Below are positions 1-39,339 of a stretch of DNA of 39,339 nucleotides, piece by piece. Source of the stretch: Candidatus Micrarchaeota archaeon (GTDB lineage Archaea > B1Sed10-29 > JAJRYS01); NCBI GenBank assembly GCA_964643685.1, contig CAZXTN010000001.1, positions 200,036 through 239,374 on the forward strand, in the 5' to 3' direction. Below the pieces are notes generated by a model that made no database searches, had not been told where the DNA came from, and was given only the letters and a program-made list of their open reading frames with translations. The translations under genes and the position numbers were made by a program. How positions within the stretch are numbered: position 1 is the first letter of the stretch; the number at the start of each line of letters is the position of its first letter.

Positions 1-65
1 ACTTCGCAAGGAGATAAAGTAGATTTTTCAGAATACTTGTGAAGAAATTGGTTTTAAGGATGGGT

Positions 66-2771
66 TTAGTCAAAGGAGTAGAGTTTTCTTTCTATCTTTT
101 TTTCAACGGTTTTGCTTTCTTTTTTTAAAAAAACATAAGCAGAGAGAATAATTATTATAAATGCAACTGCTATTAATGGGCTCATGTCTTCTTTGTTGTT
201 TATTGCAAATTCTGAGTAGAGGATTGAGCGGGTGTAATAGCCTTTGTCAAGCCATTGTTTTGCTCTTTCAGCAAATTCTTTATTTCCTTTTTCTTCAGCT
301 ACTTTGTAAAGTTGCTGTGCGTTTGTTTTTAAGAAGGAAATTTTTGAATCAAGCTCTTGTTCAATTGCTTGCTTTTTTTTCTGAAATTCAGCATAATTCA
401 AGCCTGTTAATGCATTTATTTTTTCAGAGTAGTTTGCATAATCATTGTATCTTTCTTCATGGGGTATTTGAACATCATCATCAACTGCTTTTCTGTATTC
501 AAACAATAGAGAAGATAAGTGACTGTAATCTTTTGAAAGATTTTGTGTTTTCAAAGTCGACTGCAATTGCATTTGCTTGTTTTCTGTGAAAAAAACATTG
601 GTTGAATTTGTTTTGTTTTCTTCTTTGAAAAATGATTTGAAAGAGGATATGTTGAAATAAGAGGGTTCAAATGCTTCTTCATCAGATGAAAGAAAAGAAG
701 ATAAAGGAGCCGCAGAGGAATTTTGTGAATTTTCAAGAGAGTAAATTACATAAACGTCTTGTTCAGATTCCAAGTTTTCTAAGTAAACATAGTTGTTCAA
801 ATATGCTCCTGAAGAGGAGAGCACTACAGCATTGCTTGGAAGTGAAAAATGAATTCTGGCTTTTTCAAGGGGAATCAAGGGAGTTGCTTTTATTTTTGAA
901 ATAATTGTTTTTCCATCAGCTGAATTCACTTGTTTCTGGCAGTAAAGAACTTGTTTTGAAAAAGAGAAATTTGCAGTGAACTCATGCCCTTTTTTGAAGA
1001 AAAGCATTTTAAGTTGCTTTTCTTCGCCAAGAACATTTATGGTAAAAGAAGATTGTTCAATGTCTGCCAAGTCATTGAAAACAGACACAAATAAGGTTCC
1101 TTTCACTTGTTTTCCGCATTCTGGCATTGTTTCAAAGAAAAATTTTTCAAAATGATTTGCAGCAAAGTAATTTGAAGAGGAGTTGCTGATTAATGACTTG
1201 TATTTTTCAAGAAGAGTATTTTGTTTTTGCATGAAATCAAAGGCATTTGGGTAAAAATCCTGGCTCTGTATAACTTGTTCTTCTGCTTCATCTTTTTCAA
1301 GTTCGCTTGAGGAAATGAAGAAAATGCCTTTGTTTTCTTTGACTGCTTTCATAAGGGAATTTACTTCAATTGATTTTTTTTCAAAAAGTTGCTTTGAAGG
1401 AAGCGCTTTTTTCTCTATTTCTGATTTCAATTTAAATAAGGAGCTTATTTTGTTACTTAAAGGGGCTTTTGTTGCTTCAATATTGCTTAGAATTTGCTTT
1501 TCTTCATCCATTCTATAACCTAGTTTTTGAAGCTGAACAATGCTGTTCTTTACATATGTTTCAATCCAGTAGTAGTCTGAATAATTTTCTTTTGCAATGC
1601 TTATTACTTGGAGGTAATTTTCCATGTCTGTTTTTAGATTAATTTCTGAATTGCATTTTTCCGCGACTTCTTCATAAACAGGTGAAGAAGAAGGCATGGC
1701 AGACAATTGTTCAAGGCATTTTTTCTGCAGACTGTTTCTTATTTTAGTTAATCTTGACAGGAGAAAATCAGCTTGTTTAATTGACTGCTGTTGCTTTAAA
1801 TTAGCTTTTGAAAGTGAAAGAAAAGCAGAAGCAAGGTAGTTGTCCATTTTAAGAGAGTATATCCTCTGTGCTTTTTTTAAAGGAGCTTTTGTCAAAGAAG
1901 ATTTGAGGTCAAGCAGCTGCTTGCTCGGGGAACTGGAGTCTGAGAAGCTGATTTCTGTGAAAAAAGAGGGGGCTTTTGATTGAAAATCTTTAGTTATGCT
2001 TGAAACACCTTGGTTTTCAAGTTCTTTTATTAGCTTGTCAAGCTTGTTGTAATTTTTTTCAAAGTCTTCTTTTTCATCTTCGTATTTTTCTTCAAGAGAA
2101 GCTAACAGCCTTAATGAATCATCGTGATTTTTTTGAAATAGTTTTAAAGAGCCTTCTTTTCCAAGAAAGTTGTTGAAAAAAGAAACACCTCCTCTCCATC
2201 CTCCCTTTAATAAATTGTTCATAAGCCTTTGTTGTTCTGATTCAAGGGAATAAATTGTTAAAGAAGATGTTGAAGAATAGGATGTTAGAAGTAGGTTTTT
2301 TGTCCTGTCAAACTCTGCTTTTTGAATAGTATTTTCAAGCACGTCAAATCCTACTTTGTCCATCTTGATATAATCTGATTCTGCTTGTTTTATTTCAAAA
2401 GAGTAGATGGAAGATGCTTTGCTTAAAGCATTATAGTAATTTGCTTTTGTTTTTGTGACTGTTTCAAGAAACATTGAAAGCATTACCTGCATTTCTTTAG
2501 ACAAGCCAGGGGTGTTCAAGTAAGAGCAGAGGAACATGTTGCTTTTGATTGCTTCAGCTGTTTTTTTAGCATTATATGCATATTGCTGAGCTTCTTTAAA
2601 TTGCCTTGTTATTTTTGGAGGATAAGAGAGAGAATCAAGCAAAGCAGAGGAAGGGACATTTATTTGAGAAATTACAGAGTAAGTTTGTTCGCATGAAAAC
2701 GGCGACTGCAGTGTTGAAAGCATGCTGAGGATTGTTGAAATTGACAGCATTAATTCAATTGAAACAACCAT
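66..2771 (-). CDS. Large hypothetical membrane-anchored, coiled-coil-rich protein (901 aa)
   Basis: Long ORF with a hydrophobic N-terminus, helical/coiled-coil stretches and a C-terminal TM helix (PLIAVAFIIIILSAYVFL) followed by a basic tail. No catalytic motif recognised. Confidence 0.75.
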   Translation of the reverse strand: MVVSIELMLSISTILSMLSTLQSPFSCEQTYSVISQINVPSSALLDSLSYPPKITRQFKEAQQYAYNAKKTAEAIKSNMFLCSYLNTPGLSKEMQVMLSMFLETVTKTKANYYNALSKASSIYSFEIKQAESDYIKMDKVGFDVLENTIQKAEFDRTKNLLLTSYSSTSSLTIYSLESEQQRLMNNLLKGGWRGGVSFFNNFLGKEGSLKLFQKNHDDSLRLLASLEEKYEDEKEDFEKNYNKLDKLIKELENQGVSSITKDFQSKAPSFFTEISFSDSSSPSKQLLDLKSSLTKAPLKKAQRIYSLKMDNYLASAFLSLSKANLKQQQSIKQADFLLSRLTKIRNSLQKKCLEQLSAMPSSSPVYEEVAEKCNSEINLKTDMENYLQVISIAKENYSDYYWIETYVKNSIVQLQKLGYRMDEEKQILSNIEATKAPLSNKISSLFKLKSEIEKKALPSKQLFEKKSIEVNSLMKAVKENKGIFFISSSELEKDEAEEQVIQSQDFYPNAFDFMQKQNTLLEKYKSLISNSSSNYFAANHFEKFFFETMPECGKQVKGTLFVSVFNDLADIEQSSFTINVLGEEKQLKMLFFKKGHEFTANFSFSKQVLYCQKQVNSADGKTIISKIKATPLIPLEKARIHFSLPSNAVVLSSSGAYLNNYVYLENLESEQDVYVIYSLENSQNSSAAPLSSFLSSDEEAFEPSYFNISSFKSFFKEENKTNSTNVFFTENKQMQLQSTLKTQNLSKDYSHLSSLLFEYRKAVDDDVQIPHEERYNDYANYSEKINALTGLNYAEFQKKKQAIEQELDSKISFLKTNAQQLYKVAEEKGNKEFAERAKQWLDKGYYTRSILYSEFAINNKEDMSPLIAVAFIIIILSAYVFLKKESKTVEKKIERKLYSFD

Positions 2772-2855
2772 TGAGAAAACATTTGAAAAAAGGAGTTAAA
2801 AATAATTTTGCAACTGATGCTGGTTTTAACTGGTTTTAAAAAAGAGGAGAGTTTG

Positions 2856-3398
2856 TCAGTTGTCTTTTTTCTTTTTTATTTTTTTCTTTGAGAAAGGCAC
2901 TTGTTTTTCTTCAGGCAGTTCCATTAATGTGAGGTAGTCATTCAGGAAAGGGTCAAATTGCTTTTTCTTTGCTTGAAAGCCCAGTTTTTCCCAAAACTTT
3001 TCTGCCTGTGGCTCTGATTTTACTCTTATTCCCTTGCCTTCTCCTATTGTTTCTTTAACTGCTTTTACAAGAAAATTGCCTAAATTCTTGTTCCTGTATT
3101 GTTCTTTCACATCTATTGTCGGGATGAAGACTTTGAAGTTTCCTTTCTTGTCAGCTGGGTATCTGTAAGCAGTTACTCTTGCAACTTCTTCTCCTTTCTT
3201 GTTGTAAATCGATAAAATTTTAGGTGAAACCAGTATTGGCAGAATAAGAGAGTAAGGTGGCCTTACTAATTTTAATGACCTTCTTACTTTAAACTTATAA
3301 GGCAGGTTTGAAAAAGTGTATTTTTCAACATTTTTCTCTCTTAACTTCTTCCATAAACTTCTTTTTTTAGACAATTTTTGCCTGTAATCTGTTCGCAT
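2856..3398 (-). CDS. GNAT-family N-acetyltransferase with basic N- and C-terminal extensions
   Basis: Acetyl-CoA motif A (IDVKEQYRNKNLGNFLV) and motif B (AEKFWEKLGF). Confidence 0.8.
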   Translation of the reverse strand: MRTDYRQKLSKKRSLWKKLREKNVEKYTFSNLPYKFKVRRSLKLVRPPYSLILPILVSPKILSIYNKKGEEVARVTAYRYPADKKGNFKVFIPTIDVKEQYRNKNLGNFLVKAVKETIGEGKGIRVKSEPQAEKFWEKLGFQAKKKQFDPFLNDYLTLMELPEEKQVPFSKKKIKKKKDN

Positions 3399-3402
3399 TA
3401 AA

Positions 3403-4338
3403 TCACTTTTTTATTTTAGGGTTCTTTTTTCCTGAGGAGTAAAGTACTACTCTTGATACTGGCTGCTCGTCAATATAATCATAACCAAGATACTTATTGA
3501 CTTTTTCAGCAAATTGTTTCACATAATCATGCCTTGGCATATTTTCCATTGAAAGCCTTTGCCTGCTTCCGCCTACAAACATGTACCCTTTCACTTCCAG
3601 GAAATCAGCTTCGCTTTTTTCAATTAACTTGGCGTACTGCTCAGGGTTCTTGTCATTCCATCCTTTCACTACAGTCATTCTAATAACTTTCCTAGTGTCA
3701 AGAGAAGGTAGGAGTTCAAGTGTTTCATTTATTGTCTGCCATGAATCAGGCACAAGAGGACGGTTCACTACCTTGTGCATTTGCTCGTCAGTCGCGTCAA
3801 GCGAGACGTAAAGCTGCGTTGGAAGAGTCATTTCAGCAAGGCGTTTTGGGTAAAGCCCGTTTGTAACTATGAAAGTCGTGAATCCTTTTTTATGAAACTG
3901 TTCAACCAACTCGCCCATGTATGGGTAGCCCATTGGCTCTCCTGTCAAGGATAAAGCCACTTGATTCGGATTCTGGGCTTCTTTAAATTTCTGTTCATTC
4001 AAGCCAGGTGCTCCTGGAAAGCCGTTGATAAGCTTTCTCTGCGCTTTTATTGACTCTTCTATTATGAATTCAGGCTCGTCCCATTGGCTTGGAATAGGGT
4101 CGTTGTTGTCGTCGTAAGTTCTCCAGCAGAACACGCATCTTTGGTTGCAGTAAATGTTGGGTGTCATTTGAAGGCACCTGTGGCTGCTTATGCCGTAAAA
4201 CCTTTGCTTGTAGCACGTGCCCTGGTCTCTTAGTGATTTTTTCAGCCAAGTACATATTTTAACTGCAGAGTGCCTGCCTACGACATGATAATGCTGTTTT
4301 TTCAGCTTTTCAATGTAGTCATTTTCCTTCATTTGCAA
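3403..4338 (-). CDS. taw1: 4-demethylwyosine synthase Taw1/TYW1 (radical SAM); start probably ATG at 4332
   Basis: HSAVKICTW, CYKQRFYGISSHRCLQMTP, CxxxCxxC (CNQRCVFC), SLTGEP, PTQLYVSLDA and EVKGYM are typical Taw1 motifs. Confidence 0.95.
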   Translation of the reverse strand: MQMKENDYIEKLKKQHYHVVGRHSAVKICTWLKKSLRDQGTCYKQRFYGISSHRCLQMTPNIYCNQRCVFCWRTYDDNNDPIPSQWDEPEFIIEESIKAQRKLINGFPGAPGLNEQKFKEAQNPNQVALSLTGEPMGYPYMGELVEQFHKKGFTTFIVTNGLYPKRLAEMTLPTQLYVSLDATDEQMHKVVNRPLVPDSWQTINETLELLPSLDTRKVIRMTVVKGWNDKNPEQYAKLIEKSEADFLEVKGYMFVGGSRQRLSMENMPRHDYVKQFAEKVNKYLGYDYIDEQPVSRVVLYSSGKKNPKIKK

Positions 4339-4439
4339 ACCTCTTTTTTAAAAAATTATGTTTCTTTGCTTTTGTTTTCAGCTTTTTTTAATTTTGCATA
4401 GATAACTTTATAAACAATTGCTTTGTAATAAATAAAACA

Positions 4440-4709
4440 GTGATGCATATGGTTAACAAAAAATTTGTAATAGCAAAACAGCTAGGTGGAAAAAGGATAA
4501 TTACAAACAAAGGAGAAGAACTTGGAAGGCTAAGCGACATCCTAATTGACGAAAAAACAGGAAGCTTGGAAGCATTTTTGATTGAAACAAGCAGGGAGTC
4601 CAAGATATCAAAGGACTTAGCAAGGCATGATGGGATGGCAGTAGTACCTTATAAAAGCGTCTTTGCAGTCAGCGACGTAATAGTCGTGGACGAGACAATG
4701 CTTGTGTGA
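4440..4709 (+). CDS. Stand-alone PRC-barrel domain protein (CdpB-like)
   Basis: LGGKRIITNKGEELGRLSDILIDEKTG...VPYKSVFAVSDVIVV matches the PRC-barrel pattern. Confidence 0.85.
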   Translation: MMHMVNKKFVIAKQLGGKRIITNKGEELGRLSDILIDEKTGSLEAFLIETSRESKISKDLARHDGMAVVPYKSVFAVSDVIVVDETMLV

Positions 4710-4791
4710 AATTCCTTTTAGGGAATTTCAATTTTTTCTTGTTCTTGAACAAATCCTTTGTTTGCGTTAAAAACTTTTTTCTGTTAAAGAA

Positions 4792-5571
4792 TCAGCTGAA
4801 ATTTTTCTCCAAAACTATTTTTCTTCCTTTTCTTTTAACACCTAATTTTTCAAGCTCTTGTTTTGAAGAATTCAGAAGCTTTTCAATTGAAGAGTAATTC
4901 TCGTAAATCCAATCCCCCACCCTCTTGTAAAGCTTTGCTTTTTCTTCATACTCTTTTAATGCCTTTTTCTGGTGCTCAAGGCGATTAAGCAGCTTCTTCA
5001 TTTTAGGATTATCTTGTTTTAATGAAGCGTAGTGTTCATCTAATGCCTTATTCATGCTTCCTTGCTTTTCATACTCCTGCTTGGTTACTGGAGAGTAATC
5101 CTCTTTGATTTTCACTTTCAAGTTTGATGGAAACTTGTATTTAACTCCTTTTTTCAATTCCCTGTCTTTCCATGCTTCTTTCCTGAAAGTAAAAAGAATG
5201 TTGTAATCATTGTCAGTAAGCACGAAATTTCCATGGGAAAAAAATTCAATTATCAAGTAGTTTTCAGGGAACTTGAAAACAGCTATTCTGTCTTCGCCAT
5301 GCTGGCTTAATTCAAGCAATTTCTTGCCTTTTAATTTCTTTCTAAGAAACATTGACACTTGCGACGCTTTTTCAGGAGCTGCAAACTTGTAGCTTGTCAA
5401 ATGCATCCTGACACCTGGTTCAATCAACAGCTCTTTTTTAGGAGATGAAAAAGTGAACTTGAACAACTCCTTCCCAATCTGCTGCACGTTGTTCAAACGC
5501 TTGCCTTCTATTTCTTTTTTCAATTCTTCTATTACTTTTTTCGTGGCATAATTTGAGATGGCAACTGCCAT
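4792..5571 (-). CDS. NFACT-N domain protein (RqcH/FbpA-like), C-terminally short
   Basis: LIEPGVRMHLT, MFLRKKLKG, QHGEDRI and LIIEFFSHGNFVLTD, followed by a short coiled coil. No NFACT-R domain is visible. Confidence 0.85.
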   Translation of the reverse strand: MAVAISNYATKKVIEELKKEIEGKRLNNVQQIGKELFKFTFSSPKKELLIEPGVRMHLTSYKFAAPEKASQVSMFLRKKLKGKKLLELSQHGEDRIAVFKFPENYLIIEFFSHGNFVLTDNDYNILFTFRKEAWKDRELKKGVKYKFPSNLKVKIKEDYSPVTKQEYEKQGSMNKALDEHYASLKQDNPKMKKLLNRLEHQKKALKEYEEKAKLYKRVGDWIYENYSSIEKLLNSSKQELEKLGVKRKGRKIVLEKNFS

Positions 5572-6302
5572 ACCAACTCCCTCCTGAAAATAAACACATA
5601 CCCAAGCCCTGTGAAAGCGCCTGCGAGATGAACTAAAGGGCTTGTTTTTGCTTTCTCCTCTCTTTCAATGCCTTCATCAATTACAATCTGCTGAATCGAT
5701 GTTTTGTTCAATTCATTCACCTGCTCTTGTTTTTGTTTTTCAAGAACTTCAGCTTGTTCTGTTAAGTTTTTTTGCTTAGCTTCTTGTATTTGCTTGTTTA
5801 ATTCAGTGACTTTTTCAGTTATCTCGCTTGTCTTGTTCTGTAGTTTTTCAAACTCTGATTTTGTCACTGCTTGCAGGACAGGGGAAGCAAATGAAATGAC
5901 AATGCTAGCAATGATGATTGAAACAAAAGCTTTCTTGATATCTATTATGAAAGCAACTGCTAGTAGAGCTGAGATTGCCGCGCTTGCTCCAACAAGATAA
6001 TTTTCAGGGAACATTACGCCATAAACTAAAGCTGAGACAATTCCAGCTGTGAAATATACTCCGAAGTATTCTTTTGTGCTTAGCTTGGTTTCAGCAATGA
6101 AGCCAACTGACAGCAAGAGCACAATGTTCCCTATTAAGTGAGAGGGGCTTATGTGCATGAATGAGTAAGTAAGTAGTCCAAGAAGGTTCTGCCAGTTGAA
6201 GCCAAGCATAAGCAAGTAGCTTGTTGGAATGTAAAGAAACTTAACTGACAAAACAAGGTAAGGAATTATAATTGCTGCTGCTAATCCAATTGTTTTTTTC
6301 AT
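5532..6302 (-). CDS. Rhomboid-family intramembrane serine protease with coiled-coil insertion
   Basis: TYSFMHxxxxHLIGN, catalytic GASAA and catalytic His in VHLAGAFTG. Confidence 0.88.
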   Translation of the reverse strand: MKKTIGLAAAIIIPYLVLSVKFLYIPTSYLLMLGFNWQNLLGLLTYSFMHISPSHLIGNIVLLLSVGFIAETKLSTKEYFGVYFTAGIVSALVYGVMFPENYLVGASAAISALLAVAFIIDIKKAFVSIIIASIVISFASPVLQAVTKSEFEKLQNKTSEITEKVTELNKQIQEAKQKNLTEQAEVLEKQKQEQVNELNKTSIQQIVIDEGIEREEKAKTSPLVHLAGAFTGLGYVFIFRRELVWQLPSQIMPRKK

Positions 6303-6373
6303 GTTTTTTAATTAGCAGGTTTTGGTTAAAAAAAGAAGGGGGTGGAAAAAAAAGAGAAGAAAAAAGGTTTTTT

Positions 6374-7630
6374 TTAATCTAGAAGTATTGTTTTTGTTGC
6401 TAAAAGCATTAGTTTTGGATGTTTGATAAATGCTTTTGCAAATGCTTTTAATTTTCTTCCATCGGTGAATTCAAGTAATTCTTGTTCGTTAAATATCTCT
6501 CCTAGCTCTTCCATTTGGTCATCTGTCATTCTTTCAAAGAAGTGCCTTACTTTGACTACTTGAAGCAGCTGGTTTCCTCTTTTCTCATACCATTTCTCAG
6601 TGTATTCCTTGTTCAAGAACTCTGCTGTGAAATTGTTTTCTTTTATTGCTTTTTCAGCTGCGTCTGCTGCCATCATAGCTGCTTCCATTGAAGTGCCCAT
6701 TCCTCCTCCGTGTATGGCATTAACCATGTGGGCAGCGTCTCCAACTATTAATAACCCGTCATATGCTATTTTTTCAAGTGGGCGTCCGACTGGGCAGCAT
6801 CCTCCTTTGATGTCAACTATGCTTGCTTCTCCGAACATTTCAGGGTGCTCTTCTATCCACTTGTCAAGGTAATACTTTGCTGTCTTGTCATGGTTTCCTG
6901 TTATTCCAATTCCGACGTTTGCTGCTGTTTTTGATTTTGGAAATATCCAGACATATCCTCTTGGTGCGATTTCATTTCCTACGAATATATGTATTTTGTC
7001 CGGGTGGTCGAATTTGCAGTTTTCCATTTCATACTCGTAGCCTGAGTCAACTTCTGTTATTGGGTTGAAAGTGTTTATGCCATAATATTTTGCTGTCTGG
7101 GAATCCACTCCGTCTGCTGCAATCAGTATTTTTGCTTTTATTTCATAGTCTCCTGTTGGCGCTTTTACTTTGACTCCTGCTGCTTTGTTTCCTTCTTTTA
7201 TGACGTCGTATACTTGAGTTTTCAGCATCATTTTGGCTCCTGCTTTTATGGCTTGGTATGCTATTTTTTTCTCCATTATTTTCCTCTCAACTATGTATCC
7301 ATTGTTTGTTGTTGCAATAACTTTTTTTGCTTTTTTAGGACCATATATTACAGCTCCTTTCATCTCCTTCACACACCAGGAGGGGTCATATTCAAGGTCA
7401 GCGAATTTCATCCACACTGAACCAAGCCCTTCTCCGCATCTCACAGGCGTTCCTATCTCTTGTTTCCTGTCAATGCATAGGGTTTTCAGGCCTTTTCTTG
7501 CAGCTTGCCTTGCTGCTATTAATCCTCCTGGGCCTGCTCCTATTACTATTACATCCCATTCTTGTTTTGCTATCTTGTCATAATCAATTGGATTCATTTT
7601 TAATGTCACTCCTTTATTCTGTTTTTTCAA
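6374..7630 (-). CDS. Geranylgeranyl reductase (digeranylgeranylglycerophospholipid reductase); start probably ATG at 7597
   Basis: GAGPGG FAD motif, EIGTPVRCGEG, APRGYVWIFPK and VGDAAxxVNxxxGGG. Confidence 0.9.
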   Translation of the reverse strand: MKKQNKGVTLKMNPIDYDKIAKQEWDVIVIGAGPGGLIAARQAARKGLKTLCIDRKQEIGTPVRCGEGLGSVWMKFADLEYDPSWCVKEMKGAVIYGPKKAKKVIATTNNGYIVERKIMEKKIAYQAIKAGAKMMLKTQVYDVIKEGNKAAGVKVKAPTGDYEIKAKILIAADGVDSQTAKYYGINTFNPITEVDSGYEYEMENCKFDHPDKIHIFVGNEIAPRGYVWIFPKSKTAANVGIGITGNHDKTAKYYLDKWIEEHPEMFGEASIVDIKGGCCPVGRPLEKIAYDGLLIVGDAAHMVNAIHGGGMGTSMEAAMMAADAAEKAIKENNFTAEFLNKEYTEKWYEKRGNQLLQVVKVRHFFERMTDDQMEELGEIFNEQELLEFTDGRKLKAFAKAFIKHPKLMLLATKTILLD

Positions 7631-7805
7631 CTTTTTCCAGTGCTCCGACTGGGCAGAATTTTATGCATGCTCCGCAGTCAATGCATTTGTTTGCATCAAC
7701 TTCTATTCTTGTTTCTTTCAATGTAATTGCGTTTACTGGGCATACTGACACGCATCCTCCGCAGTAAATGCATTTTGTCCTGTCAGCTTTTACTGTCATT
7801 AGCAT
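7614..7805 (-). CDS. 2x[4Fe-4S] ferredoxin
   Basis: Two CxxCxxCxxxCP motifs (CIYCGGCVSVCP, CIDCGACIKFCP); immediately upstream of GGR. Confidence 0.95.
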   Translation of the reverse strand: MLMTVKADRTKCIYCGGCVSVCPVNAITLKETRIEVDANKCIDCGACIKFCPVGALEKVEKTE

Positions 7806-7865
7806 CTCCTCTTTTCAATTTTTTTGTTAAAAGAAAGTAATTGTTAATTAGTGCGTTTGTTATAT

Positions 7866-8540
7866 TTAAATTAATTCTTCATAGGTTGTGTTGTTGAATT
7901 TGTATAAGAATCTTGTTATTTTTTTGCTGTTTTCTTCGTATTTTTCAACCAATGTTTTAAGGTTTCCTTTGTATTTTTCAAATTCGTGGAAAGTGTTAGG
8001 GTCAAGCATTAAGTACTCTTCTTCTTTTTTTATTAAAATAAATGGCTTGTTCGAGCCATCGTTAAGTTCAGCTATTGCTATTTCAGCTTCTTCTCCTATT
8101 GCTTTAAGAACGGAACAGAGTAGGATTGCTTTGTCTTCATAATCTGCTATTTTTGTTTCAAGCATTTCTTCAATTGTCATCCAGAAATTTATTCCAAGTG
8201 AAGGCACTGATTTTATTTCTTTCACTATCTTTTCATATGCTTGTTTTGCTTTCTCTTGTTTTGTCTGCCCTTTCAAGCTTGAAGCTATTTTCAGCACTTC
8301 ACTATTAGATGGCTGCACAAGCGCTTTCAAGTCTTCTATTGTCTTGATTTCTTTTTCATTAATGCATTTCGAGTATCTTTTAATAACTAGATTTAAGATT
8401 ATGTTCTTGTAATGCTGTTCCTCATATCCTTTTTTTTCTTCAAGCGCTTTCTGAAGCTCTTGTTTAAGCTCCTCAACCTGCTTTTTCAATTCTTCTTGGC
8501 TTTGAGCAGGGCTTTCTTTCAAGATGTTAAGCAAGTCCAT
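7866..8540 (-). CDS. Transglutaminase-like fold protein with N-terminal coiled coil, probably catalytically inactive
   Basis: FWMTIEEMLETKIADYEDKAILLCSVL resembles the W..P.E.L....GDCEDxAILLxSLL motif; LMLDP lies downstream. Confidence 0.6.
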   Translation of the reverse strand: MDLLNILKESPAQSQEELKKQVEELKQELQKALEEKKGYEEQHYKNIILNLVIKRYSKCINEKEIKTIEDLKALVQPSNSEVLKIASSLKGQTKQEKAKQAYEKIVKEIKSVPSLGINFWMTIEEMLETKIADYEDKAILLCSVLKAIGEEAEIAIAELNDGSNKPFILIKKEEEYLMLDPNTFHEFEKYKGNLKTLVEKYEENSKKITRFLYKFNNTTYEELI

Positions 8541-8636
8541 AACTTGTTAAATTGTGTTTTTAGTGTTTTTTAAACTCTTTGATGCCCTTGTTTTATATGT
8601 TTTGAAAAGAAAAAATAAAAGAAGAAGGGTTGTAAA

Positions 8637-10004
8637 ATGAAAGGATTGGAAGAAGCAGCTGAATTTATCAGAAGCAAGGATAATTTTCACTTGATATGCC
8701 ATTATGACGCTGACGGCTTGTCAGCAGGAGGAATAGCTTACACTTTGCTGAAAAGGCTCGGTAAAAAATTTGATTTCAAAGTAGTTAAAGGACTTGACCC
8801 TTCAAGCATGGATGAAATAATGTCAGATGAAGGTGTTTTTCTGTTTGTTGACTTGGGTTCAAGTTCCTTAGAAGTGCTTGAAGAAAAGCTTGAAGGAAGA
8901 GAAGTGTGCATAATCGACCACCACAAGCCAAGCAAAGAAACAAGCTTCGTGCATTTCAATCCTCATTTAAGCGGCTTTGACGGAGCAGTTGAATTAAGCG
9001 GAAGCGGAGCAACTTACCTCGTAGCTAAAAAAATCAATGAAGAAAACAAGGATTTAAGTGGCATTGCGTTGGTCGGTGCTGTTGGCGACATGCAGGATAA
9101 GAACGGCGCTCTTGTTGGGTTGAATAGAAAAATTTTAGAAGATGCTGTTGGAGAAAAAATAATAAAGTACAGCAAGGACATTCGGCTTTACGGTAGGTTT
9201 ACTCGTCCTTTGCCTCAGTTCCTTGCTTATTCTTTTGAACCTGCTTTTCCTGGCTTGACTGCTAATGAAAGCGCTTGCTATCAGTTTCTTGAGCATCTTG
9301 GAATAGAGCCTAAAAGAAATGGAAAATGGGTTTATTACTATGAATTGAATGCTGATGAGAAAAGGAAGTTGATAAGTGGTTTGTATGTTTATGGAAGGCA
9401 GGTTGGGGTGCCTGATTCTTTTTTGAATTCGCTTGTAGGGGAAGTTTATGAATTGATTAATGAAAAGGAAGTGCAGTTGAGGGACATTAAGGAGTTTTCA
9501 ACTTTGCTTAATGCATGCGGCAGGAACGGTGAAGGTGAAATTGGAGTAATGGTTTGCGCTGGAGACAGGGAAGAGTATTTGAAAAAAGCTTTGGCGCTTC
9601 TTGAACAGCATAGGAGGAATTTAAGAGAAGCTATTCTTTATGTGCAGGAGGAAAAAGGAGTTAAGGAGAAGAAGAATATTTATGTACTTGATACTGACAA
9701 GATTAAGGATACGATTATTGGAACTGTTGCTGGAATGCTTTACGGCGCGAAGGTAATCAAGCAAAACAAGCCAATTATTGCTTTAAGCAGGGATGATGAA
9801 GGAATGGTTAAAATTTCAGGAAGAGGAACTAATTACTTGGTTAGGAAAGGATTGGATTTAGGAAAAGCAATGAAGCAAGTTGCTTCTGAATTTGAAGGAG
9901 CTGGCGGAGGGCATGATGTTGCTGCTGGAGCTAGAATAAAACCAGAGTATAAGGAGCAGTTTGTTGAAAAGATTGACGAGGTTATTGGCGAACAGCTTTT
10001 ATAG
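8637..10004 (+). CDS. DHH/DHHA1 phosphoesterase, archaeal RecJ/Cdc45 (GAN-like) family
   Basis: HYDADG, VDLG, IIDHH, ELSGSG, VGAVGDMQ, EFSTLLNACGR, KISGR and GGGHDVAAG. Confidence 0.92.
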   Translation: MKGLEEAAEFIRSKDNFHLICHYDADGLSAGGIAYTLLKRLGKKFDFKVVKGLDPSSMDEIMSDEGVFLFVDLGSSSLEVLEEKLEGREVCIIDHHKPSKETSFVHFNPHLSGFDGAVELSGSGATYLVAKKINEENKDLSGIALVGAVGDMQDKNGALVGLNRKILEDAVGEKIIKYSKDIRLYGRFTRPLPQFLAYSFEPAFPGLTANESACYQFLEHLGIEPKRNGKWVYYYELNADEKRKLISGLYVYGRQVGVPDSFLNSLVGEVYELINEKEVQLRDIKEFSTLLNACGRNGEGEIGVMVCAGDREEYLKKALALLEQHRRNLREAILYVQEEKGVKEKKNIYVLDTDKIKDTIIGTVAGMLYGAKVIKQNKPIIALSRDDEGMVKISGRGTNYLVRKGLDLGKAMKQVASEFEGAGGGHDVAAGARIKPEYKEQFVEKIDEVIGEQLL

Positions 10005-10200
10005 ATTCCTTTTTTCCTTTGTGGTTTTTATTGAAAGGAAGTCTTGCAATCACAACTTTTTCTCCTTTTCTTCCTCTTATAGGCAGTAAAAAGAATTCCT
10101 TTGTAGCTCCAAAAAATCTCAAGGTTTTGCTTGCTGCTCTTGTTGTTGATGCTTTGAAAGGATTTCCTATTTTCCTTCTTCTTTGTCCGGGTGAGACCAT
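9982..10200 (-). CDS. Small basic hypothetical protein (72 aa)
   Basis: ATG-started R/K-rich ORF filling the gap between the DHH gene and dtdA; overlaps the DHH gene 3' end by 23 nt. Confidence 0.45.
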   Translation of the reverse strand: MVSPGQRRRKIGNPFKASTTRAASKTLRFFGATKEFFLLPIRGRKGEKVVIARLPFNKNHKGKKESIKAVRQ

Positions 10201-10335
10201 AAATCATTTTCTAAAAAATAACCTATTTATTTGTTATGGTTTTAAAACCAAACCAAAAAACTTAAAAAAGAAAAAGAAGTTTGAAATCAATGTCTTTTCC
10301 TCATTCTTTTAAGCAAAGATTTAATCTTTCCTTTT

Positions 10336-11118
10336 TCAAATTAGCATAATTTCTTTGCTTGTTTTTTCAGCTAGTTTTCTCACTTCGCTTTGCCTTGCTA
10401 TGCCTTTCTTGTCAATTATTATGTATTCTGGTTCTGGGTTTGTTTTTTCAATCATCTGCTCAAGCATTTTCAAATTCAAGTTGCTTTGCACGTATTTAGG
10501 CAGAATGTGCCCGAAAGCATACTCCCCTTCGTATTGAGTAAGCTTTGAAGCATAATGGTTTCCCCCTATTCCTATTGCAACAGGCGCTTCTTCAACTGGT
10601 TTTTCAATTGCCTTCAAAATGCAGTCAGCTAAAAAAGCAGCTGCTTCCTTGTCTTCCCATTGCTGTTCAGTGCTTCCTAACTCAACCCAGCAGTGAGGAA
10701 TTTCTATAAACGGGCCGTGATGAGTTGCTTCAAGAGAAACTTCATAATCTCTAAATGGGTTTCTTGTTTTAATTTCTTTGAAGATGCTTCTCATGAGAAG
10801 AGCGTCTCCTGTACTTAGTTTTCCGCGTTCTCCGCCCAAGTCATTTGCTCCGAAGTTACCGCAAATATGCGTTGTTAAAGTCGGCTTTCCTGATGCTGCT
10901 TTGTGCCTTGAAGCAAAAATTATTTTTTCATAGTCAAGCTCGTTCAAGTGCTCTGCGTAAACAAGTTCTGAATCTGTTTGTATTAATTCCCATTCTCCTT
11001 TTTGATAAACTGGATTGCCTTCAAAAATTGAGTCTGTTATTTCGAAACCTTTTTCAATTAAAGCCTCTGCTATGTTTGTTCCTGCCTTGTCTTTTGATGA
11101 AAAAACAATTGCTTTCAT
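10336..11118 (-). CDS. dtdA: Archaeal D-aminoacyl-tRNA deacylase
   Basis: IFASRH, GKPTLTTHICGN, EATHHGP, VELGS, GIGGNHYA and GHILPKY. Confidence 0.93.
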   Translation of the reverse strand: MKAIVFSSKDKAGTNIAEALIEKGFEITDSIFEGNPVYQKGEWELIQTDSELVYAEHLNELDYEKIIFASRHKAASGKPTLTTHICGNFGANDLGGERGKLSTGDALLMRSIFKEIKTRNPFRDYEVSLEATHHGPFIEIPHCWVELGSTEQQWEDKEAAAFLADCILKAIEKPVEEAPVAIGIGGNHYASKLTQYEGEYAFGHILPKYVQSNLNLKMLEQMIEKTNPEPEYIIIDKKGIARQSEVRKLAEKTSKEIMLI

Positions 11119-11867
11119 ATGAATTCATTTATCCCTTTTTGCTTTTTATGCAGTCCTTTTATCTTGGCTGACGGGTTGCTGATTTCGTAGTCAAGCTTGA
11201 AAAACTCAAAGCCTTCTTTTTCAAGAAAAGCAAGTGCATGCGAAGAGATTCCAGGAGCGCAGATTATTCCCCTTGTTTTTTTGTCTTTCCTTTTCTCAAC
11301 TTCTTTGACATATCTTTTCAGCTGCGAAACTGAGTCAAGACTTGCTTGTCTTCTTTTGATTTCAATTACAACTAGGTTGCCTTCTTTGTCTTCTGCTAGT
11401 ATGTCAATGTATCCTTTCGGAAGAGGGCTTTCGTTTTTAAGCGGCTTTAAGCCGGGTTCAATTAATTCAAGGTCTTGCATTAGCAAGTCTGAGAGGTTTT
11501 TTTCAGTGCCGAATATTCTTATGCTGTTGTCGTCTTTTAATTTGAAAGTGTTGACGAAAAACACTTCAGTAAACTCTGTTTCGAGCAGTTCTTTCGGCTT
11601 TTTTCTCTGTGCTCTTATTACCAGCTTGCCTTGGTTTAATTCAGCTGAAATTCTACCTTTAGGTGGCTGGTAATTGATTGCTGCTAGTTTCTTGTTTTGG
11701 TGGACAAGGAAGCTCCTGTCTTCTTTTATTATTACAATGCGTTCTCCTTGCGCTAGTTTTGAAGCTGCTCTGCCTTCATATTTGACTTTGCATTTGCCGA
11801 CTATTATTATGTTGTCTTGTTTTTCTATTGCTTCTTTTATTTTTTCAAAAGCTTTTTCAAGTTCCAT
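11115..11867 (-). CDS. nucS: Mismatch-specific endonuclease NucS/EndoMS
   Basis: CxVxYEGRAxS, IKxDxSxLVH, NYQP, GYIDILAED...VIEIKR and QLKRY, plus a C-terminal PIP-box-like QKGINEFI. Confidence 0.95.
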   Translation of the reverse strand: MELEKAFEKIKEAIEKQDNIIIVGKCKVKYEGRAASKLAQGERIVIIKEDRSFLVHQNKKLAAINYQPPKGRISAELNQGKLVIRAQRKKPKELLETEFTEVFFVNTFKLKDDNSIRIFGTEKNLSDLLMQDLELIEPGLKPLKNESPLPKGYIDILAEDKEGNLVVIEIKRRQASLDSVSQLKRYVKEVEKRKDKKTRGIICAPGISSHALAFLEKEGFEFFKLDYEISNPSAKIKGLHKKQKGINEFI

Positions 11868-11902
11868 ACTTGTTTTTATAGTCTTTTTTGTTTTAATTAA
11901 AC

Positions 11903-12226
11903 TTGATGGACATTAATTTGATTGGTTTTCTTGGAGCAGGGTTTTTGGTATTGGCTTGGCTTCCTGTGACTTTGAAAACTTTAATGAAAAGAAGAAGCGA
12001 GGAAAATTTGATTTTTGGCATGTTGTTTTTAGTTGGCGCTGCTTTGCTTACTGTTTATTCAATTCAAATAAAGGATTTTGTTTTTTCTATTCTTAACTTG
12101 TTTGCAATGATTTTTGCTTTCATAAACATCGAATATATTCCGAGAAAAAGCGAAGTGTTTAAGCATGAAATATGGGAAATTGTTGGAAGGAAAGGAAAAA
12201 AGTATTACCATGTTAAAAGGAGTTGA
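11903..12226 (+). CDS. Small 3-TM membrane protein, PQ-loop/SemiSWEET-like; ATG at 11906
   Basis: Three hydrophobic helices with IGFLG...AWLPV (a variant of the PQ motif) and YSI..KDxVF..LN. Confidence 0.6.
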   Translation: MMDINLIGFLGAGFLVLAWLPVTLKTLMKRRSEENLIFGMLFLVGAALLTVYSIQIKDFVFSILNLFAMIFAFINIEYIPRKSEVFKHEIWEIVGRKGKKYYHVKRS

Positions 12227-12801
12227 TTTTTCTGAAAACAAAAATTGGGAAAATTTTAAAGCAATTGGATAAAAAAGTTGAAGTCAGGGAAAAGGCTTTG
12301 AAAAAGCAGAGGAAGATAGTGCCTTTATGCGCGCAAGCAATAAGAGACGTGCAGAAAAACAAGGTAAAAAAAGCTGAGAAATCAGTGAAAGAAATTGAAA
12401 AAATAATAAAGGAAATTGAAAAGGATTTGGAAGAGTACCCTGATTTGAAAAATTCAGTGTTAGGCACGCCATACCAAGAGTATGCTGAGCTGATGATTCT
12501 AATAACTTACTTGAAAAACAAGAGACTGCCTGAATTAAACATCCCACCACAGTATTATTTGACTGGATTAGGAGATGCAATAGGAGAGCTGAAAAGAACA
12601 GCAATGGATTATCTCGGGCAAGGGGATTTGAAAAAAGCAGAAGGTTTATACAAAGAACTTGAAGAATTAAATTACCTGTTCTCAAAACAAGTCTACCCAA
12701 ACTCAATAGTGCCTGGCTTGAAGCAAAAACAAGACGCTGCAAGAAGAATACTCAACAACTTATACGAGCAAATTGTAAATTACAAAATAAAAAAACAATG
12801 A
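12223..12801 (+). CDS. Translin/TRAX-family (C3PO-like) protein
   Basis: QEYAE and YLTGLGDAIGELKR motifs, plus LKQKQDAAR. TTG start overlapping the upstream stop, preceded by AGGAG. Confidence 0.9.
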   Translation: MIFLKTKIGKILKQLDKKVEVREKALKKQRKIVPLCAQAIRDVQKNKVKKAEKSVKEIEKIIKEIEKDLEEYPDLKNSVLGTPYQEYAELMILITYLKNKRLPELNIPPQYYLTGLGDAIGELKRTAMDYLGQGDLKKAEGLYKELEELNYLFSKQVYPNSIVPGLKQKQDAARRILNNLYEQIVNYKIKKQ

Positions 12802-12929
12802 AAAAGGATAATTCTTACTGCTTCTTTTTTTTAGTTTCTTTAATTAAAACCAAACCAAAATTAGTGCAATAATTTTGTAGGAATTATTTTTTGTGAGACA
12901 AAAATTTGTGCAAAAAATTTTTAGAAAAT

Positions 12930-12955
12930 TTTAAAGTATAAACAAAAAACAATAA
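12930..12955. repeat. 26-bp direct repeat, copy 1
   Basis: TTTAAAGTATAAACAAAAAACAATAA, identical to 16061-16086. Confidence 0.85.
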
Positions 12956-13115
12956 TAAAGAAAGTATAATATGACTAAAATAAAATATATCTTATTAAAA
13001 CAATATTATTAAGTAAAAACAATAAAATGTTGTTTTTAAAGGTGTCTGTTTTGTCTTCGTTTGAGCACGCTTTCAAAAGCATAGGTTTAAAAACTTGTCC
13101 TGCTTGTATTGGTTT

Positions 13116-13475
13116 ATGATCAAGGCTTCAAGCAGCTTGTCTCCTTTGAGGATTGTTGAAGGAGATGAAAAGCCTGTTGTAATGACAATTTACATAAGAA
13201 ACAAGTTTGATGAATCCAAAATTGTCAGCTTGATTGTTTCAGTTCCATTCAGTTTGGGTTTTAATAAAATGGGGCTGGAGAGAAGCACAAGAAGGCGCCT
13301 TGGCTTCATAAAACCAGGTGAAGAAAAGGCAGTTCCTATTATGATTTACCCTAAAAAGACGATAAAGAAAGGGGTTTATGATATTGAAACAAAGATAATG
13401 ACACATGAAAAGGATTACAGCAAGGCAGACAAGGAGTATTTGCTAAAAACTGAATTGAGGGTTGTTGAAAAATGA
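13116..13475 (+). CDS. Hypothetical beta-rich (Ig-like/CARDB-like) protein; ORF extends to TTG at 13095
   Basis: Alternating beta-strand pattern with IYIRN, LGFIKPGEEK and KKGVYDI; no signal peptide. Confidence 0.65.
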   Translation: MIKASSSLSPLRIVEGDEKPVVMTIYIRNKFDESKIVSLIVSVPFSLGFNKMGLERSTRRRLGFIKPGEEKAVPIMIYPKKTIKKGVYDIETKIMTHEKDYSKADKEYLLKTELRVVEK

Positions 13476-14035
13476 GTAAATTTAAAGTGAAAGTGTGCCC
13501 GAATTGCGGCTCGACTAATATTGATTATGCAAATCTGGAAGCAGGAGCAGGAACAGGCTTTCTTGGAATAGGCTTGCCTGAAAAGTATTATTGCAAAAAC
13601 TGCGGTTACACTGGAAGTGTAATACTTGAAATTGACAAGAGAAAATTGAAAGACATCAAATTCAAGAACATCAACTACAAGAAAACAAAAAGGAAGAAGC
13701 ATAAGGTAAGGAACCCTGAATTGATGAAGCCTTTGTTTGCCTTAACTGCTTTGTTTTTCATAATAACAGCTGTCTTTTTCCTAATACCTGAAATAAAAAC
13801 AAGCTCAATGAAGCCTAATTCAATAACAGCAAACTATTCACAGCAAGGAGGGCAAACTGTTCCTGAAACAAAGTACGTTGCAGGAGATGTTGAAAAAATA
13901 AGAGGAGTTAGCACAGCAACAGGCATAGAGCAGGCAACTGGCTTTCTTGTGCCTCTTTTCTTCATGTTCTTTACCTTGGCAATAATCTTGCTTGGAATAA
14001 GTGCACATTGGGAAAAAATCAAAATATTCCAGTGA
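13472..14035 (+). CDS. Zn-ribbon protein with two C-terminal TM helices
   Basis: CPNCGS...YYCKNCGYTG zinc ribbon, a basic linker and two hydrophobic segments; ATGA overlap with the upstream gene. Confidence 0.8.
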   Translation: MSKFKVKVCPNCGSTNIDYANLEAGAGTGFLGIGLPEKYYCKNCGYTGSVILEIDKRKLKDIKFKNINYKKTKRKKHKVRNPELMKPLFALTALFFIITAVFFLIPEIKTSSMKPNSITANYSQQGGQTVPETKYVAGDVEKIRGVSTATGIEQATGFLVPLFFMFFTLAIILLGISAHWEKIKIFQ

Positions 14036-14068
14036 AGTTACTTATTAGTAAATCTTGACAGGGTTTTG

Positions 14069-14091
14069 TGTAAAAGCCCTGAAACCCTTTA
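14069..14091. other. Intergenic hairpin CAGGGTTTT/AAAGCCCTG
   Basis: 9-bp stem (one G-T pair) downstream of the Zn-ribbon gene. Function unknown; it could be a terminator or an operator. Confidence 0.4.
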
Positions 14092-14216
14092 TTTTAAGCA
14101 TTTCTGCATAGTGAGATATTGCTCTGGCGCGGAGGATATAAATAGTTTTACTAAAAAGTGCAACCTATTGTTTTTTATTCTCTAATTGTTATACTAATTA
14201 GTGTATTTTAGGTGGT

Positions 14217-14588
14217 TTGATGGATTTTCATCATGACAAGGTTAAAAGCAGTTTGGAATTTGGAGAGTTTGTTAGGGTTTTGTACCCCAAGCAGGATAAG
14301 TATAGGGTTGCTGCTGCTTGGTTTTTAAAGCATGTTGGCGAAAATGAGGGAGTGGACGGCTATGAAGTTTCAAGGCTTTGTTCTGAGAAGAATATTTCCA
14401 GGGCTACTTTGCAGAAAGTGTTTGTGAGGCTGAGGGCTTTGGGTTTGGTTGACAGGAGAGAAGGGAAGTATTTTTTAAGCAATGAATTTTCAACTGCTAT
14501 GAGGCGGCTAGGCGATGCTTGGAAGGGGATTAATAAAAATAAAAAGCTTGAGTTTAATGAGGATTTCTTAAAGGTGAATTTGAAATGA
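14217..14588 (+). CDS. Winged-helix HTH protein; ATG at 14220
   Basis: EVSRLCSEKNISRATLQKVFVRLRALGLVDRREGKYFLS is a wHTH; AGGTGG SD-like element upstream. Confidence 0.8.
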   Translation: MMDFHHDKVKSSLEFGEFVRVLYPKQDKYRVAAAWFLKHVGENEGVDGYEVSRLCSEKNISRATLQKVFVRLRALGLVDRREGKYFLSNEFSTAMRRLGDAWKGINKNKKLEFNEDFLKVNLK

Positions 14589-15046
14589 ATACAAAAAGAG
14601 GGAAACCAGTTGTAAGAAAGAATGTCAATGTTTTTGATAATTATAAAAGACTTGTGAAAAAATTTGAAGAAAGTAGTAAATTAAAAAAGGGAAATTATTA
14701 TAAAATAAACCCTGCAAGGAGTTTTGTGAAGGTAAAAGCAGGAGCTGATTTAATAAGAGATTATGAAATAAAGCCGAAGGAATTTAAAAAAGTGTTGAAT
14801 ACAATTAATGAAGTTGCTGGCTTGTTTGCTGAAAGGGATTTGACAGAAGAGCAGAAAAGAAGGTTGAATACAGCTTATAAAAATTTTATTTTAACTCTTG
14901 AAAAAGAAGGCAGAATAACTCCAAGAAACCCTAATTCAAGAAAGGAAGTGAGAAAAATTGGAGATTATTTAAAAGAGGCAAGAGAAATTCAAAAGCAAGA
15001 GAGTGGAAGAGTGGTGCATGTTGTTAAGAAGGAGAGGAGCAGTTAA
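14585..15046 (+). CDS. Basic hypothetical protein
   Basis: 153-aa ORF with a 4-nt overlap with the upstream wHTH gene; K/R-rich; no motif recognised. Confidence 0.6.
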   Translation: MNTKRGKPVVRKNVNVFDNYKRLVKKFEESSKLKKGNYYKINPARSFVKVKAGADLIRDYEIKPKEFKKVLNTINEVAGLFAERDLTEEQKRRLNTAYKNFILTLEKEGRITPRNPNSRKEVRKIGDYLKEAREIQKQESGRVVHVVKKERSS

Positions 15047-15051
15047 ACAGA

Positions 15052-15651
15052 TTAACTGAGCATGTCTTTTCCAAAGTAATCTTCATAACTCATGTGCTTT
15101 TCAAGTTTTTTGAGGTTTTCTTTCAAAGTTTTTTTGTTTTTATGGTGTTTTCTAACTGGTTTTATTATTTTCAAATTCTGTGGTTTTGGAGAGTACTTTA
15201 TTGAAAGTATTGCAAAAGAATCGCCTGGCGTCTCTGTCTTGAATTCTTCAATTACTTTGAAACCCATTTGCTTGTATCTTTTGATTTTTTCTTTTGATTT
15301 TAAAGGCACTCTTATTGTAATTATCCTGTTTGATAGGATATGCGCAGCTGATTTTACAAGTTCTTTTTCAACATCTGCTCTCTTAAAGCCTTTTCTCACG
15401 CAAAGTAAGTCAATTGAACCTTCTTCTCCTTTTCTGCGCACCACTATAAAACCAATCTTTGACTTAGTTGTCTCAGCAACTAAAAAAATAGTCGGGCCTA
15501 CAATCCACTCACTTAAAGGGTATTTGTTTAAAGGATGTTTTCTCTTCTCAGAGTTGTAAATAGGATACAAGTCCTGTAAGTCATCAAAAGTAACTTCCCT
15601 CACTTTCAGCTTCAAAATGCTTCCTGGATTACCTTTCTTCTTAACAGCCAT
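15052..15651 (-). CDS. Divergent GNAT-fold protein
   Basis: VREVTFDDL, FLVAE...IGFI, IDLLCVRKGFKRADVEKELV (degenerate motif A) and YKQMGF. Confidence 0.7.
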   Translation of the reverse strand: MAVKKKGNPGSILKLKVREVTFDDLQDLYPIYNSEKRKHPLNKYPLSEWIVGPTIFLVAETTKSKIGFIVVRRKGEEGSIDLLCVRKGFKRADVEKELVKSAAHILSNRIITIRVPLKSKEKIKRYKQMGFKVIEEFKTETPGDSFAILSIKYSPKPQNLKIIKPVRKHHKNKKTLKENLKKLEKHMSYEDYFGKDMLS

Positions 15652-15668
15652 TACAGCACCTTAAACTC

Positions 15669-15965
15669 TCACTTTTCATTGTCATACTTCTGAATCCTAC
15701 GCATGACATTCTCAAAATCATGAGCCAAATCCTCACCTTTAGGCGTGAGACGAATAATCTTAATCCTACCTTGCCCCTCAGTCTCAACCAAACCCTCTTC
15801 CTCAAAAGAAGACAAAATATTAATCATATGAGGATAAGTGCAATCCACCTCCTTGCACAACATAGAAGCATACCAAACTCTGTCCTTTTTCAACAGCGAC
15901 ACCAAGGTCTTAGCCGGCTTTTTCTTTAAAAAAACACCCTCAATCACACCATCACCTATAAACAA
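15669..15965 (-). CDS. Small winged-helix (MarR-like) DNA-binding protein; start probably GTG at 15947
   Basis: YASMLCKEVDCTYPHMINILSSFEEEGLV...GRIKIIRLTPKG; AGGTGA SD-like element before the GTG. Confidence 0.82.
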   Translation of the reverse strand: MFIGDGVIEGVFLKKKPAKTLVSLLKKDRVWYASMLCKEVDCTYPHMINILSSFEEEGLVETEGQGRIKIIRLTPKGEDLAHDFENVMRRIQKYDNEK

Positions 15966-16060
15966 TAATTTATAAAAAACAAAAGCACTATTTAAACCTT
16001 ACCAAACAAAAGTATAAAATAAAAACAATAAAATAAAAACAATAAAACACCCTAGCCTTA

Positions 16061-16086
16061 TTTAAAGTATAAACAAAAAACAATAA
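16061..16086. repeat. 26-bp direct repeat, copy 2
   Basis: Identical to 12930-12955. Confidence 0.85.
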
Positions 16087-16680
16087 GAAGTAATTAATAT
16101 AACTTTTTATGTTGCGTGAGAGAGAACATTATAAAATAATTGCAAAAGAGGTTGTTGTGAAACAAGCTGAAAAAGCAAGAAAAAGGAAAAAAGTGAGAAC
16201 TGGAGGTAAAAAATAAGATATTTAGTAAAAGTGAGAGCAAATTGCAGCAAAATAAGCAAAAATAAGCAAAATGAGCAAATGTGAGGAGTTATTTTAAAAA
16301 AAATATGCAAAATAAGAGAGAATAGTTAAAAAACAAGCACAAAACAAAAGTGAGGATAAAAAAAGAAAAGATAAAAAGAGAAGGTTCTTATAAAAAGCAC
16401 TATAAGAAAAGATGAAAAGGGAGGAAAAACAGTTGAAATTAAAGTGTGAGTAAATAAATTAAAAAATAACTGCAAAACCAAGCAGGGTTAAAAAAACAAC
16501 ATAAGCAAAGCATAGAAGAATAAAAGAAAGCAATAAAAAACGCTTGAAAACCCTCTTTTTTCCTCTATTGAAAAACGCTATAAGCAAAGCAAGTTTTTAA
16601 AAAGTTATTTTAAGGTTGTTTTTTGTTTCATTGCTAATTGTTGTGTTGTTATTTTATTAAATAGCCAGGGGCCTTGGTTC

Positions 16681-16899
16681 GAGTAATAAGTTTAGAGTAA
16701 TACAGAGTAAAGAAGAGATAAAAGAGTAATAATTAACGGGTGATATAGTGTAAAAAGAGTAATTTTACGGGGTTTGTTCGGGTAAAACCCTTTAAATCTT
16801 ACTCTTTTTATAAAAATAATGAGTAATAGAGAGTAAAAACTTCACCCGTTAAATTTATATACTTTACTCGTTAGAAATAATATGAGTAATAAGGAGTAT
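16681..16899. repeat. Cluster of GAGTAA hexamers (iteron/operator-like) with nested inverted repeats
   Basis: GAGTAA on + at 16681, 16695, 16705, 16724, 16757, 16821, 16831 and 16884; TTACTC at 16799 and 16864; variants GAGATA at 16715, GGGTAA at 16780 and GAGTAT at 16894. Confidence 0.85.
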
Positions 16900-16923
16900 T
16901 CAATTTTTTGGTGATTAGGAGAT

Positions 16924-18252
16924 ATGAGCGATTTTGACAAGGAAACAAGCAAAATTGAAGAATGGCAGAGGGTGCAGGCTTGGGAAGTAAAAGATCCTTT
17001 TACACACATAACAAGTGCAGAGCTGTTTACTGGTTTTGATGACATATTGAAAAAGTTATATGTTTTCGTTGGATTGGAAAAAAATTATGGGGTTGTTTAT
17101 GGGCATTATGGTTTTGGAAAAACAACTTTGATTAAGAAAGCTGCTGCTGATTTTTCAAAAAAATATAATGTATTGCTTTTTGAAGATGCCCCTAGTATTG
17201 AGAGAATTGCTGATAATCTTAATAAGCTTGCTGATAATGGTTTTTTAAGCAAGCTTTTAAACAAGAAAATTGATGTGCATGATTATCCTTCTTTTAATAA
17301 AAAAATAAAGAAGCACACTGTGTTGATTTTTGACGAGGCTCATTCTATTCCTGAAAATGTTTTTTCGTATATCCGTAACTTGACTGAAAGCGGGAAAACT
17401 TTTTCAGTTTTGTTTGCGGGGAAGCCGGAATTAATGGATAGGGAAAACGGCTTGCCTCAGTATTTAATTGACAGGCTTGAGTTTTCAGAGGGCTTGCGTC
17501 CTCTTACTAAAAAAGAATCTCTTGAGCTTGTTAAAAAAAGAATTGAAGTTCTTGCTAAATCAAAAGCTTACTTGTTCACTGAAGATGCTCTTGTTGAAAT
17601 TGCAAAAAGAAGCAGGTTCGTGCCAAGGGATTTGCTTGAAAACTGCTCCAAGTTTCTTGAGTATGCAATTAATCAAAACAAGCATGAAGTGACTTTGAAG
17701 GATGTTAAGGAAAAGTGGAATTATGTTGCGAAAGAAGCTGGGTTGACTTCCTATACTTTTGAGAAAGAAAGAGGAAAAAGGATTAAGAAAGCTGAAGAGA
17801 AGTTGAGGAAAATTGAAGAGGAAGTGAAGGAAACTGAAGCTGAACTTGAAGAAGAGGCTTATCTTCCTGTTGACGAAGAGGAGGAGTATTGGAAAAAGCC
17901 AACTTATGAGAGGATGATGGAGGGATTGACTCCTAAACCTCATCCTGGGATTGAATATAATATAATGAAGGAGGAGTTTTTGGATGAGTTGTCTCCTCTT
18001 CAAAGGCAGATAATTAATTACTTGTTTGAAGAAGAACCTAAAACAGCTCAGGAGATTGCTAAAGCAATTGACAATTCTTATGATACAGTGCGTCACATGT
18101 TGAAAAGACTGCAGGGAAAATATAATGAACCTGAATCCAAGAAAAAAATAAAAGGAATGTATCCTCTTGTTGAAACCCGCAAGAACCCTAAAAAGAGAGG
18201 GTATATTTTCTTCCTAAGTAGCAGGACGAGGAAGGTAATGTCAAAAGATTAA
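16924..18252 (+). CDS. AAA+ ATPase (ExeA/AAA_22-like N-terminus) with coiled-coil linker and C-terminal winged helix
   Basis: Walker A GHYGFGKT, Walker B VLIFDEAH, FAG sensor region and LIDRL arginine finger. C-terminal wHTH LSPLQRQIINYL...TAQEIAKAIDNSYDTVRHMLKRL. AGGAG upstream. Confidence 0.88.
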   Translation: MSDFDKETSKIEEWQRVQAWEVKDPFTHITSAELFTGFDDILKKLYVFVGLEKNYGVVYGHYGFGKTTLIKKAAADFSKKYNVLLFEDAPSIERIADNLNKLADNGFLSKLLNKKIDVHDYPSFNKKIKKHTVLIFDEAHSIPENVFSYIRNLTESGKTFSVLFAGKPELMDRENGLPQYLIDRLEFSEGLRPLTKKESLELVKKRIEVLAKSKAYLFTEDALVEIAKRSRFVPRDLLENCSKFLEYAINQNKHEVTLKDVKEKWNYVAKEAGLTSYTFEKERGKRIKKAEEKLRKIEEEVKETEAELEEEAYLPVDEEEEYWKKPTYERMMEGLTPKPHPGIEYNIMKEEFLDELSPLQRQIINYLFEEEPKTAQEIAKAIDNSYDTVRHMLKRLQGKYNEPESKKKIKGMYPLVETRKNPKKRGYIFFLSSRTRKVMSKD

Positions 18253-18306
18253 AAGAGTAAGACAATTAAATAGGACAATTAAAGCCGTGCGGAGGTGGCT
18301 TATTAA

Positions 18307-18435
18307 ATGGATTATTTGAAATTAAGCGTGCCTGAACTTGAAAAAATAATGAATAAAATGGACACTGATTATGGAATTGAAAGAAAGAATTTTGTCAGCT
18401 TGAAAGTGGACAAAGTGCATAAAGTAGCATTTTGA
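18307..18435 (+). CDS. Small unannotated ORF, 42 aa (MDYLKLSVPELEKIMNKMDTDYGIERKNFVSLKVDKVHKVAF)
   Basis: Translated by hand. Strong SD GGAGGTG at 18291-18297 and a T-rich tract after the stop. Confidence 0.6.
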   Translation: MDYLKLSVPELEKIMNKMDTDYGIERKNFVSLKVDKVHKVAF

Positions 18436-18525
18436 AAACTCAAGCTCTTTTTTGTTTTTTTTTAATGAAAGCTTTTTAAACTCCTTCTGCTTATTCTAAA
18501 TTATAATTTTAAAATGGTGACGTGA

Positions 18526-18759
18526 ATGAGTGTAAGATTGTCAAGAATGTATGGAATGGACATATTTTCAGGAGAAGCAGGTTATATTGGAAAAGTGAAT
18601 GACATGATAATAAACCTAGAAGCAGGGGAAGTTGTCAGACTCACTACAGTTCCACTAAGAGATATAATGCAATCAAATGCAAAAGACATCCTGCAAAAAA
18701 ACAGTGTCTTATTCAAAAGAGTGAAATCAGTAAAAGACATAGTTTTAATAGGAAACTAA
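18526..18759 (+). CDS. Stand-alone PRC-barrel domain protein (CdpB-like)
   Basis: LSRMYGMDIFS..AGYIGKVNDMIINLEAGEV...VKSVKDIVLI; GGTGA SD-like element upstream. Confidence 0.85.
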   Translation: MSVRLSRMYGMDIFSGEAGYIGKVNDMIINLEAGEVVRLTTVPLRDIMQSNAKDILQKNSVLFKRVKSVKDIVLIGN

Positions 18760-18957
18760 AAATAACAGCAAAAGACCCTTAAAATCCTTATTTTTTTAAT
18801 ATTTAACAAAATAGCAGCAAAAAACAAAAGATGTAAAATATTTGCAAATAAAAAAAGATATTAAAAAATATTTGCATTTAAAGCTTGAAATTAATACACT
18901 CACAAAATAATACTTAAGTGTAATAGTTTTTTATACTTAAACTTCTTTTTTTGTTAT

Positions 18958-19644
18958 TTGATGACTAAACTTGATAAAAATAGAGTTTTTGATGAAATTA
19001 TTGATTTTTGCAGGTTTCCTGTGCCTAAAACACCTATTGATATTGTTAGGCATTTAAAGGGATTGGATTTTGGCTTTTATCCTGGAACTCCTGACAAGCA
19101 GGTTGTTAAATTTTTAAGAACAAATTATTTAAATGAATTAGTTGATAATGGGCTTATTGTAAAGTATACTTTTGATTCTGGTTCTTGGAAAAAAGCTAGG
19201 AAGCTGCTTTCTTATTATGAATCTGGCAATAAGAAAAAGCCTACTCGTAAAGTAAGTGAATTATATCAAATTAATTTTTTAAATTTTTTTAGCAACAAGG
19301 ATTCTTTTTTGCTGAAAATACCTTCTTTTAAGGAAATTAATTTGGATTTGGTTGTTCTTCTTTATAATTCTTTTAAATCTGTTAATAAAAAAAGTTTGAG
19401 GCTTTCTAATTTTTCATTGGAATTAATTAATTTAATGATGGCTTATAGAGAAGAAAGTGTAAGGGATAAAATTAGAATCAAACTTTATAATTTGAATTTT
19501 AATGATAAGGAAATTGAATCTTTTGAAAAGCTGCTTGAATACTCTTTGTTTATGAATGATTTTTTTGAAAAAATTCCTTTTAACCCAAATGATTCAAGAG
19601 CTCTTGAATTAATTGAAAAAATAAACAAAAATATAACAAATTAA
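18958..19644 (+). CDS. Very AT-rich hypothetical protein, possible N-terminal wHTH-like region
   Basis: 228-aa ORF. PKTPIDIVRHL...YLNELVDNGLI loosely resembles an HTH. Confidence 0.55.
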   Translation: MMTKLDKNRVFDEIIDFCRFPVPKTPIDIVRHLKGLDFGFYPGTPDKQVVKFLRTNYLNELVDNGLIVKYTFDSGSWKKARKLLSYYESGNKKKPTRKVSELYQINFLNFFSNKDSFLLKIPSFKEINLDLVVLLYNSFKSVNKKSLRLSNFSLELINLMMAYREESVRDKIRIKLYNLNFNDKEIESFEKLLEYSLFMNDFFEKIPFNPNDSRALELIEKINKNITN

Positions 19645-19811
19645 CAAATAAAAATAGTGCAAAAATTATACAATTATCTTTTTTGTTTTTCTTATTTTTT
19701 AATTGAAATCTAAAAAAATTAAGTTAATTTTTTGTTTTATTATTTTTTTTTCATTTGATTTGCTTTTTTTACTTGAAGTAGGGGGTGGCTGTATTACTTT
19801 CTATTTTTGAT

Positions 19812-20255
19812 TTAAATTACTTTTTCATAAATGTATACTTTCTGCTTGTATGGCTGGTAGTTCATGTTTTTAGCTGGGATTATTACTTCTTTTTCTCCTA
19901 CTATTTTATATCCTTGTTCTTTCATTAACTTTTCAAGGTATTCGTTTGATGCTTTTTTTTCTATTTCTACTCTGAATTTTTTAACACCTTGTTTTATTAA
20001 TTCTTGTTCTGCTTGTCTTGTTAATTGTTTTCCTATTCCTCTTTTTCTTGAAAATGGCTTTACATATAAGTCAAACAAGTTTCCTATCTTTTCTCCTTTT
20101 TCTTCTGTTATTACGTAGTTTATTTTTCCTTTTTTCCAATATTTTTTTGCTGTTATTTTGTAATTGTTTGGTGTTTCTTGTTTTGTTTCAAAAGTCAATG
20201 GCTTTCTTATTTTTTTAAGGAATTTCAGTTTTTCAGTGGCTCTCATTTTAACCAT
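19812..20255 (-). CDS. GNAT-family N-acetyltransferase
   Basis: LYVKPFSRKRGIGKQL motif A; KEQGYKIVG. Confidence 0.82.
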   Translation of the reverse strand: MVKMRATEKLKFLKKIRKPLTFETKQETPNNYKITAKKYWKKGKINYVITEEKGEKIGNLFDLYVKPFSRKRGIGKQLTRQAEQELIKQGVKKFRVEIEKKASNEYLEKLMKEQGYKIVGEKEVIIPAKNMNYQPYKQKVYIYEKVI

Positions 20256-20411
20256 TCATTTTTTTGATAAAGTAGCTTCAGTTCGCCTATCAATCTTCAT
20301 TCTTTTGCCGCGTTTAAGTCAGATTTTTTTGAATTCATCATCAGCTATTGTTAATTAATTATATTCAATTACCTTTTTAAACTCATTTATCTAAAAATAT
20401 GAATACAGAAC

Positions 20412-20552
20412 AGCGAGGTGGGGCAGCTTGGAGTTCTCTTGCCTTTTTTGACAAGAGTCCAAAATGCCCGACGGGCTCATAAGAGGTTCAGTTTAGTTAA
20501 GCTGAGGCACTGAAACACCCGTAGGTCAGTGGTTCAAATCCACTCCTCGCTA
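20412..20552 (+). tRNA. Initiator tRNA-Met (CAT) with two introns (D-loop 20434-20464; anticodon loop about 20482-20516)
   Basis: Spliced sequence AGCGAGGTGGGGCAGCTTGGAG|TGCCCGACGGGCTCATA|ACCCGTAGGTCAGTGGTTCAAATCCACTCCTCGCTA. It has an A1-U72 pair and three consecutive G-C pairs in the anticodon stem. Confidence 0.92.
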
Positions 20553-20612
20553 TTAAAAAATAGAGACCACTTTATGTTGTCTTATTAAATGCAATTTTTG
20601 TTAAAAATTGCT

Positions 20613-20632
20613 TTCAAATCCACTCCTCGCTA
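20613..20632 (+). repeat. Duplicate of the tRNA-iMet 3' end (att-like)
   Basis: TTCAAATCCACTCCTCGCTA, identical to 20533-20552. Confidence 0.9.
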
Positions 20633-20658
20633 CTACTCTTTTTGTTGTATTTTTTATT

Positions 20659-21897
20659 TCATATTCCTGTCATTAATTCACTGCTTCTTAGAAACAAAAT
20701 GCTTCCAACAATAAGTATGAATAAAACGCTTCCAATTGCAAAGCCTTTAAAGTTTTCATTTGTTCCTGTTGCAAGTCCAGTTAATTTTTTGCTTTCTTCT
20801 TTTTCATTTGGCAGTTGTTTTTTAAATTCAAAGCTTTTTCCTTTCACTGTTATTTTCGCGCCTGCTGGCACTTTGAAATACTTGTTTGTTTCAACTTGCT
20901 TTTCTGTGACTGTCCCTTCATATTCTATTGTGACATTAATTTTTTCAATGAAAGGATTGTTGTTTTGATTTAGCACTACTACTTTAATTAATTTTGTGCT
21001 TTCGTTTGATTTTTTTTCATCAATTATTAATTTAGCGTCAGTCACTATGTTTTCAACTGTTATGTTGAAAGAATAATTTCCCTTATTGTTTCCTTTATTG
21101 AAAAAAATATTAACTTCGTATGTTCCAGGCTGCTGGTTTTCAGGCAAGGTGAAGTTACAGAAGTATCTCCCATTGTTTTCTGTAAAAAAGTATTTTTCAT
21201 TGTCTAGCAAAGCATAAGCTGAAACTTTTGCCTTTCTTCCAAAATAATCAGTAGCAGTCAAGTTGATTTCAACTTCTTCACCTGGCTCAAATTCTTTTTT
21301 GTTCAAATAAACAACTGCTTTCAAAGAATCATATACTTCAAGAGTTATGTTTTTTTCGCCTTTGTTCCCTTTTCCATCCATGCATTTTATTTGCACTTGC
21401 TTTTCGCCTGGGGTTGAAAATGCTTTGTTCATTTCACTTTCATAGACAGTGCCTTCAGATAAGATTTTACAAGGCACTGTTTCTTTTCCTTTTACTCCAT
21501 ATGCTTTTATTCTTACTTCTTCTCCTGTCATGAACTTGAAGGAATTCAAGCTGTAACTTACTTTTATTTCATCACTTACCTTAAAAGAAGATTTGATGTC
21601 TTCAAAGCAGTTTGATGAAATTTTTACAAAGTGCTCCCCTGGACTTGCATTTAACTTCTCAGGAAACAAAGTTCTAAAATCAGTAACTCCTTCAAAAGAG
21701 TAATTTTTTTCTGTTACAAGAGAATTATCCAAGAAAAGTGAAACAGAGCAATTGCCTTGCCCTTCATAATACCCCGCTATGAAAATATTATCTCCTAAAA
21801 AGTAATCACCGCTTGGAGATACTATTACAGCAGTGCTTAAAACACTACCAGCAAGAAATACAATCAAAACAAAAAATTTACTTCCAATCACATTCAT
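20659..21897 (-). CDS. Secreted/membrane-anchored multi-Ig-like surface protein
   Basis: N-terminal signal peptide, repeated beta-sandwich patterns (F.PGEEV.I, QPGTYEV), many NxS/T sequons, and a C-terminal TM helix after LTGLAT. Confidence 0.7.
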   Translation of the reverse strand: MNVIGSKFFVLIVFLAGSVLSTAVIVSPSGDYFLGDNIFIAGYYEGQGNCSVSLFLDNSLVTEKNYSFEGVTDFRTLFPEKLNASPGEHFVKISSNCFEDIKSSFKVSDEIKVSYSLNSFKFMTGEEVRIKAYGVKGKETVPCKILSEGTVYESEMNKAFSTPGEKQVQIKCMDGKGNKGEKNITLEVYDSLKAVVYLNKKEFEPGEEVEINLTATDYFGRKAKVSAYALLDNEKYFFTENNGRYFCNFTLPENQQPGTYEVNIFFNKGNNKGNYSFNITVENIVTDAKLIIDEKKSNESTKLIKVVVLNQNNNPFIEKINVTIEYEGTVTEKQVETNKYFKVPAGAKITVKGKSFEFKKQLPNEKEESKKLTGLATGTNENFKGFAIGSVLFILIVGSILFLRSSELMTGI

Positions 21898-21944
21898 CAG
21901 AACTTATTAATCATTTATTCTTTTTAATTTGTTCAGTTTCTTAT

Positions 21945-22415
21945 TCATTTTATCCTTTTAAGCTCTGAAAGTGTTTTTTTCAATAACTTTTCAACCTTCT
22001 TTTCACTTCTTTTTTTATGCTTTACTTCTTCAACAAGTTCGAAAACAAGCTCGTTAACTGAATTCCTTTTACCAAAAATTTCAAGGATAATCTCCTTAAA
22101 AACAAAAATTTTATCTTCAAAATCATCTTTTTTAATTTTCAACAAAAGTCTTTTTCCTTTTCCAGTCAGCTTAAAATTCTTCTTAGCTCTTTTATCAATG
22201 CTTTTAATACTTATAAGTCCCTCTTCTTTCAAGTGATTGAGAAGAGGATAAACTGAACCCTTACTTGGAATCCATTTTCCTTTCGTTTTATCTTTTATTT
22301 CATTTATTATCTCATACCCTGATTTTGGAGAAGAAAACAAAGAGTTTAAGATATACAACGAAAGAATTCCCCTCTCCCTTCCCTTATTCACTGAAAATTT
22401 TAAAATTTTATCCAT
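21945..22415 (-). CDS. PadR-family transcriptional regulator
   Basis: SGYEIINEI...WIPSKGSVYPLLNHLKEEGLI...KKNFKLTGKGK. Confidence 0.92.
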   Translation of the reverse strand: MDKILKFSVNKGRERGILSLYILNSLFSSPKSGYEIINEIKDKTKGKWIPSKGSVYPLLNHLKEEGLISIKSIDKRAKKNFKLTGKGKRLLLKIKKDDFEDKIFVFKEIILEIFGKRNSVNELVFELVEEVKHKKRSEKKVEKLLKKTLSELKRIK

Positions 22416-22526
22416 AGCAATTACAGATAAGGAAACAAAACTTTTTAAACATTACTATTCCGAACCGTTCAAAAACGAAATAAATATAAATAACCTTTGC
22501 TTTTGTCTAATCAAGGTGATGTTTTT

Positions 22527-23693
22527 ATGAATGCTAACAAATTGTTTTTTATTTTATTGCTTGCAATGATTCTATTTTCAGCGCAAGCAAAAGCAGATAT
22601 CTACACTTCCCAAGAGTACGGCTTGATGATAAACTCCTATTCAACTTATCCCTCTGTTCTTGAACCAGGGGACAAAAATGCCATTCTCAGAATGAACCTC
22701 ACTCATTATGGTTCAAGGACTTACAAGGATATTAAAATCAAAATAGGTGTCCCAGATGGTTTCACTGCCGTGCAGGACACTGCTTTCATTACTTCTATGG
22801 ACAGGCTTGACAAGTACACTGTCCAGTTTAAATTTGATGTTGGAGACATTGAAGCAGGGACTTACTTATTTCCAGTAACCATCTCTTATAATGACACTAT
22901 AAGTGGGTATACTGAATACGTAAAGCACATAACTCTCCAGGTATCAAGTTCTCCTTCTCTTGAAGTTTCAGATATCTCCTTTTTAACAAAGCCATTAATA
23001 GGAAACAAGACAAAAATCTCTTTTATAGTGAAGAATACAGAGTACACTCCTGCTTCAAATGTAGTTGCAAAAATAAGCATAGCTGACTCTGAAATTTCAT
23101 GGATTCCTAACCAGAAAACAATCACTCAGATACCTGCAAAAGGCCAGTCTGAAGTTATTTTCACAGGTTTAATTTCAAAAAACGCTGCACCTGGCTCTTA
23201 TACTGGAACAATCACTTTTATTTACAATGGAAAGAGCCTCTCAAATCCTTTTGTAATTGACTTGATAGGCAAGCCGGAATTAAAGATAGCAGGTGTTTCA
23301 ACAAGCGATGATGTTTATGCAGGGGAAAAGACTTCTGTTTCTGTTCAGCTTGAAAATGTAGGCGAAGGGGATGCGGAGTCTGTGAAAGTGATCCTTTTAG
23401 ATGCAGATGCAGAGGGAATCAAAACTTCTTATATTGGAAAAATAGAATATGATGACACAGGAACAGCAATTTTTGACCTCAATTTCAACTCCCCTGGAAC
23501 AAAGGAAATAACAGCAAAAGTTATTTACACTAACTCTGAAAAACAACAGAAAGAACTTCAAGAAAACTTTGAAATTTATGTCAACAAGAAAAAGCAAAGC
23601 ATGTTTAGTTACATTCTCCCATTAATCATCGTCTTAGCAGCTGTTTATTACTTCAACTTAAGGAAAAAAAGAGAGCAGCTTAAGAAAGTGTGA
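22527..23693 (+). CDS. COG1361-type S-layer-like/CARDB protein associated with ABC exporter; ORF extends to 22497
   Basis: Signal peptide, three Ig-like repeats (LENVGEGDAESVKV) and a C-terminal TM helix. AAGGTGA precedes the ATG at 22527. Confidence 0.8.
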   Translation: MNANKLFFILLLAMILFSAQAKADIYTSQEYGLMINSYSTYPSVLEPGDKNAILRMNLTHYGSRTYKDIKIKIGVPDGFTAVQDTAFITSMDRLDKYTVQFKFDVGDIEAGTYLFPVTISYNDTISGYTEYVKHITLQVSSSPSLEVSDISFLTKPLIGNKTKISFIVKNTEYTPASNVVAKISIADSEISWIPNQKTITQIPAKGQSEVIFTGLISKNAAPGSYTGTITFIYNGKSLSNPFVIDLIGKPELKIAGVSTSDDVYAGEKTSVSVQLENVGEGDAESVKVILLDADAEGIKTSYIGKIEYDDTGTAIFDLNFNSPGTKEITAKVIYTNSEKQQKELQENFEIYVNKKKQSMFSYILPLIIVLAAVYYFNLRKKREQLKKV

Positions 23694-24856
23694 CTAACAT
23701 GTACAAGTTTGCTTTTAAGAATTTATGGCTGAGGAAATCCCGTTCAATACTAGCTTTAGTTGGCTTGTCTGTCGCAATAATTGGAATAATAGGGCTTATT
23801 TCAATTTCTTCAGGGATAAAGTACGAAGTCACAAGCATGTTTTCAAAAATGGAGGGAGTGACAGTCATGCAGAAGGGAGTGTTTGATGACGCTCAATCTT
23901 GCCTCTCTCTTGACTACAAAAAAAAGCTTGAATCTTTTCAAGAATCAGAGATAGTTGTTCCTTCTATTTCAGGACTTGCTGTTGATGTTGAAAAAAAGGG
24001 AAGAGTGCTTAAATCATCTCCAATGGGGGGAGTCATAACTTTCATAGGCCTTGATGTTTCAGAAGCAAGCAAACTGCCTAAAGGATCTGTTTACAACCCT
24101 CATATAATAAGAGGAAGGGAATTGAAACCCTATGACTCAAAAGTTGTCATAATAGGAAAAACAGTTGCAGATAACTATGACAAAACAGTAGGAAGTAAGA
24201 TTTATTTCAATGGGGAAACCTTTAAAATAGTTGGGATATTTGAACAAGATTCAAAATTATTTAATAGGATGATTCTCCTTCCCCTTGAAGAAGCTCAAAA
24301 AATAACACACAAGGACCCAGATATGATTGGCTTTTATTACATAGAACCAAAAAACCCCTCTGACTCTGAAAAACTTTCAGATAAAATAAACTTCAGATAC
24401 GAAGATGATGGGCTCGAAGCCTCTTCAGGAAGTGGCTTTGCAGGTGAAATATCAGGGGTAATGAAAAGCCTTGATTTATTTTTCTACGGAGTGTCATCAA
24501 TAGCATTGTTTGTAGGGGCTATTGGAATAATTAATACAATGCTAATGAGTGTTCTTGAAAGAACAAAAGAATTTGGCATACTAAAGGCAGTTGGCTGGAC
24601 AAACACAGACGTGCTGAAATTAATTATTTTTGAATCCATTTTTTTAGGCTTAATAGGAGGAGTGATAGGAATAATCCTCTCAATAATCCTAGTAAAATAC
24701 ATAGCCCCTTATTTCCTGACATTCACAATGATAATAACACCTCAATTGCTAATGATGGCTTTCCTCTTGTCTCTTCTTCTTGGAGTCATAGGAGGAATTT
24801 ACCCTGCATGGAGAGCATCTAAACTAGATCCAGTTAAAGCAATAAGATTTGAATGA
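23690..24856 (+). CDS. ABC transporter permease, MacB/FtsX family
   Basis: KNLWLRKSRSIL, GIINTMLMSVLERTKEFGILKAVGW and YPAWRASKLDPVKAIR. Confidence 0.95.
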   Translation: MTNMYKFAFKNLWLRKSRSILALVGLSVAIIGIIGLISISSGIKYEVTSMFSKMEGVTVMQKGVFDDAQSCLSLDYKKKLESFQESEIVVPSISGLAVDVEKKGRVLKSSPMGGVITFIGLDVSEASKLPKGSVYNPHIIRGRELKPYDSKVVIIGKTVADNYDKTVGSKIYFNGETFKIVGIFEQDSKLFNRMILLPLEEAQKITHKDPDMIGFYYIEPKNPSDSEKLSDKINFRYEDDGLEASSGSGFAGEISGVMKSLDLFFYGVSSIALFVGAIGIINTMLMSVLERTKEFGILKAVGWTNTDVLKLIIFESIFLGLIGGVIGIILSIILVKYIAPYFLTFTMIITPQLLMMAFLLSLLLGVIGGIYPAWRASKLDPVKAIRFE

Positions 24857-24877
24857 AGTTAATTTAAGGCGAAAAAA

Positions 24878-25549
24878 ATGATAGAGGCAAAAAATTTATG
24901 GAAGATATATGAAATTGGAAAAGTAAAAGTGGATGCAGTCAAGGGAATTTCATTTAAAATAAAAGAAGGGGAATTTGTTTTCATAACAGGTCCCTCTGGT
25001 TCAGGAAAAACAACTTTGCTTGACATGCTTGGAGCTCTTTCAAAACCAACAAAAGGAAAAGTATTTTTAGATGGAAGAGATATGACTAAGTTTAATGATT
25101 ATCAGCTTTCAATGTTCAGGAGAAAAAAAGTAGGGTTCATCTTTCAAACATTTAATCTAATGCCTTCCTTAACTTGCCTTGATAACGTCCTAATTCCATT
25201 AATGCCAGAAGGAGTAACAGAGAAAGACAAAAAAAGAGCAGTGAACCTCCTCACAGAAATGGGCTTGAAGCACAGGATAAACCACACTCCAAATGAGCTA
25301 TCAGGAGGAGAAAGGCAGAGAGTAGCAATAGCAAGGTCTCTCATTAACAATCCTAAAATCATTTTTGCAGATGAGCCAACAGGAAACCTTGACACGAAAA
25401 CAGGAGATGAAGTTTTCAAGTACTTGAGAAAAATAAACAAGGAGCAAGGTAAAACAATTCTAATAGTAACTCATGACATCGAGTACATTCGAAAAAAAGA
25501 CAAGGTTTATCAAATAAAAGATGGAGTAATTCACAACATAAAAAATTAA
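24878..25549 (+). CDS. ABC transporter ATP-binding protein, LolD/MacB-like
   Basis: GPSGSGKT, LSGGERQRVAIAR, ADEPTGNLD and VTHD. Confidence 0.96.
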   Translation: MIEAKNLWKIYEIGKVKVDAVKGISFKIKEGEFVFITGPSGSGKTTLLDMLGALSKPTKGKVFLDGRDMTKFNDYQLSMFRRKKVGFIFQTFNLMPSLTCLDNVLIPLMPEGVTEKDKKRAVNLLTEMGLKHRINHTPNELSGGERQRVAIARSLINNPKIIFADEPTGNLDTKTGDEVFKYLRKINKEQGKTILIVTHDIEYIRKKDKVYQIKDGVIHNIKN

Positions 25550-26340
25550 GTTATTTCAATTCCTTTCTTCGAAAAATCAAGGCGCATTTCTTTTCTGTTT
25601 ACTTTAACTCCTTCTATATACTTCACAACTATTTTTCCTTCTTCTACAACTATTACTCCGTCAGTCAAGTACCTTAAAGTAGCTTCCATTTCCTCTGAAT
25701 AAGTTCCGCTTTCAACGCTTATTAACAAGAAGGCATTCATGTCCTTAATCAAAGCCACTAGCATTTGAACAAATTTTTCAACAGTCCTCTTGTCATGATA
25801 CAGGAATAAACTTGAAAGAGAGTCAAGCACTATGCATTCAGTTTCATCTTTTTTTAAAATTTCATTAAATGTTTCAATCAACCTTGTTGGATTCAAAGCG
25901 CTGGCAGAAGGAAACTTGCTTTTTTTACCAATCATCCAGGAGTAAGAATCTATAAAATCAACGCCAGACAAGTCATAGCCTATTTTTTTTCCTATCTTTA
26001 TTATATTTTCAGGAAAATCATTTGTGCAAACATACACGCTTTTCTTGCCTTTTTTCACAGCATTTCCAGCAAGCCCAATTAAAAAAGGCACTTTGTATTC
26101 ACTTGGGGGGCCTTCAACGACTATTGCAGATGGGCTGGGAAACCCTCCTCCAGTAGCTTCATCAAGAACCTTGAACCCAGTTGAAATAAAAAAACTTGAT
26201 TTGCTTGTTTCTTTTTCAATGCTTTTCGCAATAGCTTGCTTTATTTCCTCTTCTGCTTCTTTTATATCAACTGGTTTTTTCACAGCCTTGCTTTTCCCTG
26301 CTTTTTTCCTCGCTTGCTTTTTCTTATTTTTCACAACCAT
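25546..26340 (-). CDS. KaiC/RAD55-like RecA-fold protein with degenerate Walker A and Lys-rich N-terminus
   Basis: ISTGFKVLDEATGGGFP, Walker A position GPPSEYKV, FIDSYS, IVLDSLS and LRYLTDGVI. Confidence 0.85.
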   Translation of the reverse strand: MVVKNKKKQARKKAGKSKAVKKPVDIKEAEEEIKQAIAKSIEKETSKSSFFISTGFKVLDEATGGGFPSPSAIVVEGPPSEYKVPFLIGLAGNAVKKGKKSVYVCTNDFPENIIKIGKKIGYDLSGVDFIDSYSWMIGKKSKFPSASALNPTRLIETFNEILKKDETECIVLDSLSSLFLYHDKRTVEKFVQMLVALIKDMNAFLLISVESGTYSEEMEATLRYLTDGVIVVEEGKIVVKYIEGVKVNRKEMRLDFSKKGIEIT

Positions 26341-26377
26341 ACTAACAAATAAATATTAAACACGTTTTCTTTTAAAT

Positions 26378-27451
26378 ATGCTACGTGGCCAGTCTTCAAC
26401 AGAATACTTGTTAGTGTTAAGCATAGTGCTTGTTCTTCTTGTTCCTTTTATTTACTACGGGTACATCTCTTCACAGGAGTCAGTGAGGCTGCTTCAAGCA
26501 AGAAGAGCTGTTGAGTCATTGGCAAATGCAGCTGATTATGTTTACACTCAAGGATACGGCTCAAGAGTTACTGTGAATGTCATACTTCCAGGTGGAATAG
26601 ATTTCAATAATTCATACATAGGAAAGCCTTCGTCAGCAGGAACAGAAGTGCCTTCAGAAGAAATCAATTTACGCCTCTATACTCAATCAGGGTTCACTGA
26701 TGTTTTCAAAAGCACAGGAGAAGAGGTAAGAGGAAGGTGGCTTAATAGGTCCGGCCCTTATTTTTTCACTGTATACATGGCTGAAGATGGCTATGTCTTA
26801 ATAGTTCCATATGAACTTGAATTTTTAATAAACCAAACTTATTTTACTTACAACATTAAAACAGGACATGTTCAAAACTTTGCTTTTAACATAACAAGCT
26901 TAGTTGGATACACTAATCAAATCAATTTCACAAAAACAGGAGACATCTCCTCTTGGATAAACCTTTCAGCTGACTCAATAAACTTGTCTTCATTATCTTC
27001 ACAGGAGATAACAGGAACAATAACAGTTCCAACAGGAGCAACACTAGGCCTGCATACAGGTAAAATCACAGCAGACTCAGGCAATTCCTCGCAAGACATT
27101 TACATAGAAGTCACTGTCTACTCAGGAAACCAAGGATGCAACTCCACTCATTCAATAATAACCTTCTACCACAATTCATCATATTCAACCTATGACGAGG
27201 CATTTGAAAAAGAAGATACTGTGACAATAAGCACGACAGGATGGAACCCAAATTCAGATGTGACAATTGACTTGCAGAATTCAACAGGAAACTCCTTAAC
27301 AGGATACCCAACAACAGCAACAACAGATTCAAGTGGAGAATACTTGTTTACATGGAGCCCGGTTCAACAAACACCCGACAATTACACAGTTTATTTCAAT
27401 GACTCCACAACAAGAATAAACCAATCATTTGAGGTAATTGCATGCAGTTAA
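26378..27451 (+). CDS. Class III signal peptide protein (minor pilin with Ig-like domains)
   Basis: RG|QSSTEYLLVL (Q at +1, E at +5), LANAADYVYTQGYGS, and C-terminal beta domains. Confidence 0.85.
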   Translation: MLRGQSSTEYLLVLSIVLVLLVPFIYYGYISSQESVRLLQARRAVESLANAADYVYTQGYGSRVTVNVILPGGIDFNNSYIGKPSSAGTEVPSEEINLRLYTQSGFTDVFKSTGEEVRGRWLNRSGPYFFTVYMAEDGYVLIVPYELEFLINQTYFTYNIKTGHVQNFAFNITSLVGYTNQINFTKTGDISSWINLSADSINLSSLSSQEITGTITVPTGATLGLHTGKITADSGNSSQDIYIEVTVYSGNQGCNSTHSIITFYHNSSYSTYDEAFEKEDTVTISTTGWNPNSDVTIDLQNSTGNSLTGYPTTATTDSSGEYLFTWSPVQQTPDNYTVYFNDSTTRINQSFEVIACS

Positions 27452-29481
27452 AAAAAGCATTGATTTTCACAGCAATTTTAATTGTATTGGTTTCAACAGC
27501 GAAAGCAGTTACAGCAACCAACACTCCCTCAACTGCTTACAAAGACGACGGCACAAATGTCCTAATAGAAGTAAGCACAAGCGATGACAACAGAGCTTCT
27601 TTAGCTGTAAGTGGTTTAAGCACACCTCATTACATTGAATCAAACTGGACCAGCTTTTCAATACCCTCACAAGCAACAATAACCTCAGCAATATACTCCT
27701 ATGAACACTATGAATCCTCTACTACAAGAGAGGATGTTACAATAGAAATATGGGATGGTTCAGCATGGGTTCAAGTATGCGATACAACTGAAACAACCTC
27801 TGAAACAACAGACACCTGCGACTTATCCTCTTATATTACAACCCCTTCAGAAGCATCAAACATAGCAATAAGATACAAAGATTCAAAAATTGGAGGAGGG
27901 AATTTCATTTTATCCTATTACACTTATCTTGATTATGAAAAAATAGACATAACTTATGTTATAAACACGCCCCCTACTCAAGATAACCCTGTTCTTAACT
28001 CTACATATGGTACGAACAAGTCAAATGAAAACATAACTTGTTACAATCAAAGCACTTATGATGCAGACGGCGATGACGTGAAAAACATCTACAACTTCTA
28101 CAAAAACGGCTCTTCAATAACTCTCCTTAACATGCCATTTGAAGGAAGCTCAACAAAACTACTTGATTACTCCTCCTACGGAAACAACGCGACAGAAGAG
28201 CAGTCAGCGACATGGCAAAGCACAGGAGGATATGATGGAAAAGGAGCTTATGAATTTTCAACAAGTTATGCTGCAAGTTACATCAAAGTACCTAACTCAA
28301 CTTCCTTAGTGATAAGAAACACAGGGTATACTTTAATGGCTTGGATTTACCCCACAAGCTTTGGTGAAACTAATTACGGAAGAATAATTACAAAAGGAGA
28401 TGATGGAACTTCACAGGGGTTAATATTCTATTTGAACAACTACACAGGGCAACAATCAATGAGGGTATACCACACTCAAGGGGCATCTTATTCCTTTGCA
28501 GATGCAACTAATAACGCAATAACTTTAAACCAATGGCAGCTTGTAGCAGTTACTTTCAAGAACAATACAATCCACTTTTATGTGAATGGAAACGACGTCA
28601 CTTTAAATTCAACAATAGGGAACATGACAGAAGACACCACAAACCCTCTTTATATTGGAGATGAAGCAGACGGTTCAAGAACCTTTGATGGAAAAATAGA
28701 TGAAGTATTGATTTTCAACGATTCTTTAACACAAGAACAAATAAAAGCAATATACAACGGAGAAGTTAACAAAATTGTTTCCCAGGAAATTTCAGCAGGT
28801 GATGAATGGTACTGTTGTATAACCCCAAACGACAATATTGAAAACGGAGAAACCAAATGCAGCAACACTCTTTCAATAAATCAAGAACCAACTGCAACAA
28901 TAACAAAAACAACATACTACAATTGCAATCCAATCATGTACTATGAAGTGAAATTTTATGACAACTCAGAAAACCTTGTGCCTGAAGAATCAACTTTCAC
29001 AATACACGACCCAACAGGCACTCAGAAAAATTCAACAACTTCTTCAACTTCAACAGGAATTTACAGGGGCAGTTTCTATTTATTCGGCTCTTATCAATTG
29101 GGGCAATGGATTTTAAAATCAACAACAGATTGCTACAGAGACCAAGCAAACTTTACAGTGACCCAGCACTTGAATTCAGAAGTAATGAAAATAAACATTT
29201 TCACAACACCTGACAAAATCATTTACTCGCAAGGAGAGACAATAACAACAGAGTTTCAAGTTATTGATGCAAACGGAGAAGGGCTTCCTGGGTTATCTTC
29301 AAATATAATAGCTAATGTAAGTGGAACAAGCTTAACTCTAACAGATGAAGGAGACGGGAGGTACTCTTCAACAATCGACACTTCAACACTATCTCCAAAC
29401 AATTTTTATGTCATACAAGTCTCGGCAAAGAATTCAACTGCAACAATAGTCAACTCAAAATCCTTTTACTTAAAAGCATGA
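27442..29481 (+). CDS. Secreted LamG/concanavalin-like domain adhesin
   Basis: Signal peptide. LamG pattern DYSSYGNN, TLMAWIYP, NQWQLVAVT, FYVNG and FDGKIDEVLIFN; many sequons. Confidence 0.88.
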   Translation: MQLKKALIFTAILIVLVSTAKAVTATNTPSTAYKDDGTNVLIEVSTSDDNRASLAVSGLSTPHYIESNWTSFSIPSQATITSAIYSYEHYESSTTREDVTIEIWDGSAWVQVCDTTETTSETTDTCDLSSYITTPSEASNIAIRYKDSKIGGGNFILSYYTYLDYEKIDITYVINTPPTQDNPVLNSTYGTNKSNENITCYNQSTYDADGDDVKNIYNFYKNGSSITLLNMPFEGSSTKLLDYSSYGNNATEEQSATWQSTGGYDGKGAYEFSTSYAASYIKVPNSTSLVIRNTGYTLMAWIYPTSFGETNYGRIITKGDDGTSQGLIFYLNNYTGQQSMRVYHTQGASYSFADATNNAITLNQWQLVAVTFKNNTIHFYVNGNDVTLNSTIGNMTEDTTNPLYIGDEADGSRTFDGKIDEVLIFNDSLTQEQIKAIYNGEVNKIVSQEISAGDEWYCCITPNDNIENGETKCSNTLSINQEPTATITKTTYYNCNPIMYYEVKFYDNSENLVPEESTFTIHDPTGTQKNSTTSSTSTGIYRGSFYLFGSYQLGQWILKSTTDCYRDQANFTVTQHLNSEVMKINIFTTPDKIIYSQGETITTEFQVIDANGEGLPGLSSNIIANVSGTSLTLTDEGDGRYSSTIDTSTLSPNNFYVIQVSAKNSTATIVNSKSFYLKA

Positions 29482-29496
29482 AAAGAGAGTGAATGA

Positions 29497-29940
29497 ATGA
29501 ACTTCAAAACTTCAAAAAAAACAAGAGCACAAGCATCTTTTGAATTCATGCAAACATTTACTCTCCTATTCGCAGTTGTCGTCATCTTTTCAGCTATTTT
29601 TTTAAATTACTACATTGACTTGCAAAACAAGAGCATTCAATTCCAACTAACTAACTTCGCTGAATCAATAGCAGGCAAAATCAACTCAGCTTACCTGGCA
29701 GGCGACGGATACTCTGTAAACTTCTACCTCCCTCAGAAACTTTACTCAGAAAACTATTTCATAAACCTCTCAGCTTCAAACAAGTACCTGGAAGTTCATT
29801 TAAACGACTCTGATTATGAAAACTACGGCTCAGCCTCCTTGCTAACTTCAAATATTCAATTAATCCAATGGAATGAAAACCAAACAATAGAAAACATTAA
29901 TGGAAAAATAGTGATAAAACCAACAAATTTGACAAATTAA
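29497..29940 (+). CDS. Minor pilin (class III signal peptide)
   Basis: RA|QASFEFM plus a hydrophobic helix; INSAYLAGDGY. Confidence 0.85.
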   Translation: MNFKTSKKTRAQASFEFMQTFTLLFAVVVIFSAIFLNYYIDLQNKSIQFQLTNFAESIAGKINSAYLAGDGYSVNFYLPQKLYSENYFINLSASNKYLEVHLNDSDYENYGSASLLTSNIQLIQWNENQTIENINGKIVIKPTNLTN

Positions 29941-29950
29941 AGGTCTTAAT

Positions 29951-30421
29951 ATGCATATAAACAGGAATAAAAAAAGGAAAGGACAATTGTTTTCAGCTGA
30001 CGCCATAATGGCAATTTCCTTATTCATACTTATTTTGTCAGCTGTAATGCTTGCGAACTCCTCTGTTTCAAACAAGATAAACAAGTCAGTTATTTACAGG
30101 GTAATGGAGCAAAAAGCAGAATTCATAGAAGACTACCTTATGAAAAATTTTTCAAAAACAGGGGCTTTTGATGAAGAAAAAGTAACAAGCTTTTTTTCAA
30201 AAAACTATTCAGAAGTAAATGACGACTTTGACATAGGTTTTAATTATTCAATTGAAATTACTTACGCAAACTCGAACCAAGTTTTTTCACTAAACGGCCT
30301 TGCCCTTTCCATAAAACGGTTTCAGGAAACAAGACCAAATTTTTTAATAACAGCTGAAAGAACAGGATTTTTAAAAGGAGAAGATGTCAAGCTAGTTACA
30401 AAGGTGTATTATTATGAATGA
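29951..30421 (+). CDS. Pilin-like protein (class III signal peptide)
   Basis: KKRKG|QLFSADAIMAISLFILIL. Confidence 0.8.
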   Translation: MHINRNKKRKGQLFSADAIMAISLFILILSAVMLANSSVSNKINKSVIYRVMEQKAEFIEDYLMKNFSKTGAFDEEKVTSFFSKNYSEVNDDFDIGFNYSIEITYANSNQVFSLNGLALSIKRFQETRPNFLITAERTGFLKGEDVKLVTKVYYYE

Positions 30422-30872
30422 AAATTTTACAAGAAAAGGATTTATTTTTTCCTATGACGCAGTTGTTTCATTAATGTTTGTTGTCTTCTTCCTTTCATTT
30501 CTCACTTACTACGTCAACTCTTTTTCATACAGTTCAATGAAAGATTATGAAACAATAAGAAGCATGGATTCAGTTTTGAATACAATGATTGCAGATGGAT
30601 CAATGTCATCTGCTTTACATCAGGAAATTCAAGGGAACACAGCTGAAGCACAGCAATTACTTAAGCAGAAAATAAGCACGCTTCTAGGCAAAAAATTCAA
30701 AGCAAAAATAACTATTTACGCCTACGATTCTTCAGGAAACGTTGTTTACAAAATAGAATCAGCTTACCCTTCCTACGCACGTGCTTCTAAAAATAGAAAA
30801 GCTTACTCAGTTAACAGCTTTTTTTCAGCAGAGGGATATTATGGAATTGCAAGTCTTCAAACATGGAGCTAA
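30414..30872 (+). CDS. Pilin-like protein (class III signal peptide)
   Basis: RKG|FIFSYDAVVSLMFVVFFL. Confidence 0.8.
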   Translation: MNENFTRKGFIFSYDAVVSLMFVVFFLSFLTYYVNSFSYSSMKDYETIRSMDSVLNTMIADGSMSSALHQEIQGNTAEAQQLLKQKISTLLGKKFKAKITIYAYDSSGNVVYKIESAYPSYARASKNRKAYSVNSFFSAEGYYGIASLQTWS

Positions 30873-31902
30873 AGGGTTCATCTTCACGCTTTTAACTTCA
30901 GTGATTTTGCTAGTTTTACTTAGCTTGCTTTTTGTATACTCTCAAGCCCACTCTTCCTCCTCACTCAACTACCTACCTGCTCAGCAAATTTCATCGCTAG
31001 CAAATCAAATTTCAACAGCACAAATGACAAAAAATCAACTCAATTACACTACAAATTCAACAAATTACTTTGTTTCAGAATACTTCTTCCAAGGAAAAAA
31101 AACACAACTTGATTCAAACAAAATTTATCTATCAGAAATTCTGAACAAGCTCTCTGAAAAAACAAATACAATAATGAACTTGTCATCCATTGACTACTCT
31201 GACTTCCACTTGTTTTCAGAAAACTTTAACTATTTCTGGAATTACTCTTCAGACAACCTGGCAATCAACGGCTCTTACTCTTCACTTCTGTTCTTTTTCA
31301 GCGATTCCCCTTCGCTTGTTTCAGATAATTGCACTTCAACAGGTGGCACAGTGAACATTATCATTAATGACATCTTCAACAAAACGCCACAAGGAAACTG
31401 CTTCATAAAACTTAATTTTACAGGAGAAGAACTTCTCATTAATTACTCAGAACCTGAAATGAACTTCTCTTTTTCAAACATTACAAGCGCTTACTTTAAT
31501 GTTTCAGCAACTGTCTCTGCAACAAGCCCTCTTCAAATAGGAGAACAGCCAAAATTATTTACAACTTACTCTGTTTCAAACCCAGGATGGACTGAACCAT
31601 CTTACCCTTCAAATACTGCGCAGGAAAAGCATTACTTCACAGTCTCTCTTTACTCAAATGACTATAACGTAATTTTAATCGACTCAAATTCAACAGGGAC
31701 ATACGATTATGCATACATAGATGAAGACACTGACTTCACAGATGGAAACTCAATTGAATTAGCAGGAAACAATTCCAAACTCTTTTTAAACAGCAATGTG
31801 TTCTTATTAAACATAAAACCAACAGGCACTCAACTAAAATTTACAAAACTAAACGCAATCCACATTGAAAAGAAGCAATATAAATTAAACAAGGCGCTGT
31901 AA
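30841..31902 (+). CDS. Pilin-like protein with large extracellular domain; ORF extends to 30781
   Basis: In-frame ATG at 30841; AKG|FIFTLLTSVILLVLL; S/N/T-rich body. Confidence 0.7.
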   Translation: MELQVFKHGAKGFIFTLLTSVILLVLLSLLFVYSQAHSSSSLNYLPAQQISSLANQISTAQMTKNQLNYTTNSTNYFVSEYFFQGKKTQLDSNKIYLSEILNKLSEKTNTIMNLSSIDYSDFHLFSENFNYFWNYSSDNLAINGSYSSLLFFFSDSPSLVSDNCTSTGGTVNIIINDIFNKTPQGNCFIKLNFTGEELLINYSEPEMNFSFSNITSAYFNVSATVSATSPLQIGEQPKLFTTYSVSNPGWTEPSYPSNTAQEKHYFTVSLYSNDYNVILIDSNSTGTYDYAYIDEDTDFTDGNSIELAGNNSKLFLNSNVFLLNIKPTGTQLKFTKLNAIHIEKKQYKLNKAL

Positions 31903-31903
31903 A

Positions 31904-32893
31904 ATGAAAATAGTAAGCGATGCTGACAAAATTTACTACTACGTGCAAGAGCACAAAAAAGCCACTTTCAAAGAACTATCTGAAAAACTAGAGTTAGGCG
32001 ACGAAGATAAAATAGAGCAGCTTGCAGTTATCCTAGACAAAGCAAAACTGCTCAAATTAGTATATCCAACAAACCCCTTCTTAGAACCTTACTTGACACT
32101 GCCAACAAGCTTACACCCCCCAAGCAAAGTTAAAAACACAACTATCCAAACTAAACAGAAAATTAAGAAGAAAAAAATAATCTTCCCAAACCCCTTTTCA
32201 ACAAACAAAGAATTGCAAAAAGAAAAAAAGTACTTGAACCATCTTCAAGAAGAAGCAGCGCAAGGAATCTTAAAACTTAAAAAATTAGATGAAAAAAACC
32301 AGGAGCTTTCAACAGAACTAAAACAACAAGAACAAAAAACTACGCAACTTAAGTCTCAACTTGAAGAAATCAACAAGCAAGAGAATCAACAGAAAAAACA
32401 AGTTTCAAAAGCAGAGCAACTTCTTGCAAAAGAAGACAAAAAAAGCAAGGAGAACAAAGATAAAATCAAAAAATTTGAAAAAATGCTCAAGTCAAACCTG
32501 TCACCAGCCAAGAAAAAACAAGTTAAAAAATGGCTGTCTTCAAGAAAAAAACAACAGAAGAAAATTGACTCTCATCTGAAAAAACTTTCAACTGAAAAAA
32601 CCAAGCAAGAAAAAAAGCTTCATCTTATCCTGAAAAAAAAGAAGCAAATTGAACAGAAACTAAAAGAATTAAACCAAGAATTAGCTTCATTAACTCTGCA
32701 GGCAAAAAAGACAAAAAAAGAACTTGATTCAATCAATCTTAAACTGCATGCCATTAACAAAGAAATGGACATTGTTCTTGAAAAAAAACAAGAATTAAGC
32801 AAGAAACTCAAAGATGAAATTTTAAAAGTTCTTTCAACTTCCTTCCTTCTCTTGCTTGCTTTTATCCTTGCTTTTTACCTTCTTACAACTTAA
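31904..32893 (+). CDS. wHTH-like N-domain, long coiled coil and C-terminal TM protein
   Basis: DKIYYYVQEHKKATFKELSEKL...IEQLAVILDKAKLLKLVYP; K/Q/E heptads; TM helix FLLLLAFILAFYLL. Confidence 0.7.
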   Translation: MKIVSDADKIYYYVQEHKKATFKELSEKLELGDEDKIEQLAVILDKAKLLKLVYPTNPFLEPYLTLPTSLHPPSKVKNTTIQTKQKIKKKKIIFPNPFSTNKELQKEKKYLNHLQEEAAQGILKLKKLDEKNQELSTELKQQEQKTTQLKSQLEEINKQENQQKKQVSKAEQLLAKEDKKSKENKDKIKKFEKMLKSNLSPAKKKQVKKWLSSRKKQQKKIDSHLKKLSTEKTKQEKKLHLILKKKKQIEQKLKELNQELASLTLQAKKTKKELDSINLKLHAINKEMDIVLEKKQELSKKLKDEILKVLSTSFLLLLAFILAFYLLTT

Positions 32894-32916
32894 TCAATTC
32901 ACAGGAGTAATGTTTT

Positions 32917-34410
32917 ATGAGAATATTAGAAGAATACGAAGTTAATGCAAACGGCTTGAAGGCAGTCATTTCAATTTTAGAAGACAAAGACTTCGTGCCT
33001 AATTACAGAATCAAAATCCCTTCAATTGGACCTGGAACTGAAAAACTTCTAGAACAAGTTAAAGTTGAACTTATCAAGTCAACAAAACTTCAGGCAAAAG
33101 ACATTCTTGACCCACGCATAGCTGAAAGCATAAAAAAAGAATTTACAAAAAAAGCATCTTCTCTCATCAACTCTTACTTCCCAAAATTCACTTCACTGCA
33201 AAAACAAACCCTAGTTGGCATCATTGTCAACGACATGGTTGGGCTTGGAAAAATTGAAATACCCTTAAGTGATGAAGCACTTGAAGAAATAGTAATCAAC
33301 GGCTCTAAAGAACCATTATGGGTTTATCACAAGAGATACGGCTGGGTTAAAACAGACTTGTTCATTGAAAGCGAAGAAAAAGTACTAGACTACGCTAACT
33401 TGATTGGAAGAAGAGTAGGAAGACAAATTAACATACTAGATCCTTTAATGGACGCTCACTTGACAACAGGAGACAGGGTCAATGCAACCTTGTTTCCAAT
33501 TTCAACACAAGGAAACACAATCACTATAAGAAAGTTTGCAAGAAAACCATGGACAATCACTGACTTTATCAAGCTTGGAACCTTGAACGAAGAAGTAGCT
33601 TCCTTAATTTGGATGGCTATTCAATACGAACTTAACGTGCTTGTTGCAGGTGGAACAGGCTCAGGTAAAACATCAACCCTTAACAGCATACTTCCTTTTA
33701 TCCAACCGAACCAGAGGATAATTTCAATTGAAGACACGAGGGAACTTTCACTTCCAAAATACCAGCACTGGGTTCCATTGACAACAAGAGAACCTAATCC
33801 AGAAGGAAAAGGAGAAGTTTCAATGCTTGACTTAATGGTCAACTCACTTAGAATGCGTCCAGACAGGATAGTAGTAGGGGAAATCAGGAGACAAAGAGAA
33901 GCAGAAGTCTTGTTTGAAGCAATGCACACAGGGCACTCAGTTTACTCAACACTACACGCTGACAGAGCAGAGCAAGTCAGAAGAAGACTGACAACACCCC
34001 CTATCAACGTGTCAGAATCACTGCTGGAATCACTTCACCTCGTGCTTGTCCAATACAGGCACAGAAGGCTTGGAATAAGAAGAACGCTTGAAGTAGCGGA
34101 AGTCGTGCCTGTTGGTGAAAAATCAGGAAAATCAAGTGTAGACATGAGGGTTCTTTACAAATGGAAGCCAAGAGAAGACAAAATCGTTAAAGAAAAAGAC
34201 CCAATAAGGTTCAATGCAGAGCTTGAATCATTAACAGGCTTGACTTCAAGAGAAGTGAAAGAAGACCTTGAAGAAAAACAAAAAATACTCAGGTGGATGA
34301 CTGAAAAAAACATGAACGATGTTCACTTAATAGGTAAACTTATTGCTACTTACTACAAAAACAAGGAAGACATACTTTCAATGGCTAAAAAAGGAGAAGA
34401 TTATGCATAA
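32917..34410 (+). CDS. Type IV pilus/secretion assembly ATPase (CpaF/TadA/VirB11 family)
   Basis: LEEIVING, TIRKF, Walker A GGTGSGKT, SIEDTREL, LRMRPDRIVVGEIR and His box AMHTGH...TLHA. Confidence 0.96.
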   Translation: MRILEEYEVNANGLKAVISILEDKDFVPNYRIKIPSIGPGTEKLLEQVKVELIKSTKLQAKDILDPRIAESIKKEFTKKASSLINSYFPKFTSLQKQTLVGIIVNDMVGLGKIEIPLSDEALEEIVINGSKEPLWVYHKRYGWVKTDLFIESEEKVLDYANLIGRRVGRQINILDPLMDAHLTTGDRVNATLFPISTQGNTITIRKFARKPWTITDFIKLGTLNEEVASLIWMAIQYELNVLVAGGTGSGKTSTLNSILPFIQPNQRIISIEDTRELSLPKYQHWVPLTTREPNPEGKGEVSMLDLMVNSLRMRPDRIVVGEIRRQREAEVLFEAMHTGHSVYSTLHADRAEQVRRRLTTPPINVSESLLESLHLVLVQYRHRRLGIRRTLEVAEVVPVGEKSGKSSVDMRVLYKWKPREDKIVKEKDPIRFNAELESLTGLTSREVKEDLEEKQKILRWMTEKNMNDVHLIGKLIATYYKNKEDILSMAKKGEDYA

Positions 34411-35305
34411 AAAACAATTCAATCCTCCGTTCATTCCAATGAACCTAAGAAACGCAAAAAGATTCAGCAAATTCTTAACGCCAATTGGAAGAAACTTGTC
34501 AAGAATAAAACCTTCCTTGGACTCTGAACTTGTTCAACTTGAAATAAACGCGACGCCAACACAATACATGTCAATGGCAGCACTCGCTTTCCTCTTAACT
34601 TTCATTGAAATGTTTCTATTTCTAATGATTGTGCTTGTCTTAATCTTTGAATCAAAAGCAACTGATTTCCTTCTTCTTGTATTTATTTCTTCAACAATAA
34701 TGGCTTTCTTCATATTCATGCAATTCTCTTTTTATCCACAGAACCTTCTTCAATTGAAAGCAAAAAAACTAAACCGCGACTTATTATTTGCTTTAAGGCA
34801 CTTGCTTGTTCAAGTGCGTTCAGGAGTGCCTTTATACAATGCAATGGTTTCCCTGAGCCAAGCTGACTACGGCATTGTTTCAGAAGAATTTAAACAAACA
34901 GCAAAAGAAATAAGCAGAGGAGTTTCCCAAACAGAAGCACTCAGCAACATGGTAATGAGAACACCCTCAGTTTACTTAAGGAGGGTCGTGTGGCAGATAT
35001 CAAACGCGTTAAGAGCAGGCTCTGACTTGTCACAAGTTATAGAATCACTTGTAAAACAATTTTCAGAAGAAGAAAAAGTCAGGCTAAGGAGATTTGGAAA
35101 AGAATTATCTCCATGGGCTTTAATGTACTTGATGTTCACAGTGATTTTTCCAACAATGGGAATAGCAATGCTGTTAATCCTAACTTCACTTGCACCTATA
35201 ACAATTACGAATGAAATGTTTGCTTTATTCATAGTCTTCTTTTCATCATTTCAATTCTTCTTCATCAAATTCCTTAAAAACAAGAGGCCGTCAGTGAGGT
35301 TCTAA
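34403..35305 (+). CDS. Type II secretion F-domain (TadB/TadC-like) membrane platform protein
   Basis: LLFALRHLLVQVRSGVPL, YGIVSEEF and QISNALRAG. AGGAGA precedes the ATG at 34403. Confidence 0.9.
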   Translation: MHKKQFNPPFIPMNLRNAKRFSKFLTPIGRNLSRIKPSLDSELVQLEINATPTQYMSMAALAFLLTFIEMFLFLMIVLVLIFESKATDFLLLVFISSTIMAFFIFMQFSFYPQNLLQLKAKKLNRDLLFALRHLLVQVRSGVPLYNAMVSLSQADYGIVSEEFKQTAKEISRGVSQTEALSNMVMRTPSVYLRRVVWQISNALRAGSDLSQVIESLVKQFSEEEKVRLRRFGKELSPWALMYLMFTVIFPTMGIAMLLILTSLAPITITNEMFALFIVFFSSFQFFFIKFLKNKRPSVRF

Positions 35306-35321
35306 AAAAAGGTGATACAAC

Positions 35322-36344
35322 TTGAAACTTAACGAACGTTTTTACATAACTTTTTCAAAAGCGCTTCCAAAATCATTTATTGAAAAAATAGCAAAATACG
35401 AGCAATACTCAAACATTAAAATAAACCCAGAAGTATGGGCAGGATTCTCACTGTTCTTCAGCTTGCTCCTAGCAACTTTAACACTCCTAGTAATAGAAAC
35501 AATGATGCCTTCTCTCCTGTTAATTTTCTACCCTTCAATTTTCATAGCTTCAGCAGGGTTGTTTTTCCTAGGATTCTACTTCTTCTTAATTTACTCAAGC
35601 AAACAAAGAACAAAAGAAATTGAAAAAAACCTGCCTGACGCTCTTCAATTAATTTCAGCTAACATAAAAGCAGGACTAACACCTGACAAAGCACTTTTCC
35701 TCTCAGCTCGCCCTGAATTCGGAGTGCTAAGCGAAGAAATAATGTTCATAGGAGAAGAAACAATAGCAGGAAAACCAGTTGACGAAGCACTCATTGATTT
35801 TTCAAAAAGAGTTGACTCAGAAGTCCTGAAAAGAACAGTGGATTTAATTGTGGAGGGAATGAATGCAGGTGGAGAATTAGCCAGCTTGCTTGAAAAAACA
35901 GCTGACGACATTAAAATGAGCGAAATAATGCAGGAAGAAATCCAAGCAAACATAGGCGCTTACGTAGTCTTTTTAATGATGGCAATTTTACTAGCTTCCC
36001 CCTTGCTTTACGCAGTTTCAATAAACTTCGTTGGCTTCAGCGTAAGCATAAAACAAAACATTAACGTAGGACAATTCACTTCAGAAGCACCTATAGGATC
36101 AATGAGTGGTTTTCCAACTCTTTCAACAGGAAACTCAGTTGACTTAAACGTGCTTAAATGGTTCTCTTTAATAAACCTGACAATATCAGCTATATTCGGA
36201 GCAATAGTCGTAGGAGTCCTAAGATATGGTGAAGAAACAGAAGGAGTCAGAAGCATTCCATTCTTCTTACTAATATCACTTGCTTTCTTTTTCCTTTCAA
36301 TGCACTTCTTATCAAGCTTCTTATCTAACATAATTACCTTTTAG
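35322..36344 (+). CDS. Type II secretion F-domain (TadC-like) membrane platform protein
   Basis: IEKNLPDALQLISANIKAGLTP, RPEFGVL and GGELASLL. AAGGTGA precedes the TTG. Confidence 0.92.
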   Translation: MKLNERFYITFSKALPKSFIEKIAKYEQYSNIKINPEVWAGFSLFFSLLLATLTLLVIETMMPSLLLIFYPSIFIASAGLFFLGFYFFLIYSSKQRTKEIEKNLPDALQLISANIKAGLTPDKALFLSARPEFGVLSEEIMFIGEETIAGKPVDEALIDFSKRVDSEVLKRTVDLIVEGMNAGGELASLLEKTADDIKMSEIMQEEIQANIGAYVVFLMMAILLASPLLYAVSINFVGFSVSIKQNINVGQFTSEAPIGSMSGFPTLSTGNSVDLNVLKWFSLINLTISAIFGAIVVGVLRYGEETEGVRSIPFFLLISLAFFFLSMHFLSSFLSNIITF

Positions 36345-36477
36345 TAAAATTTATAAAGGGTTTGCTCGTTTATTAAAAATTAAGCAAAAACACTTTTTTA
36401 CCGTGTTTTTGATTTCAAACAAAACAACATAAAAAAATTATTCTAAAAAAAATTAAAAAAAAGAGGTGACAAATTAA

Positions 36478-36915
36478 ATGAAAAAAGGACAAGGAGCAAT
36501 GGAGTACTTGATGACTTACGGCTGGGCAATCCTCGTCGTGCTAATAGTAGGAATAGTACTATGGAAAACCGGTTTGTTTGGAACAAGCGCAACAGGACAA
36601 TCAGGATTTGACGTGCTAGTACCAGACCAATGGAAGATAAATGGAACAAATTCAGTAATAAAATTCCACAACGTAGCAGGAAGAACATTATATGTTAGTT
36701 CAATAACAGTCAATGAAGAAGGAAATACATCTGCTACTCCTTCAGAAACACCATCACCACAAAGAGTAGGCCCAGGAGGAGTTGTTACTTTAGTATATAA
36801 TTCTTCAGTATGTTCTGGTGGAACAGGTTCAGCAAAACTTAGTGTAAATGTAAACTATCAAGCAAATGGACTAAGCCACACAGACACAGGAACAATCTAT
36901 GCAGACTGTGAATAA
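36478..36915 (+). CDS. Probable major pilin (class III signal peptide)
   Basis: MKKG|QGAMEYLMTYGWAILVVLIVGIVL; strong SD GAGGTGA; has its own upstream intergenic region. Confidence 0.9.
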   Translation: MKKGQGAMEYLMTYGWAILVVLIVGIVLWKTGLFGTSATGQSGFDVLVPDQWKINGTNSVIKFHNVAGRTLYVSSITVNEEGNTSATPSETPSPQRVGPGGVVTLVYNSSVCSGGTGSAKLSVNVNYQANGLSHTDTGTIYADCE

Positions 36916-36996
36916 CAGCCCTAACGAGCTTCGTTTCGCTCTTGCTTTACAAGATGCGAAACTGGCAGGTTAGACAATAAAAACAAAAAACCCCTT

Positions 36997-37036
36997 TAAG
37001 AAGCCCTTCACAGGGTTTCTTACAAACTCTTTTTTT
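36997..37036 (+). terminator. Hairpin plus T-tract after the pilin gene
   Basis: TAAGAAGCCCT-TCAC-AGGGTTTCTTA (11-bp stem, one G-T pair), followed by T7 at 37030-37036. Confidence 0.55.
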
Positions 37037-37140
37037 ACCACTTCAAACAAGCTTTAAACTAAAACATACTCTTTTTTAACCCTGTTCCTACTTAAACAAA
37101 AAACAGACACAAAAAACTAAAAGAGGTGTTAAATTAAACA

Positions 37141-37809
37141 ATGGAACGCGTACCAACCCACATCAAAGGATTCGATGACTTGATACAAGGAGGACTGCCT
37201 AAAGGAAGCTCAATACTACTAACAGGACAAGCAGGAGCAGGAACAACAATTTTTGCAGGAGAATACCTTTACAGAAACGAAGCAACTTCCCTTTACTACA
37301 GTTTTGAAAGAGACAAAAACGAAATACTTGAAGAATTCTCATCATTCAACTGGGACCTTGAAGAAAAAATCAAGCAAAAGCAATTCAACATAGTTAAAAA
37401 TGAATTGTACCAATTTGAAACATTTGTCTCTGACTTAGAAGACACAATTGATAAAACAAACTCTACAAAAGTAGTGATTGACTCACTTACAATAATAGGG
37501 CAGTTTTTTGAAGATGAATACAAGCTAAGAAAAGGAATAATCGAACTTAAAAACATGATTAAAAACACAGGAGCAACTGCTCTTTTCTTATCTGAAATTT
37601 CATCAGGTTCAAACAAGCTAAGCACTTACGGATTAGAAGAATTCGTGTTAGATGGAGTCATAAAACTTGACATCATTCAAAAAGGAAGCGAATTAATCAG
37701 AACAATAAGCGTCAGAAAATTAATAGGCACAGCTCAAGACACTTCAATACATCCTCTTGAAATAACACCACAGGGCATTAAAATACCTAAAATAAGAGAA
37801 ATAATCTAA
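37141..37809 (+). CDS. KaiC/RAD55-like ATPase with Walker A Lys replaced
   Basis: MERVPTHIKGFDDLIQGGLPKGS, GQAGAGTT, VVIDSL, LEEFVLDGVI and VRKL. Confidence 0.9.
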   Translation: MERVPTHIKGFDDLIQGGLPKGSSILLTGQAGAGTTIFAGEYLYRNEATSLYYSFERDKNEILEEFSSFNWDLEEKIKQKQFNIVKNELYQFETFVSDLEDTIDKTNSTKVVIDSLTIIGQFFEDEYKLRKGIIELKNMIKNTGATALFLSEISSGSNKLSTYGLEEFVLDGVIKLDIIQKGSELIRTISVRKLIGTAQDTSIHPLEITPQGIKIPKIREII

Positions 37810-38585
37810 CCCTTCTTTGCAGTCTTCTTCTTTTTAACTGGCTTGCTTCTCGCCTTCTGCTTCTTTTTCCTGCTTTTTTGTTTCACTGCTACTGCTTTTT
37901 TTGACTTAACTCTCCCTGTCTTCTTTTTCTTTTCAACTGCTTTCTTCTTGGCTGTTTTCTTAACTTCTTTTTTCACAGTTTTTTTCTTTTCCTGTTTCAA
38001 ACTTTTCTGTTTCTTGCTTTTTTCAAAATTAACTTCATCTTCTTCCTGTTTTTTCAAAAATTCCTCTATCTGCTTTATCTCTTTTTCAAGTTTTTTCTTA
38101 TCCTTGCTGTTGTTATAACTTTTCATAACCCCTCCGCATTCAGGGCATTTGAAATCATATTCAAAAGCAAGTTCAAAAGGAAGCTTACTGCACCCTTTCT
38201 TGCATTTGAAAAAAGTATAAGTATTCTCATACTCAAGTTTTTTCTTCAACTCTTCAAGCAATTCAACATATCTTTCTTTCAACAACTCGCTTATCCTCTC
38301 TTTTTTCACAAACCAAGTGTAAGTATACCAATTGCTGTCTTTTGCTTTTTCTTTAGTGTAATAAATTATTCCATCATAATGCAATTGATTCAAATAAGCC
38401 CTTATTTCATTAACCTTAAGTTTAACTTTTTTTGCAATCATCTCATCTGTCTTCCCTTCTCTGTCCAAAGCAAGCAAAATAGAATAAGCCTCATTACTAT
38501 ACCTTGATACAATAAAATCCTTAACAAGCTCGTCCTTCAAATTCACAAAACCAGAAACCATCTTATTAACCTTTTGCTTTTTCAC
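37806..38585 (-). CDS. tfe: Transcription factor E (TFIIE-alpha) with Lys-rich C-terminal tail
   Basis: wHTH TDEMIA...NEIRAYLNQL...WYTYTW; Zn ribbon CKKGC...AFEYDFKCPECG. Confidence 0.92.
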   Translation of the reverse strand: MKKQKVNKMVSGFVNLKDELVKDFIVSRYSNEAYSILLALDREGKTDEMIAKKVKLKVNEIRAYLNQLHYDGIIYYTKEKAKDSNWYTYTWFVKKERISELLKERYVELLEELKKKLEYENTYTFFKCKKGCSKLPFELAFEYDFKCPECGGVMKSYNNSKDKKKLEKEIKQIEEFLKKQEEDEVNFEKSKKQKSLKQEKKKTVKKEVKKTAKKKAVEKKKKTGRVKSKKAVAVKQKSRKKKQKARSKPVKKKKTAKKG

Positions 38586-38607
38586 ATTTATATACCTTTA
38601 CTCCTCT

Positions 38608-39144
38608 TCATTCCCTCTCTTCTTTTCTAATAATCACCTTGCCTCTTGCACTTGGCTTAACCTTAATTCTCCCACCTTCAAATACTTTCTTAAACTCACG
38701 GCCTTCAAACAACCTATCCAAAAACAAAGCAAGAGCAGCAATTTCACTATGCGGCTGATTGCCAACACTTAAATTAAAATCAACCAAACCATACACTTCA
38801 CCAGGAACCTTTTCACCACCAATAACAACCAACACATCCTTACCCACAGCCTTTTCTCTAACTTCAGAAACCGCTTCATCCAACTCCAAACCATACATAG
38901 TCAAATGAACCCTCACACCCCTAAACTCCTTAATCAACTTCCTCCAATTCCTAACATACTCAACTTCAAAACCCCCACCCCACCTCATACTAACCTTCTT
39001 AATACTCTCAAGCAACTTATCATCCTTCTCACCTGAATAAAAAATCTTATCAGCACCAAAAGCACGAGCAACCAAACCACAATGAGTACTAACCCTCTTA
39101 TCACGAAACTTCCTATGCCCCAACCTCAACACAAAAACACTCAT
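38608..39144 (-). CDS. trm56: tRNA (cytidine(56)-2'-O)-methyltransferase (SPOUT)
   Basis: VLRLGHR..RDKRVSTH..LVARAFGA, VHLTMYG, GGEKVP and VGNQPHSEIAAL. Start placed at MSVFVLRL (39144). Confidence 0.96.
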   Translation of the reverse strand: MSVFVLRLGHRKFRDKRVSTHCGLVARAFGADKIFYSGEKDDKLLESIKKVSMRWGGGFEVEYVRNWRKLIKEFRGVRVHLTMYGLELDEAVSEVREKAVGKDVLVVIGGEKVPGEVYGLVDFNLSVGNQPHSEIAALALFLDRLFEGREFKKVFEGGRIKVKPSARGKVIIRKEERE

Positions 39145-39237
39145 ACAATAAGGTTTATAAATTAAAAGTTTAAAATAAATAATGCTCACAACAAAAACAC
39201 ACAAAAAACAAAAACAAAACAAAAAAAATAAAAAAAT

Positions 39238-39339
39238 GGGCCCGTAGCTCAGTCAGAGCTCCTTCTCAAATCAAGATGGGATGAGCTTCTGAAATGGCTA
39301 GAGCACTGGACTTTTAATCCAGGTGTCGTGGGTTCGAAA
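39238..39339 (+). tRNA. tRNA-Lys (TTT) with D-loop intron 39255-39294; 3' end truncated by the window edge
   Basis: GGGCCCGTAGCTCAGTC|TGGCTAGAGCA-CTGGA-CTTTTAA-TCCAG-GTGTC-GTGGGTTCGAAA. Confidence 0.9.

Follow-up and report, generated by a model that had tools for sequence, protein, structure and literature searches.

The stretch of DNA analysed here (the window, 39,339 nucleotides) lies in the 695-kb genome (695,104 bp, G000) of a Candidatus Micrarchaeota archaeon. As described in the initial annotation, its largest non-coding gap is AT-rich and 958 bp long (15966-16923, GC 0.264) and is flanked by the gene of a small winged-helix protein, here called wHTH-A, and by that of an AAA_22-type ATPase with a C-terminal winged helix. 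Among the gaps of at least 350 bp in the genome it ranks third, being exceeded in length only by a contig edge and by a GC-rich region that adjoins the 16S gene. No AT-rich non-coding stretch of the assembly is longer, and among the 25 gaps listed its GC is the lowest. No ORF of at least 40 aa was found on its plus strand, and the minus strand holds five mechanical, low-complexity ORFs of 42-67 aa. Further G-numbers denote related genomes (0.6-1.3 Mb, about 90% coding), in an order-level set of 18 (8 high-quality) and a class-level set of 31 (11 high-quality); as kin of G000 they are no independent tests. G010 is a near-complete relative in 2 contigs. The features of the locus are collected in Table 1.

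Table 1 Genes and sequence elements at the locus (positions in the window)
Feature	Position	Strand	Description
wHTH-A	15669..15965	-	98-aa MarR-like winged-helix protein; single copy, core to the class
AT-rich tract	15966..16115		GC 0.19; from the wHTH-A start to the first GTGAG repeat
GTGAG repeats	16116..16453	+	six one-way (A)AAAGTGAG(A/G)G repeats; starts 16116, 16193, 16231, 16281, 16350, 16446
G-run element	16668..16688	+	degenerate G-run + TTC-N-GTA, GGGGCCTTGGTTCGAGTAAT; merges into the first GAGTAA box
Box array	16681..16899	+	10 exact GAGTAA (8 on +, 2 on -) and variants; consensus about (C/A)G(A/G)GTA(A/T)
Inverted repeat	16733..16852		perfect, 11 bp, TTAACGGGTGA / TCACCCGTTAA; brackets the array centre
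TATA-like element	16854..16861	+	TTTATATA; 62 bp before the ATPase ATG
ATPase	16924..18252	+	442 aa; AAA+ core and lid (about 50-270), low-confidence acidic linker, C-terminal winged helix (about 350-440)
42-aa ORF	18307..18435	+	conserved; directly after the ATPase
PRC-barrel protein	18526..18759	+	77 aa; PF05239, 1.8e-5
228-aa protein	18958..19644	+	conserved downstream across the order

The ten exact copies of GAGTAA or TTACTC that had been reported within 209 bp just upstream of the ATPase gene were recovered by counting, with starts at 16681, 16695, 16705, 16724, 16757, 16799 (minus strand), 16821, 16831, 16864 (minus strand) and 16884. The proposed variants GAGATA at 16715 and GAGTAT at 16894 are present as well, together with GTGTAA at 16747 and with CGGGT-type relatives at 16737, 16779 and 16844 (minus strand), and the 10-bp steps 16695/16705, 16821/16831 and 16884/16894 were likewise found. 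The window as a whole contains 45 copies, compared to 19.2 ± 4.2 in 100 shuffles, none of which reached 45. In the genome, 519 copies are spread over 695,104 bp (0.75 per kb), and a density of at least four per 250 bp was reached at one place only, the array. For a span of 209 bp, the Poisson probability of finding at least ten copies is about 2e-15. Outside the array, further exact copies start at 16448 and 18255. The latter, noted initially as following the ATPase stop codon, is indeed present but unconserved in G004, G001 and G007 and is probably there by chance. Segments of the array recur without mismatch in contigs from three other public runs (e.g. 16032-16768 and 16709-17183); the array is therefore no assembly artefact. 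The 11-bp inverted repeat occurs in only two copies in the window, and a related imperfect pair of 22 nt was also found. Between the TATA-like element and the start codon of the ATPase lie the boxes at 16864 (minus strand), 16884 and 16894, and TATA-like A-T-rich words occupy the equivalent place in G004, G001, G007, G009 and G013. We infer that this element is the promoter of the ATPase gene and that the ATPase represses itself through the boxes.

By sequence, the ATPase is ExeA/AAA_22-like, as initially suggested. Pfam AAA_22 (PF13401) matched residues 53-172 at 39.8 bits (7e-10; cut-off 27), HTH_24/Sigma70_r4 matched at 353-397, and the best PHROGs match was the Mu B-like phrog_296, 'DNA transposition protein' (2.4e-19). 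TIGR03015, the XrtA/PEP-CTERM-associated ExeA-type family, gave 5e-12 but 45.8 bits, far under its cut-off of 324.5, and membership was rejected. Against the PADLOC defence models there was no significant match, only hits of E 4e-5 or weaker on winged-helix or P-loop parts. The gene is single copy in the genome. Across 17 sequences there is no variation in K66 and T67 of Walker A, D137 and E138 of Walker B, R184 or R235; with its catalytic residues invariant, the protein is likely to be active.

Comparison of the structure model (pLDDT 82) modified this assignment. The four highest-ranking fold matches (VIA-align) were Cdc6/Orc1 proteins, with Z scores of 18.4, 17.1, 16.8 and 16.4 for 305-321 residues aligned across positions 16-442 in both the AAA+ and the winged-helix parts, at an rmsd that is high (11-17 Å) owing to differing domain orientations. 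The TnsC filament (Z 16.1) and the MuB filament (Z 15.5) followed, then generic AAA+ proteins (about 13-14), the AAA+ domain of DnaA scoring 13.6-13.7. An hhalign comparison with the Orc1 proteins of the genomes themselves gave a probability of 80.6% (E 1.3e-5) in the AAA+/lid part only. Sequence models of Orc1/Cdc6 did not accept the protein: the genome-wide TIGR02928 search returned C1:187554-188657 (380.6 bits) and, weakly, four other places, the ATPase not being one of them, and Cdc6_C is missing from the 18 Pfam matches. The ATPase is thus AAA_22/MuB-like by sequence and closest to Cdc6/Orc1 by predicted fold, and the earlier opposition of ExeA to Orc1/Cdc6 stood for sequence and not for fold. 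MuB, TnsC, TniB and ExeA are its closest sequence families, and the model suggests that it, too, may polymerise on double-stranded DNA in an ATP-dependent manner. These relatives differ in that their DNA binding shows no sequence preference and their partners are transposases or secretins, whereas the ATPase has a putative sequence-reading winged helix and an array of its own, and no transposase was found near it.

The long intergenic region and a dense box array directly before the ATPase gene are kept in related genomes, which was one of the checks put forward with the initial annotation. The box sequence shifts with the protein lineage to CGAGTAA, CGTGTAA or TTAGTCA; as many as 24 copies occur, most of them in one orientation. 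CGAGTAA-type boxes were found in G004, G001 and G002 and CGTGTAA boxes in G007, where the ATPase orthologues share 47-57% identity. In G009, 23-24 TAGTCA/TGACTA boxes precede a collinear AAA_22 and winged-helix ATPase of 24% identity (AAA_22, 49.1 bits); the same array is present in G013, G011 has 13 boxes of TAGTCA/TGACTA type, and in G035 and G019, whose homologues are more distant, the gene is preceded by other repeats. The phasing of about 10 bp also extends beyond G000: across eight genomes, 51 of the 80 spacings between same-strand neighbours measure 9-13 bp and 13 measure 19-23 bp. Palindromic box pairs adjoin the promoter in G009, G013, G001 and G004. In G010 neither the ATPase nor a box array was found, with wHTH-A, the GTGAG repeats, and the PRC-barrel and 228-aa genes kept. 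The boxes are therefore most likely the binding array of the ATPase itself, given that the layout is kept, that the boxes change by lineage and that G010 is devoid of both, and the pairing of protein and repeats put forward initially is to this extent supported. The pairs with GAGTAA, CGTGTAA and TTAGTCA form a natural series for studying the co-evolution of a winged helix and its sites, whether the locus is an origin or a terminus.

A strong match to the close ATPase family was obtained in only 5 of the 18 genomes of the order. By eye, a coiled-coil/winged-helix protein without AAA+ domain replaces it in G006, G008, G014 and nine class-level loci, and these winged-helix-only lineages have just 2-4 palindromic sites, of the TTACGTAA or TGACGTCA type, before the gene. 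Since the ATPase is not universal, being absent from G010 and replaced in other lineages, it cannot be essential for replication, and a role as general initiator is ruled out. The ATPase and its boxes are a fast-evolving, dispensable module attached to a landmark that extends across the class.

That landmark includes a second repeat system in the gap, AAAAGTGAGAG, which is tied to wHTH-A, far more widely conserved and absent from the initial annotation. wHTH-A was detected in 12 of the 18 order-level genomes (8/8 high-quality) and in 22 of the 31 class-level ones (11/11 high-quality). Its Pfam matches (HTH_27/DUF6293_C) are weak. Its structure model (pLDDT 87) matched AF1382 best (Z 13.3, rmsd 1.6, 84 residues), followed by MarR/HxlR/PadR proteins; the best 50 fold matches are MarR, HxlR, ArsR and PadR-like, Tus and RTP not being among the matches listed. 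GTGAG motifs lie upstream of wHTH-A at all 21 of 21 loci, with 3-13 copies on one strand of the spacer, almost always in the same orientation, and 0-3 on the other, spread across 300-700 bp. Same-strand clusters of at least five per 400 bp occur at only two places in G000; one is in the gap and the other lies on the opposite strand within the neighbouring GNAT and wHTH-A genes, an arrangement restricted to G000 among the 21 loci. wHTH-A may be the protein that binds the GTGAG repeats.

Between wHTH-A and these repeats lies the AT-rich tract, a candidate unwinding element that likely includes the promoter of wHTH-A. In 21/21 genomes, GC is lower in the first 150 bp of the spacer (0.12-0.33) than in the 450 bp that follow (0.28-0.56); in G000 the tract ranks 51st of 27,737 sampled 150-bp windows, several of those ranked higher containing N runs. 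The G-run/TTC-N-GTA pattern matched in the gap at C1:216703 and C1:216804, and two matches outside the gap, both checked, are inside ORFs. A clearer form (at least four G or C, then CACTTCC-N-GTATTC) was seen by eye in G010, G011, G018, G001, G004, G002, G014 and G020. We read the wHTH-A gene, the AT-rich tract, the one-way AAAAGTGAGAG repeats and the G-run element as one class-wide landmark that marks a switch in replication-linked strand composition.

This switch was observed in five of the seven testable contigs. After correction for gene orientation, the GC-skew switch no more than 3 kb from the locus ranks first on its contig in G007, G010, G023 and G022 (4/7) and belongs to the top 2.9% of the contig in G000, and no switch was found at the locus in G006 and G019. 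The switch is likewise visible at third codon positions. The cumulative orientation-corrected curve peaks 3.0 kb from the locus in G000, 4.0 kb in G007, -1.8 kb in G010 and 2.3 kb in G023, and the extreme is a maximum. Of the skew check proposed initially, the strand-composition switch at the locus thus stands, but its polarity can be read in two ways: a maximum points to a terminus under the convention for bacteria and Pyrococcus, and to an origin under that for haloarchaea, whose origins are placed at GC-skew maxima in PMC1868953. Gene-orientation bias and strand effect correlated with r = -0.04, 0.05, -0.28, 0.83, 0.07 and -1.0 (the last from 4 windows) in six genomes, which amounts to no genome-wide correlation and gives no consistent sign by which to calibrate the polarity.

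A purely transcriptional role, with the boxes as an oversized operator of the ATPase gene and the small genes downstream, the GTGAG repeats as operators of wHTH-A and no part in replication, would fit the boxes that overlap and follow the TATA-like element, the palindromic pairs by the promoter and the 2-4 palindromic sites of the winged-helix-only lineages. We consider it unlikely, however, because a repressor needs far fewer sites than the 12 to 24 phased boxes and 3-13 GTGAG repeats, which are costly in compact genomes, and because the skew switch in 5/7 contigs is left unexplained.

The skew maximum and the orientation of genes bear on a second alternative, in which the locus would serve as a terminus at a specific site or as a polar barrier to forks. 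wHTH-A on the AAAAGTGAGAG sites, together with boxes coated by the ATPase, would form roadblocks that determine where forks meet, in the manner of Tus-Ter and RTP-Ter, and the terminator gene would be repressed through a site within its promoter. If the leading strand is G-rich, a sharp cumulative maximum is a terminus signature. Of the 658 genes on the long flank, 458 face the locus (144/82 in G000, 141/68 in G007 and 173/50 in G010), as do the RNA polymerase and ribosomal-protein operons (RpoA' and L3) 86-105 kb off, and in G023 both flanks lean weakly towards it (33/27 and 63/46). Core clusters of Thermococcales are normally co-directional with forks (PMC4640148). Both arrays are strongly one-way, and the small winged-helix gene has such sites directly upstream, comparable to Tus and RTP, which are described as autoregulated via a ter site in their own promoters (PMC10331603). 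Polar sites at a skew maximum and a small winged-helix protein encoded next to its presumed sites, one of them in its promoter, are shared with these systems. The locus differs from them in that no homology was seen among the fold matches listed and in a single site orientation, where a fork trap needs two opposed sets. Further points against a terminus are the short ATPase-side flank, in which 59 of 78 genes point away, the generic MarR-like fold of wHTH-A, the uncalibrated polarity, and an AT-rich tract and an Orc-like neighbour that would be unexpected there, with orc1, PolD and GAN nearby. In Sulfolobus, termination is reported to proceed by stochastic fork collision and not at fixed barriers. 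No Xer-type recombinase was found in G000, which makes a dif-based terminus unlikely in this genome. We hold a terminus to be the less probable role, though one with some chance of being right; the locus would then be the first sequence-specific archaeal fork barrier described and a third independent invention of the Tus-Ter/RTP-Ter kind, with the ATPase polymerised on its boxes as an added roadblock in some lineages, and archaea would possess an undescribed fork barrier.

Our preferred reading, to which we commit only tentatively, is that the locus is a replication landmark and chromosomal origin region and the ATPase a lineage-specific origin-binding factor. Archaeal oriC regions are described as combining an AT-rich unwinding element, flanking repeats and an adjacent replication-protein gene (PMC4164010), and adjacency of an initiator-like gene is given as a hallmark of archaeal replicator-initiator pairs, in which repeats and initiators co-vary (PMC4010727). 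The locus presents an AT-rich tract within the gap, two repeat families, an adjacent Orc-like ATPase and a position at the extreme of the nucleotide disparity curves in most testable contigs. The canonical orc1 gene is 28 kb away in G000 (28-40 kb in G000, G004 and G007), with only about 100 bp of upstream spacer in which no repeats were found; PolD DP1/DP2 lie at 35-40 kb and a GAN/RecJ-like gene at 7 kb. The orientation of the genes argues against an origin, since those of the long flank point to the locus. The initial proposal of an initiator/iteron pair, a centromere-like site or an operator survives in the pairing of protein and repeats, but not in the form of a general initiator.

With Orc1/Cdc6-ORB pairs the locus shares an AAA+-lid-winged-helix gene beside a long AT-rich repeat spacer, a skew extreme and co-variation. 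It differs in the boxes, which are 6-7 bp long, one-way and about 10-12 bp apart, whereas ORBs are 13-36-bp dyads of TCCA...GAAAC type, with or without a G-string and usually in inverted pairs, and in an ATPase that fails TIGR02928, has no Cdc6_C match and is dispensable within the order. As stated initially, the repeats are not ORB-like: neither TCCA-N(2-8)-GAAAC nor TTCC-N3-GGAA was found in the gap, where there is just a single G-run/TTC-N-GTA element, and the box and GTGAG arrays are one-way and not inverted around the AT-rich tract. Bacterial DnaA, an AAA+ protein that binds DNA through its C-terminal domain, represses itself and has many short boxes before its own gene, next to an AT-rich tract. 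The likeness lies in an AAA+ protein with a box array upstream of its own gene by such a tract; the kinship is limited to the AAA+ fold, a winged helix stands in place of domain IV, and the host replicates with archaeal Orc1/MCM. A precedent is Sulfolobus oriC3, which is reported to lack ORB and mini-ORB elements and to be served by the neighbouring non-Orc1 winged-helix initiator WhiP (PMC4010727). WhiP differs from the ATPase in being Cdt1-related and without AAA+ domain, homology between the two not being seen.

We take the neighbouring GAGTAA boxes to be the cognate sites of the C-terminal winged helix of the ATPase. Since the boxes face mostly one way, with a spacing of roughly one helical turn, the bound domains would line up on one face of the DNA. 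The AAA+ modules, thus held close, could then assemble in an ATP-dependent manner into a large nucleoprotein complex that would also cover the promoter of the ATPase. In an origin region, the Orc1/Cdc6-like ATPase may act as a second initiator or regulator, with the canonical Orc1/Cdc6 acting in trans. If this is true, an Orc-like, non-Orc1 factor with phased boxes in the style of DnaA operates beside canonical Orc1. To our knowledge, no replication origin or terminus has been mapped for DPANN archaea, and none surfaced for Micrarchaeota among the papers listed in literature searches; the locus provides a concrete, conserved candidate landmark, a single-copy non-coding region across the class with two separable protein/repeat systems.

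ParR-parC consists of direct repeats that overlap the promoter of their operon. The direct repeats of about 10-12 bp over the ATPase promoter resemble it, and the arrays are single-copy and unique, as would suit a site that acts like a centromere or organises the chromosome. A DNA-binding protein coating it would position or pair chromosomes, with the ATPase as motor or organiser. Known partition NTPases, however, are of ParA, ParM or TubZ type and not AAA+ of AAA_22 type, and the module is missing in G010, so that we regard this role as improbable.

The replication or transposition-target-selection part of an integrated plasmid, virus or transposon, of which the locus would be a remnant, is suggested by the Mu B-like best PHROGs match and by a fall in GC to 0.25-0.29 at 18.0-20.5 kb. 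The ATPase-box module would fit the descent of archaeal secondary origins from captured extrachromosomal elements that is considered in PMC4010727. We give this derivation very little credence: the host region is chromosomal and keeps its position and neighbours over about 70 kb of collinearity between two families, with gene order kept across the order; the genome yielded no integrase (PF00589), neither a transposase nor terminal repeats came to light, and PADLOC and PHROGs were blank for the neighbouring genes.

For the 42-aa ORF no family was found in Pfam, PADLOC or PHROGs, and there was no match in G010, which also lacks the ATPase. The ORF and the CCGTGCGGAGG that precedes it are kept in G004 and G001, with CTTGCGGAGG instead in G007. 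In G010 the PRC-barrel homologue directly adjoins the GTGAG region. The 228-aa protein matched no family among those searched (Pfam, PADLOC and PHROGs included); it has homologues in G007 and G010, and a similar ORF, identified by eye only, is present in G009.

A recount confirmed the ten copies of GAGTAA or its complement that the initial annotation had placed directly before the ATPase gene (coordinates of all features are collected in the table). In the source genome (G000), where GAGTAA occurs at a mean of 0.75 per kb, at least four copies per 250 bp are found nowhere else, and the cluster has a Poisson probability of ~2e-15. The spacing of about 10 bp claimed earlier for these boxes extends to relatives: of 80 spacings between same-strand neighbours in eight arrays, 51 were 9-13 bp and another 13 were 19-23 bp, with the majority of boxes oriented towards the ATPase gene. 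The additional copy after the ATPase stop is not kept in three orthologous loci and we therefore read it as chance. An exact 9-mer repeat scan of the genome returned mainly low-complexity A-rich words and was set aside. Parts of the array are present letter-identical on contigs of three other public runs. One low-depth contig of run X2 has G for A in one box, which makes it into GGGTAA, the alternative box type of relatives.

The G000 assembly comprises 695 kb in 12 contigs, with 36% GC and a completeness of 91.75%; the window lies at G000:C1:200036-239374. The 958-bp gap has the lowest GC content (0.264) among the 25 longest gaps of the genome, and is exceeded in length only by a contig edge and by a GC-rich stretch next to the gene for 16S. 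A known RNA gene inside the gap is not supported, since the window holds no Rfam family at gathering thresholds and no tRNA was found in it. A sigma-70 promoter and terminator scan, with a model unsuited to an archaeon, gave a result equal to that of shuffled sequence. Archaeal housekeeping genes surround the locus (NucS, D-tyrosyl-tRNA deacylase type 2, a DHH-CID RecJ/GAN-like protein, TFE and aTrm56).

Coordinates of the features discussed (window positions unless a contig of G000 is named)
Feature	Position	Strand
Five GTGAG copies inside the GNAT and wHTH-A genes	15399-15736	-
wHTH-A gene (small winged-helix protein)	15669-15965	-
AT-rich gap	15966-16923	
Ten GAGTAA/TTACTC boxes	16681-16889	
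Box changed by the A to G variant	16831	
A to G variant, run X2	16832	
TATA-like element	16854	
Boxes next to the TATA-like element	16864-16899	
ATPase gene	16924-18252	+
GAGTAA after the ATPase stop	18255	
42-aa ORF	18307-18435	
PRC-barrel gene	18526-18759	
228-aa protein gene	18958-19644	
Type IV pilus/archaellum-like set	26378-36344	
tRNA-3'-end-like copies	G000:C1:110400-110600	
Replication/division neighbourhood	G000:C1:177369-188717	
Three ~120-bp units	G000:C6:36369-36618	

The ATPase, a protein of 442 aa, matched AAA_22 above threshold and winged-helix models at residues 353-397. Its best family match in the four libraries scanned was phrog_296, a Mu B-like 'DNA transposition protein' (2.4e-19); a sequence search of solved structures was uninformative (best E only 5e-4). 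In the AlphaFold model (pLDDT 82), a disordered acidic linker joins the AAA+ core and its lid to a C-terminal winged helix. Foldseek gave no ranking of AAA+ families, with RuvB, ORC, RFC and proteasome ATPases all at 1e-8 to 1e-7, and was replaced by VIA-align. Here Cdc6/Orc1 occupied ranks 1-4 (Z 18.4-16.4) with both domains aligned, followed by the DNA-filament formers TnsC (Z 16.1) and MuB (Z 15.5), generic AAA+ proteins reaching ~13-14. The earlier description of the protein as ExeA/AAA_22-like thus stands by sequence, with a score below the cut-off of the ExeA-type TIGR03015; the predicted fold is nearest to Cdc6/Orc1. The Orc1/Cdc6 model search of the genome did not recover the ATPase, which by its sequence is outside that family. 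By its fold ranks it nevertheless looks, and probably works, like an Orc1/Cdc6-type DNA-binding ATPase. It probably hydrolyses ATP, as 17 homologues show no change in Walker A, Walker B or two arginines. The close family is small, with 16 close homologues among 5.8 billion clusters; a 1.84-billion-protein library held 9 representatives at E <=1e-30 and 1,156 at <=1e-10. The sources label the closest homologues 'Candidatus Micrarchaeota'.

Orthologues with 47-57% identity were found in four related genomes (G004, G001, G002 and G007). In each, the small winged-helix gene is divergent, the spacer measures 600-1100 bp and the ATPase is immediately preceded by a box array, so that the pairing of array and long spacer with this gene, on which the initial annotation had staked its proposal, recurs in 4/4 orthologues. 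The box reads CGAGTAA in G004 (7 exact copies), CGAGTA(A/T) in G001, CGGGTA/CGAGTA in G002 and CGTGTA(A/T) in G007 (8 copies). G009 and G013 have, at the same position, a collinear AAA_22 plus winged-helix ATPase that is 24% identical (E 2e-6 over 343 residues) and is preceded by 23-24 TAGTCA/TGACTA boxes. Thirteen boxes of the TAGTCA/TGACTA type were found in G011, and in G035 and G019, where the homologues are more distant, the preceding repeats are TTCACGTGAAC and TGACTAG. Because the boxes follow the protein across these relatives, which are kin of one another, and because their spacing is phased, we infer that the box is recognised by the C-terminal winged helix; the array would line up many ATPase copies on one helix face. 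G011 also contains TCTTACACTACA three times.

The small winged-helix gene is conserved much more widely than the ATPase, being present in 12/18 genomes of the order and 22/31 of the class, and in all high-quality ones (8/8 and 11/11). Six (A)AAAGTGAG(A/G)G repeats (GTGAG type, AAAAGTGAGAG), all on the + strand, lie in the left half of the gap, and the GTGAG motif is found upstream of the gene in 21/21 loci, with 3-13 copies and 0-3 on the opposite strand. The first copy is 141-197 bp from the start codon in 19 of these loci, and in all 21 the first 150 bp of the spacer are more AT-rich than the remainder. The far side of the spacer is variable. An ATPase occupies it in 8 of 12 order-level loci. 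Its place is taken in G006, G008, G014 and all nine loci at class level by a protein with a coiled coil and a winged helix which, as read by eye, begins with the same LSP(L/R)-type winged helix and has short palindromic sites of its own. In G010, a 2-contig assembly of 569 kb, the far side is empty: neither an ATPase of either type nor a box array was found, and the small winged-helix, PRC-barrel and 228-aa genes are retained side by side. Since the far-side gene varies while wHTH-A and GTGAG stay, we regard the ATPase-box pair as an interchangeable accessory of a landmark common to the class.

G000 has just two clusters of same-strand GTGAG copies, one in the gap and the other inside the GNAT and wHTH-A genes. 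The latter, five copies on the opposite strand, is not kept in 11 relatives; such an opposed CTCAC cluster was rejected as the counterpart that would complete a fork trap, being confined to G000. The wHTH-A model is a generic MarR-like winged helix, and RTP was not among the 50 best fold matches listed. A G-run (or C-run) followed by CACTTCC-N-GTATTC was seen by eye, without statistics, once each in several loci, with one degenerate copy in G000 that is fused with the first box; two matches outside the locus were inspected and discarded, both lying within ORFs. Scans for ORB-like patterns gave no cluster anywhere. In the winged-helix-only locus of G008 (L038), TCGAC/TCGAT-rich words lie within the gene and on both sides of it, and in those of G006 and G014 (L043 and L042) TTTAGGCACTACA occurs four times and twice, respectively. 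In G019 (L058), G020 (L053) and G022 (L052), the last AAAAGTGAG repeats, as judged by eye, extend in frame (as Lys-Ser-Glu) into the start of the ORF for the coiled-coil and winged-helix protein, and these repeats may therefore be partly transcribed or translated.

Raw GC skew mainly tracks gene orientation (coding-strand skew +0.085 to +0.21). We therefore removed from each gene the coding-strand skew expected for it and used the cumulative residual, with loci oriented alike. The maximum of the residual lay at 3.0 kb from the locus in G000, 4.0 in G007, -1.8 in G010 and 2.3 in G023. A switch score (left minus right, 15-kb arms, within 3 kb of the locus) was the highest of 218 points in G007, of 204 in G010, of 139 in G023 and of 25 in G022, and in the top 2.9% of 210 in G000; G018 was left out of the ranking. 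The skew extreme that the initial annotation had coupled to an origin was thus seen near the locus in G000, G007, G010 and G023, and no switch was present in G006 and G019, with unremarkable ranks of 22% and 27%. AT skew showed no switch at the locus. As the GC switch shows in genes of either strand and also at third codon positions, the locus is likely a replication landmark.

We tentatively place an origin region here, as a possible reading held with less than even confidence. The architecture of the locus favours it, by analogy with archaeal replicator-initiator pairs (PMC4010727, PMC4164010), and Sulfolobus oriC3 counts as a precedent for a non-Orc1 initiator. Further points in favour are the AT-rich tract, the nearby genes for GAN (7 kb), orc1 (28-40 kb) and PolD (35-40 kb), and the lack of a spacer at orc1 itself: the true orc1 (380 bits), 28 kb left of the ATPase, has ~100 bp upstream without repeats. 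A fork barrier or terminus is rather unlikely in our estimate, and it would account for the skew extreme being a maximum. Haloarchaeal origins, having a C-rich leading strand, likewise lie at maxima of GC skew (PMC1868953), and here the polarity is uncalibrated, since orientation bias and strand effect are uncorrelated genome-wide, with no consistent sign. Gene orientation bears on the terminus in both directions. Long-flank genes point towards the locus in 458 of 658 cases (G000, G007 and G010), among them RpoA' and the L3 operon 86-105 kb off, and both flanks in G023 lean weakly the same way; short-flank genes, however, point away in 59 of 78 cases. Thermococcales core clusters are mostly co-directional with replication (PMC4640148), which points to fork convergence here. 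What probability the origin and the terminus leave falls to non-replicative readings.

Origins were also sought at skew minima. The gaps at G000:C1 66-76 kb are without a repeat array, and this region was dismissed because its counterpart, G010:C2 150-178 kb, is not a skew minimum; the G010:C1 minimum was dismissed as it adjoins the rRNA operon and may be a product of that operon's own composition. A search for tyrosine recombinases (PF00589) was negative in the 91.75% complete G000, the control being positive in 14/14 reference genomes; an Xer/dif system may be missing there.

In the proposed mechanism, winged helices would dock on boxes one helical turn apart, and the ATP-bound AAA+ modules, tethered by ~70 flexible residues, would oligomerise like their MuB, TnsC and Orc relatives. 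The complex would cover the TATA-like element and the boxes next to it and so repress its own gene, and would then either assist the opening or the regulation of the AT-rich, GTGAG-marked region beside it, or act as a roadblock. The small winged-helix protein would be the natural candidate binder of the GTGAG sites, and canonical Orc1 a candidate for the G-run element. Among the papers listed by literature searches, none dealt with Micrarchaeota origins by title or abstract. The kind of system, a protein with an iteron-like array at a replication landmark, is already known; new are the ATPase family with its box grammar, the GTGAG element shared across the class and a possible role as a terminus.

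The 42-aa ORF directly 3' of the ATPase is kept in G004 and G001, together with its ribosome-binding-like CCGTGCGGAGG, which is CTTGCGGAGG in G007; no match was found in G010, likewise without the ATPase. Its product may be a small partner protein. The 228-aa protein (no family match) and the PRC-barrel gene adjoin the landmark even in G010 and may be part of a conserved core here; an ORF similar to the former was seen by eye in G009. No known defence or phage families were found for neighbouring genes.

Elsewhere in G000, 28-40 kb from the locus, a replication/division neighbourhood collinear with G007 comprises the genes for both PolD subunits (small and large) and SepF together with canonical orc1. 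The type IV pilus/archaellum-like set (T2SSE ATPase, two T2SSF, a laminin-G protein and small ORFs) has an unusually C-rich coding strand. The three ~120-bp units on C6, each with a terminal GGTGAAACTCCCGGCCACGGCC and GC-rich hairpin-like stretches, might be tandem small RNA genes. On C1, the tRNA-3'-end-like AAATCCCTTCCCTTGCAC occurs three times within 200 bp, and these copies are possibly scars of integration at a tRNA gene.
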